Source of the DNA: Kiloniellaceae bacterium
GTDB lineage: Bacteria; Pseudomonadota; Alphaproteobacteria; Kiloniellales; J153
Reading direction: 5' to 3'
DNA: 64,000 nucleotides
Assembly (NCBI GenBank): GCA_021776095.1
Contig: JAJFGO010000098.1
Location: 23,094 to 87,093, forward strand
Position numbers and translations under genes: made by a program. Below are positions 1-64,000 of this stretch, one piece after another (within the stretch, counting starts at the first letter, position 1; each line of letters begins with the position of its first letter). The notes beneath the pieces are model-generated. The model worked only from the letters and a program-made list of their open reading frames with translations. It was not told the DNA's origin and ran no database searches.

Positions 1-161
1 TGATGCGCGAGGGCCAATTGAAGTCCCCGGGCGCGCCGGCACGGGTCAAGGCACGGGCGCCAGCCAAGTCGGCGCGCGCCGCCGAGGGCGCGCTCGACCT
101 GCGGGCCGTCATTACGGAATTGAGCGAATTGCGCGATATCCTGCGTGGCGCCGCCGGCTAG
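1..161 (+). CDS. 3' end of an unidentified protein-coding gene (partial, runs off the window start)
   Basis: Frame 3 is open from the window edge to TAG at 159-161 (...LDLRAVITELSELRDILRGAAG*). Third codon positions are GC-rich like neighbouring genes. No recognisable domain in the visible codons. Confidence 0.3.
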   Translation, partial: MREGQLKSPGAPARVKARAPAKSARAAEGALDLRAVITELSELRDILRGAAG

Positions 162-263
162 GTCCGGAGCTTCCAAAAACAGCACCAGGGCCGCATTGCC
201 AGGGCCTCCGGCCGCAGTTATATAGTGGCCTCGATCGGCTCGGGCCCAGGCCCGGCGGCGGGG

Positions 264-340
264 CGGAGCGTGGCGCAGTCTGGTAGCGCACTTGGCTGGG
301 GGCCAAGGGGTCGCAGGTTCGAATCCTGCCGCTCCGACCA
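264..340 (+). tRNA. tRNA-Pro (anticodon GGG)
   Basis: 77-nt cloverleaf folded by hand. Acceptor CGGAGCG/CGCTCCG, D-stem GCGC/GCGC, anticodon stem CTTGG/CCAAG. Anticodon loop is CT-GGG-GG with G37. T-arm GCAGG-TTCGAAT-CCTGC, discriminator A, encoded CCA. Confidence 0.93.
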
Positions 341-341
341 A

Positions 342-363
342 TTCGGCGAAACCCGCAGCCGAA
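342..363. terminator. Short hairpin between the tRNA 3' end and the convergent kinase gene; possible bidirectional terminator
   Basis: TTCGGC (342-347) and GCCGAA (358-363) form perfect 6-bp arms around a 10-nt loop, directly after the tRNA CCA. The U-tracts are weak, so confidence is low. Confidence 0.3.
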
Positions 364-402
364 ATCCCTAAAATAGACAATATTCAGATCGCGTGCGTGC
401 GC

Positions 403-2025
403 TCAGCCGGCCGGCTTTCTTTTGCGCCTCGCTTGTCGCTTCACTTGGCTGACCGTTTCACCTGGGGGATTGGGTCCGCACTCGCTCTTCGCCTCCGGCA
501 CTGCGGTGCGCGACCGGTCGAAACGGACAGTTACTGTCGTGCCTTCGCCCAGTGTACTCTCGATATCCAAGGTTGCCCCGTGTAGATCAGCGAAGCGCTT
601 GGCGAGCGGCAGGCCCAGGCCGGTGCCTTCGAATTGCCGGGCCAACCCGCTGTCGACCTGACCGAAGATCGCTAAGGCCTTGGGAATGTCCTCCGGTGCC
701 ATGCCAATCCCATTGTCGCAGACCTGGATTACGCAGCCTAGCGCGTTATCGCGCCAGGCCTTGATGGCGACCGTACCGCCGTTGGGCGTGAACTTGATCG
801 CGTTGGATACCAAGTTGAGCAGGATCTGCCTGAACTTTTGCGGATCAGCACGGATGGTCAGCGGGTCTTCCGGCAACTCGGTGGCTAGGTTTACTTTGGC
901 CTCTTCCGACCAACCGCGGACCAAAGCGAGGCACGAGACGATATTGTCGGCGACCACCATATCGACCTCGACCAACTCATCCTGGCCAGCTTCGATTTTG
1001 GAGAGGTCCAGGATATTGTTGATGATCGCCAGCAGATGCCGCCCGGCGCCGCTGATGTCTTTCAAATAGTCGACATACTTCCGGTTCCGGATCGGGCCGA
1101 AGATCTCCTGCAACATACTGTCCGAGAACCCAATCACTGCGTTTAGGGGCGTGCGCAGTTCGTGGCTCATGTTGGCCAGGAATTCTGATTTGGCTTGATT
1201 GGCGGCCTCGGCGGCCTGGCTGGCGGATATCAAGGCCTTTTCGACCCGTATCCGCTCTGCGATCTCGCGCTGGAGTTCTTGATTTCGGGCCTGGATGCTC
1301 TCGCGGCTGGCCAGGAGGTCCTTGTACTGGACCTTCAGGATTCCATCGGCTCGGCGTGCGATCAAATAAAGCGCCCCGTAAAGCGAAGCGAAGGCGATCA
1401 GGATCACCACGACCATGCCGGAAATGGTCTCGCGGATGCCGACCATCAGCTCGGTCACGTCGGTGTGCAATTCGAAGATACCTTCGACCTCGCCGTCGTC
1501 GCTGCGTATGGGCAGGTGGGTCTCGACCAGGTAGCGATCGCGCGCGTCGCCCGAGGGCATGAGGTATTCGGGCCGCCGCTGCAGGTCGCTGGATACGGTG
1601 CCGTCGATCGCTTCGGTGACCGCCTGGCTTTGTTCCGCTACCTCTTGGCCGATTTCGTCGATCAGCGAGGAGAACGCCAAATGTCCCTGGGCGGTATAGA
1701 TGCGAACCCGCAGGACCGGCAGGCCCCGGGTCAGGCCCTCCGTGGAAAGCTGCAAGGCATGAGTCTCGACGCTGGTTCGCAAGGCCGGCAGGTCGGTGCC
1801 GTCCACGGAGCGGAAATGAGTTTCGAAAGCGGGCCAAATCTGATCGGCAAACGACTGGGCGAGCCCGGCGTTCTCGTGCTCGGCGGCGGCGACCACCTCG
1901 TCCACCGCGACATAGCGATAGGTCGCGATCACACAGGCCGTGGCGATCACCACGACGACAGCGCTGGTCAGAGAAAAGTAGCGAAGCAGATTGAACATTC
2001 GAACCAGTCGTTCTTGCCGGACCAA
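403..2025 (-). CDS. Membrane sensor histidine kinase (two TM helices around a periplasmic domain of roughly 165 aa, then coiled coil, HisKA and HATPase_c)
   Basis: 540-aa ORF. H-box [20 protein letters not shown]-box LLNLVSNAIKF, G-boxes DNGIGM and [11 protein letters not shown]. Hydrophobic segments at about aa 20-36 and 200-222. The start may be the internal MFNLL. Confidence 0.9.
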   Translation of the reverse strand: MVRQERLVRMFNLLRYFSLTSAVVVVIATACVIATYRYVAVDEVVAAAEHENAGLAQSFADQIWPAFETHFRSVDGTDLPALRTSVETHALQLSTEGLTRGLPVLRVRIYTAQGHLAFSSLIDEIGQEVAEQSQAVTEAIDGTVSSDLQRRPEYLMPSGDARDRYLVETHLPIRSDDGEVEGIFELHTDVTELMVGIRETISGMVVVILIAFASLYGALYLIARRADGILKVQYKDLLASRESIQARNQELQREIAERIRVEKALISASQAAEAANQAKSEFLANMSHELRTPLNAVIGFSDSMLQEIFGPIRNRKYVDYLKDISGAGRHLLAIINNILDLSKIEAGQDELVEVDMVVADNIVSCLALVRGWSEEAKVNLATELPEDPLTIRADPQKFRQILLNLVSNAIKFTPNGGTVAIKAWRDNALGCVIQVCDNGIGMAPEDIPKALAIFGQVDSGLARQFEGTGLGLPLAKRFADLHGATLDIESTLGEGTTVTVRFDRSRTAVPEAKSECGPNPPGETVSQVKRQARRKRKPAG

Positions 2026-2240
2026 TCCGCAGGAGATGGTTAATAGGCCGTGAATATTTCAATATATTGTAGTTGTAGTAATATTAATAACTTGATAATA
2101 AAATTACTTATGCTTCAAATGTCACAGCAAAAGACACTAAGTGCTGCCTTTGTATTCAAAAATACAATATTATTGACATTTTGATTCCAAATTGCATCTC
2201 GGATCCTACGTTGCCCTGTGGTCCGGTGGATCAAAGCGGT

Positions 2241-2254
2241 TTGATCCAAATCAA
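2241..2254 (+). promoter_or_regulatory. FNR/FixK (anaerobox) binding site upstream of ccoN
   Basis: TTGATCCAAATCAA is a perfect match to TTGAT-N4-ATCAA. It lies 131 nt upstream of the ccoN ATG, the classic position for fixNOQP/ccoNOQP promoters. Confidence 0.8.
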
Positions 2255-2276
2255 AACATTGCTGCATTGCGGCATT

Positions 2277-2282
2277 TAATAT
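2277..2282 (+). promoter_or_regulatory. Candidate -10 hexamer of the FNR-dependent ccoN promoter
   Basis: A TAATAT hexamer. A transcription start about 7 nt downstream would put the FNR box centre (2247.5) near -41.5, which is class II geometry. Confidence 0.4.
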
Positions 2283-2384
2283 CAGATAAGTGACGCCCGC
2301 AGCGACGATGGGCGAGGCGGCGAGCCTTTGTCGGCTGACGGCCGCCGTATTGGGGGATTAGATTTCTAGCAAGGATCGGGACGC

Positions 2385-4043
2385 ATGACCGACGGACATA
2401 CGCGAGCCGTGGCCGGGACAACCTATGGGACGGGCGCGCTTTTGGTATTGGGGGCCATACTCGGCCTGTTCCTAGTGGCCGGGGCAACCGATTCCGTCAT
2501 GAGTTTTCATGGCGTCCTCTTCGTCGCGTTTTGCGTCCTAGGGGTCTATTGGCTGATAGCCAGGCAATTCGGTGGCGAGAAAGACGCCGGGCGGGCGGCG
2601 ACCGAGGACGCCCGCTACAACGATGGGGTGGTTCGCGCCGGGGTGATCGCCTCGACCTTTTGGGGCGTTGTCGGTTTCACCGTCGGCCTGGTTATCGCCT
2701 TGCAGTTGGCCTTTCCGGTCCTCAACCTCGACCTGCCATGGACCACCTTTGGGCGCTTGCGACCTTTGCATACCTCGGCGGTGGTTTTTGCCTTTGGCGG
2801 CAACGTCCTAATTGCAACCTCATTCCACGTGGTGCAACGGACCTGCCGGGCGCGCTTGGCCGGCGACTCAGCGTCTTGGTTCGTGTTCTGGGGCTACAAC
2901 CTCTTCATTGTGATCGCGGCCAGCGGCTATGTTCTGGGGGTCACGCAGGCGAAGGAATATGCCGAGCCGGAATGGTACGCCGATCTCTGGCTAACGGTGG
3001 TCTGGGTGGTCTATCTGCTGGTCTTCCTGGCGACCCTGTGGAAGCGCAAGGAACCGCATATTTACGTCGCCAACTGGTTCTATCTCGCCTTCATCGTCAC
3101 CGTCGCCATGCTGCATATCGTCAACGGCCTGGCCGTGCCGGTATCCTGGACCGGGACCGCGAGTTATTCGCTCTTCGCCGGCGTGCAAAGCGCACTGACC
3201 CAGTGGTGGTATGGGCATAACGCGGTCGGCTTCTTTCTGACCGCCGGCTTCCTGGGCATCATGTACTACTTCATTCCCAAGCAGGCCGAGCGTCCGGTCT
3301 ATTCGTACCGCCTGTCCATCGTCCATTTCTGGACCCTGATCTTCCTCTACATCTGGGCGGGGCCGCATCACTTGCACTACACCGCCCTGCCGGACTGGGC
3401 GCAGACCCTGGGCATGACCTTTTCGATCATGCTTTGGATGCCGTCCTGGGGCGGCATGATCAACGGCTTGATGACCCTTTCAGGCGCTTGGGACAAGCTG
3501 CGCACCGACCCGGTGATCCGCATGCTGGTCATTTCCGTCGCGTTCTACGGCATGAGCACCTTCGAAGGGCCGGTTATGTCGATCAAGGCGGTCAATTCGC
3601 TCAGCCACTACACGGACTGGACCATCGGGCATGTGCATTCCGGCGCACTCGGCTGGGTCGGATTCGTGAGCTTCGGGGCGATTTACTTCCTGACCCCGGT
3701 CTTGTGGCACCGCCAGCGCTTGTATTCGCTGAAGCTGGTCAACCTGCACTTCTGGGTCGCGACCATCGGCATCCTGCTCTACATCACGGCCATGTGGGTT
3801 TCGGGTATCCTGCAAGGCTTGATGTGGCGGGCCTACGATTCACTCGGCTTCCTCGAGTATTCCTTTGTCGAGACGGTTGAGGCCATGCACCCCTTCTATG
3901 TCATCCGCGCGGCCGGCGGGGCGCTGTTCGTCGTTGGCGGTCTGATCATGGCTTATAACGTTTGGCGGACCATACGCGGCGATTTGCGCGACGAGGCCCC
4001 CGTCTCCTCCCAGCCGTCGCTCGCCGCGACGCCGGCCGAGTAG
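2385..4043 (+). CDS. ccoN: cbb3-type cytochrome c oxidase subunit I (CcoN/FixN)
   Basis: 552-aa polytopic heme-copper oxidase. Motifs [23 protein letters not shown] and [15 protein letters not shown] lies upstream of the ATG. Followed by ccoOQP. Confidence 0.97.
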
Positions 4044-4054
4044 GGGAGGGCATC

Positions 4055-4780
4055 ATGATCAAGCACGCAACCATCGAGAAGAACTCCATCCTCCTCACCG
4101 TTTTGACCTTGATCGTGGTGTCGATCGGCGGCCTGGTCGAAATCGCGCCCCTGTTTTATTTGGAAAGCACGATTGAGAAGGTCGAGGGCATGCGCCCGTA
4201 TACGCCGCTCGAACTCGCTGGACGCAAGGTTTATATCCGCGAGGGTTGCTACAACTGCCACAGTCAGATGATCCGGCCCATGCGCGACGAGGTCGAGCGC
4301 TACGGCCACTACAGCCTGGCGGCAGAGAGCATGTACGACCATCCCTTCCAATGGGGTTCGAAGCGTACCGGACCGGATCTCGCACGCGTCGGCGGGCGCT
4401 ATTCCGACGACTGGCACGTCGCTCACATGATCGACCCGCGCGCCTTGGTGCCCGAATCGGTCATGCCGGGTTATCCCTTCCTGGCCGAGACGCCGCTCGA
4501 CTTCTCGCTCATCGAGGCCGAATTAAAGGCCAATCGGACCGTCGGCGTGCCCTATGACGACGTGATGATTGAAAATGCAGCGGCGGACCTGAAGGCGCAG
4601 GTCGATCCCGATGGCGAAGGTGTCGACGAAATGTTGGCGCGCTATCCGAAAGCGCAAGTGCGCGATTTCGACAGTAATCCCAGCATGATTTCGGAACTCG
4701 ACGCCATGATCGCCTACCTGCAAATCCTTGGCACTCTGGTCGATTTTGAGGCCTACCAAGCCGACGAAAACTTGCGTTAG
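4055..4780 (+). CDS. ccoO: cbb3-type cytochrome c oxidase subunit II, monoheme (CcoO/FixO)
   Basis: N-terminal TM anchor and heme-c motif [12 protein letters not shown] chose the ATG at 4055 ([10 protein letters not shown]) after GGGAGGG rather than the ORF-track start at 3962, which overlaps ccoN. Confidence 0.95.
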
Positions 4781-4794
4781 AAAGGGCCGATTGG

Positions 4795-4944
4795 ATGACC
4801 TACGACGACGTTGTGTCCTTTTCAGGCTCGGCCGGCCTGATTTTTTTCATGGTGCTGTTCGCGGTGGTGCTGATCTACGCCCTGAGGCCGGGCAACAAGC
4901 GCAAGTTCGACGATGCGGCGCGCATCCCGTTTAAGGAGGACTGA
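4795..4944 (+). CDS. ccoQ: cbb3 oxidase small subunit CcoQ/FixQ (49 aa, single TM)
   Basis: Below the ORF-track size cutoff; translated by hand as MTYDDVVSFSGSAGLIFFMVLFAVVLIYALRPGNKRKFDDAARIPFKED*. One TM helix followed by a basic tail. It fits exactly between ccoO and ccoP. Confidence 0.8.
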   Translation: MTYDDVVSFSGSAGLIFFMVLFAVVLIYALRPGNKRKFDDAARIPFKED

Positions 4945-4945
4945 A

Positions 4946-5815
4946 GTGGCGGGAGATAAGCATATAGACGACCACAGCGGCGTCGAAACCACCGGGCACG
5001 AGTGGGACGGCATTCGGGAGCTGAACAACCCATTGCCGCGCTGGTGGCTGTGGACATTCTATATCTGCATCGTGTGGTCGGTCGGATATTGGGTCGTCAT
5101 GCCGGCTTGGCCTTTGGTCAGCAGCTACACGACCGGCGTCATCGGCTATTCCAGCCGGGCCCTGGTGGCGACGCGCATAGACGAAGCCAAGGCTGCCCAG
5201 GCACAGTATGTGGCGCGAATCGCCGATGCCACCCTGGAAGATGTTGAAGGCGATCCGGAGCTTCTGGAATTCGCCCTCGCCGGCGGCCGCTCGGCCTTCG
5301 CGGTCAATTGTTCGCAGTGTCATGGACGCGGTGCGGCCGGCGCGATCGGCTACCCGAACCTGAACGACGATTCCTGGTTATGGGGCGGCACCCTGGAGAA
5401 TATCGCCCACACCATTACCTACGGCGTGCGAAACGGCCACGACGAGGCGCGGTTCGGCCCCATGCCCGGGTTCTTGAGCGACCAAATCCTGGACCGGGCG
5501 CAGATTGACGATGTCGCCGAATACGTACTGTCCCTGGGCGGCCGCGCCGAGGACAGCGCCGCCGCCGAGCGAGGCGCCGCCGTCTTTGCCGAACAATGCG
5601 TGGCCTGCCACCAGGAGGGTGGCCTTGGGAACACGGAGCTCGGCGCGCCTAATATTGCCGACGGCATCTGGCTTTACGGTGGCGAGAGGGAGGCCATCGT
5701 CGAGACCGTCATGGCCGGCCGTGCCGGTGTCATGCCGACCTGGGGCGATCGCTTGAGTCCGGCCACCATCAAGCAGCTGGCGGTCTACGTTCACGCGTTG
5801 GGCGGCGGCCAGTAG
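4946..5815 (+). CDS. ccoP: cbb3-type cytochrome c oxidase subunit III, diheme (CcoP/FixP)
   Basis: Two CxxCH motifs (CSQCHG and CVACHQ) after an N-terminal TM segment. A GTG at 4946, 1 nt after the ccoQ stop, is preferred to the ORF-track start at 4913. Confidence 0.92.
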   Translation: MAGDKHIDDHSGVETTGHEWDGIRELNNPLPRWWLWTFYICIVWSVGYWVVMPAWPLVSSYTTGVIGYSSRALVATRIDEAKAAQAQYVARIADATLEDVEGDPELLEFALAGGRSAFAVNCSQCHGRGAAGAIGYPNLNDDSWLWGGTLENIAHTITYGVRNGHDEARFGPMPGFLSDQILDRAQIDDVAEYVLSLGGRAEDSAAAERGAAVFAEQCVACHQEGGLGNTELGAPNIADGIWLYGGEREAIVETVMAGRAGVMPTWGDRLSPATIKQLAVYVHALGGGQ

Positions 5816-5881
5816 GCTCTTGTCCGCAAGTCTTTTGTATTAGTCTTGCCTTATGGATGAGATGGGCCAAATTAACGCTAG

Positions 5882-7402
5882 ATGGAACAGATCGTCAGCG
5901 CGCAGAAACCGGCCCCGGCGGCCGGAGCAGACGCCTCTCCGGTGCAGGCGGCGGCGGGGGTCGAGCGCGTTGACGCTGCCGCGGTCAACCGCAAGGAAAC
6001 CCGCTCGCTTTATCAAAAGCGAATCAAGATCTTTTCCAAACGGGCCCGGGGCGCGTTCCGAAAGCTGAAATGGGCGGTCCTAGCCATGACCCTGGGGGTG
6101 TATTACGTGGCGCCCTGGTTACGATGGGACCGGGGCACGAGCGCGCCGGACCAGGCAATCCTGATCGATATCCCGGCTCGCCGCTTCTATTTCTTCTTCA
6201 TCGAGATCTGGCCGCAGGAAGTCTATTACCTGACCGGCATTTTGATTCTTTCCGGCTTGGCTTTGTTCCTGGCAACGTCTTTGTTCGGCCGGGTTTGGTG
6301 TGGCTATACCTGCCCGCAAACGGTTTGGACCGATCTCTTTATCTTTGTCGAGCGCCTGATCGAAGGCGACCGCGGCGCGCGCATCCGGCTGGAAAAGGCG
6401 CCTTGGGGCGCCCATAAGATCGCGTTGCGGGTGGTCAAGCACGCCCTCTGGATCGTTATCGCGGTGCTGACCGGCGGCGCTTGGGTGTTCTATTTCGCCG
6501 ACGCACCCAGTCTGCTGGTTGCCCTGGCCACCTTGCAGGCGCCTGCCATCGCCTATATCGCCATCGGCGTCTTGACCTGCACCACCTATTTGCTGGGCGG
6601 TATCGCGCGCGAACAGGTCTGTACTTACATGTGCCCGTGGCCGCGCATACAGGCCGCGATGACCGACGTCGACTCGATGATCGTCACCTACCGGGACTAC
6701 CGGGGCGAGCCGCGTGGCCCCCATCGCAAGAGCGAACCTTGGGAAGGTCGGGGTGATTGCATAGATTGCAATGCCTGCGTCGCAGTCTGCCCCATGGGGA
6801 TCGACATTCGCGACGGATCGCAGCTCGAATGCATCAACTGCGGCCTGTGCATCGACGCTTGCGATGAGGTTATGAGTAAAGTTGGGCGGCCACTGAAGTT
6901 AATCGCCTACGATACCTTCGCGAACGTAGACCGGCGCGCGGCGGGGCAGGACGCGCGGTACAGCCTGCTGCGGACCCGGCCCCTGATCTATGTCGGCCTG
7001 ATGGTCGTCGTCGGTTCGCTCATGCTGTTCGGGCTGACGACCAGGTCGGCGCTCGATCTCAATGTCTTGCGGGACCGAAACCCGTTATTCGTCACCCTGT
7101 CGGATGGGGCGATCCGCAACGGATATACGGTCAAGGTCATCAACAAGCAGCACGAAGCCCGCGAATTTCGCTTGGACGTGGAGGGCCTTGCCGGTCGCCG
7201 GATCGATGTGGTCGGCCTGGAATCCGAGGGCCCGCCGGTGCTCAGGGTCAAGGCCGACAAGCTGGCTGCCTACCGGGTTTTCCTTAGCGCGCCACGCGAA
7301 TCCTTGATCGACGAATCTGTGCCCATTGTGTTTCGGGTGACGGACACGCTGGATGGTAGCGAGATCGTCTACGACGCGGTCTTCCGCGGACCGGGGTCGT
7401 GA
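5882..7402 (+). CDS. ccoG: cbb3 oxidase accessory protein CcoG/FixG (membrane 4Fe-4S ferredoxin-type, cupric reductase family)
   Basis: 506 aa. Cys motifs CGYTCPQ, CTYMCPW, CIDCNACVAVCP and CINCGLCIDAC, plus several TM helices. Confidence 0.93.
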   Translation: MEQIVSAQKPAPAAGADASPVQAAAGVERVDAAAVNRKETRSLYQKRIKIFSKRARGAFRKLKWAVLAMTLGVYYVAPWLRWDRGTSAPDQAILIDIPARRFYFFFIEIWPQEVYYLTGILILSGLALFLATSLFGRVWCGYTCPQTVWTDLFIFVERLIEGDRGARIRLEKAPWGAHKIALRVVKHALWIVIAVLTGGAWVFYFADAPSLLVALATLQAPAIAYIAIGVLTCTTYLLGGIAREQVCTYMCPWPRIQAAMTDVDSMIVTYRDYRGEPRGPHRKSEPWEGRGDCIDCNACVAVCPMGIDIRDGSQLECINCGLCIDACDEVMSKVGRPLKLIAYDTFANVDRRAAGQDARYSLLRTRPLIYVGLMVVVGSLMLFGLTTRSALDLNVLRDRNPLFVTLSDGAIRNGYTVKVINKQHEAREFRLDVEGLAGRRIDVVGLESEGPPVLRVKADKLAAYRVFLSAPRESLIDESVPIVFRVTDTLDGSEIVYDAVFRGPGS

Positions 7403-7893
7403 GCGCCATGGCTGCGCGTACTCTTACCGGGCGCCACGTACTGTACGGCTTGCTCGCTTTTTTCGGGGTCGTGGCCGCCGCCAATGCGGTTTTCATCTTT
7501 CTGGCGATCGATTCTTTTACTGGGCTCAGCACCGACAATCCTTATCAGCGCGGGGTCGCCTACAACGAAACCCTGAGGGCGCGCGCGGCGCAGCGTGCCC
7601 AGGGTTGGCGCGCCGAGGTCGCGTTCGAGGAGGTGAGCGATGGCAAGGGCGTGCTGCATGCCACCCTGCGCGATCGCAACGGCGCCCCTTTGGAAGACCT
7701 GCAGGTGAGGGGGCAGATCCGCCGTCCGACCCATAGCGGCTATGACCAAGACGTGACCCTGGCGCGCGCGGCCGACGGCGTTTACGCGGTTGAGTTGGCC
7801 TTGCCTCTGCGCGGACAGTGGGACGTTCGCCTGACCGCTGAGGCGCGCGACGGCAGGCGTCTCGAGATGGAGCGGCGTCTATGGCTGAAGTGA
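7399..7893 (+). CDS. ccoH: FixH/CcoH family assembly protein
   Basis: 164 aa. N-terminal TM helix (GLLAFFGVVAAANAVFIFLAI) followed by a soluble domain. Its start overlaps the ccoG stop (GTGA). It sits between ccoG and ccoI. Confidence 0.85.
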   Translation: MSAMAARTLTGRHVLYGLLAFFGVVAAANAVFIFLAIDSFTGLSTDNPYQRGVAYNETLRARAAQRAQGWRAEVAFEEVSDGKGVLHATLRDRNGAPLEDLQVRGQIRRPTHSGYDQDVTLARAADGVYAVELALPLRGQWDVRLTAEARDGRRLEMERRLWLK

Positions 7894-10124
7894 CCCTGGC
7901 GCGGCGCGATGCCTTTGATTTGCCGGAAGACTCCTGGCGCGGGTTTTCCGACCCGTCCGCCTATATCCGGGTCCGGGCCGATGGCACGGCGGAGCTCGAC
8001 CTGGTGGTCGAAAACCTGCATTGCCCCGGTTGCATTCCGAAAATCGAAGGCGCGGTGAAGCGCCTGCCCGGCGTGCTGCACGCCCGGGTCAATCTGAGCA
8101 CAAAGCGCCTACATCTGCACTGGCGGCCGGACGCCGTCGAGCCGTCGGCGTTGCTCGGCGCCGTCGCCGGGCAGGGATTCCGCCTCGCGCCCTACGATCC
8201 GGGCGCGCTCGCCAGCAGCGGCGCTGACGATACCAAGGCCCTGCTGCGTGCCCTGGCCGTGGCCGGCTTCGCGGCTGGCAATGTCATGCTGCTATCGGTC
8301 TCGGTCTGGAGCGGTCTGGTTTCCGACATGGGGCCGGCGACCCGCGACCTGTTTCATTGGGTCTCGGCGCTGATCGCTTTGCCGGCGGTCGCCTTTGCCG
8401 GGCAGCCGTTTTTCCGCTCCGCCCTGACCGCCTTGCGCGGGCACCGGCTGAACATGGACGTGCCGATCTCGCTTGCCGTCATCCTGGCCTCGGGCATGAG
8501 CTTGGTCGAAACCCTGGCCAGCGGCGATTACGTCTATTTCGACGCCGCGGTGATGTTGCTGTTTTTCCTGTTGATCGGCCGTTACCTGGACCTGCGTACG
8601 CGCGGACAGGCCCGCTCGGCGGCTGAGAACTTGATGCTCCTGCGGGCCCAGGGGGCCAGCGTCCTGACCGCCGACGGCGAAAGGCGCGCGCTGCCCATTG
8701 CGGAAATCGGCCCCGGCATGCGGGTTCTGGTGGCGGCGGGCGAGCGGGTGCCGGTCGACGGCCGGATTGCCCGGGGCCGCTCAGACCTTGATACCAGCCT
8801 GGTGACCGGGGAAAGCGTGCCCCGCGCTGCCGCGCCTGGCACGGAGATTTTTGCCGGAACGCTCAATTTAACGAGCCTCTTGGAGGTCGAAGTTACGGCA
8901 GTAGGCGAGGGTACCCTGCTGGCCGAGATTGTCCGTCTCATGGAAGCGGCTGAGCAGTGCCGCGCGCGCTACGTCCGCTTGGCCGACCGCATGGCCCGAA
9001 TCTATGCCCCGGCGGTCCATATCCTGGCCGCGGTCAGCTTTCTGGGCTGGCTCGCCTTTGGCGGTTTGGGATGGCAGGAGGCCTTGCTGATCGCGGTGGC
9101 GGTCTTGATCGTCACCTGTCCCTGCGCCCTCGGTCTGGCGGTTCCGGCGGTTCAGGTCGCCGCCGTTGGCCGCTTGCTGCGCGGCGGCGTATTGGTCAAA
9201 TCCGCCGACGGCCTGGAGCGCCTGGCCCAGGTCGATACGGTTATCTTCGACAAGACCGGGACCTTGACCCAGGGCTGGCCCGAGCCGACCAACCTCACTG
9301 AGATCGCGGTGGCGGACCAGCGCCTGGCGGCGAGTATGGCGGCTGCCAGCCGCCATCCCCTGTCCCGTGCCCTGTGTCGGACCGTGGGCCCGGTTGGGAT
9401 TCCTGAGACTGAGGTCCGTGAAGAACCGGGCCTGGGCTTGGCAATGATCTTGGATGGGCGGGAGGTTCGCTTAGGCAATCGGGAATGGTGCGGCGTTCCC
9501 ACGTCACAGAGCAGCGCCGTCGAGAGCGAGCTTTGGCTGGCGGTGCCGGGCCGGGCACCGGTGCGCTTCGCGTTCCGGGATGCGCCGCGCGCCGATGCCG
9601 CCCGCACAGTGGCCTGGCTGAAGGATCGTGGCCTGGCGGTCGAGTTATTGTCCGGCGACCGGGAACCGGCGGCACGGGAAATCGCGCGGGCCCTGGGTAT
9701 CGACCGCTGGGCTGGCGAACGCCGGCCGGCGGACAAGATCGCCCGGCTGGAAGTCCTGGCCGCCGACGGCCACAAGGTCCTGATGGTCGGGGATGGCCTG
9801 AACGACGCGCCGGCCCTGGCCGCGGCCTTCGCGTCCGCCTCGCCGGCCGAGGCGGCGGATATCAGCCAGACCGCCGCCGACTTTGTGATCCAGGGCGATG
9901 GTCTTTCGCCCCTGGCCGAAGCGATGCGGGTCGGTGTCGCTTCGCGCCGGCTGATCCTGCAGAACTTCGCCCTGGCACTGGGCTATAACGCCATCGCCGT
10001 GCCCCTGGCAATGGCTGGCTTGGTGACCCCCTTGATCGCCGCTCTGGCCATGTCGGCGTCCTCGATCGCGGTCACCCTCAATGCCTTGCGCCTGAGCCTG
10101 GCCCGCCGGGAGGCGCGACTATGA
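7881..10124 (+). CDS. ccoI: Copper-translocating P1B-type ATPase CcoI/FixI
   Basis: 747 aa. N-terminal metal-binding CPGC, TM motif CPC (VTCPCALG), phosphorylation site DKTGTLT, hinge GDGLNDAPAL. Confidence 0.93.
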   Translation: MAEVTLARRDAFDLPEDSWRGFSDPSAYIRVRADGTAELDLVVENLHCPGCIPKIEGAVKRLPGVLHARVNLSTKRLHLHWRPDAVEPSALLGAVAGQGFRLAPYDPGALASSGADDTKALLRALAVAGFAAGNVMLLSVSVWSGLVSDMGPATRDLFHWVSALIALPAVAFAGQPFFRSALTALRGHRLNMDVPISLAVILASGMSLVETLASGDYVYFDAAVMLLFFLLIGRYLDLRTRGQARSAAENLMLLRAQGASVLTADGERRALPIAEIGPGMRVLVAAGERVPVDGRIARGRSDLDTSLVTGESVPRAAAPGTEIFAGTLNLTSLLEVEVTAVGEGTLLAEIVRLMEAAEQCRARYVRLADRMARIYAPAVHILAAVSFLGWLAFGGLGWQEALLIAVAVLIVTCPCALGLAVPAVQVAAVGRLLRGGVLVKSADGLERLAQVDTVIFDKTGTLTQGWPEPTNLTEIAVADQRLAASMAAASRHPLSRALCRTVGPVGIPETEVREEPGLGLAMILDGREVRLGNREWCGVPTSQSSAVESELWLAVPGRAPVRFAFRDAPRADAARTVAWLKDRGLAVELLSGDREPAAREIARALGIDRWAGERRPADKIARLEVLAADGHKVLMVGDGLNDAPALAAAFASASPAEAADISQTAADFVIQGDGLSPLAEAMRVGVASRRLILQNFALALGYNAIAVPLAMAGLVTPLIAALAMSASSIAVTLNALRLSLARREARL

Positions 10125-10273
10125 ATGTGCTCGGCTATCTGATCCCAATCGCCCTGTTCTTGGGCTTGCTCGGCCTGGCGGCTTTTCTCTGGGCGCTCAA
10201 GTCCGGGCAATTCGACGATCTGGACGGTGCCGCCCATCGGATCCTGTTCGACGACGACGAGAGTCCCGAGTAG
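10121..10273 (+). CDS. ccoS: cbb3 oxidase maturation protein CcoS/FixS (50 aa)
   Basis: Hand-translated as MNVLGYLIPIALFLGLLGLAAFLWALKSGQFDDLDGAAHRILFDDDESPE*. ATGA overlap with the ccoI stop. The conserved W..KSGQFDDL motif is present. Confidence 0.85.
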   Translation: MNVLGYLIPIALFLGLLGLAAFLWALKSGQFDDLDGAAHRILFDDDESPE

Positions 10274-10276
10274 CTG

Positions 10277-10323
10277 CACCATGAAATTGATCTGGGAAGA
10301 GAACGACGCCCCCGGCGGCGACC
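10277..10323 (-). pseudogene. Remnant of about 47 bp from an EamA-family transporter gene, homologous to 12142-12190
   Basis: My hand alignment to the internal EamA segment at 12142-12190 gives 43 identical positions over 49 columns (4 substitutions, 2 one-nt gaps). The minus-strand reading is GASFSSQINFMV versus GASFFSQINFMV in the intact gene. Confidence 0.45.
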
Positions 10324-10466
10324 CTCAAAGATCGCCGCGAATCTTCGTCAATCCAGAGCCGCTTTGCGCCGCGTCAGGCTGACGGCGGCGTCGCTTCATA
10401 ACACTAAGCTCGGCTAGGCCTATGGTGAAATACTAGCGGGTGACCGGTTCCGTGAGCGCCGACGGG

Positions 10467-11825
10467 TCAATCGGTTCGGCCGAATCGAAGTCGCAATTCT
10501 GTGCAATTCTCGGCAATCGGCGTGAAGACGGCTGCTGGTTCTAAAAATCCGCGCACTGCGATGCGACCGATCTCGCGCACGGGAACATCGGGAAGGTGCT
10601 CGACAGTAGCCGCGTCGATCAGAAGCTGCGTGCCGTGCTCCTTGTTGAGTGCCTCTAGGCGGGCCGAGAGATTGACCGTATCGCCGTACAGCGAATAGGA
10701 CTGCCGGCCGCCCCCGCCGACGCTGCCAGCGATCACCGGTCCAGTTGCGATGCCGGCGCGGATCGCGAGATGCTCGCCACTGAAGGTTTGGTTTGCCGTT
10801 AGGTCGACGATATCGAGGGCAGCGCATACGGCCTTAGCGGCATGCTTCGGGTCTTCGGTCGGTAGATTGAAGGTTGCCATGATGGCATCGCCGATGAACT
10901 GGGTCACGACCCCGTCGTAGCGGTTGATGGTCTCAGTGGCTTGGTCGAAAAAGGCGTTCAGCACGCCGACCACACGCCGGGGTCCGCTCGCCTCGGTCAT
11001 CCTGGTGAAGTTGGCGACGTCGATGAATAACACCGTCGCCGTGCCCTCAACCGGCTCCAGCAGGCCGCGGTCGCTGATTAGCGCGTTGGCTATGGTTTTG
11101 GGGACGTAGCGGCCGAAAACGTCTGTGAGCGCGCGCCGCTCCTCGTCCAGTTCCAGCTGCCGGTGCACCGTGCGGCGCGCGCGCCACACGACCCCGCCGA
11201 TCAGCACCGCAACCAGAAGGTAGGCTAAGGACTCCTGGATTCGGCTGCCGGTGCCGACAAAGTTGGGGCTGAGGAAGATCGACAGGAACTGCTCCGTGGT
11301 CGGCGCGATGCCGATGTCGGTCCAGTCGAGGCGCTCCGACATGTCGCGAATCGCCCAGGCGAAGGCGCCGAGCCAACCGGCCGCCACCATGACCCCCGAC
11401 CAAAGCACCAGGCCCGGCGAGAAGCTGAAGGCAGCGATGCCCAGGATCAGAAAATAGAAGGGAAATATGGAATTGCGAAACAACATCGCCTGGGCCACAT
11501 CGATGGTGTCAAAGATCGGCTGCGTGGCCATGAGCAGCGACAAGATCGCGATGTCGAAGGTGATGAAGGCATATTTGAGCCAGGCTCGGTCGTAACGCGA
11601 GCCAATTAGAGCGAAATGGATGAGGCCGAGGGCGGCAAAGCCGGCGATGGCGAGACCGAGATCTAGCGCATGCTCCGGGTTCGCCAGGCGCGACAGGACC
11701 AAGAAGGCGCCGAGCAACACCAATGCCACCAGGCGACCCATGATGGCGATACGCAGGCCGGCCTGCTCGGCTTCGCGAAAGGTCTCAGTGAGATAGGCCT
11801 GCTGGTTGACGGTATCGCTTGGCAA
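10467..11825 (-). CDS. Membrane-anchored class III adenylate/guanylate cyclase
   Basis: 452 aa. About 6 N-terminal TM helices, then a cyclase domain with FIDVANFT, GDAIMATF and GDTVNLSARLE. The only start at the 5' end of the ORF is TTG (11825); internal ATG alternatives exist. Confidence 0.88.
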   Translation of the reverse strand: MPSDTVNQQAYLTETFREAEQAGLRIAIMGRLVALVLLGAFLVLSRLANPEHALDLGLAIAGFAALGLIHFALIGSRYDRAWLKYAFITFDIAILSLLMATQPIFDTIDVAQAMLFRNSIFPFYFLILGIAAFSFSPGLVLWSGVMVAAGWLGAFAWAIRDMSERLDWTDIGIAPTTEQFLSIFLSPNFVGTGSRIQESLAYLLVAVLIGGVVWRARRTVHRQLELDEERRALTDVFGRYVPKTIANALISDRGLLEPVEGTATVLFIDVANFTRMTEASGPRRVVGVLNAFFDQATETINRYDGVVTQFIGDAIMATFNLPTEDPKHAAKAVCAALDIVDLTANQTFSGEHLAIRAGIATGPVIAGSVGGGGRQSYSLYGDTVNLSARLEALNKEHGTQLLIDAATVEHLPDVPVREIGRIAVRGFLEPAAVFTPIAENCTELRLRFGRTD

Positions 11826-12012
11826 GCCATGACCTCACACATTTGGTCCGGGGTGGATCTCAACATTGGGCACTCTTCACGGCCCGCGAAGTTTAATATG
11901 GGCGGTTGACGAGCCTATGCCAATGGGCGCAGAGCAGCCAAAGGGAGCGGGACGAAGAACGGAGAAAGCGAATCCATTCAACCCGGATCTACCCTAGGCG
12001 CTAAGCGGGGAT

Positions 12013-12912
12013 CTACGCCGGGGGCTGCCTACGCCCGCGCGCGATAGCGACCCCCAGCAGGATGATCGCCAGGGCGGCGTAGGCGTTCGGCGGTGGCCGC
12101 TCCAATAACACCAAGGCGCCGAACAGCACCCCGAACAGCGGCACCATGAAATTGATCTGAGAAAAGAACGATGCCCCCTGGCGTCGGACCAGTGCGAGCA
12201 TCATCAAGGTGGCGATGGCGGTCTGAAGAACAGCGAGCACCAGGATCGAAACGAGGGACGCCGTGCTGGGCGATAGGGTCCAGGGCCGATCCAGCATGAG
12301 GCTGATTGGCAACAGCATGAGCGTCGAGGCAATCATCAGTCCGGCCGCCATGGCGCGGCGCGGTTGCTCGGTCAGGGACTTGGTGACCACCGCGTTGACA
12401 CCATAGCAAAACGCCCCGCCGGCGACTGCTAATTGACGTATCGCGTCTTCCCCCAAGGCGGCCAGATTGGCTGGGCCGATCAGGACCACCAAGCCAACGA
12501 TGCCCATGGCGACGCCCAGCGCTTTACGCGGCGTCATCTTCTCGTCCTTGGTGAAGGCGTGGGCCAGAAGCAGGGTGGTCAGGGGCATGACCGCCATGAG
12601 TATGGCCGCTAGACCGCTATCGATGTGCTCCTCGCCCCAGGCGATCAAGGTGAAGGGCAGGGCGGCGCCGAACAGCGAGGCCAGGGTGATCAGGCCCCAA
12701 AGACGTAGGCCGCGGGGCAGAGTCTGGCCGGCCATGCGCGCCACAACGATTAGCAGCACCGACGCTATGGCCAGACGCGCCAGGGTCATGGTTGCGGCCG
12801 GCACCGTTTCGACGCCGATCTTTATGAATAGGAAGCTGGCGCCCCAGATCGCCGACAGGCAAACGAGCAGCGCGTAGTCGCGGACACCGGGATGGCCTTG
12901 GGTCACGGGCAA
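12013..12912 (-). CDS. EamA/DMT-superfamily transporter (10 TM)
   Basis: 299 aa and highly hydrophobic, with two EamA-like halves (AIWGASFLFIKIG... and ...GASFFSQINFMVPLFG). TTG or GTG start. Confidence 0.88.
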   Translation of the reverse strand: MPVTQGHPGVRDYALLVCLSAIWGASFLFIKIGVETVPAATMTLARLAIASVLLIVVARMAGQTLPRGLRLWGLITLASLFGAALPFTLIAWGEEHIDSGLAAILMAVMPLTTLLLAHAFTKDEKMTPRKALGVAMGIVGLVVLIGPANLAALGEDAIRQLAVAGGAFCYGVNAVVTKSLTEQPRRAMAAGLMIASTLMLLPISLMLDRPWTLSPSTASLVSILVLAVLQTAIATLMMLALVRRQGASFFSQINFMVPLFGVLFGALVLLERPPPNAYAALAIILLGVAIARGRRQPPA

Positions 12913-12918
12913 AGCACG

Positions 12919-13488
12919 CTAGCGCGGCGCACTGGTACCGAAGGACGACAGATATGCGAACAGTGCGGTCGAGCCGCCGGTGTGCAGGAACACCGCCCGG
13001 TCGGTTTTCTCGTAGAAGCCCTTGCGGCACAAATCGATCAGGCCTGCCGCGCATTTGCCGGAGTAGACCGGGTCGAGCAGGATGCCCTCCAACCGGGCGA
13101 AAAGGTCGATAGCCGCCAGGGTGCTGGGCGCCGGAATGCCATAACCTTCACCCACGTAGTCGCTGTTCGCCGTCACGTCGTCCCGGGCGACCACGCCGGG
13201 GCAGCCGATTTTCTCGGCGGTTTTTTGGGCCAGGTTGTAGACTATCTCTTCCTGCTCGGCTTTGGGCAGGCGCACCGTAATGCCCATCAAGGGGATATGC
13301 GCGTTCATGGCCTTCAGCCCAACGACTAGGCTCGCCTGGGTGCCGCAACTGCCGGTCGCGTGCAATAAGTGGTCGATGCGCAAGTCCCGCTCGTTCGCCT
13401 GGTAGACCAGTTCCAAGGCGCAGTTGACATAGCCCAGGGCGCCGGTCGGGTTGGAGCTGCCGCCAAGGCGACGGCACGGGCGATAAAC
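12919..13488 (-). pseudogene. 5'-truncated paralog of the D-cysteine desulfhydrase / ACC deaminase / CuyA PLP-enzyme family (C-terminal half only)
   Basis: The frame is open for only 190 codons, bounded by an upstream in-frame TAG at 13489-13491. It encodes ...[13 protein letters not shown]...[13 protein letters not shown]...[13 protein letters not shown]. This aligns with the C-terminal half of the intact 355-aa neighbour. The N-terminal part with the PLP lysine is absent. Confidence 0.6.
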
Positions 13489-13611
13489 CTAGCCCATAAG
13501 CCGGACGGCGGAAAATCTTGATTTGGTGGGCAAAACGGTGGATTCGAGGCTGGAGCGGGATCGGTTCGCTGGCAATGGTCAGTTCGATGGTTGGGTCTTA
13601 ATGGTGCAAGA

Positions 13612-14679
13612 TCAGCCGGCGGCGCTATCGATCGCGGGCGGCGCTAGATCGCTCTGATAGGCGAAGATCGCCGGTGTCCCGCCGGTATGCACGAAAAGAA
13701 CCTCACTGCCCTTGGGAATGCGGCCTTGCTCGACGAAGTGCAGCAACCCGGCCATGCAACGGCCGCTGTAAACCGGGTCGAGCAATAGGGCCTCGGTTTC
13801 CGCTGCCAGGCGAATCGCTGTCCGGGTTTGTTCGTTGATTTGGCCGTAACCAGGGGCCAGGACCGAATCGTCGACTATGACGTCTTGCTCCGCAATCTCT
13901 AGGCCGGTGCCCAGCAGCCCGGCGATCTCTCGCGCGCGGCGGAGTACGCGCGGGTGCTGCTGCGCCGCGTCGCGGCGGACGCAGATGCCCAGGACCGGCA
14001 CTCGCCAGCCGAGGGCCCGGGCGCCGACCAGAAATCCCGCGTGAGTTAGGCCGCTGCCCGAAGGGATCACCACGTGGCTGGGTTCGCGTCCCATGCGTTG
14101 TAACTGCCGCCGGGTTTCACAGGCCGCCTCGACGTATCCAAGGCCGCCGGTCGGCGGATGGTCTAGACCCAGGTGAATGACATAGGGGCGGCGTCCTTCG
14201 CTCCGCAACCGCGCGGCGATCTCATCCAGATTCCGGTCCGCCGCCGCCTCATTCTCGCCCTGGGGAAAGCGGTGGATACGCGTGCCCAGCAATTGGTCCA
14301 GCAAGAAGTTGCCCGAGGCGCGATAGAACGGATCGTCCTTGGGGACCCGGTCCTCGAGTTGCACCTCGGGCTGCCAGCCCAGGCGCCGGGCCGCGGCCGC
14401 CGCCAGGCGTACGAAGTTCGATTGCACCGCCCCGGTGATTAGGACCGTATCGGCGCCCTCGGCCGCGCCGCGGCCGAGGTAGTACTCCAACTGGCGCACC
14501 TTGTTGCCGCCCATGGCCAAACCGTTGCAATCGTCGCGTTTGGCCCAGAGGGTGATACCGAGGCACGGGCCAAGGTTATTCAACTGCTCCAACGGCGTGT
14601 CGCCCTGCCAGAGCTCGACCTTGGGATGGGCCGCCAGTTCCGGCAGTGCGGCGTCCGGTTGCGGTTCAGGCTGTGACAT
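13612..14679 (-). CDS. PLP-dependent D-cysteine desulfhydrase / L-cysteate sulfo-lyase (CuyA)-family enzyme
   Basis: 355 aa. PLP-lysine motif GGNKVRQLEYY, plus [13 protein letters not shown] and FVHTGGTPAIFAY. The gene start overlaps the TauE gene end by 14 nt. Confidence 0.85.
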   Translation of the reverse strand: MSQPEPQPDAALPELAAHPKVELWQGDTPLEQLNNLGPCLGITLWAKRDDCNGLAMGGNKVRQLEYYLGRGAAEGADTVLITGAVQSNFVRLAAAAARRLGWQPEVQLEDRVPKDDPFYRASGNFLLDQLLGTRIHRFPQGENEAAADRNLDEIAARLRSEGRRPYVIHLGLDHPPTGGLGYVEAACETRRQLQRMGREPSHVVIPSGSGLTHAGFLVGARALGWRVPVLGICVRRDAAQQHPRVLRRAREIAGLLGTGLEIAEQDVIVDDSVLAPGYGQINEQTRTAIRLAAETEALLLDPVYSGRCMAGLLHFVEQGRIPKGSEVLFVHTGGTPAIFAYQSDLAPPAIDSAAG

Positions 14680-15448
14680 CCGAAACCCCTTTCCACAAGA
14701 GCGACAATCCCATGATCAGGAGCAGCGCCCTGAGTGCGACATGCAGGGTGACCTCCCCGATGTTGCGCTTGACGACGACGCCCAAGCCGATCCCCAGCGC
14801 CAGGGCCGGGACCAGGGCGGCGACCGCGCTCCAACCGCCCGTGGTCTTTTCGCCAAACCCGAAATGAATCAGAAACGCCGCGCTATAGGAGAAGACGAAG
14901 AGGGCGCGCAGGGTCGCGCGCACCAGGGCGGGCGCGACATTCTGGTGCAACAGGGCCCAGAGGGCGACCGGACCGGGGATCGCCAGGCAGCCGCTTAGGA
15001 AACCGGATACTCCGCCGCCCACCAAGGTGCGCCGTCGCGCCGCCGCACCGCTGTCGGCGACTGCCGCCCGCCGGTCCAGCAGCAGCAACTGTACGGCCGC
15101 CGCCAGCACCACCGCGCCGGCAAAGAGTTTCAGGGTAGTCGCATCGAACTGCTGCAGCACAAGCCAGCCCAATGGCACGCCGACCACGGTACCGATCAGG
15201 AGTAACCGCAGGGGCGGCCACGAGATTTCGCCCCTTTCCTGCGGCAAGAGCGCGAGGGACACCAAGAGGTTTAGGATGATGGCGACGAACACCGCCGTCT
15301 GGCTGTGCAGGGTGAGAATCAAGGCCGGTCCCGCCAGCAAACCGAGACCGGCCCCGGTCGCCACTTGCAGGGTGGTGCCGGCGCAGACCACCAACGAGAC
15401 CAAGACCAGCGCGTTCAGGCTCAAGGGCAGGTTATCAAAAAGGGCCAC
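14666..15448 (-). CDS. TauE/SafE (DUF81) family sulfite/anion exporter
   Basis: 260-aa polytopic membrane protein with the Gly/Ala/Leu-rich 4+4 TM repeat typical of the family. GTG start. Confidence 0.82.
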   Translation of the reverse strand: MALFDNLPLSLNALVLVSLVVCAGTTLQVATGAGLGLLAGPALILTLHSQTAVFVAIILNLLVSLALLPQERGEISWPPLRLLLIGTVVGVPLGWLVLQQFDATTLKLFAGAVVLAAAVQLLLLDRRAAVADSGAAARRRTLVGGGVSGFLSGCLAIPGPVALWALLHQNVAPALVRATLRALFVFSYSAAFLIHFGFGEKTTGGWSAVAALVPALALGIGLGVVVKRNIGEVTLHVALRALLLIMGLSLLWKGVSDVTA

Positions 15449-15516
15449 GCCCCGTACCTCCGGACCGAAGAGGGGCGACGATACCGCAAAGAATCACTCA
15501 TCGAAATGACGGCCTT

Positions 15517-16479
15517 TCAGGGTTTGGCGTTCACGAAACCATGACCGGAGCCGCCATAGGTCAGGCTCAGGTATTCGTAAAACACCCGGGCAGGGGCTGA
15601 GAGGTTGGAGTCCCGGCGCCAGCCGAGGCCCACGTCCATGCTCGGCACCTCGTCGCTGACCGGACGGACCTCGATCCGCTGACCTTCCAGAGACCACGGC
15701 CGATACACCATGTCCGACAGAATGGACACGCCCATGCCGGTGGCGACCATGCTGCGCACCGCCTCGACCGAGGAGGTTTCGAAGATCACTTTCGGGAGGT
15801 GCGGCGTCTTCCGCCAATACCGCATGGCTGTGTCGTCGGCCTCGTCGACCGTCAGCATGACGTAGGGTTCCGCGGCGATCTCGGCCAGCGACACGGTTTC
15901 CCGTGCCACGAGATGGTGATCGGCGCAGGCCCAGAGCCGGCGGCGCGAACGCACCAGGATTTCGGAATCGATTGACAGGCTATTCTGCAGGTTGGACACC
16001 AGCATGACCGCGATATCCAAATTGCCGTTCATGAGGCCCGACTCGATATCCTCGCGCGCCAGTTCTTGCATATGGACCGTGATGCCGGGGAAGGCCCGCG
16101 TGAAGCGGGCCAAGATTTGCGGTAGGAAATAGGCCGCCACGGTGTAGGTCAGGCCGACCCGGACCTCGCCGGTTTCGGCCGAACCGGTGCGGCGCAAGGC
16201 CCGCGTAGCCTCCGATACCGTCGCTTCTATGCTGCGGGCGTGCTGAAGAAATTGATGTCCTTCATAGGTTAAGGTAACGCCGCTGGGATGGCGCTCGAAC
16301 AGGCGAGCCTCAAGCTCGTCTTCCAAGGCCTTGATCGCGGCGGTCACGGCCGACTGCGAAACGTTGAGGTCCGCCGCCGCCGAGGAAATCTTCGCAGCAT
16401 CCGCGACCGCGATGAAATAACGCACTTGGCGAAATGAAAATGCCATCAATTTTTCCGATATCGTGTTTCTGTTTTTCAT
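15517..16479 (-). CDS. LysR-family transcriptional regulator
   Basis: N-terminal HTH FRQVRYFIAVADAAKISSAAADLNVSQSAVTAAIKALE followed by a LysR substrate-binding domain. The true start is probably the internal ATG at 16446 (MAFSFRQVRYF). Confidence 0.9.
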   Translation of the reverse strand: MKNRNTISEKLMAFSFRQVRYFIAVADAAKISSAAADLNVSQSAVTAAIKALEDELEARLFERHPSGVTLTYEGHQFLQHARSIEATVSEATRALRRTGSAETGEVRVGLTYTVAAYFLPQILARFTRAFPGITVHMQELAREDIESGLMNGNLDIAVMLVSNLQNSLSIDSEILVRSRRRLWACADHHLVARETVSLAEIAAEPYVMLTVDEADDTAMRYWRKTPHLPKVIFETSSVEAVRSMVATGMGVSILSDMVYRPWSLEGQRIEVRPVSDEVPSMDVGLGWRRDSNLSAPARVFYEYLSLTYGGSGHGFVNAKP

Positions 16480-16641
16480 ATTTTACAATAGTCTCAGCGT
16501 TCGTAAAGTGACGATACGGAGCGGAGTACAGCGTCGGAAATGCGCCACAAGGCGCCCCGACCATTGCTGGCGGGGGCCCTCACGATCTTTGGGCCTCCCC
16601 GGCGGCAAGCCGCGAAGAACACTTAACAGGGAGAACTAGCA

Positions 16642-17730
16642 ATGAAATTTCGCTGGACTGGGCCGCTTGCCGCGGCCGGTGGCGCGCTTGCCTTGGCGGT
16701 TATCCTGCCGCTTTCGGCACAGGCCGAGGAAAAATGGTTTCCCTATCCGGTTGAGGTCTGGGACCCGCCCTTTGACATGGCCAGCCCGCGCAAGACGGTG
16801 GATTATTCGCCCGTCGCCAAGGCCTCCAAGGCCTGGGATATCTGCGTATCCTTTCCGCACATGAAAGATGCTTATTGGCTGGCTGTCGATTACGGCGTGG
16901 TGGCCGAGGCCGAGCGCCAGGGCGTCAAGATGCAGTTGGTCGAGGCCGGCGGCTACACCAACCTCAACACCCAGGTATCGCAGATTGAGGACTGTGTCGC
17001 GCGCGGCTCCGATGCGGTCATCATTGGGGCGATTTCCTTCGACGGCCTGAACAATCTGGTCAAGGAGGTCCGCTCCAAGGGCATTCCGGTGATCGACGTG
17101 ATCAACGGCATGTCGTCGCCGGAGCTTTCCGCCAAGTCGCTGGTTTCCTTCGGCGAGATGGGCTTCAAGGCCGGCGAGCACATCGCCAAGCTGCATCCAA
17201 AGGGTTCGGGCGCGGTCAAGGTCGCCTGGTTCCCGGGCCCTCCGGGCGCCGGTTGGGTTGAGGCCGGCAACAAGGGCTTCCAAGAGGCTGTGGCCGGTTC
17301 GGATATTCAGGTCGTCGAGACCAAATACGGCGACACGGGCAAGGAAGTGCAGCTGAAGCTGGTTGAGGACACCTTGGAAGCCCACCCGGACATTCAATAC
17401 GTGGTCGGCACCGCGGTGACCGCCGAGGCGGCCACCGGTCTGCTGCGCGCGCGTGGCCTGACCGACAAGATCAAGATCATGTCGTACTACTTCACGCCGG
17501 GTGTGTTTCAGGGCATCAAGCGGGGCCAGATACTCGCCGCGCCCACCGATTCCGCTGTGGTTCAAGGCCGGGTCGCGATCGATCAGGCGGTCCGCATCCT
17601 GGAAGGCAAACCCTACGAGAAGCACGTCGGACCGGCCCTCTACGTGATCGATTCGAAGAACATCGATACCTTCGACCGGGGCTCTTCCTTGGCGCCGGAC
17701 GGATTCAAGCCGACCTTCACCGTGAACTGA
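16642..17730 (+). CDS. Periplasmic sugar-type (PBP1, TorT/ribose-binding-like) ABC substrate-binding protein
   Basis: 362 aa. Signal peptide ending LSAQA-EE and GGGAGAA ahead of the ATG. Alternating beta-alpha pattern (ICVSFPHMKDAYW, VIIGAISFDG, IPVIDVINGM) typical of type I sugar binders. Confidence 0.85.
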   Translation: MKFRWTGPLAAAGGALALAVILPLSAQAEEKWFPYPVEVWDPPFDMASPRKTVDYSPVAKASKAWDICVSFPHMKDAYWLAVDYGVVAEAERQGVKMQLVEAGGYTNLNTQVSQIEDCVARGSDAVIIGAISFDGLNNLVKEVRSKGIPVIDVINGMSSPELSAKSLVSFGEMGFKAGEHIAKLHPKGSGAVKVAWFPGPPGAGWVEAGNKGFQEAVAGSDIQVVETKYGDTGKEVQLKLVEDTLEAHPDIQYVVGTAVTAEAATGLLRARGLTDKIKIMSYYFTPGVFQGIKRGQILAAPTDSAVVQGRVAIDQAVRILEGKPYEKHVGPALYVIDSKNIDTFDRGSSLAPDGFKPTFTVN

Positions 17731-17750
17731 GGCCGCGGGCCTCTGCTCGA

Positions 17751-19289
17751 ATGAACGGCGAGGTTATGAATGGCGGGGGTCCGGTGGACGGATCCCCGCC
17801 ACTTCTCAAGCTTGAAAATATCACCAAGCGCTATCCGGGCGTCTTGGCGCTGGACCGGGTCGAATTCGACCTGCGGGCCGGGGAGGTGCACGTCCTCTTC
17901 GGCGAGAACGGCGCCGGCAAGTCGACTCTGATATCGATCCTGGCCGGCGCCCAGACTCCCGATGGTGGGCGGATCCAGTTCCGTGGCCAAACCATCGATA
18001 TGAACTCGGTGCATCATGCCCGCTCGCTAGGCATCAGCGCGGTGTTTCAGGAATTTTCCCTGGTGCCCCAGCTGACCATCGAGCAAAACCTTTTCCTGGG
18101 GGCCGAGGAAACGACCCTGGGAATGCTCAACAAAACCGCCCTGCACGACCGGGCCAAGGAGATCTTGGAACGGCTTGGCTTCGACCTGCGGCCGACTCAA
18201 AAGGTCGCGTTTCTGTCCCGCGCCCAGCAACAGATGGTCGAGATCGCCAAGGCGTTTCGTTCCGACCTCTCGATATTGATTCTCGACGAACCGACGGCCT
18301 CCCTGACCGACCGGGAGACCGAGCAGCTTTTCGCCCTGATCAATCAGGTCAAGGCCCGCGGCGTCGGCATCATCTATATCACCCATCGCATGAGCGAGAT
18401 CCGGCGCATTGCCGACCGGATCACGGTGCTGCGCGACGGGCGCTATGTCGCCACCGTCGACGCAAGCACGTCGGAAGGCGAGTTGGTCCGCCTCATGACC
18501 GGCCGCGTGATCGACGAACTGTTCCCCAAGGTCCGGTTCGAACCCGGTGAAACGATGCTTGAAATCGAGCATCTCGCGACCGCCGACGGAACCGTGAGCG
18601 ACGTCAGCATGACCCTGCGCCGGGGCGAGGTCGTTGGCCTCGCGGGCCTGGTGGGCTCCGGCAAGTCGGAGGTGGCGCGGGCCTGTTTCGGCCTTATTCC
18701 GGTTGCCGCCGGGCGGGTCGTGTTCGCGGGCGCGGACACCACCGGACTGTCGCCAAGCCAAATGCTCGACCGCGGATTCTTCTATGTGCCGCCCGACCGG
18801 CGCGACGAGGGGTTGATGATGATGCGCGGCGTGCGTGAAAATATCGTCCTCTCGGCCCTGTCCGAGCCGGAGTTTTCGCGCGGGCCGTTTTTGCGCCGCA
18901 AGGCGGAGGCGGCCAAGGCCCAGGAACTGGCGCAGCGCCTGAACCTGCAACCGCTCAGAATCGAACGCGAGGTCGATCATTTCTCCGGCGGCAACCAACA
19001 AAAAGTGATGCTGGCCAAGAGCCTGACTCGCGAGGTCGATCTCTTTGTCTTCGACGAGCCGACCGTGGGCGTCGATGTCGGCACCCGGGTGGCGATCTAT
19101 GAGTTCATCCGCGATCTGTGCGAGAATGGTGCGGCGGTATTGCTGATCTCCTCAGATCTGCCGGAGATCCTGCACCTGACCAAGCGGGTCTACGTGATGT
19201 GCCGCGGCGTTCTGACTGCGGAGGTGACCGGCGAGGAGATAAACCAGGAGAACATCCTGCGGCATTGCTTCGAGCGAGAGGCGGCATGA
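17751..19289 (+). CDS. Sugar ABC transporter ATP-binding protein (tandem ABC domains)
   Basis: 512 aa. Walker A GENGAGKST, signatures LSRAQQQMVEIA and FSGGNQQKVMLA, Walker B ILILDEPT and LFVFDEPT. Confidence 0.92.
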   Translation: MNGEVMNGGGPVDGSPPLLKLENITKRYPGVLALDRVEFDLRAGEVHVLFGENGAGKSTLISILAGAQTPDGGRIQFRGQTIDMNSVHHARSLGISAVFQEFSLVPQLTIEQNLFLGAEETTLGMLNKTALHDRAKEILERLGFDLRPTQKVAFLSRAQQQMVEIAKAFRSDLSILILDEPTASLTDRETEQLFALINQVKARGVGIIYITHRMSEIRRIADRITVLRDGRYVATVDASTSEGELVRLMTGRVIDELFPKVRFEPGETMLEIEHLATADGTVSDVSMTLRRGEVVGLAGLVGSGKSEVARACFGLIPVAAGRVVFAGADTTGLSPSQMLDRGFFYVPPDRRDEGLMMMRGVRENIVLSALSEPEFSRGPFLRRKAEAAKAQELAQRLNLQPLRIEREVDHFSGGNQQKVMLAKSLTREVDLFVFDEPTVGVDVGTRVAIYEFIRDLCENGAAVLLISSDLPEILHLTKRVYVMCRGVLTAEVTGEEINQENILRHCFEREAA

Positions 19290-20332
19290 TGGCGGACCAG
19301 GAGCCCAAGGAAACCGGCGCCCAGCCACCGGCCAGGACGCGCTCGCTGACTTATTGGGTGCAGCTCGGCTTTGTCCGACTTGGCGTCTTGCCGTTCCTGC
19401 TGCTGATCGCCCTGGTGGTCTTCACCTTGCTGTCCGATCATTTCCTGACCGGCCGCAACCTGATGAATGTCGTGCGTCAGTCGGCTTATCTGACCTTGGT
19501 GTCCATGGGGCAGATGTTCGCCCTGCTGACTGGCGGCTTCGATCTTTCGGTTGGCACCATCCTGGCGCTGACCTCCGTGGTCGGCGCGACGGCCATGGCT
19601 GGAACCTATGCTGCCATGCCAGATTCCGCCGGTCTGGCGATCTTGATCGGCGTCCTGGCGGGCATCGCCGCCGGCACCGCGATTGGGGTGGTCAACGGGG
19701 TCGGCGTGTCCATCTTCAACGTCTCGCCCTTCATGATGAGCCTGGGCATGGCCTCTATCGGCTTCGGGATCGCCCTCTACATGACCGGCGGTACGCCGGT
19801 TTACGGCATGCCGGTGGAATTCGGCGACACCTTCGGGTTCGGTAACACCCTGGGATTGCCGACGCCGGTGCTGGTGACCCTGGTTCTGATCGCGGCGCTG
19901 TTCTTCGTGGTCAATTGGACCCGGCTGGGCCGCTACTTCTATGCGGTGGGCGGGAACATCAAGGCGGCGCGGCTTTCGGGCATCAATACCAAGCTCACAC
20001 TATTTCTGGCCTACGTGTTTTGCGGGCTCATGGCGTCGATTTCGGGAATTCTGTTGACCGCCCGGCTCGATACCGGGGAGGCCAACATCGGAGCGACCAT
20101 GCCGCTCGAATCCATCGCCGCTTGCGTTATCGCGGGCGTCAGCCTGCGCGGCGGCGTCGGCCGGTTGGAGAACGTGGTTCTCGGCGCCCTGTTCATTGGC
20201 TTGGTGCAAAACGGCATGAACCTGGCGCGTATCGAGTCCTATCTGCAAACGGTCGTGATTGGGTCACTTCTGATCCTGGCGGTGGTAGCGGATCAATTCC
20301 GTCTGCGCTATGTCGCGAATCTTCAGGACTGA
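19286..20332 (+). CDS. Sugar ABC transporter permease (RbsC/AraH-like)
   Basis: Polytopic protein. The ATG at 19286 forms an ATGA overlap with the ATPase stop. The ORF-track start at 19118 lies inside the ATPase gene and is rejected. Confidence 0.9.
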   Translation: MMADQEPKETGAQPPARTRSLTYWVQLGFVRLGVLPFLLLIALVVFTLLSDHFLTGRNLMNVVRQSAYLTLVSMGQMFALLTGGFDLSVGTILALTSVVGATAMAGTYAAMPDSAGLAILIGVLAGIAAGTAIGVVNGVGVSIFNVSPFMMSLGMASIGFGIALYMTGGTPVYGMPVEFGDTFGFGNTLGLPTPVLVTLVLIAALFFVVNWTRLGRYFYAVGGNIKAARLSGINTKLTLFLAYVFCGLMASISGILLTARLDTGEANIGATMPLESIAACVIAGVSLRGGVGRLENVVLGALFIGLVQNGMNLARIESYLQTVVIGSLLILAVVADQFRLRYVANLQD

Positions 20333-20336
20333 AGCC

Positions 20337-21332
20337 ATGCTGCGTGCCGCATCTATAGGATTGGGTTGGTGGTCGGACGAACTGGCCGGCGCGGTTCAAG
20401 GAAAGACTGACCTCCTGCGGATTGATTCGTGCTATTCCCGGTCGCAAGACAAACGAAACGCCTTCGCGGTGAAATTCGGAACCGGGCAGCACGAGACCTT
20501 TGAAGACCTCCTGGCGGACCCGGCGCTCGACGCGGTCATCCTGTCCACACCCCATTCCCTGCACGGCGAACACGTCACCCGCGCGGCCCAAGCGGGCAAG
20601 CATGTCTTCGTGGAGAAACCCTTCACCCTAACCGCCGAGAGCGGCCGGCGCGCTGCCATGGCCTGCACGGCCGCCGGGGTGGTCCTCGCGGTTGGGCAGA
20701 ACCGACGCTTCTCCGCCGTCGGGCAGATCCTCAAGACCATGCTGGAGGCCGGCGATTTCGGCACAGTCCTGCACCTGGAATCGAACTTTTCGGTGCCCAG
20801 CGCCCTAGCCTATACGGCGGATCGCTGGCGCGCGAACCGGATCGAGAGTCCGGCCGGCGGGCTCGCCGGCCTGGGGGTCCATATGATCGACCTCATGTGC
20901 TGGCTGGCCGGGCCGGTTGTCAGCGTCTCGGCACAGGCGAAGCGGCGCGCGGTGTCGGTCGATATGGACGACACCACCTCGGCACTGTTCGAGTTCGCTT
21001 CGGGCCCGACCGGGTACCTGGGCACGTCCATGGCCTGCCCCAACACTTCGTTCCTGAACCTCTACGGGACCAAGGCCAACGCCTTTGCCAGAGTCGACGC
21101 CAACGAACTTGAACTGGAGGTCGCGGGTGGCCAAGCGCCGGCGCGCGAGGTCGCGCCAGTCGATACCTTGAAGGCGGAGCTGGAGGAGTTCGCGGCGGCC
21201 TGCACGGGCGGCCCCGCATTCCGGGTGCGCCCGGAGGAAGCCATACACAACGTCGCGGTCATGGAGGCGATCACCGCTTCGGCGGCCACGGGTATGGCCC
21301 CGGTCGTGCTGGATGCGGCGGCAGGGAATTGA
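20337..21332 (+). CDS. Gfo/Idh/MocA-family NAD(P)-dependent oxidoreductase
   Basis: N-terminal Rossmann segment (MLRAASIGLGWWS...), DAVILSTPHSLH and GKHVFVEKPF motifs, and a C-terminal alpha/beta domain. Confidence 0.88.
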   Translation: MLRAASIGLGWWSDELAGAVQGKTDLLRIDSCYSRSQDKRNAFAVKFGTGQHETFEDLLADPALDAVILSTPHSLHGEHVTRAAQAGKHVFVEKPFTLTAESGRRAAMACTAAGVVLAVGQNRRFSAVGQILKTMLEAGDFGTVLHLESNFSVPSALAYTADRWRANRIESPAGGLAGLGVHMIDLMCWLAGPVVSVSAQAKRRAVSVDMDDTTSALFEFASGPTGYLGTSMACPNTSFLNLYGTKANAFARVDANELELEVAGGQAPAREVAPVDTLKAELEEFAAACTGGPAFRVRPEEAIHNVAVMEAITASAATGMAPVVLDAAAGN

Positions 21333-21362
21333 ACACGGCGGCACAAACTGGAGGACCGTAAG

Positions 21363-22097
21363 ATGGGGACTGCGATCAACTGCGATATGGGGGAAAGCTT
21401 CGGCCTCTATAAGATGGGCGAGGACGAGATGATGATGCCGCTCATCTCGGTCGCCAACGTGGCCTGCGGCTTTCACGGTTCAGACCCGAACCACATGCGC
21501 GCGACGGTGCAGCTTGCCAAGGCGCATGGCGTTCGGGTTGGCGCCCATCCTTCGCTGCCTGATCTGCAAGGCTTCGGCCGACGGGAAATGAAGGTCGGCC
21601 GGGACGAATTGGCTAATATCGTGATCTATCAGGTCGGCGCGTTGGTTGGCTTCCTGAAGGCCGAGGGGATGGAACTCAATCACATCAAGCCGCATGGCTC
21701 GCTATATGGCATGGCCGCGCGCGACGAGAAAATCGCCCACGCCATTTGCGATGCGGCCGATATCTACCGCGTGCCGCTGTTCGGCATGAAGAACACCCTG
21801 CACGAGAAAATCTACAAGGAACGAGGCCATGATTTCGTGGCCGAATTTTACGCCGATCTGCACTATCGCGACGATGGCGGCCTGATCATCACACGGGTGC
21901 ACGATCCGGTCGATCCGGTGGATGCCGCGGCGCGCTCCCTAAGGGCAATCGAGGAGGGCAAGACCGAATCGGTCGGCGGCGTCGATGTCGAGGTCGGCTC
22001 GGACTGCATTTGTGTGCACTCCGATACGCCTAATGCCATTGAGGTGGCGCGCGCCGTGCGCGAGGCGGTAAAGCCATACTTGGAAAAGGCTGCCTAG
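21363..22097 (+). CDS. LamB/YcsF family protein (5-oxoprolinase subunit A, PxpA-like)
   Basis: 244 aa. N-terminal INCDMGESFG and ACGFHGSDP motifs characteristic of LamB/YcsF. Confidence 0.9.
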   Translation: MGTAINCDMGESFGLYKMGEDEMMMPLISVANVACGFHGSDPNHMRATVQLAKAHGVRVGAHPSLPDLQGFGRREMKVGRDELANIVIYQVGALVGFLKAEGMELNHIKPHGSLYGMAARDEKIAHAICDAADIYRVPLFGMKNTLHEKIYKERGHDFVAEFYADLHYRDDGGLIITRVHDPVDPVDAAARSLRAIEEGKTESVGGVDVEVGSDCICVHSDTPNAIEVARAVREAVKPYLEKAA

Positions 22098-22143
22098 GGC
22101 GCGGGCACACTGCAACACCACACAGACGAAGAAGGGGAAATCC

Positions 22144-22386
22144 ATGGCGAGTAAACAGGTTCTATCGCCCTTGCCGGGTGTTTTTTACCGCAAGCCGGCG
22201 CCGGACCAGCCGGTGTACAAGGAAAAGGGCGATACCGTGGCTGTCGGGGATGTGGTCGGGTTGGTCGAGGTGATGAAGTCATTCCATGAGGTGAAGGCCG
22301 ATAGCGCCGGCACGATCTCGAAATTCCTGGTCGAGAACGAGGATGCCATCATGGCCGGTCAGCCCTTGCTCGAACTGGACGGCTGA
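22144..22386 (+). CDS. Small biotin carboxyl carrier protein (biotinyl domain only)
   Basis: 80 aa with a biotinyl/lipoyl hammerhead pattern. LVEVMKSFHEV is a variant of the (A/V)MKM biotinylation motif, with Lys45. Confidence 0.85.
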   Translation: MASKQVLSPLPGVFYRKPAPDQPVYKEKGDTVAVGDVVGLVEVMKSFHEVKADSAGTISKFLVENEDAIMAGQPLLELDG

Positions 22387-22406
22387 ACCGGGTCCGGGAC
22401 GGGGTC

Positions 22407-23795
22407 ATGGCCATTCAACGCTTGCTCATCGCCAATCGGGGCGAAATCGCGGTGCGCATTATCCGTGCGGCGCGCGAATTGGGCTTGCATAGCATTCAAG
22501 TTCACAGCCAGGCCGATCGCGACTCCCTGGCGGTTCGCCTGGCGGACGAAGCTATCGATATCGGTCCGCCCCAGGCTGCCAAGTCCTATTTGAAGATCGA
22601 AGCGATTCTAGACGCCGCCCAACGGACGAGGGCGGATGCGGTCCATCCGGGATACGGTTTCCTGGCCGAGAACGCCGATTTCGCCGATGCGGTGGAGGCG
22701 GCGGGGCTAGCTTTCGTCGGACCCACGGGCGCGACGATCCGGCTTTTGGGCGACAAGGTTTCGGCCCGCGAGGCGGCGGCCAAGGCCGGTCTGAAGACCG
22801 TGCCCGGCAGCCAGGGCCGCATCGAACCCGGTGAGGCGGCGGGCGCTCTGGCGGAGGAGATCGGCTTTCCCCTTCTGATCAAGGCCGCGGCCGGCGGCGG
22901 CGGGCGGGGCATACGGATTGCTCACGACCTGGCGGAGTTCGAGCGCTTTGTGCCTCAGGCCAGCGCCGAGGCGCGGGCGGCATTTGGCGACGGGGGCTTG
23001 TATATCGAGAAGCTGATCGCGCGCGCGCGCCATATCGAGGTTCAGGTCCTGGGCGATGGGGAGCGTGTGGTGCATTGTTTTGAGCGCGAATGTTCCCTGC
23101 AACGGCGGCGACAGAAGGTTTGGGAGGAGGCTCCCGCGGCAACCTTATCGGATACCACGCGGCAGTCCCTGTGCGAGTCCGCGGTTGCCCTGGCCAAATC
23201 CGTCAACTACCGGGGCGCCGGCACGCTGGAGTTTCTCTATGACGAAGCAACCGGAAAGTCTTATTTTCTGGAGATGAATACCCGCATTCAGGTCGAGCAC
23301 CCGGTGACCGAAATGATCACCGGCATCGATTTGGTGCGTGAGATGATTCGGATCGCGGACGGCGAGCCGCTTCGCCTACGTCAGGAAGATATCCGGGTGC
23401 GCGGCCATGCTATCGAGTGCCGGATCAATGCGGAGGATCCATTGAACGGCTTCGCGCCGGATCCGGGCCAGGTCGAGGCCTTGAACATGCCGGGGGGACC
23501 GGGCGTGCGCTTCGATACGCTGCTTTATCCGGGTTACGCCATTCCGCCCTTTTACGATTCGCTTCTGGGCAAACTGATTGTGCACGACCAGGATCGCGCC
23601 AGCGCGCTAAGCCGATTGAGAAGGGCCTTACGGGAATTTAGGATCGAAGGCGTGAAGACCACGGCGCCCTTACACCGGGCGCTGGCCGAGGACGCGGCCG
23701 TCAGGGCGGGCGAAGTTCATACGAGTTTTCTGGAGCAATGGCTTGAGCGCGAAGCGCCGCGTTTAGCGCAATACGGGGAGGTGGACCACCCATGA
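22407..23795 (+). CDS. Biotin carboxylase (AccC-type ATP-grasp)
   Basis: 462 aa. Motifs LIANRGEIAVRI, HPGYGFLAEN, KAAAGGGGRGIR and EMNTRIQVEHPVTE. Confidence 0.93.
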   Translation: MAIQRLLIANRGEIAVRIIRAARELGLHSIQVHSQADRDSLAVRLADEAIDIGPPQAAKSYLKIEAILDAAQRTRADAVHPGYGFLAENADFADAVEAAGLAFVGPTGATIRLLGDKVSAREAAAKAGLKTVPGSQGRIEPGEAAGALAEEIGFPLLIKAAAGGGGRGIRIAHDLAEFERFVPQASAEARAAFGDGGLYIEKLIARARHIEVQVLGDGERVVHCFERECSLQRRRQKVWEEAPAATLSDTTRQSLCESAVALAKSVNYRGAGTLEFLYDEATGKSYFLEMNTRIQVEHPVTEMITGIDLVREMIRIADGEPLRLRQEDIRVRGHAIECRINAEDPLNGFAPDPGQVEALNMPGGPGVRFDTLLYPGYAIPPFYDSLLGKLIVHDQDRASALSRLRRALREFRIEGVKTTAPLHRALAEDAAVRAGEVHTSFLEQWLEREAPRLAQYGEVDHP

Positions 23796-24667
23796 AGACG
23801 AGATACTCCTTTGGCGGCGACGAGCATATTTTCGTCGAAGTCGACGAAGAAATGTCGCTGGACGCCTTTTTCAAGAGCCTGTCCATAACCAACGCGGTGC
23901 GGGAGAGCCAGATCAAGGGCGTGACCGAAATCTGCCCCGCGAACGCCTCGTACCAGATCAAGTACGACCCCGACGTCATCGCGCCCGACGATCTGTTGGC
24001 GGAACTGAAAAGCCTGGAAGCCGCCGCCGAAAAGTCGGAATCGATCATCGATACGCGGATTATCGAGGTTCCGGTTTTCTACAACGACCCTTGGACCCAC
24101 GAAACCCTGATGCGGTTTCGCGAGCGTCACCAGGATCCGGATAGTACCGATCTCGAATACGCCGCGCGGATTAACAAATTCACGTCGGTCGATGAGTTCA
24201 TCGCGGCCCATTCCGGCGCGCCCTGGTTCGTGACCATGGTTGGTTTCGTTTCGGGCCTGCCGTTCATGTACCAAATGGCCGAACGCACCCACCAGATCGA
24301 GGTGCCGAAATACCTGCGCCCACGGACCGACACCCCCAAACTGACCGTTGGCTACGGCGGGTGTTTTGCGTGCATCTATTCCGTGCGCGGCGCGGGGGGC
24401 TATCAGATGTTCGGCATCACGCCCATGCCGATCTTCGATCCCAAGCAGGAGATTAGTTACCTGCGCGACTTCATGGTGTTTTTCCGGCCGGGTGACATCG
24501 TCAAGTTTAAGCCGATCGACCGGCCCGCCTACGATGCGGCCGTTGCCGATGTGGAGGCGGACAAGTTCGCTCCGCGGATCCGGGAATTCACGTTCTCCTT
24601 GAAAGAGCACCATAGCGATATCGACGGCTACAACAAAAAGATCGGGGAGGTTCTCCATGGGAATTAG
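23792..24667 (+). CDS. KipI/PxpB-like protein (carboxyltransferase subdomains C-D; formerly allophanate hydrolase subunit 1)
   Basis: 291 aa. ATGA overlap with the biotin carboxylase stop. Family pattern ...EIPVFYNDPW...GFVSGLPFMY...PRTDTPKLTVGYGG... Read by eye only. Confidence 0.85.
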   Translation: MKTRYSFGGDEHIFVEVDEEMSLDAFFKSLSITNAVRESQIKGVTEICPANASYQIKYDPDVIAPDDLLAELKSLEAAAEKSESIIDTRIIEVPVFYNDPWTHETLMRFRERHQDPDSTDLEYAARINKFTSVDEFIAAHSGAPWFVTMVGFVSGLPFMYQMAERTHQIEVPKYLRPRTDTPKLTVGYGGCFACIYSVRGAGGYQMFGITPMPIFDPKQEISYLRDFMVFFRPGDIVKFKPIDRPAYDAAVADVEADKFAPRIREFTFSLKEHHSDIDGYNKKIGEVLHGN

Positions 24668-25631
24668 GGTTTTATCGCCGGGCTTAGCGACCTCCGTTCA
24701 AGACCTGGGCCGCCCGGGCTATTATCACCTGGGGATTCCGATCTCGGGTGGCATGGACCGTTTTTCGCTAAGAGCCGCCAATCTCCTGGTCGGTAACGAC
24801 GAGGGCGCCGCGGTTCTCGAGGCCGTGTTCTTGGGACCGGAACTGGAGTTCACCCAGGACGCCACGGTCGCGGTTACCGGGGCCGATCTGCCGCCCAAGT
24901 TGGACGGCGAACCGCGCGAAACCTGGGCGGCCTTCGCGGTCAAGGCAGGGCAGGTGCTCAGCTTCGATTTCCTCAAGTCCGGCGCGCGAGCCTATATCGC
25001 CATATCGGGCGGGATCGATACGCCGCCAGCGCTCGGCAGCCGCTCGACCTACACCTTGGGTGCGCTGGGTGGTCATGAGGGCCGCAACCTCATGGCCGGC
25101 GACGCCTTGCCGCTCGGTCAAGCTTCCGGCGGTGCCGCCGAGGGGCGTAGCGTGCCCGCGAAGCTGCGCCGCGCGCCCGGCACGCCGGCGGAACTGCGCG
25201 TGTTGACCGGGCTCTATTGGCATCGGATCACAGAGGACTCGGGGCGCAACTTTTTCGAGGATACATGGAAGGTCGCGCCGGAGGCGGACCGCATCGGCTA
25301 TCGTTTTCGCGGCGGTCAACCCCTGTCGTTCGTCGACCGGGTGCCGCCCTTCGGGGCCGGCTCGGACCCCTCGAACATTGTCGATAGCTGCTATCCCTAT
25401 GGCTCGATTCAGGTGCCGGGGGGAACCGAACCGATCATCTTGCATCGCGATGCGGTGTCGGGCGGGGGCTATTTCATGCTCGGCACTGTGATCGCGGCGG
25501 ATATGGATCTGATTGGCCAGTTGCAGCCCAACACGCCGACCAAGTTCGTTTCCGTCGATATGGCGGCGGCGTTGTCGGCCCGGCACGATCGTGCCGGTTT
25601 GATGCAAGAGGTACGAAACGCGCTGAGTTGA
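24657..25631 (+). CDS. KipA/PxpC-like protein (carboxyltransferase subdomains A-B; formerly allophanate hydrolase subunit 2)
   Basis: 324 aa. N-terminal VLSPGLATSVQDLGRPGYYHLGIPISGGMD is typical of the family. Overlaps the upstream gene by 11 nt. Confidence 0.87.
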   Translation: MGIRVLSPGLATSVQDLGRPGYYHLGIPISGGMDRFSLRAANLLVGNDEGAAVLEAVFLGPELEFTQDATVAVTGADLPPKLDGEPRETWAAFAVKAGQVLSFDFLKSGARAYIAISGGIDTPPALGSRSTYTLGALGGHEGRNLMAGDALPLGQASGGAAEGRSVPAKLRRAPGTPAELRVLTGLYWHRITEDSGRNFFEDTWKVAPEADRIGYRFRGGQPLSFVDRVPPFGAGSDPSNIVDSCYPYGSIQVPGGTEPIILHRDAVSGGGYFMLGTVIAADMDLIGQLQPNTPTKFVSVDMAAALSARHDRAGLMQEVRNALS

Positions 25632-25919
25632 GCCCGTCTTTGTCGGGTACGGATCGCGAGCTAGGCTTATCCAGAAGCTCCGGCCAATTATCGGCCGTGT
25701 GACACCCGCTATGCGGGTATCGACGCCGGCGCCTTAGGCCCGGCGGGTTGAACTCGGGCGCGAGAGAACACGCTCAGATAGTTAATAAGGTATTGTTAAT
25801 TCATATACTTTAGATTTGAGGGAAGACTAATACGTCTCACGCGGAGTTAGGGCACGGTCAATTGCGGAGCACTGCCAGGCCCAACCGCTGAGAGAGAAAA
25901 TGCGTTCCGCCTCCAAATA

Positions 25920-28175
25920 ATGACCGGCTGCGACGTGGCATCAAGAGATCACTCGAAGGTCATAAAGGCCGGTAGCAGTCGAATCGCGGAGCGACGTGAT
26001 TCACCAGCCGTAGACCAGGGATCCACCAACCCGGCGGCCAGCCGGCCGGACGACCTTGGTTTGTCGGCGCAGGAGATCGAGCGGCTGAAGAGCCGCTTTC
26101 TTGGTCCGGCGTCCGAGAGAACGCGGACAGACGATCCCTGGCTTCAAACGACCCCTCGGAACCTCGTCACACGGCTTCTCGAGGGTCAGACTGAACTTCT
26201 TAGGCTCAGCAACAAGGGGGGGGGCCGTGAGACACTCCTTGAGCACCTGGCTGACCTGGCGGCGCGCCTTCTGGGGCCAGCCGATTGTTTCATTGAAGTC
26301 ATCGATACCGGTGGCATTGCGCAGTGCCAAGCGATGGCACCGAATACCACTAGGGCCGCGACAGGCGGAACTGATAGTCGGGACAGAGGTCCAGGTGCGG
26401 ATGGATCCGTCGAGCTCGCCGGAGAGGACGGGATTCTCACGTGTTGGTCGCACGGCATTCTGTCATCGGAAGGCAGGCCCCAAGGCACCATAAGGGTCTA
26501 TCGTCGCAAGCCGGGGGAGCCGGAACCGGACGACCAGTGGGTCCTAGATGCCGTGGCCGAGATGGCGCAGTTCGTAATCCAATCCTCGTCGCGCGAGGCG
26601 GCGCTGAATTCGGCGCAGATGCGCTTCGCCTCATTGGCTGAATCTATACCAGGGGTCGTGTACCAACGACGGGTCACACCTGAGGGGGATATCTCTTACC
26701 CCTACATTAGCGAAAGTGCGCAGGACATGTTCGGCGTTACCGCCGAAGAGATCATGACCAATCCACAGGCGCTGTTCGATTGTTTTGGGCCAGAGTATCG
26801 GACAACTTTCCGCGAGCGCCTTCTTTCCGCTTCCCGAAACCTGGAAATGTGGGACGTCGAAGCTCAGATCATCACGGCGAATGGCGAAGAAAAATGGAAC
26901 CATGCCATTGCCCGGCCGCACATGGAAAGCGATGGTTCTGTCCTCTGGGACGGCGTCATCCTTGACGCAACGCGTATAAAACGAGCTGAGTTGGAGCTGC
27001 GCAAGACCAAAGAGGCCGCCGAGGCTGCCAACCGAGTTCAGGCCGAGCTGCTCGAAAAGTTGCGCAGCGCCAATACACGCTTTGCCTCTCTGGCGGCGTC
27101 CATACCCGGGGTCGTGTATCAGCGTCGTGTCACCCTCGAGGGGGATATCGGATATACCTACATCAGCGACGGCGCGCGGGACCTTTTCGGCGCGACGGCC
27201 GAGGAGATCATGGCGAATCCACAGGCGCTGTTCGATCGTCATGGACCGGAATATCGGGATGACTTCCGGGAGCGTCTTCTTACCGCATCTCGCAATCTGG
27301 AAATGTGGGATGTCGAGGCTCAGATCATCACGGCGAATGGCGAGGAGAAATGGACCCACGCGATTGCCCGGCCGCACTTGGAGAGCGACGGTTCTGTCCT
27401 CTGGGACGGGGTCATCCTCGATGCCACGCGCATCAAGCGGGCCGAGTTCGAATTACGCCAAGCCATGGACGCGGCCAACGCTGCGAACCGGGCCAAGTCG
27501 CTCTTCCTCGCCCAAGTCAGTCACGAACTTCGCACGCCCCTTAATGCCGTGATCGGCTTTGCAGGGATGCTCGTGCAGCAGTTTCTTGGCCCGCTGGGAA
27601 ACGACAAGTACGAGGAGTATGCGTGCGACATTGAGAAAAGCGGCCGGCAACTTCTAGATGTGATCAACAATATTCTAGAATTTACAAAAGTTGAGAGCGG
27701 TAGCGTCTCCGGCCAGAAAAGCGCCGTCGACCTGAGGGCGATTTCCGACAAAGCCATCGTTCATTCCGAGGCTATTTCGAAATCGAAAAACATAAGAGTG
27801 CACAACAATATCGGACCCGAAATCTGCCCGGTCATGGGGGACGAAGAAAAGCTTGAATATATTCTTCAAAACCTGGTCTCGAACGCTGTGAAGTTCACCA
27901 ACGATGGCGGCGAGGTACGCATAGAGGGTCGTCAAAATGGAGGTCGAACCGTCGTTATCGATGTTGTCGACACCGGTATCGGAATAGCGGCGGAGGACAT
28001 CCCGAAGGTTTTCGAGCCCTTTACTCAGATCGATTGCGAATTGAGCCGGAAGTACGAAGGGCTCGGTTTGGGGATGCCCTTGGCGGCCGCGATGGCCGAG
28101 ATGCATGGCGGTTCGATTAAGATCGACAGCGAACTCGGGCAGGGCACGAAGGTTAGTCTCTCGCTTCCGAAATAG
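25920..28175 (+). CDS. Cytoplasmic sensor histidine kinase: GAF-like N-domain, two near-identical PAS domains, HisKA, HATPase_c
   Basis: 751 aa with no TM helices. H-box [19 protein letters not shown] and G-boxes DTGIGI and GLGLGMPLA. PAS units start at aa 235 and aa 387. Confidence 0.9.
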   Translation: MTGCDVASRDHSKVIKAGSSRIAERRDSPAVDQGSTNPAASRPDDLGLSAQEIERLKSRFLGPASERTRTDDPWLQTTPRNLVTRLLEGQTELLRLSNKGGGRETLLEHLADLAARLLGPADCFIEVIDTGGIAQCQAMAPNTTRAATGGTDSRDRGPGADGSVELAGEDGILTCWSHGILSSEGRPQGTIRVYRRKPGEPEPDDQWVLDAVAEMAQFVIQSSSREAALNSAQMRFASLAESIPGVVYQRRVTPEGDISYPYISESAQDMFGVTAEEIMTNPQALFDCFGPEYRTTFRERLLSASRNLEMWDVEAQIITANGEEKWNHAIARPHMESDGSVLWDGVILDATRIKRAELELRKTKEAAEAANRVQAELLEKLRSANTRFASLAASIPGVVYQRRVTLEGDIGYTYISDGARDLFGATAEEIMANPQALFDRHGPEYRDDFRERLLTASRNLEMWDVEAQIITANGEEKWTHAIARPHLESDGSVLWDGVILDATRIKRAEFELRQAMDAANAANRAKSLFLAQVSHELRTPLNAVIGFAGMLVQQFLGPLGNDKYEEYACDIEKSGRQLLDVINNILEFTKVESGSVSGQKSAVDLRAISDKAIVHSEAISKSKNIRVHNNIGPEICPVMGDEEKLEYILQNLVSNAVKFTNDGGEVRIEGRQNGGRTVVIDVVDTGIGIAAEDIPKVFEPFTQIDCELSRKYEGLGLGMPLAAAMAEMHGGSIKIDSELGQGTKVSLSLPK
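26622..27490 (+). repeat. Intragenic tandem duplication (456-bp period) of a PAS module plus the start of the DHp helix
   Basis: Unit 1 begins RFASLAESIPGVVYQRRVTPEGDISY and unit 2 begins RFASLAASIPGVVYQRRVTLEGDIGY. Long identical stretches include RNLEMWDVEAQIITANGEEKW and ESDGSVLWDGVILDATRIKRAE. Both units end in ...AANR. Confidence 0.88.
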
Positions 28176-28253
28176 GGCACCATGACCTGACGGACCCATA
28201 TCTACTAGTATGATGGGCTTGAGGGCCCAAGGACCTTCAGCCGATCAAATCTA

Positions 28254-29771
28254 CTAACCTGTCTTGTGCGCCACCCGTTTGGCGAGAACCCGTCGGCGCG
28301 GCAAGTAGACAATTGCGTCGGTTCCCCGGCCAGGGGTGCTGTTGAGCTCGAATCGGCCGTCCAGCAGATTGGTCAGAGCCAACACCAATGGCAGCCCAAG
28401 CCCGGTCCCCGCGGTTTCGCGGCTGAACGCACTGGCGATCTGACCGAAGGGTTCTAGTGCCTTGCTCACATCTTCCGGCGCGATACCGATCCCCGTGTCG
28501 CTAACTGTCAGGCGGAGTTCGCCCTCCCCGGTTTTCTCCGCGATTATCTTGACCTTGCTGTTGGCGTCCGAGAATTTCACTGCATTGGAGAGCAAATTCA
28601 AAAGGATCTGTTTCATGGCCCGCTCGTCGGCCCAAAGATCCCCGAGGTCAGGAACGATGGTGCAATCGAACGTGATTCTGGCCGCTTTGGCTCGATCCCG
28701 AATCATGCGCAAACAACTCTTGACGATATCGGCGAGCTCCATCTGATCTTCGTGAAGCTCGAATTTGCCCGACTCGATCTTCGAGAGGTCGAGGATGTCG
28801 TTGATCAAGCTGAGCAGGTGGGTGCCGCTGTAATGGATATCGTAAGCGTAATCTGTGTACTCGTCATTGCCCATTGGCCCCCGGATCTCGTGGGTCATAA
28901 GCTCTGAAAAGCCGATGATCGCGTTGAGCGGCGTGCGCAACTCGTGACTAATGTTGGCTAGGAACTCGGATTTGGCGCGGCTAGCTAGTTCCGCCATTTC
29001 CTTGGCTCTGACCAACATGTCTTCCGACCGTTTTCTCTCGGTCACGTCGAGGCAGACCACAACGAGGCCGTCGTCGTCGGTTCGGTTATAGCGAATTTCG
29101 ATCGCACGCCCATCGTCCCGGATGTATTCTCGGTGCTTTTCTTCGGGCAGGCAGACAAGTTTCAGCGCCTTGACCGCCCGTTCGCTCAACGGGCCCATCT
29201 CGGCCTCGAACTGGCCCGAGAAACCGTCCAAATTCTCGAATCCGTCCTTGATTGCCAACATTTCCAGGAACCGGTCGTTCCATGCGATCAGCCGCATAGA
29301 CCTGTCGAACGCGGCAATTCCGGAGCCCGTGTTGTCGAGCGTCATTTGGAGCAGCATGGAGCGACTCATCGTCGCCTTGCGCGCCGCTGCGGCGCTGACC
29401 GCGTAACGAATGGATCGCTCCAGTAATGGGGCCGTCAGGCTGCTCTTTTCCAGGTAGTCGGCGGCGCCGGCCTCCATCGCGGCTAAATCGATCTCCCGGT
29501 CGCCGAGGCCGGTGAGCAGGATCATGGGTGTCGCACAGCCGGCGGCGACAGCTTCGCGCACCATCTCCACCCCTGTGGTTCCGCCAAAATAGTGGTCGAT
29601 CAAGATGACATCGTAGTACCCGGACTTGAGCCGCTCGAGGCCTGAGTCGTAATCCGGAACCCAATGCAAATTGTACTTGGTGCCCTCAATTTCGCCCAGC
29701 AGTTCGCGAGTCAGAAGATAATCGTCCTCGTCATCTTCGATCAGCAGAACTTGAAGGGTCTTCCCGGACAT
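28254..29771 (-). CDS. Hybrid response regulator-histidine kinase (REC, PAS, HisKA, HATPase_c)
   Basis: 505 aa. REC with the DD pair (IEDDEDD), phospho-acceptor D in VILIDHY and K in AADYLEK. H-box [19 protein letters not shown] and G-box GTGLGLPLV. Confidence 0.9.
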
Positions 29772-29783
29772 GGGCTTTCGTGC

Positions 29784-30248
29784 CTAGGCGACCGCCGCCC
29801 GCGCGGGCGGCAGTTCGACAATCTCGATCCAATAGGCGCCGAGCACTTGAACGACCTTGACAAGGCCCTCGAAGGTCACCGGCTTGGCGATGAACGAGCT
29901 GACCCCCAGCCCGTAGGTGCGTACGATATCTTCCTCGGCCTTCGATGTGGTAAGCACAATCACCGGAATTTGTTGAAACGCTGGGTTGGCCTTGATTTGT
30001 TTGAGCGCCTCGCGGCCGTCCATCTTCGGCATGTTGAGATCGAGCAGGATCATCCCGGGAAAAGGTGCGCGGCCCGCATCGGCGTATTCCCCTTCGCGGT
30101 TCAAATAGGCCAGTAACTGCTCGCCGTCTTCGACAAAGCGAAGATCGTTGGAAAGCCGACTTTCGTCGAAGGCGTCTTGAAGCAACATGCGGTCGTCGGC
30201 GTCGTCCTCGGCGACCAGGATCGTGATTGGTTTGGTATGCCTGCTCAT
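29784..30248 (-). CDS. Single-domain response regulator (Rcp1/CheY-like receiver)
   Basis: 154 aa starting at MSRHTKPITILVAEDDADD. Contains LLDLNMPKMDG, IPVIVLTTS and SFIAKP. The start is placed 2 nt after the upstream kinase stop; the ORF-track start at 30365 overlaps that kinase. Confidence 0.9.
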   Translation of the reverse strand: MSRHTKPITILVAEDDADDRMLLQDAFDESRLSNDLRFVEDGEQLLAYLNREGEYADAGRAPFPGMILLDLNMPKMDGREALKQIKANPAFQQIPVIVLTTSKAEEDIVRTYGLGVSSFIAKPVTFEGLVKVVQVLGAYWIEIVELPPARAAVA

Positions 30249-30250
30249 GT

Positions 30251-32434
30251 CTATGCTTCCTTCACCGTCTGATTCACTGGCAAGACGGCGGTGAACGTCG
30301 TACCTGCACCCAGTTCGCTCTTGGCATAAATTTCGCCGCCGTGCCGTTCGGCGATTTTTCGGCATGTTGCCAGACCGATGCCGGTGCCCTCATACTCAGC
30401 GCGGCCGTGCAAGCGCTGAAAGATGCTGAAGATCTGTTCTGCGTGTTTCATCTTGAAGCCGATCCCGTTATCCGAAACGTTGAGTTGGCAGACATCGCCC
30501 GGAAACGGCGACGCGAGCGATTGACGTCGCACACCCGATAAGACCTGGCTGTGGATCTTGACTATGGGTTGAGCATCTTTCTTGCGGAATTTGAGGGCAT
30601 TGCTGATAAGATTTTGCAACAGCTGGCGCATTTGCGTTTGGTCTGCATCGATCACGGGCAAATCACCGATTTCGACCGTGGCTCCAGAATCTTCGATCTG
30701 GATTTGTAGGTCGGAGACAACCTCCTCGGCGATCTGTTTAAGGGCGCAGGATTCGAAGGGCTGCGCCTTGCTGGTGACCCGGGAGTAGGACAAGAGGTCG
30801 TTGATAAGGTCACGCATGCGTCGTGTAGAGGATTGAATCCGGTTCAGGTAAAGCCCCGCCTCTTCGCCGAGTTCGTCGCTGCACTTGCGCTCCAGCCGGT
30901 CGCCGAAGGCTTCGATCTTGCGCAACGGTTCTTGCAGATCGTGGGACGCAATGGACGCGAAATCCTGCAATTCCTGATTGCTGCGCTCCAGAGCTGCGGC
31001 GCGGTCCTTCAACTCGGTAATGTCGGTGTACACCACAGCCGTGCCGCCATCGGTGGTGCGGTTCTCGTTAGTCAGGACCCAGCGGCCATTCGGCAGGCGC
31101 CATTCCGCTACGTGGTGGCGCGCGCGGTGCGACTCGATCTGACGGTTTAGTTCTTCGTCTGAGTCGGTGCCGTTGGCCTCGGCGCCGAGGCAACTTTCCA
31201 CTGTGGCCCTCGCGATGGTTTCGTAACTCACGCCGGGCTGGATCAAGTCTTTGAGTTCCGGGAAAAGGCCTCGGAAATGACTATTGCAGACCACCAGACG
31301 GTCGTCCTTGTCGTACAGCACCAGCCCTTGGGAAATGCTCTCCAGGATGACTTCTCGGGTTCGCGCCTCGGTCGCGGCGGCCTCGAGTTCCGCTTCCTTG
31401 ATCCGAGTGGCGTCCAGGATCACGCCGTCCCACATGACGGTGCCGTCGGGCTCCTTGTGCGGCCGGGCGATGGCGTGAGTGAATTTTCGCTGACCGTCCC
31501 GGCTGACAATGGTCGCCTCGACATCCCACATTTTCATTGCCCGGGTGGCCTCAAGCAGCCGGTCACGAAAGGTTTCGCGGTATTGTGCGCCGTGGCAGTC
31601 GAACAGGGCGTTGGGATCGGCTAGGATTTCTTGGGGAGCAACACCGAACATGTCCATCACGCCGTCGCTGATGTAGGTGTAGCGGATTTGACCGGCTGGC
31701 GTGACCATGCGCTGGTAAACGACGCCTGGGATGTTCGCGGCGAGGGATGCGAAGCGTTGGTCGGCGGAGCGCAATGCCTCGGCCCAGCCATCATGTTCTA
31801 TGGCGAAACGGGCGAGATCGGCGAGCGAGGCCAGGATACGTTTGTCGCCGAGCCCCGGCACGCGTGGCGTGCGGAAATAGACCGCCAGCACCCCCACGGG
31901 CGTGCCCATACGGCCCAGGATGGGATGGGCCCAACAGGACGTCAAACCATAGGATAAAGCAGTATTGGGGGACTGGGCCTCGGAAGGATGGCTCGAGGTC
32001 AGGGTTTCCGGCAAATAAATCGGCTTGCCCGTGGCCGCCGACAAGGTGCTGGGCGAGGACATTTCCACCGTGCCGGCCTGATCGACGGCCTGCAGATATC
32101 CCGGCGGAAAGTTCGGCGCGGCAGCATGGACCAGTTGTTTACTCTCGGGGTCCATCACCTGCACCGAACATATCGCTTGTTCAATAACTTGTTCGGCGAG
32201 ATTCGCAATGCGTGTGAGGGTTTCCTTGAGCGTCGCGCGCGTGGAAATCAGGCTGAGGACCTCGGTCTGCCCATGGAGCAGGGTGAGCAGGCGCTCCCGC
32301 TCCGCGGCGTCCATTTCCAAGGAAGAGCCCGTGGGCAGGGCCGCCGGCCCAACGCCATGTGGGGCCGATGCATCTCGTTGTGAATCCGCGCTCTGCTCTG
32401 TGGCGAGCACAGCCTCGTTTGGATTTGGCGTCAT
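30251..32434 (-). CDS. Cytoplasmic sensor histidine kinase: GAF, PAS (the shared module), second PAS, phytochrome-type HisKA, HATPase_c
   Basis: 727 aa. H-box FASIASHDLQEPLRKI and G-box GTGIGLATCRK. The PAS module at about 31380-31756 (RFASLAANIPGVVYQRMVTPAGQIRYTYISDG...WDGVILDATRIKEAELE) is homologous to both PAS units of the 25920 kinase. Confidence 0.9.
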   Translation of the reverse strand: MTPNPNEAVLATEQSADSQRDASAPHGVGPAALPTGSSLEMDAAERERLLTLLHGQTEVLSLISTRATLKETLTRIANLAEQVIEQAICSVQVMDPESKQLVHAAAPNFPPGYLQAVDQAGTVEMSSPSTLSAATGKPIYLPETLTSSHPSEAQSPNTALSYGLTSCWAHPILGRMGTPVGVLAVYFRTPRVPGLGDKRILASLADLARFAIEHDGWAEALRSADQRFASLAANIPGVVYQRMVTPAGQIRYTYISDGVMDMFGVAPQEILADPNALFDCHGAQYRETFRDRLLEATRAMKMWDVEATIVSRDGQRKFTHAIARPHKEPDGTVMWDGVILDATRIKEAELEAAATEARTREVILESISQGLVLYDKDDRLVVCNSHFRGLFPELKDLIQPGVSYETIARATVESCLGAEANGTDSDEELNRQIESHRARHHVAEWRLPNGRWVLTNENRTTDGGTAVVYTDITELKDRAAALERSNQELQDFASIASHDLQEPLRKIEAFGDRLERKCSDELGEEAGLYLNRIQSSTRRMRDLINDLLSYSRVTSKAQPFESCALKQIAEEVVSDLQIQIEDSGATVEIGDLPVIDADQTQMRQLLQNLISNALKFRKKDAQPIVKIHSQVLSGVRRQSLASPFPGDVCQLNVSDNGIGFKMKHAEQIFSIFQRLHGRAEYEGTGIGLATCRKIAERHGGEIYAKSELGAGTTFTAVLPVNQTVKEA

Positions 32435-32833
32435 GACACCTCAACCAATGCGTAACGCTAGTCCGTCGGGACAGACCGGGCCGTTGCAACTCAAACAGTT
32501 TGTGCAATTTCCGGTTTAAAAAGCATTAATGATTAGTGGTAAGTAAAAAAGTTTAGAGACTTTTAAAAACTGTTAGTTAATTTACTTCTATAATAATAGT
32601 TGCTTACCGATTTTTAACCGCTGCCTTAGACAATCCCTTCACCATCATTCGGCTTCTACCAGCATGGAGTGTGTATCCGGATGCCTTCGCAAGCAGCTGA
32701 AACGAATGCCCCGGCGTCCCAGGCCGGCGTAGAGGGAGTTCCTGTTGGCCCGGACTGCCGTCCGCTCCGCCAAGCGCGCCGGACGGGGCGGCTGGAACAA
32801 CTCGAGTCCCAAGTTAGCCAGTTGCTGGAGCGA

Positions 32834-33928
32834 ATGAACATTGCGGTCATTTACGGCGGGGATAAGTCTGTCGAGGGCGCAGTCATCAATCAGACCCAGA
32901 ACCCTCGCTCGTGGAAGAGTTACCAGGCCGTCGCCCAAGACATCGCGGATGCCCTAATACGGCTGGGCGCCAAAAGCGTGAGTCTGATGCCGGACGATAT
33001 GACGCTCGGCGATCGCTTGCGTCAGGACAATATTCATTTTGCCTGGCTGAACACCGGCGGCGTACAGGGTTACGATTCCATGTCCCATTGCGCCGCCATG
33101 CTCGAGATGATCGGCATTCCCTATGTTGGCCATCATCCGCTTACCGCCGGCATCTTGGACAACAAGCACACCTTCAAGCGCCAGTTGAACGCGCTGAGAA
33201 TTCCGACCGCCGACTTCATGACCTGGCATGAATTGCGCGACGAGCACGATTTCGTAAACGGTCGGCAGTTCAAGGAGGTCTTCGCGGACTACCCGGGCCC
33301 CTACGTTGTAAAGCCGGTCTGCGGTCGTGCCTCCCTGCACGTCAATATTGTAGATACGACTGCAGAATTGATGGATTGCGTGGCGGAGGTTTACCAGGCG
33401 ACCGAGAACCACGTTCTGATCGAAAAGTTTCTGCCGGGCAAGGAATACACCGTCGCTGTTTGCGGATCGATCATAGCCCAGGGAAAGAATCTGATTCAGT
33501 TGAAGGAGCCGCTCGTGTTCTCGCCGATCGAGCGTGTCCTTTTGCCGGACGAGAAGATCTTCACCTCCATGGACCTGCGCCCGATCACCAAGGACCGTTT
33601 GCGTCTGCTAGGATCGGACAGCGACCCGGATGTCTACGAAAAGTTAGTGGAGATCGCGCAAGAAGTTTTCACGCAAATGGATCTTGAGACGCTGATACGT
33701 CTAGACCTGAGGATGGATGTGGACGGCAGGTTCAACGTTCTCGAGGCCAATCCGAAACCGGACCTGAAGCGCCCCACTGGCGACAAGACCAGCATCGTGT
33801 GCGCGGGTTTGCAAGCCGTGGGCATGGACTATGACGATCTAATCTTTTCCCTGCTGGTCGATCAAATCGATTTTCTGTTTTGTCAACGTCGCGGGACGGT
33901 AACCACCCTCTCGGCCCTTTTGGATTGA
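32834..33928 (+). CDS. D-alanine--D-alanine ligase-like ATP-grasp enzyme
   Basis: Ddl-type N-domain (MNIAVIYGGDKS...), central DNKHTFKRQL and YVVKPVCGRASLHV, and C-terminal RLDLRMDVDGRFNVLEANPKP. The ORF is open from 32669, so up to 55 extra N-terminal residues are possible. Confidence 0.85.
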   Translation: MNIAVIYGGDKSVEGAVINQTQNPRSWKSYQAVAQDIADALIRLGAKSVSLMPDDMTLGDRLRQDNIHFAWLNTGGVQGYDSMSHCAAMLEMIGIPYVGHHPLTAGILDNKHTFKRQLNALRIPTADFMTWHELRDEHDFVNGRQFKEVFADYPGPYVVKPVCGRASLHVNIVDTTAELMDCVAEVYQATENHVLIEKFLPGKEYTVAVCGSIIAQGKNLIQLKEPLVFSPIERVLLPDEKIFTSMDLRPITKDRLRLLGSDSDPDVYEKLVEIAQEVFTQMDLETLIRLDLRMDVDGRFNVLEANPKPDLKRPTGDKTSIVCAGLQAVGMDYDDLIFSLLVDQIDFLFCQRRGTVTTLSALLD

Positions 33929-33945
33929 GTGCGGCACGCGGCGGA

Positions 33946-36360
33946 ATGTCAGGACCAGAAAGAATGCGTAAGGTTAGCAAAATCAGAAGGGCCATTTTCA
34001 ACGCGGTGACGATGACCTTCGTCGCCGGCTTGTCCCTGCTACTTTTGCTTTACGTTGGCCACGGCGAGGCCACGCGCACCTATCAGCAGTTCCAGGTCGA
34101 GAAGTTGGCTGCGCAAGGCCAAATCATTCAAAAGTCGATGGATACCTTCTTGCGTGGCGGCTATCCAGTTCGGCAGTTCGTCGGATTCACCACCATGGTC
34201 TCGCCGATCCTAGAGTCCGACCATACGATCGCCGCCATGACCGTGTTCGACCAGTCCGGTCGCTTGGTTTCCGCCGGCGGGGACGACTCGATACCTCTAT
34301 TGGCAAAATCGACCAGCATGAACGCCGACTCTTCGCTCATGGCAGACCTTCGCGAAGATGAACGGTATCTTCAGGTCGTTCTGCCGCTGCGCAACCGTTT
34401 CGAGCAGGTTGGCAGTCTTGCTATCAGCATGCCAAAGGCGGTCATCGTCGAGCGTATCGAGGCGAGTTTTCTGCCGCTGCTCATCGTCGTTGCCGCCTCG
34501 GCGGTCGGGTTCGGTCTTTTCGTCGGCATTGGGGCCCCCTTGCTCACGGGCAAGCGGCGGCGTTGGCTGCAGTATACCTACGCGCTGACCTTCCTGGGCG
34601 CCTCCGCCTTGGTCATTGCGACCCTCATCTCGCTGTATTCGGAAGGGGCGCAGATCAAGACCAAGGCCTTGGCCGATTCTCTTGGCCAACGCTTGACCAG
34701 CATTGTGCAGTTCGGCCTCAACATCACCGAGATTCAAGGCTTGGACCAAGTCCTCGGCGATTATCAACGTCTCAATCCGGACATCAGCGCCGCCGGTTTG
34801 ACCGTCGACCGGATTGTCACCATACATACCGACGAAGCGGCCGTCGGCAAGCCGTGGACAAGCGACGGGGGCAATTACGAATACATCGTCAATCTGACCC
34901 GTCCCGGCGGCCGAGACATCCGGATTGCCGTGGCCATGCCGGCGGACATCGTGTTTCGCCAGGTCTTGCGCAGCGTCAAGAATTTCGCGGCCTTGTTCGT
35001 GGCGTCCGCTTTCGTGGCGGGCGTCTTCCTTCAACTCGCTGGATCGGTGCGGCGCGTGCGCGCGGACGACGATTCTGCCGCTGACCCCTTGGCGCCGACA
35101 CCGGACGCTGAGGAAGCCGATTTGAAGCTAGTCAAACCGGTCTTCTTCATTGCTGTCGTGGCGGAACACCTGACATATGCGTTTCTGCCGCAGTTCATGT
35201 ATAGGGTCACCGAAAGTTCGGGTCTACCCGAAGGGTCGGCTTCGGCCTTGTTCGTAACCTATTATCTGTTCTTTGCGTTGAGCCTGGTGCCGGCAGGTCA
35301 TTTCGCTCAGCACTTTAGCCCACGCCCACTCATGTACGTCGGTATGTCCTTTGCCGCGTTGGGGCTTGGGCTTCTGTCCGTTTATCCTGACTTCTACGTG
35401 GTGCTGGGCGCCCGCGCCTTATCGGGCATTGGCCAAGGCATGCTCTTCATTGGGGTTCAGTCCTACATTTTGGCGACGGCTGCAGAAAACCGAAGAACTC
35501 AAGGTGCATCGATCATCGTTTTTGGTTTCCAAGGCGGCATGATCTCCGGCATGGCGATCGGCTCGCTATTGGTGACGCAGATGGGCCCGGAGGGGGTCTT
35601 TGCGTTGGCCGGCGGGATTGCCGTTTTCATGGCGCTCTATACTCTTGTCGTAGTGCCGAACGTCTCGACTCGGGCCTTAGTAGAGTCCCAGGGCGGTGCG
35701 TCCTTGCGCGTGCTGTTTAGGGATCTGATTCGGGCTATGCGAAGCTTCGAGTTTCTCCGCACCATGTTTCTGATCGGTGTGCCAGCCAAGGCTGTAATGA
35801 CCGGTGTGATCATATTTGCCCTGCCAGTTCTCATGACCAAGGCGCAATACGTTCAGGAGGACATTGGCCAGGTTCTTATGGTCTACGCCGGCGCCGTAGT
35901 GCTGGCGAGCGGCTATGCCTCACGCTCCGTCGACCGGACGGGACGAACCGATCAGGCGTTGTTCTTTGGGTCGATCGTCAGCGGCGCCGGTCTGGTCCTA
36001 ATCGGGGTGACGGGATGGGCGCCGCTCGCTAATCAGGCCAGCAACACCAACCTTCTGACGGTGTTGCTGATCGCAGGCGTCGCCATTGTTGGCATCGCCC
36101 ATGGTTTTATCAACGCGCCCGTGGTGACCCATGTGGCGAATTCCGAGCTTTCCGCAATAACCGGCGAATCTGCGGCGACCGCAGCCTACCGGTTCCTGGA
36201 GCGCCTGGGCCACGTCGCCGGGCCAATCATCGTCGGTCAGCTTTTTCTCTTCGGCGGGCAGGATCCGATGGTGATTGCCTGGATCGGGGGAGGGGTCGCC
36301 GTCCTGGGCGTCCTGTTCCTGATAAAGCCCACACCCACGCAGGTCAGTTACGAGCGTTAG
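33946..36360 (+). CDS. MFS-type permease with an N-terminal extension of about 400 aa containing two TM-bracketed extracytoplasmic sensor-like (Cache/PDC-like) domains
   Basis: The topology read from hydrophobic segments is TM, about 135 aa, TM-TM, about 130 aa, TM, then an acidic linker. An MFS-like core of about 400 aa follows (LTYAFLPQF..., ALSGIGQGMLFIGVQSYI...). Start at 33946 or 33964; the ORF-track start at 33880 overlaps the ATP-grasp gene. Confidence 0.78.
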   Translation: MSGPERMRKVSKIRRAIFNAVTMTFVAGLSLLLLLYVGHGEATRTYQQFQVEKLAAQGQIIQKSMDTFLRGGYPVRQFVGFTTMVSPILESDHTIAAMTVFDQSGRLVSAGGDDSIPLLAKSTSMNADSSLMADLREDERYLQVVLPLRNRFEQVGSLAISMPKAVIVERIEASFLPLLIVVAASAVGFGLFVGIGAPLLTGKRRRWLQYTYALTFLGASALVIATLISLYSEGAQIKTKALADSLGQRLTSIVQFGLNITEIQGLDQVLGDYQRLNPDISAAGLTVDRIVTIHTDEAAVGKPWTSDGGNYEYIVNLTRPGGRDIRIAVAMPADIVFRQVLRSVKNFAALFVASAFVAGVFLQLAGSVRRVRADDDSAADPLAPTPDAEEADLKLVKPVFFIAVVAEHLTYAFLPQFMYRVTESSGLPEGSASALFVTYYLFFALSLVPAGHFAQHFSPRPLMYVGMSFAALGLGLLSVYPDFYVVLGARALSGIGQGMLFIGVQSYILATAAENRRTQGASIIVFGFQGGMISGMAIGSLLVTQMGPEGVFALAGGIAVFMALYTLVVVPNVSTRALVESQGGASLRVLFRDLIRAMRSFEFLRTMFLIGVPAKAVMTGVIIFALPVLMTKAQYVQEDIGQVLMVYAGAVVLASGYASRSVDRTGRTDQALFFGSIVSGAGLVLIGVTGWAPLANQASNTNLLTVLLIAGVAIVGIAHGFINAPVVTHVANSELSAITGESAATAAYRFLERLGHVAGPIIVGQLFLFGGQDPMVIAWIGGGVAVLGVLFLIKPTPTQVSYER

Positions 36361-36369
36361 GAGTTTCCG

Positions 36370-37578
36370 ATGATCAGAATATTTTCGATACGGCGTTTTG
36401 CAGGGTTGATAGCGGCAGCGGCGGCCTTTGTGTTTGTGTCCCTAGCGGTGCCGAATTCAGTTCTTGCCAAGGCCGATTTTTCCAGCTGGTTCCGCTATGG
36501 CGAAGACGTTGAGAAGGCTTGGCGGGTCGAAGCGGTGGACGGCGATCCCAATCAGGTGCGGATCAGCACGCAAAAAAGTAATCCGTCCGGACCCAAGCGC
36601 AAGATCATGGTGGTATATCCGCGCCCGTCGTCTGCCTACGATGTGGCGATCACGAAAATTCTCGCTATCTTCGCCGAAAAAGACATTAACGCGGACATTA
36701 CCGTGGTCAATTTCCTGAAGGAAGACAAGCGCGGTAAGGCCCTGATCAAGCGCGCCGAGAAAGAAGGCTACGAGTTGATGTTCTCCATGGGCTCGGAATC
36801 GACCGATTGGCTCTTTCGGAATTATGGTGGCGGCAAGGTGCCTGTGGTCTCCGTCTGCTCCAAGGATCCGGTCATGCTAGGCCAGGCTAGTGCCTACGAT
36901 CAAGGCACTGGAACGAACTTCGCTTTCACCTCTTTGAATATGCCTGTCGACGTACAAATGGCCTATGTGGTTGATTTCATGCCGCAGGTTAAAAACTTCG
37001 CCATCCTGGTGGACAGCAAGAACGTCAGCGCGGTCGAGACCCAGGCGAAACCCATCGCCGAATACGCCCGGCAGCGCGGCATCCAGGTTCACGAGCTGGC
37101 GGTGAATAACCCGAAGAAGGCCAAGGACGAGTTAAGCGAGTTGGTCAAGTCGGCGGTCGCTACCATGCGCAAGAGCGACCCGACCTTGAGCAACAGCCTG
37201 TTCTGGATCACAGGCAGCACTGCGGTCTTTCGGGAGATCGCCACCATCAACGCCCATTCGGACCGCGTTCCGGTGCTCAGCGTGGTGCCTGAAGTGGTCA
37301 AGGCCGGCGACAATAGTTCCGTCATGTCCATCGGAATCAGCTTCGAAAGCAATGCCCATCTTGCGGCGATCTATGGTGCGGACGTGCTCGCGGGCCGCAA
37401 TCCGGGCGAAATCCCGGTCGGCATCGTGTCCCCGCCCGATATCGCCATTAATTTCCGCAAAGCGCGGGAGATCGGGCTGGAGATACCCTTCAAGTTTCTC
37501 GAGAGCGCGACCTACGTCTATGGCTATGACGGCCAGGTCGTGCGCAACTCGAGGCCGTCGGTGCAATCCGTCAACTAA
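36370..37578 (+). CDS. Periplasmic ABC_sub_bind (PF04392-like, BMP-related) substrate-binding protein, with no cognate ABC permease or ATPase nearby
   Basis: 402 aa. Signal peptide ending VLAKA and AGGAG ahead of the ATG. Family-like blocks KIMVVYPRPSSAYD, VPVVSVCSKDP, NFAILVDSKN and PPDIAINFRKAREIGLEIP. The family assignment rests on recollection of the pattern only. Confidence 0.75.
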   Translation: MIRIFSIRRFAGLIAAAAAFVFVSLAVPNSVLAKADFSSWFRYGEDVEKAWRVEAVDGDPNQVRISTQKSNPSGPKRKIMVVYPRPSSAYDVAITKILAIFAEKDINADITVVNFLKEDKRGKALIKRAEKEGYELMFSMGSESTDWLFRNYGGGKVPVVSVCSKDPVMLGQASAYDQGTGTNFAFTSLNMPVDVQMAYVVDFMPQVKNFAILVDSKNVSAVETQAKPIAEYARQRGIQVHELAVNNPKKAKDELSELVKSAVATMRKSDPTLSNSLFWITGSTAVFREIATINAHSDRVPVLSVVPEVVKAGDNSSVMSIGISFESNAHLAAIYGADVLAGRNPGEIPVGIVSPPDIAINFRKAREIGLEIPFKFLESATYVYGYDGQVVRNSRPSVQSVN

Positions 37579-37872
37579 GGCACCTTAGGATAGCCATCGG
37601 GTCTCGATCTTCAAGAATCGGGTTCCGGAACTTTGAGCCGGCCCTTCGGGAAAATCCCGCGGGGCCGGTTCTCGTTGTGCTCAGATTTCATTTGACTGCA
37701 ACAAACCAGTAACGCTCCAATCCTCAGTTCGCGAAGGGACGATGTTTCCTGACCTGCCGGGTCCCGGCGGGCTTGTGAAATGCGTCTTGGCCCTGCTAAA
37801 TCAGGTTGGCTTTCCGGCGTCCCGAAGGGCGGCGCAGGACGCGTTGAAATGGGTGTGGGATTGGGAAACGAA

Positions 37873-38736
37873 ATGATGCGGTATGAAGCTCCGGAATCCA
37901 CTAAAGCGGCGGTCAAGCTGCTAGCCGGATCCAGGGACCGGGCGCGGATCCTGGCGGGCGGGACCGACTTGCTGGTCCAAATGCGCTCCGGCATGCCCGA
38001 GCCGGCCCTGGTGATCGACATCAAGCACATCGCTGCCATGGGCGCGATTAAGCGGGAAGCGGGCGGTTTCCGGATCGGTGCGGCGGTGCCCAGCGCCGAA
38101 TTGGGAGAACACGCCGGGCTGGTCAAGGCTTGGCCCGGCGTGGTCGAGGCGGCGGGCTTGATCGGTTCGACCCAAATTCAGGGCCGGGCGACTATCGTGG
38201 GTAACCTGTGCAATGGCTCGCCGGCGGCCGATAGCGTGCCGGCCATGATGGTCGCCGGGGCGCGGGCCCGCATTGCCGGACCCGGCAGGCGACGGGACTT
38301 GCCAGTTGAGAAGGTGGTGGTTGGGCCGGGCAAAACCGCGCTCAAGAGGGGCGAACTGATCGAATCGATCTTTCTGCCCAAGCGCCCGGCGCGCTCCGGC
38401 GACGCCTATCTGCGTTTCATCCCGCGCACCGAGATGGATATTGCGGCAGCCAGTGCCGGTGTTTTCCTGACCCTCGATCGCAAGGGCATTTGTACCGATG
38501 CCCGGGTCGCCATCGGCGCGGTCGGGCCGCGGGCTATTCTGGTCAAACCGGCGGCCAAGGCCCTGATCGGCACGCCGCTTGACGAGGCGGCTCTGACCCA
38601 ACTTGCGGCCGCCTGTTCCGCCGCCGCGCGGCCGATCGACGACAAACGCGGCACCAAGGAATTCAGAACCCACGTGGTCGGCGTCCTGGCGCGCCGCGCC
38701 GCCGTGATCGCGCTCAAGCGGGCAAAAGGTGAATGA
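37873..38736 (+). CDS. Molybdenum hydroxylase FAD-binding medium subunit (CoxM/XdhB-like)
   Basis: MMRYEAPESTKAAVKLL...ILAGGTDLLVQMRSG is typical of FAD_binding_5, with a CO-dehydrogenase flavoprotein C-domain. The start is moved from 37780 to 37873. Confidence 0.88.
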   Translation: MMRYEAPESTKAAVKLLAGSRDRARILAGGTDLLVQMRSGMPEPALVIDIKHIAAMGAIKREAGGFRIGAAVPSAELGEHAGLVKAWPGVVEAAGLIGSTQIQGRATIVGNLCNGSPAADSVPAMMVAGARARIAGPGRRRDLPVEKVVVGPGKTALKRGELIESIFLPKRPARSGDAYLRFIPRTEMDIAAASAGVFLTLDRKGICTDARVAIGAVGPRAILVKPAAKALIGTPLDEAALTQLAAACSAAARPIDDKRGTKEFRTHVVGVLARRAAVIALKRAKGE

Positions 38737-39212
38737 TGTCTCAGATTCCTGTAACAACGACGATCAACGGCGACGCGACCGAATTCCTGTGCGAGGCCGA
38801 CGAAACTTTGCTCGACGTACTGCGCGACCGGCTTGAGTTGAGCGGCACCAAGGAAGGTTGCGGCACCGGCGATTGCGGCGCCTGCTCGGTTATGCTCGAC
38901 GGCCGGCTGGTTTGCTCGTGTCTGGTCTTGGGCGCGGAGGCGGAGGGCCGGGAGGTCGAAACCATCGAGGGTATGGCCGAGGGCGATACCCTCCATCCCC
39001 TGCAAAAGAAGTTTCTGGAACACGCCGCCTTGCAATGCGGCGTCTGCACCCCGGGTTTTCTGATCGCTGCGAAGGCCCTGCTGGAAACCAACCTCGATCC
39101 GACTGAAACCGAGGTCCGCTATTGGCTGGCCGGCAATCTGTGCCGCTGCACCGGCTATGACAAGATCGTGCGCGCCGTGCTGGACACGGCCGCCGAGATG
39201 AGGAGCGCGTAA
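38733..39212 (+). CDS. Molybdenum hydroxylase [2Fe-2S] small subunit (CoxS-like)
   Basis: 159 aa. Cluster motifs CGTGDCGACSV and CGVCTPG...CRCTGY. ATGA overlap with the upstream gene. Confidence 0.93.
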   Translation: MMSQIPVTTTINGDATEFLCEADETLLDVLRDRLELSGTKEGCGTGDCGACSVMLDGRLVCSCLVLGAEAEGREVETIEGMAEGDTLHPLQKKFLEHAALQCGVCTPGFLIAAKALLETNLDPTETEVRYWLAGNLCRCTGYDKIVRAVLDTAAEMRSA

Positions 39213-39215
39213 GCT

Positions 39216-41480
39216 ATGCCTGACCAAGGCCAGATCGCCACCAAACGCAAATTCAAGCTCGTCGGCACCCGGCCGGTACGGCCCGACGGGGTTGACAAGG
39301 TCACGGGCCGGGCGCGTTTCGGTGCCGACATGACCGCGCCGGGCATGCTGCACGCCTTGATTCTGCGCTCGCCTCACGCCCACGCCCGGATCAAGTCGAT
39401 CGATACCTCAAGGGCCGAGCGGTTGCCTGGGGTCAAGGCGGTGGTGACCCGCGACGATTTCGCCCTGCCCGAGCGCCGCGACCTGGTCGATATTTGCTAC
39501 AACGTCATGGCGCGGGAAAAGGCGCTCTACGACGGTCACGCGGTCGCCGCGGTGGCGGCGGTCTCGAAGCCGGTCGCGCGCGAGGCGTTGCGCCGGATCA
39601 AGGTTGTATACGAGATCCTGCCACACGTGACCGACGTTGACGAAGCCATGAAGCCCAATGCGCCGATCCTGCATAAAGACATGCGCACCAAGGGGATCGA
39701 CCCGAAACCGAGCAAGGCGTCCAACGTGGCGCGGCAGTGGGAATTCGGCCATGGCGACGTAGACAGGGGCTTCACCGAGGCCGACATCGTCGTGGAGCGC
39801 ACCTTCAAAACCGCGGCCACGCACCAAGGCTACATCGAGCCGCACGCCTGCCTGGCTAGCGTCGGGTCGGACGGGCAGGGTGATCTGTGGTGCTGCACCC
39901 AAGGTCACTACATGGTGCGCAATGCCTGTGCCGGCCTGCTGGGCATGAAGGTTTCTCAGTTGCGGGTGACCGCCTCGGAAATCGGCGGCGGCTTTGGCGG
40001 CAAAACCACGGTGTTTATTGAGCCGGTCGCCCTGGCGTTGTCCCGCAAGGCCGGGCGGCCGGTCAAGCTGGTCATGTCGCGCAACGAAGTGTTCCGCGCC
40101 ACCGGCCCGACCGCCAGCTCCAGCACTGATGTCAAGATCGGCGTCAAAAAGAACGGCCAGATCACGGCGGCCAAGGCGGTGCTGCGCTATCAAGGCGGTG
40201 CCTTTGCCGGCTCGCCGGTTCAGTTTGGCGCCATGACCGCCTTTGCCTGCTATGATTTGAAGAACGTGCAGACCATCGGCTACGACGTGGTCACAAACCG
40301 GCCGAAGCAGGCCGCCTACCGGGCGCCCGGCGCGCCCTTGGCGGCCTTCGCCATCGAAAGCGTGATCGACGAGCTGGCCACTAAGATCCGCATGGACCCG
40401 CTGGAATTCCGGCTGCTCAACGCGGCGCGCGAGGGTACCAAGTCATCTTACGGGCCGACCTTCGGCCCGATCGGCCTGGAGGCGACGCTCGAGGAATCTA
40501 AGGGCCATCCCCATCATCTGGCGCCGCTTGGGCCCAACCAGGGCCGGGGCGTGGCCTGCGGCTTCTGGTTCAATTTCGGCGGCAATACTTGCGTGTCGCT
40601 CAACATCGGCGAGGACGGCACGGTTTGTCTCTCGGTCGGCAATCCGGACATCGGCGGGTCGCGCGCCTCCATGTGCCTAATGGCGGCTGAGGAACTGGGC
40701 GTTCCCTACGAGCGGGTGCGCACCATCATCGCGGATACGGCGGCGCTCGGTTACAACGAAGTAACCGACGGCAGCCGGGTCACCTTCGCGGTCGGTATGG
40801 CGACGATCAAGGCGGCCCAGGCCGCCAAGGTCAAGTTATGCGAGCGCGCCGCCAAGATCTGGGATATCTCGCCGGAGGCGGTGGTTTGGGAAGACGGCCA
40901 CGCCAGGCCGGCCGGTGCCAACGCCGGTACCTTCAAGCCCATGTCCTTGGCCGATATCGCGGCCGTGGCCGGGTCGACCGGTGGGCCGATCGCCGGCCAT
41001 AGCGAGGCGAACGCCGACGGCGCCGGGGTCAGTTTTGCGACCCACATGGTCGATGTGGAGGTCGATCCGGAAACCGGCCGGGTGACGGTGCTGCGCTACA
41101 CGGTGTTCCAGGACGCCGGTAAGGCGATCCATCCCAGCTATGTGGAGGGGCAGTTCCAGGGCGGGGCGGCCCAAGGCGTCGGCTGGGCGCTTAACGAAGA
41201 ATACATCTATGGCGAGGACGGCCGCTTGCAGAACGCCGGATTCCTAGATTACCGGATTCCAGTTGCATCGGACCTGCCCTTTATCGATACGGTGATCCTC
41301 GAGATCCCGAACCCTGGCCATCCCTATGGCGTGCGCGGGGTCGGTGAGACCTCGATCGTGCCGCCCCTGGCGGCCATCGCGAACGCGGTTTCGGCGGCTG
41401 CCGGTGTGCGGCACACCCAACTACCCATGTCGCCGCCACGGATTCTGAAATCCATCATGGAGAAGCGCGACGGGGTCTAA
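39216..41480 (+). CDS. Xanthine dehydrogenase/aldehyde oxidase-family molybdopterin-binding large subunit (CoxL-like; not a form I CO dehydrogenase)
   Basis: 754 aa. Motifs GGGFGGK, AAYRAPGAP and GVGETSIVP. The active-site loop lacks the VAYRCSFR signature of genuine CODH. Confidence 0.92.
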   Translation: MPDQGQIATKRKFKLVGTRPVRPDGVDKVTGRARFGADMTAPGMLHALILRSPHAHARIKSIDTSRAERLPGVKAVVTRDDFALPERRDLVDICYNVMAREKALYDGHAVAAVAAVSKPVAREALRRIKVVYEILPHVTDVDEAMKPNAPILHKDMRTKGIDPKPSKASNVARQWEFGHGDVDRGFTEADIVVERTFKTAATHQGYIEPHACLASVGSDGQGDLWCCTQGHYMVRNACAGLLGMKVSQLRVTASEIGGGFGGKTTVFIEPVALALSRKAGRPVKLVMSRNEVFRATGPTASSSTDVKIGVKKNGQITAAKAVLRYQGGAFAGSPVQFGAMTAFACYDLKNVQTIGYDVVTNRPKQAAYRAPGAPLAAFAIESVIDELATKIRMDPLEFRLLNAAREGTKSSYGPTFGPIGLEATLEESKGHPHHLAPLGPNQGRGVACGFWFNFGGNTCVSLNIGEDGTVCLSVGNPDIGGSRASMCLMAAEELGVPYERVRTIIADTAALGYNEVTDGSRVTFAVGMATIKAAQAAKVKLCERAAKIWDISPEAVVWEDGHARPAGANAGTFKPMSLADIAAVAGSTGGPIAGHSEANADGAGVSFATHMVDVEVDPETGRVTVLRYTVFQDAGKAIHPSYVEGQFQGGAAQGVGWALNEEYIYGEDGRLQNAGFLDYRIPVASDLPFIDTVILEIPNPGHPYGVRGVGETSIVPPLAAIANAVSAAAGVRHTQLPMSPPRILKSIMEKRDGV

Positions 41481-41514
41481 GGTCATGGGGTCCGAGCCGC
41501 GGGAGGCCTGAGCC

Positions 41515-41760
41515 ATGGTCAAGGTTGTGCTCTGGGGGTCGCTCAAACAAGCCGCTGGGGGCAAGACCGAACTCAACCTCGAGGCTAAGAACGTGCGTGA
41601 ACTCCTTGATAGACTGGTGGAACAATACCCTAAACTTGAGGGACACCTGGACCAGGGCGTCTCGGTCTCGATCGACGGCGTGTTGTTCCGCGACGCCTGG
41701 TTCGCTCCGATAAAGCCCGACAGCGAAGTTTACCTCCTGCCCCGCCTTGCTGGGGGGTAG
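41515..41760 (+). CDS. MoaD/ThiS-family ubiquitin-like sulfur-carrier protein (C-terminal GG)
   Basis: 81 aa ending ...EVYLLPRLAGG* immediately before the stop. GGGAGG lies upstream of the ATG. Length and beta-grasp pattern (MVKVVLWGSLK...) fit MoaD. Confidence 0.75.
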   Translation: MVKVVLWGSLKQAAGGKTELNLEAKNVRELLDRLVEQYPKLEGHLDQGVSVSIDGVLFRDAWFAPIKPDSEVYLLPRLAGG

Positions 41761-42089
41761 AAAGGCCTGAATTTCGCGCCGGGCCGCTCACGATATGGGG
41801 AAAAATGGTTCGGGCCTACCCTGATTTTACCGAGCCAAGGTGACACGATCTCCCCGCCTCACTTTTCGCCTGATCGAACCTGGGCAGGGAAGGCGGTCCA
41901 TCCTGGTACCTTCTGTGCGGCCAGCGAAACCCACACGCCCGAACCACGTATAATTGCTAACATATCGCCTTTGAAATTGCTTTGACGTGGGTCAAAACGC
42001 TAAAGAAATGACGGCATTAGGCCAGCCTCTGAGGGCTTTGAGCCGCCAATCTAGGGCCTGGCTTTGTTCCTGCAGGGCTCTTCGGGTCA

Positions 42090-42118
42090 TTGACATCTCT
42101 GGGATATCCTCTGATTAT
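42090..42118 (+). promoter_or_regulatory. Candidate sigma-70 promoter of cspA (TTGACA-17 nt-GATTAT)
   Basis: A perfect -35 at 42090-42095, a 17-nt spacer and a -10-like GATTAT at 42113-42118. This predicts a leader of about 140 nt, as is common for cold-shock genes. Confidence 0.45.
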
Positions 42119-42267
42119 CGGCCTATACGTGCCGCATTTGTTTGGTGTTACCTAGATAACCGGTGCATCGATTTGCTTAGTTATCCCCTGACGATGTGAG
42201 CGTTATACCGACCGGGCCATCGCGTGGTGCGAGGTGCGAGATCAAGATTCTTGTTGAGGACGTGACT

Positions 42268-42477
42268 ATGGCTACTGGTACTGTGAAGTGGTTCAACCCG
42301 ACCAAGGGCTACGGATTTATTGAGCCGGAAGACGGCTCAAAGGACGCATTCGTCCACATTTCGGCGGTTGAGCGCGCTGGGCTAAGCTCGCTGACCGAAG
42401 GGCAGAAAGTTTCCTACGAACTTCAGCCCGGGCAGAACGGCAAGTCTTCGGCCGAGAACCTTTCGGTCATAAAGTAA
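42268..42477 (+). CDS. cspA: Cold-shock protein (CspA family)
   Basis: 69 aa, [34 protein letters not shown], with RNP1 KGYGFI and RNP2-like DAFVHI. The ORF-track start at 42196 is rejected. Confidence 0.94.
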
Positions 42478-42537
42478 CCACACCTTGCGCCGCCTCCAAG
42501 CGACCTTGGGGGCGGCCGATCCGGTCTAGGGTCGAAA

Positions 42538-42569
42538 ACGGCGGTCCCTCGGGGCCGCCGTATTTCTTT
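42538..42569 (+). terminator. Intrinsic terminator of cspA
   Basis: ACGGCGGTCC/GGGGCCGCCGT forms a 10-bp stem with one G-U pair around a CTCG loop, followed by ATTTCTTT. Confidence 0.6.
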
Positions 42570-42612
42570 GTGCGCGCCAGTCTTCGGGGCGGCCCAAGAT
42601 CTGCCGCGTCCA

Positions 42613-43266
42613 TTAACCGAGCGCCGCTCGTAGGCGTGCCATGAGCTCGTCCGCGGTGATGACACCTGATGGCGAGAGATCAACCCCGCCGGCGCGCAAC
42701 ATGCGCCCTGTCCAGGTATTGCAGGTATTGAATAGGTGGAAAGTGCCGCGCGCGCGATAGAAGCGGCTATTGGCATAAAGTCCGCGCGATACCGGCGCCG
42801 CACGACCGTTATCCGCGCGCTCGAAACTCTCCGCGATGGCTCCGATCAGGGCCCGGAGTCCGGCTTGGCTCAGCCCGACCGGCTCGACGTCAACATCCCC
42901 TTTGCGTCGTTCCGGCGGCCGGTCGAGGCCGGCCAGGTGCATAACCGCAGGGGTTTCGGTGAAGGCAGCGGCCAAGGTCATGCCGATGGTTTTTTCCCGG
43001 GCCGGATAGTAAACCCGATCGCCCCAACCGAACTCGAGGACCGCCGCAACTGGGAAATCGGCCACCTCCGGCAACAGGCCGGTGGCTGCCACATCGGCGC
43101 GCTCGACCACAATGGCGGTGTGCCAGCCATTGCTGACCACGCGCACTGTGTGGGCATGGGGCTCCGGCTCGGCCGGGGGCAGGGGGGCCACCTCCGTACA
43201 GCCGGCCAATCCGGCCGCCAAAATCGTACAGACAAACCACGCCAGGGCGCCAAGTGCCGGTCTCAT
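42613..43266 (-). CDS. Lipoprotein of the DUF2459 / TIGR02117 family (conserved hypothetical, seen near urea-metabolism genes)
   Basis: 217 aa. Signal peptide with lipobox LAG-C, and family-like motifs SNGWHTAIVV and EFGWGDRVYYP. The family name is recalled, not searched. Confidence 0.65.
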   Translation of the reverse strand: MRPALGALAWFVCTILAAGLAGCTEVAPLPPAEPEPHAHTVRVVSNGWHTAIVVERADVAATGLLPEVADFPVAAVLEFGWGDRVYYPAREKTIGMTLAAAFTETPAVMHLAGLDRPPERRKGDVDVEPVGLSQAGLRALIGAIAESFERADNGRAAPVSRGLYANSRFYRARGTFHLFNTCNTWTGRMLRAGGVDLSPSGVITADELMARLRAALG

Positions 43267-43324
43267 GGCGGCAGGTTAACACCGGCGCGCAGGATCGGAA
43301 AAATAGGCAGCAAAGGGGATGCCT

Positions 43325-44245
43325 TTACGCCTTGGGGGCGGCGATGGGGCCGTAGTTCTCCGGCTGGCGGTGCAGGGCGAAATTGAAGATATTGTCCTTG
43401 ATCTCGCGGCAACGGTCCAGATCGCAATCGTGGACGATCACTTCGTCGGCCAGGGTTTGACACTCGGCGACGATTTCGCCGGTCGGGGCGATGATGCAGG
43501 TGCCGCCGATCAAATCGCAGCCTTCTTCCAGGCCAGCCTTGGCGACCCCAACCACCCAGGTCCCGTTTTGGTAGGCTCCGGCCTGCATGACCAGATGGTT
43601 GTGGAAATCCTGCAAGTGGTCGTGCTCGGGCGCCGACGGATAGTGCTGCGGCGTGTTGTAGCCCAGCATCACCATCTCGGCCTTGCGCAGCCCGAGCACG
43701 CGAAAGGTCTCCGGCCAGCGCCGATCGTTGCAGATACACATGCCCATGGTTCCGCCGAAGGCCGGGAACACGGGAAAGCCCAGGTCGCCCGGCTCGAAGT
43801 AGCGCTTTTCCAGGTGCTGGAACGGCCGCCAGGGTTCGGGCTCCGAATGACCAGGCAGATGCACCTTGCGGTATTTGCCCACAATGGCGCCGGTGCCGTC
43901 GACCAGGATCGCGGTATTGAAATGGCGGTCGCCGCCTGCCGTTCGGATCCGCTCGGCATAACCCAGGCAGAAACCGACGCCCAGACCGGCGGCGGCGTCG
44001 AACAGCGACCGGGTCTCGGGCCCGGGCATTTCGGTCTCGAAGAAGCTGTCGATGTCGGCCTGATCCTCGAAATACCAACGCGGGAAAAACGTCGTCAGGG
44101 CCAGTTCTGGAAAGACCACCAACTTCGCGCCCTGATCCGCTGCCTGGCGCAGCAGTGCGATCAGGCGCGCGACCGCCGAAGTGCGCGGTTCATCCCGCGC
44201 GATCGGGCCCAACTGGGCGGCGGCGACCCTCAAATCCCGCGCCAT
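43325..44245 (-). CDS. N-carbamoyl-D-amino-acid hydrolase (D-carbamoylase, nitrilase superfamily)
   Basis: 306 aa. It is very similar along its whole length to my recollection of the Agrobacterium D-carbamoylase. Shared motifs are VFPELALTTFFPRW (Glu), GKYRKVHLPGH (Lys), CICNDRRWPE (Cys) and HRQPENYG. Confidence 0.9.
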   Translation of the reverse strand: MARDLRVAAAQLGPIARDEPRTSAVARLIALLRQAADQGAKLVVFPELALTTFFPRWYFEDQADIDSFFETEMPGPETRSLFDAAAGLGVGFCLGYAERIRTAGGDRHFNTAILVDGTGAIVGKYRKVHLPGHSEPEPWRPFQHLEKRYFEPGDLGFPVFPAFGGTMGMCICNDRRWPETFRVLGLRKAEMVMLGYNTPQHYPSAPEHDHLQDFHNHLVMQAGAYQNGTWVVGVAKAGLEEGCDLIGGTCIIAPTGEIVAECQTLADEVIVHDCDLDRCREIKDNIFNFALHRQPENYGPIAAPKA

Positions 44246-44248
44246 GGC

Positions 44249-45508
44249 TCAAGCCGCTCCAACGACCGACGCCGCCTGGGCGCTCTGGCGGACCGATGCC
44301 GCCGGCCGGCCGACGATCGCTTCGTAGACTTCCGGGTCGGTGTCGCCCTCGGTGCCGAACAACAGAATCCGGCTGTCCGCGTTCAGGCCGAAATCGCGGC
44401 GCGCATCGGCGTCACCGGCGGCGGCCAGCAGCCCGGCCAGCCCGGCCACGGCCGATTCCCCGGCGACCAGCGGCGGGTCGCCGAAGCGGCCATCGGCCAG
44501 GATCCGCATGCAATCGGCGGCCGCGTCGTCGTCCACGGTCATGGCGGCCAGGGTAGCCGGCGCCAGTATCGCCCAGGCCAGCAAGGAAATTTCGCCGCAG
44601 GCCAGGCCGGCCATGATGGTATCCAACTCGCCCTCGACCCCGGTCGGGCGGCCGGCCTTGATGCTCTCGAGCCAGCAGGCCGAATCCTTGGGGTCGACCA
44701 GGACCGTGGCCGGCCGCGCAGCACCCAGATCCTGCCAGAACTGGGCGACCACGGCGGCGGCCATGCCGCCGACCCCGGTTTGCAGAAACAGGTGGCTCGG
44801 TGGACCCGACGCACCCAATTGCTCGGCCGCCTCCGCCGCCATGACTGTGTAGCCCTGCATGACGTCGCGCGGCACGTCCATGTAACCCTCGTAGGAGGTA
44901 TCGGAGACGACAAACCAGACTTCGCGCTCGGCGGCTTCTTGCGCCACGCGGACACTGTCGTCGTAGTTGCCGTCGGTTCTCACGACCTGTGCGCCGAAAT
45001 GCTCGATGGCGTTCTGGCGGCCTTGGCTAACGGTGGCGTGGATGAAGATGACGCAGGCACAGCCGAAGGTCTGGGCACCCCAGGCCACCGAACGTCCGTG
45101 ATTGCCGTCGGTTGCGCAACATACCGTAATGCCGCTTGTGATCTCGCGGTAACGCCCGGCCAGAATATCCGGCAATTCGATCTGCGTCCCGGGCAGGCGC
45201 GCGGCCACTTGTGCCAGCAACAGGCGGGCAACCGCATAGGCGCCGCCCAGAGCCTTGAAGCTGCCGAGCCCGAAACGTCCGGATTCGTCCTTGTAGTGGA
45301 CGCTGGCGACGCCGGCCGCGGCGGCGACGCCGGGCAGGGCCACCAGCGGTGTCGGGGCGTAGCCGGGCCAGGCGGAAATGGTCTCGCGGGCCAGGCGGTA
45401 GCCGGCTTGATCGAGCACCGCCGCTTGTTCCGTTCCGTAGACCGCTGCCGGGTCGTGCCGTCGGTTAAGGGCCAGTTCGAACGGAAAGTGGGGCAATGGG
45501 GTCGTCAT
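44249..45508 (-). CDS. dpaL: Diaminopropionate ammonia-lyase (YgeX/DpaL family, PLP)
   Basis: Motifs YKDESGRFGLGSFKALGGAYA (PLP Lys), ATDGNHGRSVAWGA, MQGYTVMA, IMAGLACGE and GTEGDTD. The start is placed at MTTPLPHF (45508). Confidence 0.88.
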   Translation of the reverse strand: MTTPLPHFPFELALNRRHDPAAVYGTEQAAVLDQAGYRLARETISAWPGYAPTPLVALPGVAAAAGVASVHYKDESGRFGLGSFKALGGAYAVARLLLAQVAARLPGTQIELPDILAGRYREITSGITVCCATDGNHGRSVAWGAQTFGCACVIFIHATVSQGRQNAIEHFGAQVVRTDGNYDDSVRVAQEAAEREVWFVVSDTSYEGYMDVPRDVMQGYTVMAAEAAEQLGASGPPSHLFLQTGVGGMAAAVVAQFWQDLGAARPATVLVDPKDSACWLESIKAGRPTGVEGELDTIMAGLACGEISLLAWAILAPATLAAMTVDDDAAADCMRILADGRFGDPPLVAGESAVAGLAGLLAAAGDADARRDFGLNADSRILLFGTEGDTDPEVYEAIVGRPAASVRQSAQAASVVGAA

Positions 45509-45544
45509 GAGTGAACCGATGCAAGATTGTGACACGAGCCGAAC

Positions 45545-45572
45545 GACCGGGCCCCGGCGAAGGGGCCCGGTC
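45545..45572 (-). terminator. Strong GC hairpin between dctP and dpaL (intra-operon attenuator or mRNA stabiliser)
   Basis: GACCGGGCCCC-GGCGAA-GGGGCCCGGTC has a perfect 11-bp stem. There is no clear U-tract, so it is probably not a full terminator. Confidence 0.45.
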
Positions 45573-45600
45573 CACGGACCAGAGGTCGTGAGGCCTCTAC

Positions 45601-46641
45601 TTACTGGGCTTTCTTGATGGCGTCCAACATGGCGTTCAACATGTCGGTGCCTTCCGCGCCCAGCTTCTCGTCGATCAGCTTGCGTACCGCAGGCTGGGCG
45701 ATGGCGGCGAACTTGGTCAACTCGGCGGGTGACACCGCGTTGACTTCCATCTTCTCCGCCAGCTTGGGCAGACCGCGCTCGGAGGCTTCGATGACGCGGG
45801 AGACGCCGCGCCCGGCTTCGGTCGCGACCTCCGAGGCCCAGTCGACGATCGCCCGGTGTTCGGGCGTCAGGCCTTTGTAGAAATCGCCGTTCATGGTCCA
45901 GATGTAGGGTGTGATCACATGATTGGTGATCGAGAGATACTTCTGGACCTCGTCGAACTTGGCGAAGGCAATGATCGGGATCGGATTCATTTGCCCGTCG
46001 GCGACGCCGGTTTGCAAGGCGGTGTAGACCTCGGCCCAGGGCAGGGGGGTGGGCTGTGCGCCGAGCGAGCCGACCATGGTTTGATGGGTCGGCAGGGTCA
46101 TGGTGCGGATGCGCAGTCCCTCCATGTCCTTGACGCTGGTGATCGGCCGCTTGGAGTTGGAGAACGCGAAGAAGCCGCCGCTATCGATCAGGCCGAGGAC
46201 CTTGAGTCCGGTCGTCTTCTCCAAGTCGGTGGAGAATTTGCGGCCGAAGTCGCTGCGCTGATCGATTACCCGGTTCGCGACCGCGATGTTGGGGAAAGCG
46301 AAGGGTATGTCGAACACGCCGACCAGCGGGTAGTGCTGCGCGATCCCGCCGGCCGAGGAAATGACAGATTCCACGATACCGTCGCGGACCTGCTGGATGA
46401 CCTCGTTGTCCTTACCTAATTGACCGTTGGGGAATAACTGAACTTCGATTCCGCCGCCGCTGGCTGTTTCCACCAGGGACTTGAAGATCGTGGTCATGGC
46501 GCCGGAATGGCTTTCGAAAGCGTCGGCCGGGTTGAGGTGGGCGATCCGGATGGTCACGTCGGCGGCCTGCGCGCTGGCGCTCATGAGGCCGGCCGCCGCC
46601 ATCCCGGCGGCCATCTTGGCTGCTGTACGAAGTAGAGTCAT
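45601..46641 (-). CDS. dctP: TRAP transporter substrate-binding subunit (DctP family)
   Basis: 346 aa. Signal peptide ...SASAQA, then a typical DctP pattern (IRIAHLNPAD..., LRIRTM..., PWAEVYTALQTGVADGQ). Confidence 0.92.
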   Translation of the reverse strand: MTLLRTAAKMAAGMAAAGLMSASAQAADVTIRIAHLNPADAFESHSGAMTTIFKSLVETASGGGIEVQLFPNGQLGKDNEVIQQVRDGIVESVISSAGGIAQHYPLVGVFDIPFAFPNIAVANRVIDQRSDFGRKFSTDLEKTTGLKVLGLIDSGGFFAFSNSKRPITSVKDMEGLRIRTMTLPTHQTMVGSLGAQPTPLPWAEVYTALQTGVADGQMNPIPIIAFAKFDEVQKYLSITNHVITPYIWTMNGDFYKGLTPEHRAIVDWASEVATEAGRGVSRVIEASERGLPKLAEKMEVNAVSPAELTKFAAIAQPAVRKLIDEKLGAEGTDMLNAMLDAIKKAQ

Positions 46642-46697
46642 GTCAGTTCTCCTAGCCGTTAGAGGTTGTTACAGGTCTCAGTACCAGCACGGCCGCT

Positions 46698-47978
46698 TCA
46701 CAGGCCGAGCCAGCGCGGGATGGACATGGTCAGTCCCTCCCAGTACGCGATCACGATCAGCACAAGCGTTTCGGCCAGGAGGAACGGCCAAAGCGACTTG
46801 GTGATGTCCTCGATCTTGGTCTTGGTGACCGAGGCCAGAACGAAGAGGCAGGCGCCAACGGGCGGGGTCATCAGCGAGATATTGAGCGCCAGGATAATCA
46901 TGATCCCGGCGTGGACCGGTTCCATGCCGATTTTCAGCAATAACGGTGCCAGCACCGGCGCCAAGATGATCAGGGTCGCGTTGATGTCCATGAATAGCCC
47001 GATGAACAGCAATAGCGCGATGATCATGCCGATGATGACGTTCGGGTTGGTGGAAAACGCCAGGAACGCGGCCGCGATCGCCTGGGGGATCTGATTGAAG
47101 GTCATCCACCAACCCAGGATGCTGGCCGAGGCGATGATCAGGAAGATAATCCCGGTCAGCCGGGTGGTGCGCACCAGCATCTCGTAGAGATCGCGCCAAG
47201 TGAGTCCGCGATAGATGACGCCGCCGACGATCAGGGCATAGAACACCGCGATCGAGGCGGCTTCGGTCGGGGTCGCGATCCCGCCCAGGATCGAGCCCAG
47301 GATGAAGACCGGCAAAACGATGGCCAGGAAGCTCTGCTTGAAGGCGATCAAGATCGCCATCAGGCTCGGCCGCGAGTCCGATTTCGGCAGATTGAGGCGC
47401 CGCGCCGAGGCTGCGATCACCGCCATGCAGATCAGGCAGATCAAAATGCCGGGCAGGATTCCGGCGGCGAACAGCCCGGCGATGGAAACGCCCATGATCG
47501 AGCCGTAAATGACCGCCAAGGTCGAGGGCGGAATGGTCGGTCCGATGATCGAGCCGGCCGCCGTGACCGCGCAGGCATAGGGCTTGGTATAGCCTTGGCG
47601 CACCATGGCCGGCACCAGGGTGTTGCCGAAGGCGGCGGCGTCGGCCGTCGCCGATCCCGTGATGCCGGCGAACATGACCGAGGCGACCATATTGGAGTGG
47701 GCCATGCCGCCGCGCAGCCAGCCGACCAAGGCGTCGGCGAACTTGACCAGGTTGGTGGTAATCCCGGAGCGGTTCATGATCTCGCCGGCCAGAATGAAGA
47801 ACGGCATGGCGAGGAAGGGAAAGAGGTCCAAACCGGCGAACATGCGGTCGGGTGCCATGGCGATAAAGCGCCCGCCGCCCATTTCGAAGATGCCGACCAG
47901 CCCGGCGACGCCCAGGACCATGCCAACCGGCATGCCGAGCAGCAGCAAACCAAAGAAGGTGATTGCCACGATCAACAT
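46698..47978 (-). CDS. dctM: TRAP transporter large permease (DctM family)
   Basis: 426-aa, 12-TM protein with a DctM-like sequence throughout. Confidence 0.93.
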   Translation of the reverse strand: MLIVAITFFGLLLLGMPVGMVLGVAGLVGIFEMGGGRFIAMAPDRMFAGLDLFPFLAMPFFILAGEIMNRSGITTNLVKFADALVGWLRGGMAHSNMVASVMFAGITGSATADAAAFGNTLVPAMVRQGYTKPYACAVTAAGSIIGPTIPPSTLAVIYGSIMGVSIAGLFAAGILPGILICLICMAVIAASARRLNLPKSDSRPSLMAILIAFKQSFLAIVLPVFILGSILGGIATPTEAASIAVFYALIVGGVIYRGLTWRDLYEMLVRTTRLTGIIFLIIASASILGWWMTFNQIPQAIAAAFLAFSTNPNVIIGMIIALLLFIGLFMDINATLIILAPVLAPLLLKIGMEPVHAGIMIILALNISLMTPPVGACLFVLASVTKTKIEDITKSLWPFLLAETLVLIVIAYWEGLTMSIPRWLGL

Positions 47979-47982
47979 AGGC

Positions 47983-48501
47983 TCAGATCTCCACCCGGTG
48001 GGCGGCGGTCACACCGTCTTCGGCATAAATGTCGTGCAGGCTGACCAGGAAGAGCTGGATGCACGCGATCGCACTGGCCAGAGGCACGGTAATGAAGGGA
48101 TATGCCTTGGGAATTTGGTAGATCATGGTGTAACGGGAAAACCCGCGCTCGACGAAATCTAAGCCATAGAAAAACAATACCGCGAAGAAGCCGAATGCGA
48201 TCACGTCGAAGGCGACCGCCAGCCATTTGCGCACTTCTCGCGGCAAGCGTTCGATGACCACCAAGACGCCGATGTGTTCGCGGTGGCTGATGCCCGAGGA
48301 AACCGCCAGCAAGGCCATCCAGATCATCAGGTAGCGCGCCAGTTCCTCGGTGAAGGTCAGGGGCAGGGGAATGACGTAGCGGGCCAGGACACCCAGCCAC
48401 ACGTCCAGAACGAGTAAGACCATGAGCGCGACACAGAACCGCTCCACATAGCGGTTGAGCCGCCGGCTCGCGACGATCGCCTTCTCGGCTATCGGCTTCA
48501 T
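47983..48501 (-). CDS. dctQ: TRAP transporter small permease (DctQ family)
   Basis: 172-aa, 4-TM protein located 4 nt upstream of dctM. Confidence 0.88.
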   Translation of the reverse strand: MKPIAEKAIVASRRLNRYVERFCVALMVLLVLDVWLGVLARYVIPLPLTFTEELARYLMIWMALLAVSSGISHREHIGVLVVIERLPREVRKWLAVAFDVIAFGFFAVLFFYGLDFVERGFSRYTMIYQIPKAYPFITVPLASAIACIQLFLVSLHDIYAEDGVTAAHRVEI

Positions 48502-48588
48502 GGTTGCCGTCCCCCGGCCTTTTCGGCCGTTGCATCCCTCTTGCCGCGTGGCGGACTGTCGCCGCCTTTTGACACTCTATCTCCATAC

Positions 48589-48635
48589 TGAAACTCGTGT
48601 TTCTCTATGTCAATATATTAAAACTTGAGTTTTAA
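48589..48635. promoter_or_regulatory. Two AT-rich palindromes in the dctQ / rpiR-like divergent promoter region (candidate operators)
   Basis: GAAAC-TCGT-GTTTC at 48590-48603 and TTAAAACT-TG-AGTTTTAA at 48618-48635 (perfect 8-bp arms). They lie in the 173-bp gap between divergent genes. Confidence 0.35.
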
Positions 48636-48674
48636 AATGCCGAATCGTAACCTTGCGGACCGAGGAAAGGACAT

Positions 48675-49586
48675 ATGGCAAAAGGCGGCCAAAGATTTAG
48701 CGCAAGCATCGCACGCGCGCCGCGCGCTGGCGGGCGCGGCGCGCGGACGCGATCCCTAGAGGCGCATGTGCGCGGCCACTACGGCGCCCTGCCCGAAAGC
48801 GAGCGCAAGGTCGCCGACCTCATCCTGGATTTCCCTGGGCAGATCGCGGCCTATTCGGCGACCGAGCTGGCGCAGCTTTCCGGTGCCTCTAAGGCAGCGG
48901 TAACGCGCCTAGTCCGGCGTTTGGGATTCGAGAGCTTCGAGGACGCGCGCCGCGCGGCGCGGGATGCGCAAAGCTGGGGTTCGCCGGTTTACCTGCTGCA
49001 CAAGGAGGACCGGAAACAGGATTTCGCCGGCCGGGTCGAGGCCCATATCGCCCAGGACATGGATGTTATCCGGCGCACCTTCGAGGGGCTGGGCGAGGGC
49101 CAATTCGAGGCGATCGTCGAGGCTATCTGCGGCGCGCGACGGGTCTGGCTGTTCGGCCTGCGCAACAGCCGCTACCTGGCCGGCTACCTGCGCTGGCAAT
49201 TGATGCAAGTGCGCGGCGACGTGCACCGGCTGCCGGAGGCGGGCGAGACCTTGCCGGAGTACATCGTGGATCTGGAGAAGGATGACCTTTTTATCGTCAT
49301 TGGGTTTCGTCGCCGGATGCCGGAGGTCCACCGCGCGCTCGACGCCGCTCGGGCCATGGGGGTGAAAACCCTGCTGATCACCGACCCGACCTCGCGTAGC
49401 GAGGACGGCGCGACCTGGACCGTGCGCTGCGAAACCCGCGGGGCCGATGTTTTCGACCGCTACGCCGGCGCCATGTCGTTTCTCCATTTCCTCAGCGTCG
49501 CCGTGGTGGCCAAGGCCGGCGGCCAGGGTCGGAAGCGCTTGGCCGCGATCGAGGCGCTGCACGAGGACTTCGAGGATTTCGGCTAA
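48675..49586 (+). CDS. MurR/RpiR-family transcriptional regulator (HTH_6 plus SIS domain)
   Basis: LPESERKVADLILDFPGQIAAYSATELAQLSGASKAAVTRLVRRLGF forms the HTH, followed by a SIS-like C-terminal half. The start codon is uncertain. Confidence 0.87.
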   Translation: MAKGGQRFSASIARAPRAGGRGARTRSLEAHVRGHYGALPESERKVADLILDFPGQIAAYSATELAQLSGASKAAVTRLVRRLGFESFEDARRAARDAQSWGSPVYLLHKEDRKQDFAGRVEAHIAQDMDVIRRTFEGLGEGQFEAIVEAICGARRVWLFGLRNSRYLAGYLRWQLMQVRGDVHRLPEAGETLPEYIVDLEKDDLFIVIGFRRRMPEVHRALDAARAMGVKTLLITDPTSRSEDGATWTVRCETRGADVFDRYAGAMSFLHFLSVAVVAKAGGQGRKRLAAIEALHEDFEDFG

Positions 49587-49597
49587 ATGCCCCGGCG

Positions 49598-50356
49598 TTA
49601 TGACTCGGCGGGCGGCCCGAGGATCGTCTTGAGGTCGACCAGCGGGTCGGCTTCGGTAACGAAATTCAGAGGCTCCTCAATAAAGCGCAAATGTTGATTC
49701 ATGTGGGCTATGGCGGCTGCCGCGTCGCCATCCCGCAGAGCCCTCGCGACCGTCCAATGGTCATCGTGAGAACACCCCGAATCGCTGGTCATGCCGTAGG
49801 CGGCGATGATCAGCGATGTGCGCGATACCAATTCCTGCAGGAAGGACGAAAGCACCTCATTGCCGGCGATCTGTGCCAAACGCAGATGGAAATCGCCGGA
49901 CAGGCGAATTGCGGCCTGTTTGTCGCTGCGCTCCTGGGCCTTGTGCTCCTCTCGAACAATCGCCGCCAGAGACTCGAACATTTCTTCGGTCATGCGGTCT
50001 GCCGCCCGCTCGACCACCGCCGCTTCGACCGCGCGGCGGGCCTCGAAGACGTGGCGCGCCTCGCGCACCGATGGCTGGGCGACATAGGCGCCGCGGTTCG
50101 GGCGCAACTCGACCAGCTTGGCGTGGGCCAGATTGAGCAGAACCCGCCGGATCTGAGCCCGGGATACGCCGAAGGTTTCGCACAGGGCTTCTTCGCCAAG
50201 CTTGGTGCCGGGCTCAAGGCGGCGCTCCACGATGGCGCCGTACACCCGGGCGAAAATCGTCTCGTCGGCGACCGGCTGACCGCGCCCACCACGACCTAAG
50301 GTCTGTGAAGTGGCGGTTGCCGTGGCTGTCTGTCTGGCGTTTGGCAATTTGGCCAT
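49598..50356 (-). CDS. GntR-family (FadR/FCD subfamily) transcriptional regulator
   Basis: Winged-helix block YGAIVERRLEPGTKLGEEALCETFGVSRAQIRRVLLNLAHAKLVE, plus an all-helical FCD-like C-domain. Confidence 0.9.
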   Translation of the reverse strand: MAKLPNARQTATATATSQTLGRGGRGQPVADETIFARVYGAIVERRLEPGTKLGEEALCETFGVSRAQIRRVLLNLAHAKLVELRPNRGAYVAQPSVREARHVFEARRAVEAAVVERAADRMTEEMFESLAAIVREEHKAQERSDKQAAIRLSGDFHLRLAQIAGNEVLSSFLQELVSRTSLIIAAYGMTSDSGCSHDDHWTVARALRDGDAAAAIAHMNQHLRFIEEPLNFVTEADPLVDLKTILGPPAES

Positions 50357-50419
50357 GGCTATGGGGCCTGCGATTTGGCGTTTGGAACGGTTATGTCGAT
50401 CCTCGGTTGTCCGGATTAT

Positions 50420-50464
50420 TATACAATAGAATTGTATATGATCGAGAAAAAGATTGTTGACAAT
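50420..50464. promoter_or_regulatory. Candidate GntR operators in the GntR / ABC divergent promoter region
   Basis: TATACAAT-AGA-ATTGTATA at 50420-50438 (perfect 8-bp arms) and ATTGT-TG-ACAAT at 50453-50464. Both carry the GT...AC core typical of GntR/FadR sites. Confidence 0.45.
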
Positions 50465-50611
50465 TCAATGAAGGATTGTCGAATATGCTTAACGTCGTGC
50501 CTTCAAGGCGGGCTGGACCCGCCGCCAAGGAACCATGGCGCCGGAATTATAAAGGCCGAAATCGAACGGCTGAAATCGACATAACAAGATCGACACCACA
50601 TGGAGGTTTGG

Positions 50612-51808
50612 ATGAACAAGCGCAACTTTTTGAAATCGTCCGCGGCCGCGCTGGCGATTAGTGCGTTGTCTTTGGGCGCCGCGGGCGGTGCCCTGGCGGC
50701 CAATAAGGTCCTGAAAATTGGGTTTGTCGGCGTGACCAGCGGCCCTGCTGCGGCTTGGGGGACCTCGAACGTGCGGTCCATGCAGACCCGCGCCGCCTGG
50801 ATCAACGAAATCGGCGGTGTGAAGATCGGTGGCGACACCTACGACATCGAAATTGTCACCTTCGATGACCAGAAAGATCCAAAGCGCGCCATTGCCGGCA
50901 TGGAAAAGATGGCCCAGGAAGGCATCCACTATGTTGTCGGCCCGAACGTCGATGACGGCGCGGCGGCGGTGCGCCCGGTCGCCGAGTCCAACGGCATCAT
51001 GTATTTTCCTTATGCCTTCCCCAAGAGTCTCTACCAGAAGCCGGCATCCAATGCCGTCCTGGGGATGATCGCCAACTATCAGTCCGGCCCAGCGATCTAT
51101 AAGTTTCTTCGCGACAAGAAGGGTGTGAAGAAGGTCGCCTTCATAGCCGCCAATGAGTCCGATCCCTTGAGTCAGCGCGACGGCGGGGTGGCTGCCGCCA
51201 ATGCCTTGGGGTTGGAGGTCGTTGCCGACAAAGATACCTATCAGAACGACACCCGCGATTTCGTGCCGGTTCTGACACCGGTTCTGCGGTCCAAGCCTGA
51301 CCTTCTGGTGCTCTCGGGCGTTGCGCCGGGTAATGCGCCGCTGCTGATCCGCTCGGCCCGCGAGTTGGGTTACACCGGTTTCATCTCCACCGAAACCGCT
51401 CAGGATGCGAAGGTCTTGGAAGAAGGCGCCGGCGATTTGGCCAACGGCTTCATTTCCGTCGGTGGCGCCTCGACGCCGGAGATCCGGTCTAAGGCCATGG
51501 AGGAATTCATCGATCGCTACACGAAAATGTTCGGCGAATACAACGATGAGTCCAACACCAAGGTCTATGCCCTGGAATACATCATCGAAACCTTGAAGAT
51601 GAACCCAAAGGGCATTGACGATATTGGCGAATTCAAGAAGACCATGGACAACTTCTCGGCACCGAATCCCTATATGAAGGGAGATGCCACGCTGAAGTAC
51701 GTTGGCATGACCTCGTTCGGACAGAAGCGGCAAGTGGCCGTGCCCATGGTCGTGAACGAATATCGCGACGGCAAGTTCGACACCTTGTTCATTGCCGAAG
51801 TCGATTGA
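50612..51808 (+). CDS. Liv/amide-urea type (PBP1) ABC substrate-binding protein
   Basis: MNKRNFLKSSAAALAISALSLGAAGGALA signal peptide, with GGAGG 7 nt upstream of this ATG. LKIGFVGVTSGPAA and further LivK-family pattern follow. Confidence 0.9.
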   Translation: MNKRNFLKSSAAALAISALSLGAAGGALAANKVLKIGFVGVTSGPAAAWGTSNVRSMQTRAAWINEIGGVKIGGDTYDIEIVTFDDQKDPKRAIAGMEKMAQEGIHYVVGPNVDDGAAAVRPVAESNGIMYFPYAFPKSLYQKPASNAVLGMIANYQSGPAIYKFLRDKKGVKKVAFIAANESDPLSQRDGGVAAANALGLEVVADKDTYQNDTRDFVPVLTPVLRSKPDLLVLSGVAPGNAPLLIRSARELGYTGFISTETAQDAKVLEEGAGDLANGFISVGGASTPEIRSKAMEEFIDRYTKMFGEYNDESNTKVYALEYIIETLKMNPKGIDDIGEFKKTMDNFSAPNPYMKGDATLKYVGMTSFGQKRQVAVPMVVNEYRDGKFDTLFIAEVD

Positions 51809-51831
51809 TCTTACCTCCCTGTCCGACGACT

Positions 51832-51868
51832 GGGGCTCAGAGTCGAAGCTCTGAGCCCCATTTTTCTT
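51832..51868 (+). terminator. Intrinsic terminator/attenuator between the binding-protein gene and the permease genes
   Basis: GGGGCTCAGAG-TCGAAG-CTCTGAGCCCC has a perfect 11-bp stem and is followed by ATTTTTCTT. Confidence 0.65.
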
Positions 51869-51882
51869 GAGAAGCAAATTCA

Positions 51883-52752
51883 ATGGAACAGGTCCTCGCC
51901 AACGGGCTCTATCTAGGTGCGCAATACGCATTGATTGCGCTGGGCCTGACCCTGATCTTCGCGCTCATGAATGTGCTGAACTTCGCGCACGGCCAGCTCT
52001 ACGTGCTCGGCGGGTTTGTGACCTACACCATCTACGGGCAACTGGAGATGCCGTTCGTGGCGGCCTTGTTCGCGGCGGCGGTGACCCTGGCTTTGGTCGG
52101 CGGACTGATGGAACGGTTCTTGTTCAGGACGGTGCTGAAACGCAGCGTCCGTGAAGAAAGCACCATGCTCTTGGCGGCAGGCACCGCGTTCTTCCTGGAT
52201 GCAATTATCCTGTTGATTTTCGGAGAGAAGCAGCGCGGCGTACCGAAAATCGTCGACGGTGTTTTCAATTGGGATTTCCGGCTGATCATGCCCTACGACC
52301 GGATATTGATCGGCTTTCTGGCCATCTTCGCTATCGCGGCTTTCGTCCTCTATATGCAATACAGCAAGACCGGCCGGGCCCTGCGGGCGCTGGCTCAGGA
52401 CCGTGTCGCCGCCCAATTGATGGGCGTTAACGTCGACCGCTATTCGATGATCGGCTTCGCCTTGGGGGCCATGCTGGCCGGAGTGGTGGGCGGCCTTTTG
52501 GTTACCATTACCGGGGTCAATTCAGGCATCGGCGGGCCGATATCCATTAAGGCCTTCATGATGGTGATGATTGGCGGCGCCGGGGTTATTTCCGGGGCCA
52601 TCGCCGGAGGGTTCATTCTGGGAATGTTGGAATCCGTGGGCCTTTCGGTCCTGCATTCCTATGGCGACATAACCTACCTGATGATCTTCGCCTCCTTGAT
52701 GGTGTTCCTGAGCATCCGGCCGCAAGGCTTGATGGGCAAGCCCTGGGGATGA
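51883..52752 (+). CDS. Branched-chain-amino-acid-type ABC permease (LivH-like)
   Basis: 289-aa polytopic protein. MEQVLANGLYLGAQYALIALGLTLIFALMNVLNFAHG is a typical LivH N-terminus. Confidence 0.92.
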   Translation: MEQVLANGLYLGAQYALIALGLTLIFALMNVLNFAHGQLYVLGGFVTYTIYGQLEMPFVAALFAAAVTLALVGGLMERFLFRTVLKRSVREESTMLLAAGTAFFLDAIILLIFGEKQRGVPKIVDGVFNWDFRLIMPYDRILIGFLAIFAIAAFVLYMQYSKTGRALRALAQDRVAAQLMGVNVDRYSMIGFALGAMLAGVVGGLLVTITGVNSGIGGPISIKAFMMVMIGGAGVISGAIAGGFILGMLESVGLSVLHSYGDITYLMIFASLMVFLSIRPQGLMGKPWG

Positions 52753-52756
52753 TGCC

Positions 52757-53746
52757 ATGACCCGGACAACCAAGATCGTGGGAGTCGGGGCCGTTCTCGC
52801 CATATTGCTGGTCGGCATTCCGGCGCTGATCAACATCAGCGGACGATGGGATCTCTACTACACCTTGACCTCGGTGGCGCTGCTCAGCATTGCCAGCGGC
52901 GGGGTATGGCTGACCTTCTACATTGGCCGAATCAACATTGGCCAGGGTGCCTATGCGCTGATGGGCGGCTATGTTTCCGCCATCTTGGTGGTGAAGTACG
53001 GCGTCTCGTTCTGGTTGACCTTGCCCATCGCGGGCCTGTTTTGCGGCGCCGTGAGTGTGTTGATCGGGATCCCCATCCTGCGCTTGCGCGGGGTTTACTT
53101 CGCCATGATCACCTTGGTCCTGACCGAGGTCGCTAGGCTGTCGATGCTGGCGTTGCCGATCACCAACGGCGCGAAGGGCATTACCAACATTCCCTTGCCG
53201 GGGGCCGTGGAGGTATTCGGCCTTACCCTGATTCCGGATTTCGCCACGCTCTCCAACGCGAAACCGGCGTTCTATTACCTCTCGATCGTTTTGATGATTC
53301 TCTGTTTTGCCGGGCTTTACCGCCTGGTCAATTCGCGTCTCGGAAAGCTGTGCCGTTCTCTACAACAAAACGAGGAACTGGCATCGTCCATAGGCGTCAA
53401 CATCGCCTACCTGCGCGTTGTTGCCTATGTCATATCGTCGTTTCTGGGCGGTATCGGGGGCGCGACCTTCGCTGCAATCTCGCAATCGGTTTACCCATCC
53501 AGCTTCACCATCGCCGATTCCATCAATTTCATGCTGAATTGTTTCCTGGGCGGCCTTGGTTACGTCTTTGGCCCGATGCTTGGCACCTTGGTTCTGTATT
53601 TCGGCTGGGACCTGTTGTTTCAAACCGGCGAGTTCCAGCTTCTTATCTTTTCGACGGTGCTGATCGCGTTGATTCTGGCCTTACCGAACGGCCTCTTGAG
53701 CCTGCGTTTCAGCAAGGCCGGGAAGGAGTCGGTGGGCCGTGAGTGA
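52757..53746 (+). CDS. Branched-chain-amino-acid-type ABC permease (LivM-like)
   Basis: 329-aa polytopic protein with INIGQGAYALMGGY and LRGVYFAMITL motifs. Confidence 0.92.
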   Translation: MTRTTKIVGVGAVLAILLVGIPALINISGRWDLYYTLTSVALLSIASGGVWLTFYIGRINIGQGAYALMGGYVSAILVVKYGVSFWLTLPIAGLFCGAVSVLIGIPILRLRGVYFAMITLVLTEVARLSMLALPITNGAKGITNIPLPGAVEVFGLTLIPDFATLSNAKPAFYYLSIVLMILCFAGLYRLVNSRLGKLCRSLQQNEELASSIGVNIAYLRVVAYVISSFLGGIGGATFAAISQSVYPSSFTIADSINFMLNCFLGGLGYVFGPMLGTLVLYFGWDLLFQTGEFQLLIFSTVLIALILALPNGLLSLRFSKAGKESVGRE

Positions 53747-54518
53747 GCTTTTGCAAGTGATCGGGTTGACCAAGCGCTTCGGCGGTCTGACGGCCGTGAA
53801 CAATGTGTCATTCTCGGTCCAGGAGCACGAAATCCTCTCGGTGATCGGACCGAACGGCGCCGGCAAGTCGACCCTGTTCAAGCTGATCGCCTCGTTTCTG
53901 CGGACCAGCGGCGGGGAGGTGCGGTTTCGCGGCGAGCGCATATCGAACCTGGCGCCGCATATCACGGCCCGGAAAGGGATTGTGCGGACCTTTCAGGAAA
54001 CGACCATCTTCAAGGGCATGACCGTGCGTGAAAATGTGGTGATTGCCCACCACTTGCGCTCGAAAGCCAGCCTGTTCGGCTTTTTCATAGAATCCCCGGC
54101 CGCAGCGCGCGACGAGCAGGAATTCGGCCGTTCCGCAGATCAAATTCTGGAATTCCTCGACCTCGGCGAGATCAAGAATGAGGTCGCCAGCAATTTGCCC
54201 CAGGGACACCTTCGGGCCTTGGGTATCGCCATTGGCTTGTCGACCGATCCTACGGTACTGCTGCTGGATGAGCCTTTTGCCGGCATGAACCATGACGAGA
54301 CCCGGCGCGCGGTCGAGATGGTCCGCTCGGTCCGCGATCGCGGGGTTACCTTGCTGCTGGTCGAGCATGACATGTCGGCGGTCATGAAGATTTCGGACCG
54401 GATCGTCGTGTTGAACTTTGGGGAGAAAATCGCCGAGGGCACGCCGGAGGAGATTCAGAGCAACGAGAGTGTCATCGAAGCGTATTTAGGCATTGAAGAT
54501 GAATCGATCGGACTGTGA
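53739..54518 (+). CDS. ABC transporter ATP-binding protein (LivG-like)
   Basis: Walker A GPNGAGKST, Walker B LLLDEPFAGM, and the C-terminal LivG-type tail VIEAYLG. The GTG start overlaps the upstream stop. Confidence 0.93.
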   Translation: MSELLQVIGLTKRFGGLTAVNNVSFSVQEHEILSVIGPNGAGKSTLFKLIASFLRTSGGEVRFRGERISNLAPHITARKGIVRTFQETTIFKGMTVRENVVIAHHLRSKASLFGFFIESPAAARDEQEFGRSADQILEFLDLGEIKNEVASNLPQGHLRALGIAIGLSTDPTVLLLDEPFAGMNHDETRRAVEMVRSVRDRGVTLLLVEHDMSAVMKISDRIVVLNFGEKIAEGTPEEIQSNESVIEAYLGIEDESIGL

Positions 54519-54521
54519 ACC

Positions 54522-55250
54522 ATGAGCCAGTTGCTGCGATTCACGGATGTGGAATTGTATTACGACCACGTCTACGCCCTCAAAGGCGTGTCGATTGAGC
54601 TCAACGAGGGTGAGACGGTGGCGCTAATCGGCGCGAATGGCGCCGGAAAGTCGTCGATTCTGCGCGCCATCACGGGATTGCAGGGCATCCGCAAGGGCGA
54701 GATTGTCTTCGACGGAAACCGGATAGACCGGGGCTTCGGCCCCGACGCGATCGTCAAGATGGGGATCGTCATGGTGCCGGAAGGCCGGCGGGTGTTTCCC
54801 TTTATGTCGGTCAAAGACAATTTGCTGATGGGCGCCTTTACTCGGACCGACAAGGGGGGGATCAATGCGACCTTGGAGATGGTCCTGGGCCGCTTCCCCA
54901 GGCTGAAAGAGCGCTATACCCAAGCCGCGGGGACCATGAGCGGCGGCGAACAGCAAATGCTGGTGATCGGCCGGGCCTTAATGGCCAAGCCGAAGCTTCT
55001 GCTTTTGGATGAGCCGTCCCTCGGCATCGCCCCGAAGTTGGTGCAGGACATCGCCCGTTCCATCGTTGCCATCAACCGGGACGAAAAGGTGAGCGTTTTG
55101 CTGGTCGAACAGAACTCGCGCATGGCCTTGCGGATTTCTCATCGGACCTATGCGCTGGCCACGGGCTCGGTGGCCCTGAGCGGCGAGTCCACGGCGCTGC
55201 TTGAGGACGAACGGGTCAAATCCCTTTATCTGGGCGGGGAGGTTTCATAG
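54522..55250 (+). CDS. ABC transporter ATP-binding protein (LivF-like)
   Basis: Walker A GANGAGKSS, signature MSGGEQQML, Walker B LLLLDEPSLG. Confidence 0.93.
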   Translation: MSQLLRFTDVELYYDHVYALKGVSIELNEGETVALIGANGAGKSSILRAITGLQGIRKGEIVFDGNRIDRGFGPDAIVKMGIVMVPEGRRVFPFMSVKDNLLMGAFTRTDKGGINATLEMVLGRFPRLKERYTQAAGTMSGGEQQMLVIGRALMAKPKLLLLDEPSLGIAPKLVQDIARSIVAINRDEKVSVLLVEQNSRMALRISHRTYALATGSVALSGESTALLEDERVKSLYLGGEVS

Positions 55251-55255
55251 GAGTT

Positions 55256-55963
55256 ATGGCGCCGATGCGTATTCATGTCGTCAATCCAAATTCGACCAGT
55301 TCCATGACTGACAAGATTGGCGCCTGCGCGCGCTCCATCGCCAGTCCGGGGACCGAGATCGTTGCGACCAATCCGGGCTCGGGGCCGGCCAGCATCGAAG
55401 GCCAATACGATGAAGCCATGTCGCTCGCCGGGCTCTTGGCGGAAGTCGAAACGGGAGAGCGGGCCGGCGCCGACGGCTTCGTTGTGGCGTGTTTCGACGA
55501 CGTGGGGCTCGGTGCGTGCCGTGAAATTGCCAGTGGACCTGTGCTGGGGATTTGCGAGGCCGCCATGCACGCCGCCAGCATGATCGCCACCGGATTTTCT
55601 GTTGTGACGACGCTGGAGCGATCGGTGCCGATCGTCCAGGATCTAGCGTTGCGTTATGGCATGGAACGGCGATGCCGGCGGGTGCGCGCCGCCGATATTC
55701 CGGTCTTGGCGCTCGAGGAGCCGGGCAGCAACGCGCGCCAGAAGGTCTTGGAAGAAATCAAACGCGCGGTTCGCGAGGACCGCTGCGACGCCGTGATTCT
55801 AGGCTGCGCCGGCATGGCCGACTTGACCGCTTGGCTGACGAAGGAGACCGGCGTGCCGGTCATCGATGGTGTCGCCGTGGCGGTCAAGATGGTCGAGGCC
55901 CTAATCGGCGCCGGCCTCTCTACCAGCAAGGTCGGCGCCTACGCCCGGCCTCTGGTGAAATGA
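55256..55963 (+). CDS. Asp/Glu/hydantoin racemase-family enzyme (allantoin/hydantoin racemase-like)
   Basis: 235 aa. The two catalytic-Cys motifs are VVACFDD and ILGCAGM. AGGAG lies upstream. Confidence 0.87.
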   Translation: MAPMRIHVVNPNSTSSMTDKIGACARSIASPGTEIVATNPGSGPASIEGQYDEAMSLAGLLAEVETGERAGADGFVVACFDDVGLGACREIASGPVLGICEAAMHAASMIATGFSVVTTLERSVPIVQDLALRYGMERRCRRVRAADIPVLALEEPGSNARQKVLEEIKRAVREDRCDAVILGCAGMADLTAWLTKETGVPVIDGVAVAVKMVEALIGAGLSTSKVGAYARPLVK

Positions 55964-55973
55964 GGGCAGGCTC

Positions 55974-56891
55974 GTGACCGACCGGCCTTATCCACGCGAC
56001 ATGACCGGCTACGGCGCCCGGCCGCCGGACCCGCATTGGCCGGGTGGGGCGCGGATCGCCGTCCAGATCGTGCTCAATTACGAGGAAGGCGGCGAGAACT
56101 GCATCTTGCATGGCGATCCCGCGTCGGAGGCTTTTCTGTCCGAGACCGTCGGCGCCCAGCCCGTGCCGGGTGCGCGTAACATGAGCATGGAATCGATCTA
56201 CGAATTCGGCAGCCGGGCCGGCTTCTGGCGCCTCCACCGCCTGCTCGGCGAGCGCGGCATCCCGGTCACGGTGTTCGGCGTCGCCATGGCTTTGGAGCGC
56301 AACCCGGAGGCGGTCGCATCCATGCTGGAGGCCGAGTGGGAGATCGCCAGCCACGGCTATCGTTGGATCGACTACCAATTCATGAGTGAGGCTGAGGAAC
56401 GGCGGCACATCGAAACCGCGATTGAGATACACACCCGGGTCACTGGGGCCCGGCCGTTGGGCTGGTACACCGGGCGGGTCAGCCCGAACACCCGGCGGCT
56501 GGTTCAAGAGACAGGCGGTTTCCTCTACGACGCGGACAGCTACGCCGATGACTTGCCCTATTGGGTAGACGGGGCCAAGGGGCCGCACTTGGTCGTCCCC
56601 TATACATTGGACGCCAATGACATGCGCTTCGCCACCGCCCAGGGCTTCAATTCGGGCGATCAGTTTTTCGCCTATCTGCGCGACAGCTTCGATCAACTTT
56701 ATGCCGAGGGCGCGCGGTGGCCTAAGATGATGTCGATCGGGTTGCACTGCCGCCTGGCCGGCCGGCCGGGACGGGCCGCCGCCCTGGCGCGGTTCCTGGA
56801 TCACGTACAGAACCACGAGCGGGTCTGGCTGTGCCGCCGGATCGATATCGCCCAGCACTGGCACGCCCATCACCCGAGCGCGCCGTCGTGA
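55974..56891 (+). CDS. puuE: PuuE-type allantoinase (polysaccharide deacetylase fold)
   Basis: 305 aa. YPRDMTGYGARPPDPHWPGGARIAVQIVLNYEEGGENCILHGD closely matches my recollection of the PuuE N-terminus. Confidence 0.87.
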   Translation: MTDRPYPRDMTGYGARPPDPHWPGGARIAVQIVLNYEEGGENCILHGDPASEAFLSETVGAQPVPGARNMSMESIYEFGSRAGFWRLHRLLGERGIPVTVFGVAMALERNPEAVASMLEAEWEIASHGYRWIDYQFMSEAEERRHIETAIEIHTRVTGARPLGWYTGRVSPNTRRLVQETGGFLYDADSYADDLPYWVDGAKGPHLVVPYTLDANDMRFATAQGFNSGDQFFAYLRDSFDQLYAEGARWPKMMSIGLHCRLAGRPGRAAALARFLDHVQNHERVWLCRRIDIAQHWHAHHPSAPS

Positions 56892-58165
56892 TGGATAGCG
56901 GCGCCCTTACCTTGGGCCCCAATCTGGGTCCAGAGATCATGTCACAAATCGACCTTCTGGCGGCCTGCAGCGAATCTGCCGAATGCCTGACCCGGTCCTA
57001 TCTGACCGACCAACATGCCCGGGCCAACGACTTGGTATTAGGCTGGATGGGTAAGGCCGGAATGGACTGCGGCGTCGATCCGGTCGGCAACGCGCTTGGC
57101 CGTTATGAGGGCCGGCGCCCGGGCCTGCCGGCCTTGATCCTGGGTTCGCACCTCGACACGGTGCGCGACGCCGGGAAGTACGACGGCATGCTGGGCGTGG
57201 TCACGGCGATTGCCTGCGTCAAGGCACTCAAGGATGCTGGCGAGCGTCTGGATTTTGCCATTGAGGTGGTCGGCTTCGGCGATGAGGAAGGGGTTCGGTT
57301 CCAGTCCACGCTGCTGGGCAGCCGGGCCCTGGCCGGCACCTTCGACATGAGTCTGCTGGATAAGCGCGACGTTGATGGAATGACCATGGCGCAGGCCATG
57401 CGCGACTTCGGCCTCGACCCGGCGCGGGTGCCCCAAGCGGCCAAGCGGCCCGACCAGGTTCTTGCCTATGTCGAGTTGCATATCGAGCAGGGTCCGGTCC
57501 TTGAGGCCGAGAGCTTGCCGCTTGGTGCCGTCACCTCGATCGCCGGGGCGACCCGACTTGAGGTCGCGATTTCCGGGACCAGCGGCCACGCCGGGACCGT
57601 GCCTATGGTGGGCCGCAAGGACGCGCTCGCGGCGGCGGCCGAGGCAGTGATGGCGGTCGAGACCATTTGCTGCGGGGCGGACGAGTTGGTCGGCACGGTC
57701 GGACGGCTCGAGGTTGCGCCCGGCGCGGTCAATGTCATCCCCGGCGAAGCCCGCTTCAGCGTCGACATTCGCGCCGCCGAGGATATGCCTCGGCATCGGG
57801 CGGTTAATGCGGTCATCGGCGAGATTCGGGAGATTTGCGCCCGCCGTGGCCTGACCCTCGAGTTGGAACGGAATCACGAAAGCCCGAGCTGTCCCTGCGC
57901 GCCTTGGTTGATCGAACAAATCGCCCGCGCGATTGCGGCCGAGGGGATTGCGCTTCGCCGTCTGCCGAGCGGCGCCGGGCACGACGCCATGGCGATGGCC
58001 GCCTTGTGTGACGTCGGCATGCTGTTCGTGCGCTGCGCCGGCGGTATCAGCCATAATCCGGCCGAGGCGATTACAATGGAAGACGCGGCCAGCGGCGCGC
58101 GCGCCCTATTGCGCTTTATTCGGGATTTTGAGCCCGAGGCGCGGCGCGCCGTCGCGGCCCTATAG
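56891..58165 (+). CDS. allC: Allantoate amidohydrolase / N-carbamoyl-L-amino-acid hydrolase family M20 enzyme (AllC-like)
   Basis: GSHLDTVRDAGKYDG, VELHIEQGPVLE, GHAGTVPM, SGAGHDAM and ISHNPAE motifs align with E. coli AllC as I recall it. The ATG overlaps the puuE stop. Confidence 0.84.
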   Translation: MDSGALTLGPNLGPEIMSQIDLLAACSESAECLTRSYLTDQHARANDLVLGWMGKAGMDCGVDPVGNALGRYEGRRPGLPALILGSHLDTVRDAGKYDGMLGVVTAIACVKALKDAGERLDFAIEVVGFGDEEGVRFQSTLLGSRALAGTFDMSLLDKRDVDGMTMAQAMRDFGLDPARVPQAAKRPDQVLAYVELHIEQGPVLEAESLPLGAVTSIAGATRLEVAISGTSGHAGTVPMVGRKDALAAAAEAVMAVETICCGADELVGTVGRLEVAPGAVNVIPGEARFSVDIRAAEDMPRHRAVNAVIGEIREICARRGLTLELERNHESPSCPCAPWLIEQIARAIAAEGIALRRLPSGAGHDAMAMAALCDVGMLFVRCAGGISHNPAEAITMEDAASGARALLRFIRDFEPEARRAVAAL

Positions 58166-58171
58166 AATACC

Positions 58172-59479
58172 GTGTCTATGTTGTTGAAAGGGAAACCCCG
58201 CGTGCTCGAGACGTCTTTCACCGCCATAGGCCGCTACCTCGATAGCTGCCGCCGGGATCAGGCTGCCTTCCTGGCCGAGTTGGTTCGCACGCCGTCGGAC
58301 AATCCGCCGGGCGATTGCGTCGTGCACGCCGCCTGCGCCGCCGCTTTGCTCGAAGGACTCGGTTTTGCGGTCGAGCGCCATCCGGTGCCTGAGGCCGACT
58401 GTCGGGCCCACGGCATGATCGGCGCGACCAACTTGATCGTGCGCCGCCGTTTCGGTGCCGGCCCGACCGTGGCGCTCAATGCCCACGGCGACGTGGTCGC
58501 GCCGGGCGAGGGCTGGACCGGCAATCCCTATGGGGCCGAGGTGCGCGACGGCATGATGTACGGGCGCGGCGTGGCCGTGTCCAAGTCCGACTTCGCGACC
58601 TATGCCTATGCCTTGCGGGCGCTGGAGGAATCCGGCGCCCCCCTGTCCGGCACTGTGGAGTTGCATTTCACTTACGATGAAGAGGTCGGCGGCGCGATCG
58701 GCCCCAAACGGATACTCGATAGCGGTCTGAGCAAGCCGGACCTGGCCATTTCGGCCGGGTTTTCCTATGCCGTGGTCAGCGCCCATAACGGCTGTCTGCA
58801 CCTGGAGGTCGAGGTCGGCGGCCGTTCGGCCCATGCCGCGCAACCCGCCACCGGTCACGATGCGCTGGAGGCTGCCACCGGCATTCTTTCCGCGCTTTAT
58901 GCCGAGCGGTCTGGCTATGGCGCGACAACGTCCCGGATCGCGGGCATCGCCTCGCCGACCTTGGTCGTTGGCTTGATCGAGGGCGGAATCAACACCAACG
59001 TGGTGCCTGATCGCACGACCTTCCGCCTGGACCGCCGCTTGATTCCCGAGGAGCAGCCGGCGGAGGTCGAGGACCGTTTGCGCCACGTCATCGCTGCCGC
59101 CGCGGCCGACCATCCGGGCATCAAGGTTGAGGTGCGGCGGATCATGCTGGCCGAGTCCCTGAAACCGCTACCTGGCGTGGAACGCTTACTTGGGCCCTTG
59201 ACCCGGCAGGCGAGCCGGGTGTTCGGCATGCCTGTCGAGGCCACGGGCAGTCCGCTTTATACGGACGGTCGCCACTACGCCGCGGCCGGTGTTCCCACCG
59301 TGCTTTACGGAGCCGGGCCGCGCACAATCTTGGAGGCGAACGCCCACGCCGCCGACGAGCGCCTTGTCTTGGACGATTTGCGGCGGGCGACCGAGACCGT
59401 GGCGGCGGCCCTTGCCGAAATTTTGGCGCCGGGCGAACCTGACGAGCTTCGCAGACACAACGAAACAGGACCGAGATGA
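58172..59479 (+). CDS. ArgE/DapE/ACY1-type M20 metallohydrolase (substrate unknown)
   Basis: 435 aa with LNAHGDVVAPGEGW, GRGVAVSKSD and HFTYDEEVGG metal-ligand motifs. It is clearly a different M20 subfamily from the preceding gene. Confidence 0.85.
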   Translation: MSMLLKGKPRVLETSFTAIGRYLDSCRRDQAAFLAELVRTPSDNPPGDCVVHAACAAALLEGLGFAVERHPVPEADCRAHGMIGATNLIVRRRFGAGPTVALNAHGDVVAPGEGWTGNPYGAEVRDGMMYGRGVAVSKSDFATYAYALRALEESGAPLSGTVELHFTYDEEVGGAIGPKRILDSGLSKPDLAISAGFSYAVVSAHNGCLHLEVEVGGRSAHAAQPATGHDALEAATGILSALYAERSGYGATTSRIAGIASPTLVVGLIEGGINTNVVPDRTTFRLDRRLIPEEQPAEVEDRLRHVIAAAAADHPGIKVEVRRIMLAESLKPLPGVERLLGPLTRQASRVFGMPVEATGSPLYTDGRHYAAAGVPTVLYGAGPRTILEANAHAADERLVLDDLRRATETVAAALAEILAPGEPDELRRHNETGPR

Positions 59480-60732
59480 GCAGCCAGAAGCCGTCGCCCG
59501 GAGGCCTATTCGAAGATCTCGACCCCGCGCCCCGATTACTCATGGGGCCGGGTCCCGTGGACGTCTATCCACGTGTCTTGCGGGCGATGTCGACCCCGAT
59601 GCTGGGGCAGTTCGATCCGCAATTCACCGACTACATGAATCAGGTCATGGCGCTGTACCGCCAGGTCTATCGGACTGAGAACCACTGGACCTTGCTGGTT
59701 AACGGCACCGCGCGGGCCGGGATCGAGGCCTGCATGGTGTCGCTCATTTCTCCGGGCGACCGGGTTCTGGTACCGATCTTCGGGCGCTTCGGCCACCTAC
59801 TGCACGAGATCGCCTCGCGCTGCGGCGCGGAGGTCGTGACTATTGAAGCCGAGTGGGGCCGCGTGTTCGAGAGCGATGCCCTGCGCGATGCCATGCGCCG
59901 TCACCGGCCCAAACTCGTCGCCATGGTGCACGGCGATACCTCGACCACAATGGTCCAGCCCTTGGACGAAATTGGCGCGATCTGCCGCGAGTTCGATGCG
60001 CTGCTCTATGTGGACGCGACCGCGACCCTTGGCGGTATGCCGGTCGAAGTCGACGCCTGGAACCTCGACATAGTTTCATCCGGACTGCAGAAGTGCATGT
60101 CGGGGCCGCCAGGCTCCTCGCCCGTCACCTTCAACGAACGGGCCACCGCCGTGGTCGCGCGCCGCCGGCACGTCGAGGCCGGCATTCGCTCGGAAGGTAT
60201 GCTCGATGCGGCCGGGCCGCGCATCCAATCGAACTACCTCGATTTGCCCATGCTGATGGATTACTGGAGCCCGCAACGCCTGAACCACCACACCGAATCG
60301 ACCTCCATGCTCTATGCGGCGCGCGAATGCGCGCGGGTTGTGCTGGGCGAGGGACTTGAGAAGGGCTTCGTCCGCCATCGGACCGCGAGCAACGCCTTGC
60401 GCGCCGGGCTCGAGGCCATGGGCTTGAGCCTCTATGGCGACCCCGCGCACCGCATGACCAACGTGACCGGGGTTCATATCCCGGATGGTGTCGAGGCCGA
60501 TAAGCTCCGCGGCGAATTGCTCAATGACTTCGGTATCGAAATCGGCACCTCCTTCGGTCCCCTGCACGGCAAGATCTGGCGGATCGGCACCATGGGCTAC
60601 GTCTGCCGCAAGGCGAATATCCTGCGCTGCCTGACCGCCATGGAAGCGGTCTTGCGACGCAACGGATACGCATGCGAAGCGGGCGCGGCGGTCGATTCCG
60701 CCTACGCCGTCTACGATGACGCGACGGCCTGA
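59476..60732 (+). CDS. Class V aminotransferase (AGXT/PucG-like; candidate (S)-ureidoglycine--glyoxylate aminotransferase)
   Basis: 418 aa. Motifs LLMGPGPVDVYPRVLRAM, NGTARAGIEA and DIVSSGLQKC (PLP Lys). ATGA overlap with the upstream stop. Confidence 0.87.
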   Translation: MSSQKPSPGGLFEDLDPAPRLLMGPGPVDVYPRVLRAMSTPMLGQFDPQFTDYMNQVMALYRQVYRTENHWTLLVNGTARAGIEACMVSLISPGDRVLVPIFGRFGHLLHEIASRCGAEVVTIEAEWGRVFESDALRDAMRRHRPKLVAMVHGDTSTTMVQPLDEIGAICREFDALLYVDATATLGGMPVEVDAWNLDIVSSGLQKCMSGPPGSSPVTFNERATAVVARRRHVEAGIRSEGMLDAAGPRIQSNYLDLPMLMDYWSPQRLNHHTESTSMLYAARECARVVLGEGLEKGFVRHRTASNALRAGLEAMGLSLYGDPAHRMTNVTGVHIPDGVEADKLRGELLNDFGIEIGTSFGPLHGKIWRIGTMGYVCRKANILRCLTAMEAVLRRNGYACEAGAAVDSAYAVYDDATA

Positions 60733-60741
60733 GCCTAAGAA

Positions 60742-60936
60742 ATGGATGGATCCACCATGAGCGATGACATCGGTAAAACCCTTCTGAACACGCCTCCGAA
60801 AGTCGTGAACCTCGGGCTCGAGAGCTTCGCGTTGGAGCTTTCCCAGCAAGGCGTGGCGGTTGTCCATGTGGATTGGACGCCGCCGGCCGGCGGCGATCCA
60901 GCGCTCGCCGATCTATTGTCCAAACTGGGCGCCTAG
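60742..60936 (+). CDS. 64-aa ORF resembling the C-terminal tail module of long FdrA proteins
   Basis: GC-rich third positions, and it begins 10 nt after the aminotransferase stop. ...TLLNTPPKVVNLGLESFALELSQQGVAVVHVDWTPPAGGDPALADLLSKL resembles my recollection of the last ~50 aa of E. coli FdrA. Unverified. Confidence 0.5.
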   Translation: MDGSTMSDDIGKTLLNTPPKVVNLGLESFALELSQQGVAVVHVDWTPPAGGDPALADLLSKLGA

Positions 60937-60956
60937 GCACAGGCCCGGCCGCGCCC

Positions 60957-62207
60957 ATGGATCTCATCGAACGCGCCAACAAAGAAGCCGTCCGCCGCAT
61001 GCTGGCGGGCGATCCCGTTCTGGTTGACGTGATCCCTGCCGAACAGGCGATTCCCACCTTGGGGGAGCGCATGATCCTGCATGCAGGACCGCCGATCGAC
61101 TGGGCGCGGATGTGCGGTCCCATGCGCGGCGCGGTAACCGGCGTTGCCTGCTTCGAAGGCTGGACCGCGAATCTGGAAGCGGCGGCGGAGCAAGCTGCCG
61201 CCGGCGCCTTCGCCCTGCATCCCAACCACCATTTCGATGCGGTGGGCCCCATGACCGGCATAACCACGCGCAGCCAGCCGGTGATGGTGGTCGAGAACCG
61301 AGCCTTCGGCAATCGCGCCTACTGCACCATCAACGAAGGCCTAGGAAAGGTCATGCGCTTCGGCGGCAACGACGAGGAGGTCCTCAATCGCCTGCGTTGG
61401 TTGCGTGATGATTTCGGCCCGGCCATGGGGGCGGCCTTGCGCGAGATGGGCGGTATCCCGCTGAAAAGCCTGGTCGCGCGGGGTCTGACCATGGGCGACG
61501 AGATGCACCAGCGCAACGTTGCCTGCTCGGGCCTGACCCTGCGCCACCTCGCCCCCGCCTTGGCGCGTGTTACACAGGATCGCGACGCCTTGGCGCGGGC
61601 CCTGGCCTTTATCGGCGGCAACGATCAGTTCTTCCTCAATATCGCCATGGCCCTGGGCAAGGCGATCATGGATCCGGTGCGCGGCATCGAAGGCTCTAGT
61701 GTCGTTACCGCCATGGCGCGCAATGGAACCGACTTCGGCATCCGGGTCAGCGGGACCGGAGATACCTGGTTCACCGCCCCTGTGGAAATGCCTGAGGGCT
61801 TGTACTTTCCTGGATTCAGCGCCGCGGATGCCAATCCGGACATGGGCGATTCGACCATTGTCGAGACCATTGGATTGGGCGGCTTTGCCATGGGTGCGGC
61901 ACCGGCGGTTGCCGGATTTGTCGGTGCTGGTGCTGCCTCGGAGGCCGGCAATTTTACCCGGACCATGGCCGAGATCACCCTCGGCGAAAATCCGGAGTGG
62001 ACCATCCCGGCCCTTGATTACTTCGGCGTGCCCACCGGCATAGATATCCGTCTGGTGGTCGAAACCGGACTGGCCCCGACCATCAACACCGGCATTGCCC
62101 ACAAGGAACCGGGTATCGGCCAGGTCGGGGCGGGGGTTGTGCGCGCGCCGCTCGCCTGTTTTCGCGAGGCCTTGTTGGCCTTTGCCGAGACCTTGGGGGT
62201 GTTATGA
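60957..62207 (+). CDS. DUF1116 protein (YlbE/AllG-like)
   Basis: 416 aa from MDLIERANKEAV. Blocks ILHAGPPIDW, NRAYCTINEGLGKVMRFGG, GDEMHQRNVA, NPDMGDSTIVET and TGIAHKEPGIGQVGAGVVRAPL match YlbE as I recall it. Confidence 0.85.
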   Translation: MDLIERANKEAVRRMLAGDPVLVDVIPAEQAIPTLGERMILHAGPPIDWARMCGPMRGAVTGVACFEGWTANLEAAAEQAAAGAFALHPNHHFDAVGPMTGITTRSQPVMVVENRAFGNRAYCTINEGLGKVMRFGGNDEEVLNRLRWLRDDFGPAMGAALREMGGIPLKSLVARGLTMGDEMHQRNVACSGLTLRHLAPALARVTQDRDALARALAFIGGNDQFFLNIAMALGKAIMDPVRGIEGSSVVTAMARNGTDFGIRVSGTGDTWFTAPVEMPEGLYFPGFSAADANPDMGDSTIVETIGLGGFAMGAAPAVAGFVGAGAASEAGNFTRTMAEITLGENPEWTIPALDYFGVPTGIDIRLVVETGLAPTINTGIAHKEPGIGQVGAGVVRAPLACFREALLAFAETLGVL

Positions 62208-63733
62208 GCGGCCTGGTGATCAATGAGGTGCGCCGGGGCTTCTATTTGGATTCCGTTGCGCTGATGCGCCTGTCGCGCGGTATCGCGGAGCGGGACGGAG
62301 TCGAGGAGGCGGCCTTGATGATGGGAACCCCGGCCAACAAGCGGATCATGGACGATGCCGGGCTGCTGACGGCAACGGGGCAGGCGGCGGAAGGCGGCGA
62401 CTTGGTGATCGGTATTCGGGCCGACTCCCATGCCCGGGCGAAGGAGGTCCTTCAAGAGGCGCTCAGCGAGTTGGACAAGCCCGCCGGCCATGGTGGGGCG
62501 GCGGTGCAGTGGCGGCCGCGCACGACCCGCGCTGCCCTGAAGCAGGCGCCGGACTCGAACCTGGCGCTTATTTCCGTGCCCGGCGATTTCGCCGCTGCCG
62601 AGGCGCGTAAGGCGCTACGTCGGGGCCTGCATGTGATGATGTTCAGCGACAATGTCAGCCTGGCCGCTGAGGTCGCCTTGAAACAAGAGGCCAAGACCCT
62701 GGGCCGCCTGGTCATGGGGCCGGATTGCGGTACCGCGATTATCAACGGTGTGCCGCTTGCCTTCGCCAACGCGGTGCCACGGGGGTCCGTCGGACTGATC
62801 GGCGCTTCGGGTACCGGTCTGCAGGAAGTTAGCTGCCTGATCGCTCAAGGCGGCGGCGGACTCTCCCATGCGATTGGGGTCGGTGGCCGTGACCTCAAGG
62901 AAGAGGTGGGCGGCATGACCACCTTGATGGCCCTCGACGCACTCGATGCCGATCCGGGCACCAAGCACATCGTTTTGATCTCCAAGCCGCCCGCGGCCGG
63001 GGTCGCGGCGCGCCTTCTCGAACGCATCGGGGCCAGCGGGAAGAGCTTCACGATCTGCTTCATTGGCGCCTCGGACCTGACGCTGCCAGCGAATGCGCGT
63101 TCGGTCGACACCCTCAAGGCGGCGGCCGAAGATGCCCTGGGCGGCGTCGCGCTTGGCGTCGGTTTCGATCCGGTGATGATGGCGGCGCGTGCGCCGGCGG
63201 GACGCGGCGCAGTGTGGGGACTCTTCACCGGCGGCACCTTGTGCGCCGAGGCACAGGTGATCTTTCAGGCGGCAGGTCAAGTCGTGGCGTCGAACGCGCC
63301 GATCCCCGGTGCGAGTCCGCTCGATCCAGGCGGAAGCGGCCACCAATTAATCGACCTTGGCGCCGACGAATTTACGCGCGGCCGGCCCCATCCCATGATC
63401 GATCCGACTGTGCGCGACGACGCCCTGGTAGAGGCACTCGCGTCGTCGCGGGTCGGCGTAATCCTCTTGGACGTCGTCGTCGGTTTTGGCGCGCACGCGG
63501 ACCCGGCCGGTCATCTGGCCCCTGTCCTTACGGCCCATCGGCGCGCTGATGGCCCGGTGGTGATTGCCTCGGTCACCGGGACCGACGCGGACCCGCAGGG
63601 CCGTACCGCGCAGGCCGCCAAGCTGGAAGCGGCCGGGGTTATGGTCGCGCCCACCAATGCCGATGCAGCCACCTTGGCCTTAGCGTGCCTGGGCTGTGTT
63701 CCGGGTCGCGATCCAACCAATAGATCCGCGTGA
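62204..63733 (+). CDS. fdrA: FdrA-family protein (succinyl-CoA-synthetase-alpha-like fold; AllF-like)
   Basis: 509 aa. Blocks FYLDSVALMRLS, MMGTPANK, MMFSDNV, MGPDCGTAIINGVPLAFAN, GASGTGLQE, RPHPMIDP and LLDVVVGFGAHADPA. It lacks the ~50-aa tail present in the 555-aa E. coli protein. Confidence 0.85.
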   Translation: MSGLVINEVRRGFYLDSVALMRLSRGIAERDGVEEAALMMGTPANKRIMDDAGLLTATGQAAEGGDLVIGIRADSHARAKEVLQEALSELDKPAGHGGAAVQWRPRTTRAALKQAPDSNLALISVPGDFAAAEARKALRRGLHVMMFSDNVSLAAEVALKQEAKTLGRLVMGPDCGTAIINGVPLAFANAVPRGSVGLIGASGTGLQEVSCLIAQGGGGLSHAIGVGGRDLKEEVGGMTTLMALDALDADPGTKHIVLISKPPAAGVAARLLERIGASGKSFTICFIGASDLTLPANARSVDTLKAAAEDALGGVALGVGFDPVMMAARAPAGRGAVWGLFTGGTLCAEAQVIFQAAGQVVASNAPIPGASPLDPGGSGHQLIDLGADEFTRGRPHPMIDPTVRDDALVEALASSRVGVILLDVVVGFGAHADPAGHLAPVLTAHRRADGPVVIASVTGTDADPQGRTAQAAKLEAAGVMVAPTNADAATLALACLGCVPGRDPTNRSA

Positions 63734-64000
63734 ACGCGGTCCCCCAAATACCCGGCCGTCTGCTGGTTGCGATCGGCGGCAATGCGACCCATCCCGAGGA
63801 CATCGAGGGCACCTCCCAGGAGCAAAAGACCATCGCCGCCAGAACCGCGCAGGCCCTGCTGCCCCTGGCCATGCTCGACAACGAACTGATCGTCACCCAC
63901 GGCAACGGCCCGGTGGTTGGCAAGATCCTCATGCGTCAGGCCCTGACCCGGGACCGGATCGTGCCCATGCCGCTCGATATATGCGTCGCGCACAGCCAAG
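63730..64000 (+). CDS. arcC: Carbamate kinase (5' part; continues beyond the window)
   Basis: Not in the ORF track because it has no stop. The GTG at 63730 overlaps the fdrA stop (GTGA). Translation is VNAVPQIPGRLLVAIGGNATHPED...LIVTHGNGPVVGKILMRQ, with the GGNA and THGNGP motifs of carbamate kinases. Confidence 0.8.
   Translation, partial: MNAVPQIPGRLLVAIGGNATHPEDIEGTSQEQKTIAARTAQALLPLAMLDNELIVTHGNGPVVGKILMRQALTRDRIVPMPLDICVAHSQ

Follow-up and report, generated by a model that had tools for sequence, protein, structure and literature searches.

The biotin-dependent carboxylases that use a nitrogen atom as acceptor are, to our knowledge, known for two substrates alone, urea and guanidine. 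In K. lactis urea carboxylase/amidolyase (DUR1,2; PDB 3VA7, 5I8I) a biotin carboxylase (BC), the carboxyltransferase (CT) subdomains A+B and C+D and a biotin carboxyl carrier protein (BCCP) are modules of one polypeptide of about 1200 aa, and an allophanate hydrolase of the amidase-signature type completes the reaction. Guanidine carboxylase belongs to the same urea carboxylase (UC) family of N-carboxylases, is also a single polypeptide with its own dedicated downstream hydrolase, and typically has a guanidine-I riboswitch as its control element. It works with CgdAB and allophanate hydrolase rather than with a LamB-type protein.

The CT families are also found outside of biotin enzymes. The 5-oxoprolinase PxpABC (YbgJKL in E. 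coli, KipI/KipA/YcsF in B. subtilis) unites the families PF03746, PF02682 and PF02626, in canonical operons of the order B-C-A that have neither BC nor BCCP, and canonical PxpA is a metal-dependent hydrolase. Paralogues of PxpABC in P. putida hydrolyse butyrolactam (10.1101/2021.12.09.472016). In a cryo-EM structure the mycobacterial KipA/KipI homologues MSMEG_0435-0436 bind biotinyl-BCCP with the biotin placed for carboxyl transfer, and the authors read the pair as regulatory (10.1101/2025.10.28.685139). Another ATP-dependent lactam hydrolase is the caprolactamase CapAB/OplAB of the hydantoinase-oxoprolinase family, whose activity is bicarbonate-dependent (PMC8453981).

Here we analyse a bacterial locus in which UC-type and Pxp-type parts stand together. 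It lies in a 64,000-nucleotide stretch from a Kiloniellaceae bacterium, hereafter the window, and is rather probably a LysR-controlled catabolic operon for a multi-subunit biotin-dependent amidolyase. We propose a 'lactam/amide amidolyase' that would depend on ATP and bicarbonate, as a counterpart to urea amidolyase. A full-text literature search found no paper that characterises the five-gene set.

A conserved five-gene unit

The initial annotation described five contiguous, partly overlapping genes. An ORF check places all five on the + strand, co-directional and with precisely the limits given, and the HMM searches that it had called for, with Pfam and NCBIfam, matched all five families with E-values way past chance (Table 1). 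The same holds for the 80-aa BCCP with its EVMKS biotinylation motif, on which ORF and Pfam match agree. The overlap is 4 nt between BC and KipI and 11 nt between KipI and KipA, while the remaining gaps within the set measure 20-46 nt.

Table 1 Features of the operon and its upstream region (positions within the window).
Feature	Position	Strand	Size, domain evidence and remarks
LysR-family regulator	15517..16479	-	PF00126 + PF03466; divergent from operon
Divergent intergenic (promoter) region between LysR gene and operon	16480..16641	.	sigma-70-like consensus matches only
TorT-like periplasmic solute-binding protein (CUT2/Peripla_BP_4)	16642..17730	+	NF008185 TorT, 421.8 bits vs cutoff 200
ABC transporter ATPase, CUT2 type	17751..19289	+	PF00005 x2
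ABC transporter permease (BPD_transp_2)	19286..20332	+	PF02653; start codon uncertain, ORF opens at 19118
Gfo/Idh/MocA oxidoreductase	20310..21332	+	PF01408 + PF22725 + PF02894
PxpA/LamB-YcsF-type hydrolase subunit	21363..22097	+	244 aa; PF03746, E 1e-87
Biotinyl domain (BCCP), stand-alone	22144..22386	+	80 aa; PF00364, E 2e-16
Biotin carboxylase (BC)	22407..23795	+	462 aa; PF00289 + PF02786 + PF02785
KipI-type carboxyltransferase subunit (UC subdomains C+D, long KipI type)	23792..24667	+	291 aa; PF02682 CT_C_D, E 2e-41
KipA-type carboxyltransferase subunit (UC subdomains A+B)	24657..25631	+	324 aa; PF02626 CT_A_B, E 8e-89

Hundreds of bacterial species share the five-gene set: a scan of species-representative genomes yielded at least 572 stretches that encode a relative. 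Among 82 related loci, which are close relatives with 73-85% identity, the order PxpA-BCCP-BC-KipI-KipA is intact in 76 of the 78 informative ones. Distant relatives were sampled one by one. Two of them hold all five parts in other orders (KipI-KipA-LamB-BCCP-BC and BCCP-BC-LamB-KipA-KipI), and a further one encodes an 826-aa BC::KipI fusion between LamB and KipA-BCCP; a second fragment of this fusion type was also seen. Exceptions are L075 and L085, which have no adjacent BC, and L092, which is devoid of BC, BCCP and LamB altogether. The initial annotation had pointed to similar sets in other proteobacteria. The example that it named, PA0492-PA0496 of P. aeruginosa, agrees by its listed descriptions with PMC5521831, where the genes appear as conserved hypothetical, biotin-requiring enzyme, acyl-CoA carboxylase subunit and hypothetical, and are treated as a single operon. 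Judged by sequence, the five genes are best read as a selected unit.

The operon unit is wider than the five genes and also includes the divergent LysR gene and the TorT-like ABC transporter upstream. Of the 82 related loci, 57 have a LysR homologue (46-66% identity) upstream of the cluster and divergent from it. In the window, the intergenic region contains back-to-back sigma-70-like sequences at 16482-16509 (+) and 16507-16480 (-), which are consensus matches only. The solute-binding protein (SBP) matches the unassigned CUT2 SBP 4YHS (E 1e-143) and TorT (3O1H, E 7e-61). Its orthologues with at least 60% identity adjoin the five genes in 32 of the 82 loci, and the transporter ATPase and permease co-occur with it in related loci. 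The Gfo/Idh/MocA oxidoreductase was considered as a core component and dropped; among the 82 loci it occurs only in L043 and is a lineage-specific insert. Neighbours were clustered after a crude ORF picking that gave antisense shadow ORFs in high-GC DNA, and clusters 5, 12-14, 16, 19, 22 and 27 were discarded after inspection.

A carboxyltransferase pair of the urea carboxylase type

Do the KipI and KipA subunits resemble PxpBC or the CT domains of a biotin enzyme? The pair is urea-carboxylase-like rather than PxpBC-like. The catalytic Lys173 of KipI lies in the motif VPKYLRPRT, corresponding to a (P/T)-K-Y motif shared with urea carboxylase, and aligns to the general base K1605 of the K. lactis enzyme (KlUC). 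The PKY motif with this Lys is kept in 26 of 29 subfamily representatives, whereas canonical KipI/PxpB proteins align with an Arg at the position. KipI/KipA and KlUC have in common two insertions and a C-terminal extension that E. coli PxpB/PxpC do not possess; canonical PxpB is without a 19-aa insertion and the C-terminal extension of the C/D part, of about 45 aa, and PxpC is without the AGxxPSN loop. The KipA loop PFGAGSDPSNIVD is found in KlUC, absent from E. coli PxpC and conserved among BC-associated homologues.

Profile searches give a similar picture. KipI matches positions 804-1087 of the urea_carbox model with 112.7 bits and fails the PxpB equivalog TIGR00370 (77.4 vs cutoff 145.55), and KipA passes TIGR00724 (260.4 vs cutoff 230) and fails the PxpC equivalog NF045499 (209 vs cutoff 500). 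The AF2 model of KipI (pLDDT 95.6) finds its best Foldseek matches in 5I8I and 3VA7, with TMq values of 0.82-0.83 over 297 columns, as opposed to TM values of 0.43-0.60 for PxpB-type structures. The catalytic Lys, the two insertions, the C-terminal extension and the model thus uphold the earlier suggestion of a UC-type carboxyltransferase. The domain inventory is, as the initial annotation had it, that of urea carboxylase, with BC, CT(A,B), CT(C,D) and BCCP modules placed on four separate proteins according to Pfam.

Could the locus then simply encode a split urea amidolyase, in which four proteins carboxylate urea and LamB serves as allophanate hydrolase? Urea carboxylase is the closest characterised carboxyltransferase, the catalytic Lys is conserved, and 'urea carboxylase' is the name that the 291-aa protein receives from JGI pipelines. 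We nonetheless consider this very unlikely. Identity to KlUC amounts to only about 24-27% in the C/D part and about 24-36% over the CT domains, and the separate parts (BC 516.5, KipA 237.8, KipI 112.7, BCCP 22.9) stay below the TIGR02712 (EC 6.3.4.6) equivalog cutoff of 1303.85. An amidase-signature allophanate hydrolase is not consistently linked: none was found in the window or among the conserved neighbours, and an amidase occurs in just 5 loci. The LysR regulator is of a substrate type and the context is one of lactamase genes, as discussed below. There is no urea transporter context either; with about 55 bits, the Liv-type SBPs near related loci stay far below the UrtA cutoff (493), and a urea uptake context was dropped on this account. 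An identity as guanidine carboxylase was also rejected, as a search of positions 15000-26500 against Rfam gave no match of any kind with E < 0.5, and so no guanidine riboswitch.

A dedicated biotin carboxylase and carrier

The BCCP motif reads LVEVMKSF, with Lys45 as the biotinyl residue by alignment. The protein passes NF005457 (123.6 vs cutoff 87) and aligns to residues 78-156 of E. coli AccB, placing K45 opposite K122, but it has no counterpart to the 77 N-terminal residues and fails the AccB model TIGR00531 (68.6 vs cutoff 115.2). Full-length AccB comprises about 156 aa including an N-terminal BC-interaction region; the carrier found here, with 80 aa, is a biotinyl domain alone. The BC passes NF009471 (769.8 vs cutoff 686) and falls just under the accC equivalog TIGR00514 (618.9 vs cutoff 626.5). 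It retains the GGGGRG loop together with K117, K159, H209, K237, E275, E289, N291, R293, E297 and R339, and with its catalytic residues intact looks active.

The BC is also 50% identical to E. coli AccC, and in Shinella and Roseateles PGAP labels both proteins as acetyl-CoA carboxylase subunits, which would merely sit inside a pxp operon. This can practically be discounted. AccA and AccD were absent from the annotated flanks of two plasmid loci and from the neighbour families that are conserved among the 82 related loci (the larger ORFs of the window are partly annotated), and the linkage to KipI/KipA holds in all three gene orders as well as in the fusion. A housekeeping AccBC was the case that the initial annotation had named against its own reading; the biotinyl domain standing alone, the separate NCBIfam family of the BC and the plasmid location of the five-gene cluster in Shinella speak against it. 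In fact, none of the pipeline names 'acetyl-CoA carboxylase', 'urea carboxylase', 'allophanate hydrolase subunit' and '5-oxoprolinase' suits the five-gene unit.

Biotin supply and lactam genes in the neighbourhood

The neighbourhood of related loci provides a link to the cofactor. A BioY biotin transporter gene follows KipA at a distance of 16-269 nt in 19 loci, and BioY also occurs beside a 53%-identical relative. Together with the dedicated BC and BCCP, this linkage argues for the use of biotin. It also bears on the idea that KipI and KipA are regulators that either keep biotinyl-BCCP sequestered, the role suggested for MSMEG_0435/0436, or inhibit a kinase in the manner of B. subtilis KipI. 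The mycobacterial homologues have been read as sequestering the biotin of BCCP, and histidine-kinase genes come after the operon in the window. Such a role appears extremely improbable to us, since a sequestering factor would have little need of a dedicated BC and BCCP, a BC::KipI fusion and BioY linkage, the subfamily as a whole conserves the catalytic Lys, and the histidine kinases are not kept as neighbours in related loci.

Other neighbours hint at the type of substrate. In about 23 related loci, equivalogs of the caprolactamase CapA/CapB adjoin the five genes; in 3 loci, the gene directly after KipA encodes a GABA aminotransferase. The genomic context thus points toward lactam catabolism. 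CapAB itself is absent from the window, belongs to an unrelated protein family and is biotin-free. The type of transporter differs between loci (CUT2/TorT-like, Liv-type and Opp-type), so that the context gives no single substrate answer.

The hydrolase subunit leaves room for a more conventional substrate. The PxpA-like protein is 34% identical to E. coli PxpA, and the invariant columns of a five-sequence alignment are retained in both (N6, D8, G10, E11, H38, H62, K109, H111, E161, D165, H219 and D221). It lies above the cutoff of the NCBIfam PxpA subfamily NF003814 (269.6 vs 226) and fails the PxpA equivalog models (241 vs 392). With all three Pxp-type families there, and 5-oxoproline being ubiquitous, the operon could encode a biotin-assisted 5-oxoprolinase that converts 5-oxoproline to glutamate, with BC and BCCP giving an ATP-coupled activation that PxpBC perform alone elsewhere. 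We regard this as unlikely. The KipI and KipA scores given above remain far from the PxpB and PxpC cutoffs, and the neighbours are omega-lactam genes (CapAB, GABA aminotransferase) and not glutamate genes. Moreover, P. aeruginosa has, besides PA0492-0496, a separate canonical LamB/KipI/KipA set by the pyroglutamate porin OpdO, which argues for a different substrate.

A proposed route for amide and lactam opening

What is observed comprises the individual parts, the conservation of the whole unit, its UC-type features and its tie to biotin supply. How might the parts work together? The multi-subunit biotin-dependent carboxylase proposed at the outset has good comparative support in the domain inventory, the CT pair, the selected five-gene unit, the BioY linkage and a BC/BCCP pair distinct from housekeeping AccBC, and the enzyme probably opens a small lactam or amide using ATP and bicarbonate. 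As with PxpABC, the reaction would most likely be an ATP-requiring lactam opening here, too. It counts against this explanation that canonical PxpABC is reported to be ATP-requiring and biotin-free, so that a set of LamB, KipI and KipA can work without BC. The relatives without an adjacent BC (L075, L085) or without BC, BCCP and LamB (L092) and the differing transporter types weigh in the same direction.

We infer the following order of steps. The TorT-like SBP-dependent ABC transporter would import a small neutral amide or lactam. With ATP and bicarbonate, BC would carboxylate the biotin attached to Lys45 of the 80-aa carrier. The KipA/KipI heterodimer, as a UC-type carboxyltransferase with Lys173 as general base, would then pass the carboxyl group on to the nitrogen of the amide or lactam. 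The amide bond, N-carboxylated and thereby activated like an imide, would then be cut by the PxpA/LamB-type hydrolase, and the resulting carbamate would lose CO2 spontaneously. In the net reaction, amide, ATP and H2O would give acid/amine, ADP and Pi, with bicarbonate acting catalytically. This logic, an activation driven by ATP and bicarbonate followed by a dedicated hydrolase, would be that of urea amidolyase (urea carboxylase plus allophanate hydrolase), the LamB protein taking the place of allophanate hydrolase and presumably hydrolysing the carboxylated intermediate.

Placing the carboxyl group on nitrogen rather than carbon follows urea and guanidine carboxylases, by analogy only. No sequence feature dictates which atom is the acceptor, and hydantoinase/acetone-carboxylase-family genes are common among the neighbours of related loci. 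A carboxylation of the carbon next to a carbonyl, as in 2-oxoglutarate, pyruvate and acetone carboxylases, with LamB processing the C-carboxylated product, nevertheless seems highly unlikely, as the neighbouring HyuAB genes are caprolactamase equivalogs and not acetone carboxylases. Both characterised enzymes of this CT fold that we know of, the urea and guanidine carboxylases, carboxylate nitrogen.

Returning to carboxylation on nitrogen, we tentatively favour a small lactam as substrate, for example 2-pyrrolidinone, which would yield GABA. The five proteins could even constitute a third class of N-carboxylating biotin enzyme, a 'lactam amidolyase' that N-carboxylates a lactam such as 2-pyrrolidinone and has its ring opened by LamB/PxpA; we put this forward as a serious but tentative possibility. 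If true, such a third type, split, widespread and paired with a hydrolase of its own, would be a new ATP/bicarbonate-driven route to break stable amide and lactam bonds. This would matter for the way in which soil and marine Alphaproteobacteria scavenge nitrogen, for biocatalysis and for the biosensing of industrial lactams.

The gene set also makes testable a question that arose when MSMEG_0435-0436 was seen bound to BCCP by cryo-EM in 2025, namely the use of biotin by KipI/KipA-type proteins. Biotin carboxyl transfer might be an ancestral or hidden chemistry of the entire KipI/KipA (PxpBC) family, which would explain why the mycobacterial pair docks on the BCCP of an acyl-CoA carboxylase. 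In contrast to the operon described here with its dedicated BC and BCCP, that pair borrows its BCCP from AccA3, and the mycobacterial KipI homologue carries an Arg at the general-base position.

Gene content and family assignment

The five contiguous, partly overlapping genes of the initial annotation were all recovered as plus-strand open reading frames running from 21363 to 25631, as proposed. A domain search against Pfam matched LamB, the biotin carboxyl carrier protein (BCCP), biotin carboxylase (BC), PF02682 and PF02626 far beyond chance, and the EVMKS biotinylation motif reported for the 80-aa carrier is present. Overlaps amount to 4 nt between BC and KipI and 11 nt between KipI and KipA. 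The unit is larger than first described, as transporter genes and an oxidoreductase lie upstream in the same orientation, closely spaced or overlapping, and a LysR regulator is divergent.

Features of the gene set, its surroundings and a related fusion (window positions unless a locus is named)
Feature	Position	Strand	Length	Match or context
LysR regulator	15517-16479	-		divergent
TorT-like solute-binding protein	16642-17730	+		upstream of five genes
ABC ATPase, two-domain	17751-19289	+		upstream of five genes
Permease	about 19286-20332	+		upstream of five genes
Gfo/Idh/MocA oxidoreductase	20310-21332	+		between permease and PxpA-like gene; 23-nt overlap with permease
PxpA/LamB-type	21363-22097	+	244 aa	Pfam LamB_YcsF, E 1e-87
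BCCP carrier	22144-22386	+	80 aa	Pfam Biotin_lipoyl, E 2e-16; EVMKS
Biotin carboxylase	22407-23795	+	462 aa	three biotin-carboxylase domains (Pfam)
KipI-like	23792-24667	+	291 aa	Pfam CT_C_D (PF02682), E 2e-41
KipA-like	24657-25631	+	324 aa	Pfam CT_A_B (PF02626), E about 9e-89
Asp/Glu/hydantoin racemase	55256-55963			in 51883-60732 cluster
Polysaccharide-deacetylase/PuuE-like protein	55974-56891			in 51883-60732 cluster
Two M20 amidohydrolases	56831-59479			in 51883-60732 cluster
BC::KipI (CT C/D part) natural fusion	L090, 7001-9481		826 aa	LamB upstream; KipA and 72-aa BCCP downstream

NCBIfam models place the five proteins more finely. The LamB-type protein passes the PxpA subfamily model (269.6 versus 226) and none of the PxpA equivalogs; it is 34% identical to E. 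coli PxpA and keeps all columns invariant in a five-sequence alignment that includes it (N6, D8, G10, E11, H38, H62, K109, H111, E161, D165, H219, D221). The 291-aa protein stays below the PxpB cutoff (77.4 versus 145) and scores higher with the urea-carboxylase model, at 112.7 bits over model positions 804-1087. The sole model passed by the 324-aa protein is the generic '5-oxoprolinase/urea amidolyase family' domain; with PxpC it scores 209, where 500 is required.

The BC passes NF009471 (769.8 versus 686) and narrowly misses the housekeeping accC equivalog (618.9 versus 626.5). Aligned with E. coli AccC it is 50% identical and retains the glycine-rich loop and every catalytic residue checked. 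The carrier scores above the cutoff of NF005457, which models an 80-aa protein, and corresponds to the C-terminal biotinyl domain of AccB only; its Lys45 lies opposite AccB Lys122, and AccB's 77 N-terminal residues are absent. The initial annotation had named one identity at odds with its own reading, namely that BC and BCCP are the cell's only AccBC. Given the truncated carrier, a BC that falls in a separate family model, the lack of AccA or AccD among the conserved neighbours of related loci, and the plasmid location of the cluster in Shinella, we consider a housekeeping acetyl-CoA carboxylase very unlikely.

A predicted carboxyltransferase pair resembling urea carboxylase

We aligned the KipI/KipA pair with the carboxyltransferase domain of Kluyveromyces lactis urea carboxylase (UC) and with E. 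coli PxpB and PxpC. A 19-residue insertion after the PVxYxD strand and a C-terminal extension of about 45 residues are common to the KipI-like protein and UC and are missing from PxpB. The same holds for Lys173 in VPKYLRPRT, which aligns with the lysine of GTKYNPSRT in UC. That residue is K1605 of the amidolyase, where it is likely the essential general base of the carboxyltransferase reaction (PMC5770610). An arginine takes this position in the canonical proteins E. coli PxpB, B. subtilis KipI, P. horikoshii PH0987 and M. smegmatis MSMEG_0436. In the KipA-like protein, the loop PFGAGSDPSNIVD resembles the UC loop GGEAGLHPSNAHD, is not found in PxpC, and is nearly invariant in BC-associated homologues.

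These features extend beyond a single protein. A search of 1.84 billion representatives delineated a 'long KipI' as a distinct subfamily of about 280-300 aa, with 131 clusters at E < 1e-30. Of 29 full-length representatives, 26 have the P-K-Y motif and all have the C-terminal extension. AlphaFold predicts the 291-aa protein with confidence (pLDDT 95.6), and the top Foldseek matches of the model in the PDB are K. lactis urea amidolyase and urea carboxylase (E 4e-24, TMq 0.82-0.83, 297 columns), whereas the PxpB-type structures YbgJ, MSMEG_0436, TTHA0988 and PH0987 reach a TMq of just 0.43-0.60. Judged by alignment, and for the KipI-like protein also by predicted structure, the carboxyltransferase pair resembles urea carboxylase and not PxpBC.

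Two known systems were considered and set aside. For a guanidine carboxylase, no riboswitch was detected upstream. For a plain urea system, the Liv-type binding proteins close to some of the loci reach about 55 bits, where UrtA requires 493; allophanate hydrolase is not among the conserved neighbours of related loci.

The five genes as an evolutionary unit

Scanning a single genome for each species gave at least 599 matching stretches, at least 572 of them encoding a relative. The best 80 of these loci were kept (73-85% identity, mostly Alphaproteobacteria, including Dongia, Kiloniellales, Bradyrhizobium, Shinella, Ciceribacter, Hoeflea, Stappia and Pelagibius), and with two plasmid loci added, 82 were surveyed by tblastn with the window proteins. 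The co-directional order PxpA-BCCP-BC-KipI-KipA occurs in 76 of the 82. Four of the exceptions are cut by a contig end, one is without detectable PxpA, and in one (L075) BC is absent and KipI directly follows BCCP.

More distant members of the subfamily provide independent evidence. They show the same components rearranged, as KipI-KipA-LamB-BCCP-BC at 44% identity and as ABC-BCCP-BC-LamB-KipA-KipI at 33%. At 37% identity (L090), LamB is followed by a natural BC::KipI fusion and then by KipA and BCCP, and a CUT2 ABC transporter precedes them all; a second representative of this fusion type exists. Furthermore, in 19 loci KipA is followed, at a distance of 16-269 nt, by the start of a gene for the biotin transporter BioY, and a BioY gene is divergent beside a 53%-identical relative. 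Because the linkage survives three gene orders and is joined by a Rosetta-stone fusion and co-localised biotin uptake, there is a strong case for BC and BCCP working with the KipI/KipA carboxyltransferase, and for LamB being part of this enzyme system.

Of the 82 loci, 32 have orthologues of the solute-binding protein (at least 60% identity) and their ABC partners beside the five genes (upstream in 22, downstream in 10), and a LysR homologue is found in 57 of the related loci. The closest solved relative of the binding protein is 4YHS, an unassigned CUT2 protein (E 1e-143; TorT itself, E 7e-61). The oxidoreductase recurs among the 82 loci in L043 only, at 62% identity, and we therefore regard it as a lineage-specific addition.

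Variants of the set occur as well. BCCP-KipI-KipA is kept with no adjacent BC gene in L075 (7976-10813), where PxpA is still present, and in L085 (6540-8846); these variants presumably borrow a BC encoded elsewhere. Two PxpA types occur among the related loci. One, in Shinella, Ciceribacter, Rhizobium and Agrobacterium-like loci (L001, L002, L040, L041, L047, L049, L054, L059, L061, L067, L069, L073, L074, L081), is just 42-45% identical to the window's, with KipI and KipA at 72-77%, and many of these loci have the TorT-like ABC transporter on the downstream side, not upstream. It seems that the hydrolase subunit diverged or was replaced on its own, separately from the carboxyltransferase.

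Proposed mechanism and relation to known systems

The analysis establishes what the gene set is composed of, how it is conserved, its UC-type features and its connection with biotin. In the mechanism that we infer, acceptor atom, order of steps and substrate included, BC would load a carboxyl group on the Lys45 biotin of the carrier with ATP and bicarbonate. After transfer by the KipA/KipI pair, with Lys173 as general base, to an amide or lactam nitrogen, the LamB/PxpA hydrolase would split the activated N-acyl-carbamate, and the carbamate would decarboxylate. The net reaction would be an ATP-dependent amide hydrolysis with bicarbonate acting catalytically, which is the logic of urea amidolyase. 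In a mycobacterial KipA/KipI pair in complex with BCCP, biotin is placed to take part in carboxylation (10.1101/2025.10.28.685139).

While it would work like urea amidolyase, the system falls outside the urea carboxylase equivalog, being split, of low identity, and found with another hydrolase partner and context. It shares Pxp-type families with PxpABC, but scores below the PxpB and PxpC equivalog cutoffs and differs at the catalytic position. We place it among the N-carboxylating biotin enzymes, as a probable member that is split and coupled to LamB.

Earlier notice was taken of the gene set as PA0492-0496, and its annotation is piecemeal and inconsistent. In a recent genome paper an 'extra ACC' is listed apart from 'pxpB/pxpC' (PMC12427679). 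Where the cluster is plasmid-borne, in Shinella and a 'Roseateles' record, PGAP names its products '5-oxoprolinase subunit PxpA', 'acetyl-CoA carboxylase', 'carboxyltransferase domain-containing protein' and 'biotin-dependent carboxyltransferase family protein'. In the full-text literature covered by the search we found no paper that treats the five genes as a unit or gives a substrate; subscription papers beyond it may contain an earlier mention.

Substrate clues from genomic context

In about 23 loci the set is adjoined by CapB/CapA caprolactamase genes (NCBIfam equivalogs, 1112.7 and 1241.9 versus a cutoff of 1000) with their own divergent AraC/FeaR-type regulator. This parallels the AraC-type oplR beside oplBA in P. 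putida. P. putida has separate lactam hydrolases for different ring sizes, its butyrolactam hydrolase being the PxpABC paralogue PP_2920-2 (10.1101/2021.12.09.472016). Caprolactamase itself is bicarbonate-dependent (PMC8453981) and therefore a precedent for carboxyl-based lactam activation. P. aeruginosa has a LamB/KipI/KipA set beside the pyroglutamate porin OpdO, separate from PA0492-0496 (PMC6327441), which speaks against the BC-containing set being just the 5-oxoprolinase.

In three loci the gene next after KipA is a 4-aminobutyrate aminotransferase equivalog, and three further loci have one within 6 kb. Elsewhere the set is accompanied by Liv-type or Opp-type transporters, Mo-hydroxylases or amidases, and the neighbours point to no one substrate. 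The window has a Mo hydroxylase of the xanthine-dehydrogenase/CO-dehydrogenase type at 37780-41480 (FAD-binding subunit 37780-38736, Mo subunit 39216-41480), and similar genes adjoin the set in eight related loci; enzymes of this type convert N-heterocycles into lactam-type products. In L092 (6001-11983), a distant long-KipI relative of 36% identity stands in an operon KipI-KipA-HyuA-HyuB that follows a sigma-54 activator and a TRAP/TAXI-type transporter; BC, BCCP and LamB are all missing within 6 kb. This is a hint that UC-type carboxyltransferase proteins are linked in function to hydantoinase/carboxylase-family ATPases.

Other features of the window

Just downstream of the operon, a sensor histidine kinase (25920-28175) contains a tandem PAS-module duplication at 26622-27377 with a period of 456 nt (152 aa) and at least 300 nt at 80% identity, which suggests a fairly recent internal domain duplication. 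About 26 kb downstream, a separate cluster (51883-60732) with Liv-type ABC permeases and ATPases and a class-V aminotransferase looks like a hydantoin or ureide utilisation set; nothing that we found connects it with the five genes. An 826-aa open reading frame (33880-36360) overlaps the end of an ATP-grasp (D-Ala-D-Ala-ligase-like) gene (32669-33928) and matches MFS_1 only at C-terminal residues 422-753, with no Pfam match over its roughly 420 N-terminal residues. At 5882-10124, a FixG-like 4Fe-4S protein (5882-7402) and a heavy-metal P-type ATPase (7881-10124) form an ordinary context resembling a fixGHIS-type cbb3-oxidase maturation cluster.

Follow-up and report, generated by a model that had tools for sequence, protein, structure and literature searches.

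Secondary transport that depends on a periplasmic binding protein is known for the TRAP (DctPQM) and TTT (TctABC) systems, and we know of no binding-protein-dependent transporter of the major facilitator superfamily (MFS). Members of this superfamily do occur beside ATP-grasp enzymes, since dipeptide antibiotic loci pair an L-amino-acid ligase with an MFS exporter, as in the case of BacD and BacE for bacilysin and of TabS for tabtoxin. TAXI-GltS was recently proposed as a binding-protein-dependent secondary transporter on the genomic evidence of co-localization, translational coupling and fusion proteins, and the association of binding proteins with elevator-type secondary transporters was described as an “emerging theme” (PMC12344293). 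The phrase “binding protein” is absent from a 2021 review of the MFS.

The locus described here lies in the window, the whole stretch of 64,000 nucleotides from a Kiloniellaceae bacterium that we analyzed. Three plus-strand genes at 32681-37578 encode a Ddl-family ATP-grasp ligase, an MFS permease and a PF04392 binding protein, and they diverge from three genes for soluble signaling proteins, a GAF-PAS kinase, a receiver and a receiver-kinase. Coordinates and Pfam domain content confirm the plus-strand trio and divergent kinase operon of the original prediction, with two corrections, one to the start of the ligase gene and one, given below, to the architecture of the permease. The ligase gene had been thought to start at 32834, but the segment encoded 5' of this position (RRTGRLEQLESQV...) is conserved in homologues of ~405-416 aa, which moves the start to the ATG at 32681, and the identical 415-aa protein has already been called in public data. 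The divergent control region, previously drawn as 32435-32833 (230-400 bp), therefore ends at 32680 and is 246 bp long (32435..32680). This region is AT-rich, with a minimum 100-nt GC content of 22% against 59% locus-wide, and a similar trough is found again in most related loci. It contains GTTAA at 32576-32580 and TTAAC at 32614-32618, the top-enriched pentamer of its composition when 42 such control regions were compared. Promoter-like sites are no more frequent in it than expected by chance, and an Rfam search of 32435-32680 gave no match.

The ligase (32681..33928, plus strand, 415 aa) has a conserved N-terminal extension of ~50 aa and, by hydropathy, no transmembrane (TM) segment, as expected of a soluble enzyme. 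It matches PF07478 (Dala_Dala_lig_C) with 61.8 bits against a cutoff of 24 and is, judging from its sequence, a member of the ATP-grasp superfamily that is predicted to be catalytically intact. The equivalents of the ATP- and Mg-binding residues K144, R255, D257, E270 and N272 of DdlB are all present, and these positions (K211, R340, D342, E355 and N357) are invariant across the family alignment. Glu15, Ser150, Lys215 and Tyr216 of E. coli DdlB are D-Ala-binding or omega-loop residues. At the position equivalent to Glu15 the family has E, D or P; HMMER alignment to 4zqi and 1iow, in which the loop alignment is uncertain, places Ala at S150, Val at K215 and Leu at Y216; and the N272-G276 loop of DdlB reads NPKPD in the ligase. 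The only sequence matches in the PDB are Ddl structures (E ~1e-13 to 1e-20), with the L-amino-acid ligase structure 3vot very weak in the profile search (E 4e-4), and the protein falls far under the cutoffs of all NCBIfam/TIGRFAM equivalog Ddl models (94.6 bits against 243 for NF002378, the best NCBIfam Ddl model, and 77.3 against 245.65 for TIGR01205). The gene lists of the related loci that we examined contain no mur or fts genes. On the basis of the sub-cutoff scores, the loss of D-Ala-binding residues and the non-housekeeping context, we rejected the assignment of this enzyme as a D-Ala-D-Ala ligase (EC 6.3.2.4), as anticipated when the locus was first read. The ligase thus resembles DdlB and VanA-type enzymes in its Ddl-subgroup fold and conserved ATP/Mg residues, and VanA also in that its gene adjoins genes of the two-component type, but it differs from them in its sub-cutoff scores, in its N-terminal extension and in the lack of mur/fts or vanH/vanX neighbors. 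The locus likewise shares with those of BacD/BacE and TabS an ATP-grasp ligase encoded beside an MFS permease, whereas it carries no further pathway genes and its permease has a sensor module and a binding-protein partner.

The permease (33946..36360, plus strand, 804 aa) consists of a 4-TM module followed by a 12-TM MFS domain; public gene calls begin at the ATG at 33964 and give 798 aa, while we use the ATG at 33946. It belongs to the MFS, matching PF07690 (MFS_1) with 114 bits against a cutoff of 33.4 over residues 422-753 of the 826-aa open reading frame. The first ~400 residues match no Pfam model, Cache models included. Hydropathy analysis places TM segments in this part at residues ~17-35, 175-193, 212-230 and 347-365, ahead of the MFS helices, and the AlphaFold2 (AF2) model (pLDDT 79, pTM 0.75) has a 12-TM bundle in the MFS part. 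Between TM1 and TM2 the model predicts a periplasmic domain (residues ~45-165; 34078..34440, plus strand) of one helix and a five-stranded sheet, and between TM3 and TM4 another (residues ~235-335; 34648..34950, plus strand) with the same pattern of secondary structure; similarity in sequence between the two halves of the module is not significant (E 0.11). The top Foldseek match of the first domain is 9a5d, a model of WalK bound to its accessory protein YycH (E 2e-8), and the further matches include erWalK (7dud, TMt 0.62), YycG (5is1, TMt 0.56) and dCache ligand-binding domains. According to these models both domains are of the Cache/PDC sensor type, at the level of fold only. The “400-aa double sensor-like ectodomain” of the original prediction is therefore sensor-like by Foldseek, but AF2 and hydropathy resolve it into a module of four TM helices that carries two distinct alpha/beta domains in the periplasm. 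Its TM-Cache-TM layout and fold, and the presence of a separate periplasmic partner protein, recall WalK with YycH/YycI and LuxQ with LuxP. Unlike in WalK and LuxQ, however, the output is an MFS permease rather than a kinase, each chain has two units, and the cognate kinases are soluble proteins.

Foldseek matches of the MFS part include MdfA, VMAT, NorA and PepT, and the best of them are exporters of the DHA1 type (MdfA, NorA and VMAT), with target-normalized TM-scores of ~0.8 against MdfA, VMAT2 and NorA. A profile search of the PDB returned mixed relatives (YajR, sialin/VGLUT and NorA). Antiporter motif C, G-x3-G-P-x2-G-G, lies in TM5 of DHA1 drug:H+ antiporters; TM5 of the permease reads G-F-Q-G-G-M-I-S-G-M in the family alignment, which retains the glycine spacing and lacks the proline and the second glycine. 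Many polar or charged residues in or near the predicted MFS helices are invariant (E407, H408, R749, E752, R753 and H756), and such strong conservation is expected of an active transporter.

The binding-protein gene (36370..37578, plus strand) begins 9 nt past the stop codon of the permease and encodes a secreted 402-aa protein with a signal peptide, an N-terminal extension of ~45 aa and, by hydropathy, a single N-terminal hydrophobic segment. It matches PF04392 with 50.4 bits against a cutoff of 25.9 and scores 59 bits against the TrpX model, whose cutoff is 390. Its relatives in the PDB are CD0873, VC_1101 and SP1069 (6hni, 3lkv and 3lft), and the three structurally solved PF04392 proteins are binding proteins of ABC importers that hold aromatic amino acids. 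To these (TrpX/SP1069, CD0873 and VC_1101) the protein is related remotely, through family and fold class, but it differs from the ABC-importer proteins of PF04392 in its N-terminal extra segment, its constant pairing with an MFS permease and the lack of adjacent ABC genes. No ABC permease or ATPase is encoded within ~14 kb of the trio in the window, the nearest ABC system being of the LivHMGF type at 51883-55250, and the gene lists of the related loci examined contain no ABC-transporter genes beside the trio; the proposal that the binding protein lacks an ABC partner therefore holds for the neighborhood. Among the three proteins it is the most conserved, exceeding the permease in all 66 of the 66 loci.

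A pattern-based scan of 185,579 species genomes found the permease at 121 places, and our locus counts refer to 80 species-representative genomes, mostly of Alphaproteobacteria. The ligase gene lies immediately upstream of the permease gene on the same strand in 67 of 73 loci and the binding-protein gene immediately downstream in 74 of 76. The flanking genes vary from locus to locus while the order of the trio is fixed, and adjacency at this frequency with differing flanks indicates an association far beyond chance. The view of the trio as a self-contained module that is syntenic in related genomes is thereby upheld, and we conclude that the three genes are co-inherited in a fixed order and very probably constitute a conserved functional unit. 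The ligase is not an obligatory companion, as the permease/binding-protein pair occurs without it in loci L025, L075, L069 and L084, and some paralogues or distant relatives lack it or have a different enzyme. Thus, a sulfotransferase gene overlaps the permease gene in L091, and the partners in L084 and L092 are an HMGL-like synthase and a P-loop protein. An outer-membrane efflux protein is encoded downstream in L093, and TauD and amidohydrolase genes are found near some relatives. Neither a catabolic pathway nor a transcription factor is encoded with the cassette, and their absence would be unusual in a locus for nutrient uptake. We found no published description of the cassette in the literature that we searched, in keeping with the earlier statement that no described system of this composition was known, and it is apparently undescribed.

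Several natural variants bear on the relation between binding protein and permease. In proteins P0363 and P0382, which come from lower-GC metagenome contigs, the module and MFS domain are followed by a TM segment and a PF04392 domain, so that the binding protein forms the C-terminus of the permease; the window's binding protein is 40% identical to that of P0363 over 383 aa (E 2e-97). P0340 and P0355, from other such contigs, have the converse order, with a PhnD-type binding protein and a TM segment at the N-terminus, ahead of the module and MFS domain. From our reading of the sequences, membrane topology is consistent in both types of fusion, and two unrelated families of binding protein, PF04392 and PhnD-type, are thus used with this permease. 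Where the genes are separate, their junctions are short: against the 9-nt gap in the window, the genes of L003 overlap by 4 nt and those of L093 are 2 nt apart. The fusions and the tight or overlapping junctions argue for physical coupling, and we consider it likely that the binding protein and the permease are physically coupled. The module itself varies too. It is duplicated in tandem in P0241 and P0250, an FHA phosphopeptide-binding domain is inserted in the central MFS loop of P0318, and in P0281 the same module is joined to HisKA-HATPase in place of the MFS domain. P0281 is a single protein from a 2.5-kb metagenome contig that has no full-length relatives and may be a chimera.

Like TRAP, TTT and TAXI-GltS, the cassette places a periplasmic binding protein beside a secondary transporter, the two being co-localized, translationally coupled and in some species fused, which are the genomic hallmarks of binding-protein-dependent transporters. 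It also reproduces the tripartite layout of TRAP and TTT, in which a binding protein is combined with two membrane parts, a small one of 4 TM segments and a large one of 12. However, whereas DctM, TctA and GltS are of the elevator type, the core of the cassette is a predicted rocker-switch MFS domain; its 4-TM part bears two large Cache-like periplasmic domains, unlike that of TRAP or TTT; and its binding protein is of the PF04392 family (PhnD-type in fusions) rather than DctP, TAXI or TctC. We considered and rejected membership of the cassette in TRAP or TTT, as the permease matches MFS_1 only and the binding protein PF04392. The likeness is one of layout and logic, not of homology.

The divergent genes on the minus strand encode a soluble 727-aa histidine kinase (30251..32434; GAF_2-PAS_3-PAS_7-HisKA-HATPase), a 154-aa single-domain receiver (29784..30248; Response_reg) and a soluble 505-aa receiver-kinase (28254..29771; Response_reg-PAS_7-HisKA-HATPase). 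Convergent with the last is a plus-strand gene for a soluble 751-aa PAS-PAS histidine kinase (25920..28175), which may be the cassette's seventh member. In L014-L016, L021 and L034 the kinase in the ligase-divergent position shares 48-57% identity with the 751-aa kinase and is nearer to it than to the GAF kinase. Three of L014-L016 and L021 are labeled Inquilinaceae. Across the 80 related loci a kinase occupies the ligase-divergent position in 42 and adjoins the cassette in 55, the single-domain receiver is present in 27 (median identity 69%), and L002 and L003 have the same gene order around the receiver-kinase as the window. A dCache cyclase takes the place of the kinase in some other loci. 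In L085 it directly follows the ligase, and in L080, L082, L087 and L093 the gene after that for the binding protein encodes a dCache protein. Signaling proteins are therefore conserved neighbors, as had been suspected from the window. Hydropathy analysis finds no TM segment in the window's kinases, which rules out classical transmembrane signaling to them from the permease ectodomains. We rejected a classical two-component system, as the sole stand-alone regulator is a bare receiver without a DNA-binding output domain; together the proteins resemble a relay of several kinases with its output located elsewhere.

How these parts work together can be read in several ways. The automatic annotations, “D-alanyl-alanine synthetase”, “MFS transporter” and “ABC substrate-binding protein”, suggest a housekeeping ligase, a generic pump for drug efflux and an isolated ABC binding protein that are neighbors by chance. 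We judge this highly improbable in view of the conserved order and strand of the trio amid differing flanks, the natural fusions, the sub-cutoff Ddl scores and non-conserved D-Ala-binding and omega-loop residues of the ligase, the absence of mur/fts genes from the lists examined, and the rarity of the permease when Ddl is near-universal. The reading that we tentatively prefer is that the cassette carries out binding-protein-dependent uptake through the MFS permease, followed by ATP-dependent ligation, with the resulting pool read by the neighboring signaling proteins. A small polar solute, probably amino-acid-like, would be captured in the periplasm by the binding protein, which would dock on the Cache-like module and pass the solute on to the MFS domain, where uptake would be coupled to ions, in an arrangement that would parallel TRAP and TTT on a different core. 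In the cytoplasm, the ligase would join the solute to a partner via an acyl-phosphate intermediate, and this ligation could either trap the solute or yield a species to which the relay of GAF-PAS kinase, receiver and receiver-kinase responds. Lineages with a dCache cyclase in place of the kinase could instead read the pool in the periplasm. Inward transport combined with trapping by the ligase is, in our estimation, conceivable rather than probable. The TauD and amidohydrolase genes near some relatives are typical of uptake loci and support this reading, as do the fusions, the two binding-protein families and the tight junctions, which match the kinds of evidence advanced for TAXI-GltS (PMC12344293). 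Further support comes from the synteny of the trio, the stronger conservation of the binding protein relative to the permease, the ABC-importer relatives that hold aromatic amino acids, the fold match of the module to WalK and dCache sensors and the intact catalytic residues of the ligase. On the other hand, an MFS precedent is lacking, no catabolic genes accompany the cassette, the partner enzymes are mostly biosynthetic (ligase, sulfotransferase and HMGL-like synthase), which fits synthesis followed by export, and the DHA1-type exporters among the structural matches and the outer-membrane efflux gene of L093 also count against uptake.

These latter observations fit the original proposal of a cassette that makes, exports and senses its own signal, which we regard as somewhat unlikely but as a strong rival. 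In such a cassette the ligase would convert common metabolites in a single step into a small amide or a dipeptide-like compound, which the MFS domain would export; the binding protein and Cache-like module would read its external level and use it for feedback gating of the exporter or relay it, with kinases or dCache cyclases as transducers. LuxP-LuxQ and TorT-TorS are precedents for the docking of a binding protein on a sensor-type periplasmic domain, and the constant neighbors of the cassette, among them the dCache genes, are signaling and not catabolic genes. To our knowledge, however, wherever a binding protein has been fused or translationally coupled to a transporter, it has so far served import. 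In addition, the permease and binding protein also occur without the ligase, the kinases have no membrane or periplasmic part through which an external signal could reach them directly, and motif C appears non-canonical in our reading of the alignment. The new evidence favors binding-protein-dependent uptake at least as strongly as it does this make-export-sense cycle. It is improbable, in our view, that the binding protein and double Cache-like module act mainly as a ligand sensor, with transport of the ligand secondary or absent. The sensor would then turn MFS activity on and off, or the MFS domain would transmit conformational changes to the soluble kinases, much as the MFS sensor UhpC does to UhpB. 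The WalK-like layout of the module, its tandem duplication, the FHA domain of P0318, the coupling to HisKA-HATPase in P0281 and the persistent signaling neighbors all suit such a transceptor, but P0281 may be a chimera, the MFS domain is conserved as in an active transporter, and the ligase is left unexplained.

If binding-protein-dependent uptake is correct, the permease would represent one more class of binding-protein-dependent secondary transport, with a mechanism of its own, after TRAP, TTT and TAXI-GltS. It may be the first such transporter to be built on an MFS core, with the Cache-like 4-TM module as a docking platform for different families of binding protein and with coupling to a cytoplasmic modifying enzyme and signaling proteins, although we advance this claim with caution. 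A binding protein that is coupled genetically, and sometimes covalently, to an MFS permease would carry this principle over to the largest superfamily of transporters and to another mechanism of transport. The carriers are mostly little-studied marine and soil Alphaproteobacteria; they include Desertibaculum subflavum and Pelagibius sp. Alg239-R121, whose genomes are not labeled as metagenome-assembled, and experiments therefore look feasible. The cassette unites parts that are seldom combined, a transporter-fused sensor module, a one-step ATP-grasp ligase and a variable signaling partner in the form of soluble kinases or a dCache cyclase, and in either direction of transport it would constitute a compact, testable system for small-molecule handling that is linked to signaling.

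Three genes on the plus strand, first predicted from the sequence and borne out by an ORF listing and Pfam scans, make up the cassette: an ATP-grasp ligase of the Dala_Dala_lig_C type (32681-33928; PF07478, 61.8 bits), a long MFS permease whose match is confined to its C-terminal half (33946-36360; PF07690, 114 bits) and a binding protein (36370-37578; PF04392, 50.4 bits). Pfam assigns the three divergent minus-strand genes to a GAF-PAS-PAS-HisKA-HATPase kinase, a receiver domain alone and a receiver-PAS-HisKA-HATPase protein, and the gene for the last is convergent with one for a PAS-PAS kinase (25920-28175). In a hydropathy scan the binding protein had a single N-terminal signal-like segment, and no membrane segment was found in the three kinases, the receiver or the ligase. 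A scan of one genome per species across 185,579 species located 121 places that encode a permease relative, and the neighbors at the best 80 of these 121 were counted by tblastn of the window's proteins. The trio proved syntenic in related genomes, with the ligase gene directly upstream on the same strand in 67 of the 73 loci with enough sequence and the binding protein gene directly downstream in 74 of 76. The flanking genes differ among the window and two related loci, L002 and L003, and the cassette is therefore a conserved unit. Within it the binding protein is better conserved than the permease (66 of 66 loci).

Most of the 80 records are labelled Alphaproteobacteria or groups within, including Kiloniellales, Rhodospirillales, Inquilinaceae, Stellaceae, Geminicoccaceae, Xanthobacteraceae and Hyphomicrobiales; two of them, Desertibaculum subflavum and Pelagibius sp. 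Alg239-R121, carry no MAG label. Three loci (L009, L012 and L023) belong to MAGs whose labels read Flavobacteriales, Verrucomicrobiia and Anaerolineae, and their cassettes resemble similarly ranked alphaproteobacterial loci; these contigs have probably been misbinned. Several MAGs hold two permease/binding-protein pairs (L024/L025, L027/L075 and L062/L067). The second copy has no ligase match in L025, where a 968-aa GAF-PAS kinase lies directly upstream of the pair instead, or in L075, and the upstream region of L067 is absent as the contig ends.

The permease was modeled with AF2 from 15 homologues (pLDDT 79, pTM 0.75), and a second model covered its first 396 residues. The predicted chain runs from TM1 through a periplasmic domain of helices and five strands to TM2 and a short cytoplasmic turn, and then through TM3, a second periplasmic domain with the same pattern, TM4 and a disordered linker to a 12-helix MFS bundle. 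Foldseek places the N-terminal module closest to a WalK-YycH model (E 2e-8), with further matches to WalK/YycG extracellular domains (target TM-scores 0.56-0.62) and to the dCache ligand-binding domains of chemoreceptors. The model order and these matches therefore bear out the double sensor-like ectodomain of the original prediction, as two tandem TM-Cache-TM units. The halves are alike in structure only, internal duplication at the sequence level not being significant (E 0.11), and no Pfam model detects the module. When 1.84 billion representative proteins were searched with the module in HMMER, 357 relatives came up at E <= 0.001; of the 150 listed, the majority are, like this architecture, about 800 aa long, and MFS_1 follows the module in 9 of 10 relatives tested with Pfam.

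In Foldseek comparisons the MFS part is closest to MdfA, VMAT, NorA and PepT. Subfamily membership did not serve to assign a direction of transport, the fold and profile matches being a mixture of DHA1 exporters, SLC17-type organic-anion transporters and YajR. Polar or charged residues are invariant at six places in the MFS half (E407, H408, R749, E752, R753 and H756), and profiles match it weakly to SLC17-type organic-anion carriers; taken together, these observations suggest that the transported solute is polar and charged.

The more remote relatives, which lie on metagenome contigs with a GC content of 42-50%, show how the parts can be joined and exchanged. In P0241, P0250, P0251 and P0258, permeases of about 1,170-1,200 aa encoded at L087, L088 and L093, two tandem 4-TM double-Cache modules precede the MFS domain, so that one chain holds four periplasmic Cache-like domains; the ligase is still found upstream and the PF04392 protein downstream, and in L087 and L093 a dCache protein follows. 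In the natural fusions P0363 and P0382 the module and MFS domain are followed by one more TM helix and by a PF04392 domain, which is 40% identical to the window's binding protein (E 2e-97) over an alignment that covers the N-terminal extension. In P0340 and P0355 a PhnD-type binding protein is fused ahead of the module. The fixed adjacency, the tight or overlapping junctions, the two independent kinds of fusion and the recruitment of two unrelated binding-protein families lead us to conclude that permease and binding protein work together.

The partner enzyme and the signaling proteins are more variable. An ATP-grasp ligase is the partner in most loci. Among fusion-type relatives it is replaced by a sulfotransferase, with a gene that overlaps the stop codon of the permease (L091, 9001-13844), or by an HMGL-like (homocitrate-synthase-like) protein together with an AAA_18 P-loop protein (L084, 2971-8391; L092, 3135-8513). 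At L090 the partner is a TauD dioxygenase; its gene and a PF04392 gene both adjoin that of P0318 (681-3503), a permease relative whose central cytoplasmic MFS loop contains an inserted FHA (phosphothreonine-binding) domain. Signaling partners include soluble kinases, dCache cyclases, a dCache-HAMP-SpoIIE phosphatase and hybrid kinases. Across the 80 loci a related kinase is divergent upstream in 42, directly downstream in 13 and elsewhere in the flank in 5, and a single-domain receiver is present in 27; in two kinase-free alphaproteobacterial loci (L080 and L082) the gene after that of the binding protein encodes a dCache adenylate/guanylate cyclase. In P0281, a singleton encoded on a contig of 2.5 kb, a histidine kinase is attached to the module; a dedicated search gave no second case, and we treat the protein as weak evidence that the module serves as input to a kinase, not as proof of it.

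The ligase is not the housekeeping Ddl, an identity that the original prediction had set against its own reading and that is ruled out by its scores against the Ddl models, by its active-site residues and by its genomic context and rarity. Against the best NCBIfam Ddl model it scores 94.6 bits, below the 243-bit cutoff, and its PDB matches are Ddl structures only, all weak (E about 1e-13 for the sequence alone, 7e-20 for the family profile). The ATP/Mg residues of DdlB (K144, R255, D257, E270 and N272) are all kept. The D-Ala-site residues are changed: an invariant Ala stands at DdlB S150 throughout the family, the omega-loop residues K215 and Y216 are matched to Val and Leu in an uncertain stretch of the alignment, and NPKPD occupies the N272-G276 loop. 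Because the ATP/Mg residues are kept and S150, K215 and Y216 are changed, the enzyme is, on its sequence, a Ddl-subgroup ATP-grasp ligase that is competent for catalysis and has a different substrate pair.

Two further routes to the ligand were tried. PF04392 proteins of known structure hold aromatic amino acids, and the window's binding protein is just remotely related to them; published text on the related structures gives too few residue details for a ligand to be transferred from the pocket residues. A riboswitch that could name the ligand was sought in the 5' region, with zero Rfam matches even at E = 1.

The AT-rich divergent region described in the original prediction is real and its extent, 32435-32833, is not. 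The ligase start had been placed at 32834, the identical protein on record is 415 aa long from the ATG at 32681, and the segment from 32681 to 32834 is kept among ligase homologues. Because the ligase begins at this ATG, the control region is 246 bp (32435-32680). Its GC content falls to a trough of 22%, versus 59% for the locus, and a similar AT-rich trough is found again in most related divergent regions. The pentamer GTTAA/TTAAC occurs 135 times in 39 of 42 related divergent kinase/ligase regions (for example L005, L014 and L020), compared with 35 +/- 6 expected from dinucleotide-preserving shuffles, 69 for the runner-up of the same composition and a mean of 39 (standard deviation 17) for the 80 pentamers of that composition. 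These sites, two of which lie in the window (32576-32580 and 32614-32618), may be candidate binding sites of a regulator. No longer consensus emerged around GTTAA in these regions, the CtrA-type TTAA-N7-TTAA arrangement is rare (6 of 42), and counts of sigma-70 promoters and terminators were no higher than in shuffled sequence.

Several other features of the window deserve mention. Directly downstream of the cassette, at 37780-41480, is a set of molybdenum hydroxylase genes of CoxM/CoxS/CoxL-like type, with FAD_binding_5, a 2Fe-2S subunit and a large subunit of 754 aa; it is missing at the equivalent place in L002 and L003 and is therefore not counted as part of it. Genes for a LivHMGF-type ABC importer (BPD_transp_2 permeases and ATPases, two of each) and, after them, an Asp/Glu/hydantoin racemase occupy 51883-55963, at a distance of about 14 kb from the gene of the orphan binding protein, and no such importer was found beside the cassette in the related loci examined. 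Upstream of the kinase block, at 22407-25631, a biotin carboxylase gene precedes CT_A_B-type genes (allophanate-hydrolase or 5-oxoprolinase-like subunits). Long ORFs of 731 aa (43319-45514) and 480 aa (50489-51931) have no Pfam match at E <= 1e-5, and a tRNA gene at 264-337 is the sole Rfam match at gathering threshold across the whole window.

What the unit does can be read in three ways. In the original prediction the ligase makes a small molecule, the MFS domain exports it, and the ectodomains and binding protein sense it. The biosynthetic type of the partner enzymes favors this, as do an MFS fold closest to exporters, a cassette without accompanying catabolic genes or a transcription factor, a ligase linked directly to a dCache cyclase in one lineage and an outer-membrane efflux protein gene downstream in L093; we nevertheless consider it somewhat unlikely. 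That the binding protein and Cache module act as a sensor, either gating the permease or using it to signal, seems to us distinctly improbable. Evidence of the kinds that couple binding protein to permease here also served to propose TAXI-GltS as a new binding-protein-dependent secondary transporter (PMC12344293), and on that basis we prefer, tentatively, binding-protein-dependent MFS uptake followed by ligation. The cassette shares the layout of 4 TM, 12 TM and binding protein with TRAP and TTT transporters, but its core is an MFS domain instead. The full-text literature searched, incomplete in coverage and including a 2021 MFS review and the 2025 TAXI-GltS paper (PMC12344293), described no binding-protein-coupled MFS transporter and, as predicted, no account of a system of this composition. 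All of its parts belong to known families, and the cassette is thus not categorically new.

For uptake followed by ligation, we envision a scenario in which the binding protein would capture a periplasmic solute and dock on the Cache-like module; the solute would then enter through the MFS domain and be coupled by the ATP-grasp ligase to a partner in the cytoplasm. The resulting pool could be read by the soluble GAF-PAS relay or, in other lineages, by a periplasm-facing dCache cyclase. Much firmer than any of the three functional readings is the conclusion that these genes form one unit in which the binding protein and the permease are physically coupled.

Follow-up and report, generated by a model that had tools for sequence, protein, structure and literature searches.

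A membrane protein gene of the major facilitator superfamily (MFS) lies in the 64,000-nucleotide stretch of Kiloniellaceae DNA analysed here (the window), between a gene for an ATP-grasp ligase and one for an orphan solute-binding protein (SBP), with three signalling genes on the opposite strand (Table 1). The ATG at 33946 is the start of the 804-amino-acid reading frame in the ORF list. A TTG at 33880 was rejected as an alternative start, because it would make the gene overlap with the preceding one and is unsupported by the N-termini of homologs.

Table 1. Positions in the window of the MFS gene, its segments and the neighbouring genes
Feature	Position	Strand	Details and evidence
REC-PAS_7-HisKA-HATPase hybrid kinase, third signalling gene	28254..29771	-	Pfam; conserved in L001-L003
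Single-domain response regulator, REC only	29784..30248	-	Pfam Response_reg 9e-21
Soluble sensor kinase, GAF-PAS_3-PAS_7-HisKA-HATPase	30251..32434	-	Divergent; Pfam
Ddl-like ATP-grasp ligase	32669..33928	+	Upstream; ~414-419 aa, exact start uncertain; Pfam Dala_Dala_lig_C 8e-17
MFS permease with N-module, whole gene	33946..36360	+	804 aa, 16 TM; ORF list, full-length homologs, AF2
TM-A (aa 17-37)	33994..34056	+	Hydropathy; AF2 continuous helix 4-69
Ectodomain 1 (aa 38-170)	34057..34455	+	133 aa; AF2, Foldseek, conservation
TM-B (aa 173-195), KRRRW cytoplasmic turn, TM-C (aa 208-230)	34462..34635	+	Hydropathy; AF2 helices 164-196, 202-255
Ectodomain 2 (aa 231-343)	34636..34974	+	113 aa; AF2, hhalign, conserved columns
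TM-D (aa 345-367) and acidic cytoplasmic linker (aa 368-394)	34978..35127	+	Hydropathy, AF2, conservation
12-TM MFS core (aa 395-795)	35128..36330	+	Pfam, Foldseek, invariant columns
Orphan PF04392 (ABC_sub_bind) SBP	36370..37578	+	Downstream; Pfam 2.4e-13, N-terminal signal sequence

Hydropathy and two confident AlphaFold2 (AF2) models (pLDDT 83-87; full-length model, pLDDT 83 and pTM 0.80) place the N-terminus of the MFS protein in the cytoplasm, followed by TM-A, ectodomain 1, the TM-B/TM-C hairpin, ectodomain 2, TM-D, the acidic linker and the MFS core. The distribution of K+R, by count, obeys the positive-inside rule: six K+R precede TM-A in the cytoplasmic aa 1-16, and the KRRRW turn has four K+R and no D+E. 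TM-D is the most conserved segment of the protein (conservation 0.90), and the acidic linker is poorly conserved and modelled with low confidence. The original prediction, made from the DNA sequence alone, had proposed this order, and each peptide that it quoted occurs in that order in the translation; the four TM helices ahead of a 12-TM core were recovered by hydropathy and by both models. Its length for ectodomain 1 (about 135 aa) was close to what we find, whereas ectodomain 2 is shorter than the approximately 130 aa that had been claimed.

Predicted fold of the two ectodomains

Cache/PDC domains are regarded as the main type of extracellular sensor module in signalling proteins. In the AF2 models ectodomain 1 (pLDDT mostly >90) is built from a stalk helix, a short helix and five β-strands, with the topology H-H-E-E-(loop)-E-E-E, that is, a long N-terminal helix and then a PAS-like α/β core. 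Ectodomain 2 shares this topology, with a stalk helix, a short helix and four β-strands. Conservation is 0.62-0.72 in ectodomain 1, falling to 0.37 in a variable loop (aa 113-133), and the β2-β3 connector, the usual site of the ligand pocket in Cache domains, is its least conserved and lowest-pLDDT part. Ectodomain 2 is conserved at 0.68-0.80 and has invariant or near-invariant columns at H294, T295, G301, W304, Y311 and Y313. The conserved faces of the two ectodomains lie around D92, D102, R136, E153, H294, W304, Y311 and Y313. Each ectodomain fills the entire extracytoplasmic stretch between two TM helices, which is a Cache/PDC trait.

When the predicted structure of the N-module (both ectodomains with TM-A to TM-D) was used as a Foldseek query against the PDB, about 45 of the top 50 matches were Cache/PDC sensor ectodomains, including those of WalK, PctA/B/C, McpU and KinD; the remainder were the DosP PAS domain and a biosensor. 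The best single-domain structural matches were the sCache-like domains of WalK/YycG (PDB 5is1 and 7dud; TMt 0.55-0.60, probability 1.0), which likewise are small TM-bracketed PDC folds with no known small-molecule ligand. WalK differs in being a kinase with one ectodomain, and at 9-12% identity there is no sequence similarity. For both periplasmic loops a PDC/Cache-like fold is a high-confidence prediction: the N-terminal 400 aa, for which Cache/PDC-like ectodomains had been proposed, gave confident AF2 models and Foldseek matches that are almost all PDC/Cache sensor ectodomains. Sequence profiles did not place the N-module in a Cache family. The window protein has no Pfam Cache match in this region at E≤0.1, and its first 395 aa returned nothing significant from Pfam, NCBIfam or a PDB profile search, the last being empty. 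Sub-threshold matches to dCache_1 occur in four of 26 family members (best E 0.0018), and to ArlS_N in five of the 26. The two ectodomain units align in register with each other in hhalign (E=5e-4, probability 31%), and the N-module may have arisen long ago by tandem duplication of a TM-PDC-TM unit.

Cache domains have been found exclusively in proteins with a signal-transduction output (PMC4822843). On the window protein the only further domain is MFS_1, and signalling domains are on separate neighbour proteins (Pfam). The fusion of sensor ectodomains to a transporter had been called unusual, which agrees with the published distribution, and full-text literature searches returned no description of this MFS architecture or of its gene cassette.

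MFS core and conservation of the architecture

The window protein is a member of the MFS: Pfam MFS_1 (PF07690) matches aa 400-731 with 114.5 bits against a cut-off of 33.4 (E=6.5e-33), within a core that has the expected length of about 400 aa. The core helices span aa 386-792 in the AF2 model, in two six-helix halves separated by a central cytoplasmic loop (571-600). Foldseek aligned the core to MdfA, NorA and VMAT2 with TMt 0.78-0.83 at 15-18% identity, and a PDB sequence search with the core alone gave no match at 1e-3. Invariant columns are dense in the core and include E407, H408, R490, D663 and R749. We scored MFS motifs by inspection, taking motif A as G-x3-D-R-x-G-R and motif B as R-x3-G in TM4. 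Motif B is present (R490-ALS-G494), as is a motif-A-like S-V-D663-R-T-G666-R in loop 8-9, where D663 is invariant and R660 and G666 are near-invariant; the loop 2-3 copy of motif A is degenerate, with Q455 replacing the D. Motif C (G-x8-G-x3-G-P-x2-G-G) is absent from TM5 (aa 523-541, IIVFGFQGGMISGMAIGSLLV), which has no G-P. The DHA1 proteins MdfA, NorA and VMAT2 resemble the core in their 12-TM structure and in an acidic TM1 residue (the invariant E407 here), but they have neither a four-TM, two-ectodomain N-module nor an SBP partner. Classification as a DHA1 drug:H+ antiporter was ruled out by the missing motif C, the proximity being structural only.

The best 120 homologs mostly have at least 95% query coverage, at 53-85% identity, and two cover 67-69%. 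A profile of the N-module only detected at least 524 representatives of 50% identity clusters at E≤1e-3. The threshold E≤1e-30 was passed by 229 of these, and almost every one of the 150 representatives listed is approximately 800 aa long. Family members are annotated merely as 'MFS transporter'. The combination of N-module and MFS core is confirmed as real and conserved, well beyond chance. That it could be an artefact, through a sequencing frameshift joining two genes or sensor-like loops arising by chance, is extremely improbable. All that speaks for this is that the first 395 aa gave no sequence match in Pfam, NCBIfam or the PDB, and against it stand hundreds of homologs of approximately 800 aa from independent assemblies, the position of the linker within one conserved reading frame, confident AF2 models and consistent Foldseek matches. 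The full-length homologs rule out the frameshift that the original prediction had named as a possible source of the fusion.

A conserved cassette with an orphan SBP and soluble signalling proteins

In Alphaproteobacteria the MFS gene is part of a conserved operon, with a Ddl-like ATP-grasp gene before it and an orphan PF04392 SBP gene after it. Culturable bacteria that carry these genes include Pelagibius sp. Alg239-R121, Desertibaculum subflavum, Bosea and Devosia. The ATP-grasp gene ends 17 nt before the MFS start and adjoins the MFS gene in 74 of 77 loci, and the two genes are translationally coupled. The SBP gene, preceded by AGGAG, starts 9 nt past the MFS stop and adjoins it in 73 of 74 loci. 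One paralogous copy (L034) has no adjacent ligase and retains the SBP and histidine kinase (HK). A scan of the operon for promoters and terminators gave counts not above shuffled expectation. Identification of the upstream neighbour as a D-alanine--D-alanine ligase was rejected: its best score against the NCBIfam Ddl models is 94.6 bits (cut-off 243), and although the ATP/Mg and catalytic residues are kept, the omega-loop K215-Y216 is replaced (EAKYLSDE aligns with ERVLLPDE). Judged by these residues, it is a Ddl-like ATP-grasp enzyme of other specificity.

The SBP has PDB relatives 6hni, 3lkv and 3lft, and solved structures of the PF04392 family have aromatic amino acids bound (PMC10443332). 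ABC-like ORFs were found in eight of 80 loci and were adjacent to the cassette in none. A dedicated SBP in an operon that encodes no ABC ATPase or permease is what characterizes an SBP-dependent secondary transporter; in place of the TRAP or TTT subunits (DctQ/DctM or TctA/TctB, with a DctP/TctC SBP) the operon encodes MFS_1 and PF04392 proteins. In relatives P0238 and P0253 the PF04392 SBP is fused to the MFS protein, and a substrate-binding domain is tethered outside the MFS in these two and in P0211 and P0233; the fused SBP domains keep a periplasmic topology. The domain fused in P0211 is PF12974 and belongs to an HK-sensor lineage. The P0211 locus was not recovered in a metagenome scan, and an alignment-based repeat of that scan gave only histidine-kinase/PAS proteins with the shared SBP-like domain. 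Other family members have an FHA insert, a cytoplasmic extension at the C-terminus or a doubled module.

The GAF-PAS_3-PAS_7 kinase has no TM segment (hydropathy maximum 1.00), and a gene related to this double-PAS kinase is present and adjacent in 53 of 56 loci. Here the double-PAS partner is a histidine kinase, and Hyphomicrobiales have a GGDEF-EAL protein in its place; between the kinase and the GGDEF-EAL partner of Bosea, the PAS-PAS part shares 49% identity. The REC-only gene is kept in L001-L003 and in 28 of the 56 loci. Pfam identified no DNA-binding response regulator in the cassette, only the REC-only protein and the REC-HK, and no conserved catabolic genes lie beside it in L001-L003. 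All signalling proteins of the cassette are soluble and its only membrane protein is the MFS protein; the tight gene linkage fits transport-coupled signalling. The transceptor proposed in the original prediction gains from the conserved architecture, the predicted PDC-like fold and these tightly linked signalling genes, but the evidence points to an SBP partner that was absent from that proposal.

Possible coupling of solute capture, transport and signalling

The constant company of a ligase, an orphan SBP and a soluble signalling protein suggests an undescribed coupling of solute capture or transport to signalling. Our preferred reading, advanced tentatively as something close to an even call, is that the protein is an SBP-assisted MFS transporter, with the SBP docked on the PDC-like domains, and provides an 'import-then-sense' cassette with its membrane input. 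The periplasmic SBP would capture a small, probably amino-acid-like ligand and dock on the PDC-like platform, a feature that other MFS proteins lack, and would then feed or gate the MFS core, leading to uptake of the ligand. The cytoplasmic ATP-grasp ligase would modify the imported ligand, and the PAS-PAS protein would read the substrate, the product or the transporter's state, the output of the PAS-PAS protein being a phosphorelay here and c-di-GMP turnover in Hyphomicrobiales. The PDC-like domains may be an SBP docking platform and not direct ligand sensors, because an orphan SBP is encoded downstream and, in some relatives, forms one protein with the MFS. The analogy is with LuxP-LuxQ (and HptA-HptS), where an SBP gene also lies beside that of a membrane protein with two PAS/PDC-like periplasmic modules; in LuxQ the binding partner of these modules is the SBP and not the ligand (PMC8050422). 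The LuxQ modules are in one continuous periplasmic segment with a histidine-kinase output, whereas in the MFS protein each module has its own TM pair, the MFS is the covalent 'output', and the kinase is separate and soluble.

Other known systems share parts of this arrangement. The Lsr AI-2 system combines SBP capture, import, ATP-dependent modification and a cytoplasmic receptor, which is the logic proposed here, but it uses an ABC transporter, the kinase LsrK and the repressor LsrR, with no homology. TRAP and TTT systems pair an SBP, encoded in the operon, with an ATPase-less secondary transporter; their membrane subunits are DctQM and TctAB instead of MFS, their SBPs are DctP/TctC and not PF04392, and they are without PDC-like domains, ligase or PAS partners. 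The covalent external domains of P0238, P0253, P0211 and P0233 recall the SBD-fused ABC importers of the OpuA and GlnPQ type, which are ATP-driven, whereas the translocator here is an MFS protein. A transporter fold serves as signalling input in UhpC/UhpB, in sensor Amt proteins such as Sd-Amt1 (PMC11152129) and in SLC5-type CbrA. UhpC is without ectodomains and UhpB is membrane-bound, and Sd-Amt1 and CbrA each carry transporter fold and signalling enzyme on one polypeptide, whereas here sensor-like domains are on the transporter and the enzyme is separate and soluble.

The MFS protein could instead be a co-sensor or 'trigger transporter', shifted by the SBP on its PDC-like domains so that it contacts the PAS kinase or GGDEF-EAL protein, with transport vestigial or incidental. 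This would follow the logic of UhpC-UhpB and would suit the restriction of Cache/PDC domains elsewhere to signalling proteins (PMC4822843), the MFS as sole membrane protein among soluble signalling proteins, the conserved PAS-PAS partner with its swapped output, the variants with an FHA insert or C-terminal cytoplasmic extension, the HK-sensor lineage of the fused PF12974 domain and the lack of conserved catabolic genes nearby (L001-L003). We consider it unlikely, since the core is conserved like that of a working transporter, with motif B, the motif-A-like loop and numerous invariant polar residues in its TM helices, and since the ATP-grasp ligase would be left without a role.

That ligase is given one if the cassette serves biosynthesis and export, the ligase making a dipeptide-like compound that a DHA1-like MFS exports and that the SBP and PDC-like domains sense, in an autoinducer-like loop through the PAS system. 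The L-amino-acid ligase BacD with its MFS exporter BacE is a precedent, the closest solved MFS structures (MdfA, NorA, VMAT2) are exporters or antiporters, and the ligase and MFS genes are coupled and adjacent. To our knowledge, exporters need no SBP, yet the SBP is a near-constant neighbour and even fused; together with the missing antiporter motif C and the L034 copy, which keeps SBP and HK with no adjacent ligase, this makes export quite unlikely. Ordinary nutrient uptake, in which the MFS imports with SBP help and the adjacent two-component genes only regulate expression, would agree with the aromatic amino acids bound by the SBP family (PMC10443332) and with a divergent gene arrangement as in regulator/target pairs. 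It is very unlikely, given a cassette with only REC-only and REC-HK proteins and no DNA-binding response regulator, a GGDEF-EAL enzyme instead of a transcription regulator in Hyphomicrobiales and no catabolic genes conserved alongside (L001-L003), and it leaves the ATP-grasp and sensor-like ectodomains unexplained.

To return to SBP-assisted import, the stronger claim, that this is the first MFS-based SBP-dependent secondary transporter, with a Cache/PDC-like docking or gating platform and, in addition, a transceptor input with a ligase-made intracellular signal, is doubtful. If true, it would add a third kind to the SBP-dependent secondary transporters, joining TRAP and TTT. SBPs are generally regarded as partners of ABC, TRAP and TTT transporters and a few receptors only; a family widespread in Alphaproteobacteria (at least 524 clusters) would break both this generalization and that of Cache domains only in signalling proteins. 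Domain censuses limited to signalling proteins miss sensor folds on transporters. The cassette, with its four to six genes, is a tractable model for transport-coupled signalling, in which extracellular input appears to reach soluble kinases or c-di-GMP enzymes via a transporter.

Membrane layout and distribution of the MFS protein

The MFS protein is encoded by an uninterrupted plus-strand ORF that ends at 36360 and starts at either a TTG (33880) or an ATG (33946); the ATG gives a protein of 804 aa, agrees with the N-termini of homologs and lies 17 nt from the stop codon of the upstream gene. Kyte-Doolittle hydropathy and two AlphaFold2 models agree on the layout, in which four TM segments and two ectodomains (together the N-module) precede the MFS core, and charge counts fit the positive-inside rule. 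The peptides quoted in the original prediction are all found in the translation in the order given, and the layout it described is accurate except for the length of the second domain, which is nearer 113 aa than ~130 aa.

Table. Genes of the cassette (window nucleotides) and features of the MFS protein (aa).
Feature	Coordinates	Strand	Description	Basis
REC-PAS-HisKA-HATPase hybrid kinase	28254-29771	-		
REC-only response regulator	29784-30248	-		
GAF-PAS_3-PAS_7-HisKA-HATPase kinase	30251-32434	-		
Ddl-like ATP-grasp ligase	32669-33928	+	divergent from GAF-PAS_3-PAS_7 kinase	
MFS protein	33946-36360	+		
PF04392 solute-binding protein (SBP)	36370-37578	+		
MFS protein N-terminus			cytoplasmic, K/R-rich	
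TM-A	aa 17-37			hydropathy + AlphaFold2
Ectodomain 1	aa 38-170			hydropathy + AlphaFold2
TM-B	aa 173-195			hydropathy + AlphaFold2
KRRRW turn			cytoplasmic, between TM-B and TM-C	hydropathy + AlphaFold2
TM-C	aa 208-230			hydropathy + AlphaFold2
Ectodomain 2	aa 231-343			hydropathy + AlphaFold2
TM-D	aa 345-367			hydropathy + AlphaFold2
Linker	aa 368-394		acidic; low model confidence	
MFS core	aa 395-795		12 helices	hydropathy + AlphaFold2

The complete protein, used as query, gave 651 matches. Among the best 120 of these, at 53-85% identity, coverage of the query is mostly at least 95% (67-69% in two); their lengths are nearly always 780-820 aa, and homologs named by their source are called only "MFS transporter". 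An N-module profile (A3, aa 1-392), used in an exhaustive HMMER search over representatives of 50%-identity clusters, detected 524 cluster representatives at E<=1e-3, including 229 at E<=1e-30; with very few exceptions the best 150 have a length of ~780-840 aa and begin with the N-module. The family is widespread in Alphaproteobacteria: a scan of species-representative genomes identified 80 loci, essentially all from this class (Kiloniellales, Rhodospirillales, Geminicoccales, Hyphomicrobiales, Defluviicoccus, Devosia, Bosea, Pelagibius and Desertibaculum), the closest relative being from a Kiloniellaceae MAG. No genetic model organism is found among the carriers. A sequencing frameshift that fused two separate genes, which the original prediction had raised against itself, is therefore excluded by the many ~800-aa homologs across genomes. 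Loci L009, L011 and L025, with 53-71% identity to the alphaproteobacterial cassette, come from MAGs whose labels are Flavobacteriales, Verrucomicrobiia and Anaerolineae; mis-binning of the contigs is a more probable cause than a real spread to other phyla. The Kiloniellales MAG PL23b_bin.6 holds two paralogous MFS-SBP pairs in one bin (L021 and L034), and the L034 copy has no adjacent ATP-grasp gene but retains an upstream kinase.

Predicted fold of the ectodomains and the MFS core

The first 395 residues have no match to any Pfam, NCBIfam or PDB sequence model, and family members give sub-threshold Pfam signals for dCache_1 (4/26, best E 0.0018) and ArlS_N (5/26). AlphaFold2 models of the full-length protein (mean pLDDT 83, pTM 0.80) and of the N-module (pLDDT 87.3, pTM 0.81), which were built on an alignment of family members only (51 sequences, >=53% identity), both predict that each loop consists of a long helix out of the membrane, a short helix, an antiparallel sheet (five strands in ectodomain 1, four in ectodomain 2) and a helix back into the membrane. 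When the N-module model was compared with the PDB by Foldseek, ~45 of the top 50 matches were extracytoplasmic PDC/Cache sensor domains. They include WalK (E=2.3e-8; WalK/YycG ectodomain crystal structures 5is1, TMt 0.55, and 7dud, TMt 0.60) and the dCache ligand-binding domains of McpU, PctA/B/C, CtaA, Mlp24, TlpC and TlpQ; the few others are the DosP PAS domain and a lactate-binding biosensor. The PDC/Cache-like ectodomains of the original prediction are thus supported at the level of predicted structure, but not as members of a Cache family by sequence. According to Upadhyay et al. (PMC4822843), all Cache domains identified belong to proteins that have a signalling output domain, and only such proteins went into the Cache models; this would explain why the N-module is missed by Pfam.

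Compared profile to profile, the two TM-PDC-TM units, the halves of the N-module, align in register over 116 columns (E=5e-4, probability 31%), a weak sequence-level hint that the module may have arisen by ancient duplication. The ectodomains are as conserved as the core (mean column identity 0.62-0.80 and 0.69-0.74, respectively). Conservation is highest in TM-D (0.90) and, within ectodomain 2, in the stalk helix (0.80). It is lowest (0.37) at aa 113-133, which connect beta2 and beta3 in ectodomain 1 and where model confidence is also lowest.

Pfam MFS_1 matches aa 400-731 (E=6.5e-33), and in a Foldseek search with the full-length model the core is nearest to the DHA1-type proteins MdfA, NorA and VMAT2 (TMt 0.78-0.83, 15-18% identity), with POT, DgoT and sialin next. 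Inspection of the sequence shows that motif B (R490-x3-G494) and a motif-A-like D663-R-x-G-R in loop 8-9 are conserved, the motif A copy in loop 2-3 is degenerate, and antiporter motif C is absent from the core. Invariant polar residues inside the TMs include E407, H408, Q497, Q505, Q529, K615, H719, R749 and E752. Judged by these features, the core looks like a working transporter, not a decayed scaffold.

A conserved gene cassette

The six-gene set is kept, with unrelated flanks, at homologous loci L001-L003, which come from a Denitrobaculum genome, a Rhodospirillales chromosome and Pelagibius. Counting only loci with sufficient flank among the 80, ATP-grasp is directly upstream of the MFS gene in 74/77, the SBP directly downstream in 73/74, and a related kinase present in the flanks of 53/56 (40 divergent upstream, 10 co-directional downstream, 3 elsewhere). 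In Bosea (L083:10652-13417) and a Rhizobiaceae genome (L073:12818-15505) the partner at this position is not a histidine kinase but a PAS_3-PAS_7-GGDEF-EAL protein. Between its double-PAS region and aa 225-475 of the window kinase, identity is 49% (E=6e-79). Because the similarity stops at the onset of the output domains, the conserved companion is, from sequence comparison, a cytoplasmic input module of two PAS domains whose output can be exchanged. The signalling proteins and the ligase have no TM segments, and the SBP has a signal sequence. ABC ATPase-like ORFs occur at 8/80 loci and are adjacent in none; the SBP is therefore an orphan with regard to ABC systems. Its closest solved relatives are 6hni, 3lkv and 3lft, and the ligands of solved PF04392 proteins are L-Trp, L-Tyr or L-Phe (PMC10443332). 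The ATP-grasp protein falls far under all Ddl cut-offs (best NCBIfam score 94.6 vs 243), and aligned with DdlB it retains the ATP/Mg and catalytic residues, with the omega-loop K215-Y216 replaced; it probably still works as a carboxylate-amine ligase, on a different substrate.

Around the cassette, the plus strand encodes a CT_A_B carboxyltransferase-domain protein (24657-25631, E=7.6e-89; 5-oxoprolinase or allophanate-hydrolase subunit type) and, just outside the cassette, a second soluble PAS-PAS-HisKA-HATPase kinase (25920-28175, 751 aa) that is not among the six genes conserved in L001-L003. Directly 3' of the SBP gene are three genes (37780-41480, +) for the FAD-binding, 2Fe-2S and MoCo subunits of a CoxMSL/xanthine-dehydrogenase-type molybdenum hydroxylase, at which GC content climbs from ~0.57 to ~0.65; their adjacency to the cassette is not conserved elsewhere.

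Fused relatives and a proposed mechanism

In P0238 and P0253 (1157 aa) a PF04392 SBP is joined to the MFS C-terminus via an additional TM, and in P0211 and P0233 the N-module follows a signal peptide, a PF12974 SBP-like domain and one extra TM. Either way the SBP domain remains in the periplasm and N-module orientation is unchanged. The fused PF12974 domain has its nearest relatives (~40% identity) in hybrid histidine kinases and PAS proteins, where they act as periplasmic inputs. At L085:7908-11333, L089:7878-12014 and L088:7887-9737, SBP-like domains of PF12974 (Phosphonate-bd) form the N-terminal periplasmic part of such proteins, the last locus being followed by a gene for a dCache-PAS-GGDEF protein. 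The N-module occurs twice in tandem ahead of the core in P0121 and P0123 (1170-1185 aa; four ectodomains, eight extra TMs), and is therefore a duplicable unit. In P0188 (940 aa) the cytoplasmic loop that joins the MFS halves contains a phosphothreonine-binding FHA domain (aa 615-692), a hint that this lineage may have a connection with Ser/Thr kinase signalling. Geminicoccaceae homologs (L043:8992-12066, L044-L048, L051, L052, L055) and P0141 have a soluble C-terminal extension of ~220 aa with no Pfam match; those of L043 and P0141 have only a short motif in common (…W L x Q x x G W L A L…, E=2.5e-5).

We propose as the likeliest reading, at somewhat short of an even chance for the whole series of steps, that a small amino-acid-like ligand would be captured by the SBP, which would dock on the PDC-like platform and feed or gate uptake via the MFS core; the ligand would then be modified by the ATP-grasp ligase, and the PAS-PAS protein would read substrate, product or transporter state and drive a phosphorelay or c-di-GMP turnover. 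The Lsr AI-2 system has a logic similar to this capture-import-modify-sense order. A model for the docking is provided by two SBPs, LuxP and HptA, whose docking sites are the dCache-like domains in LuxQ and HptS (PMC8050422).

It is unlikely that the protein is a pure co-sensor, the MFS part passing its conformation on to the kinase. Biosynthesis and export of the ligase product, with SBP-mediated sensing, is rather improbable; it would suit the DHA1-like core and has ATP-grasp/MFS precedents. Import is favoured by the constancy of the SBP and by its fusions, since all transporters known to be served by SBPs are importers. Simple uptake of a nutrient, with the neighbouring kinases as its regulators, is given a slighter chance still, and an artefact next to none.

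The SBP-using transporter families given by Matilla et al. are ABC, TRAP and TTT, and MFS is not listed (PMC8050422); a full-text literature search of incomplete coverage found no description of the MFS plus PDC-like architecture or of the cassette. We rate the system as known kinds (MFS transporter, PDC/Cache ectodomain, SBP partnership) joined in an undescribed combination. As the data show, this membrane protein combines a transporter core with a periplasmic platform of sensor-like build, and it is inseparable from three companions: an orphan SBP, a ligase and a PAS signalling protein that is soluble.
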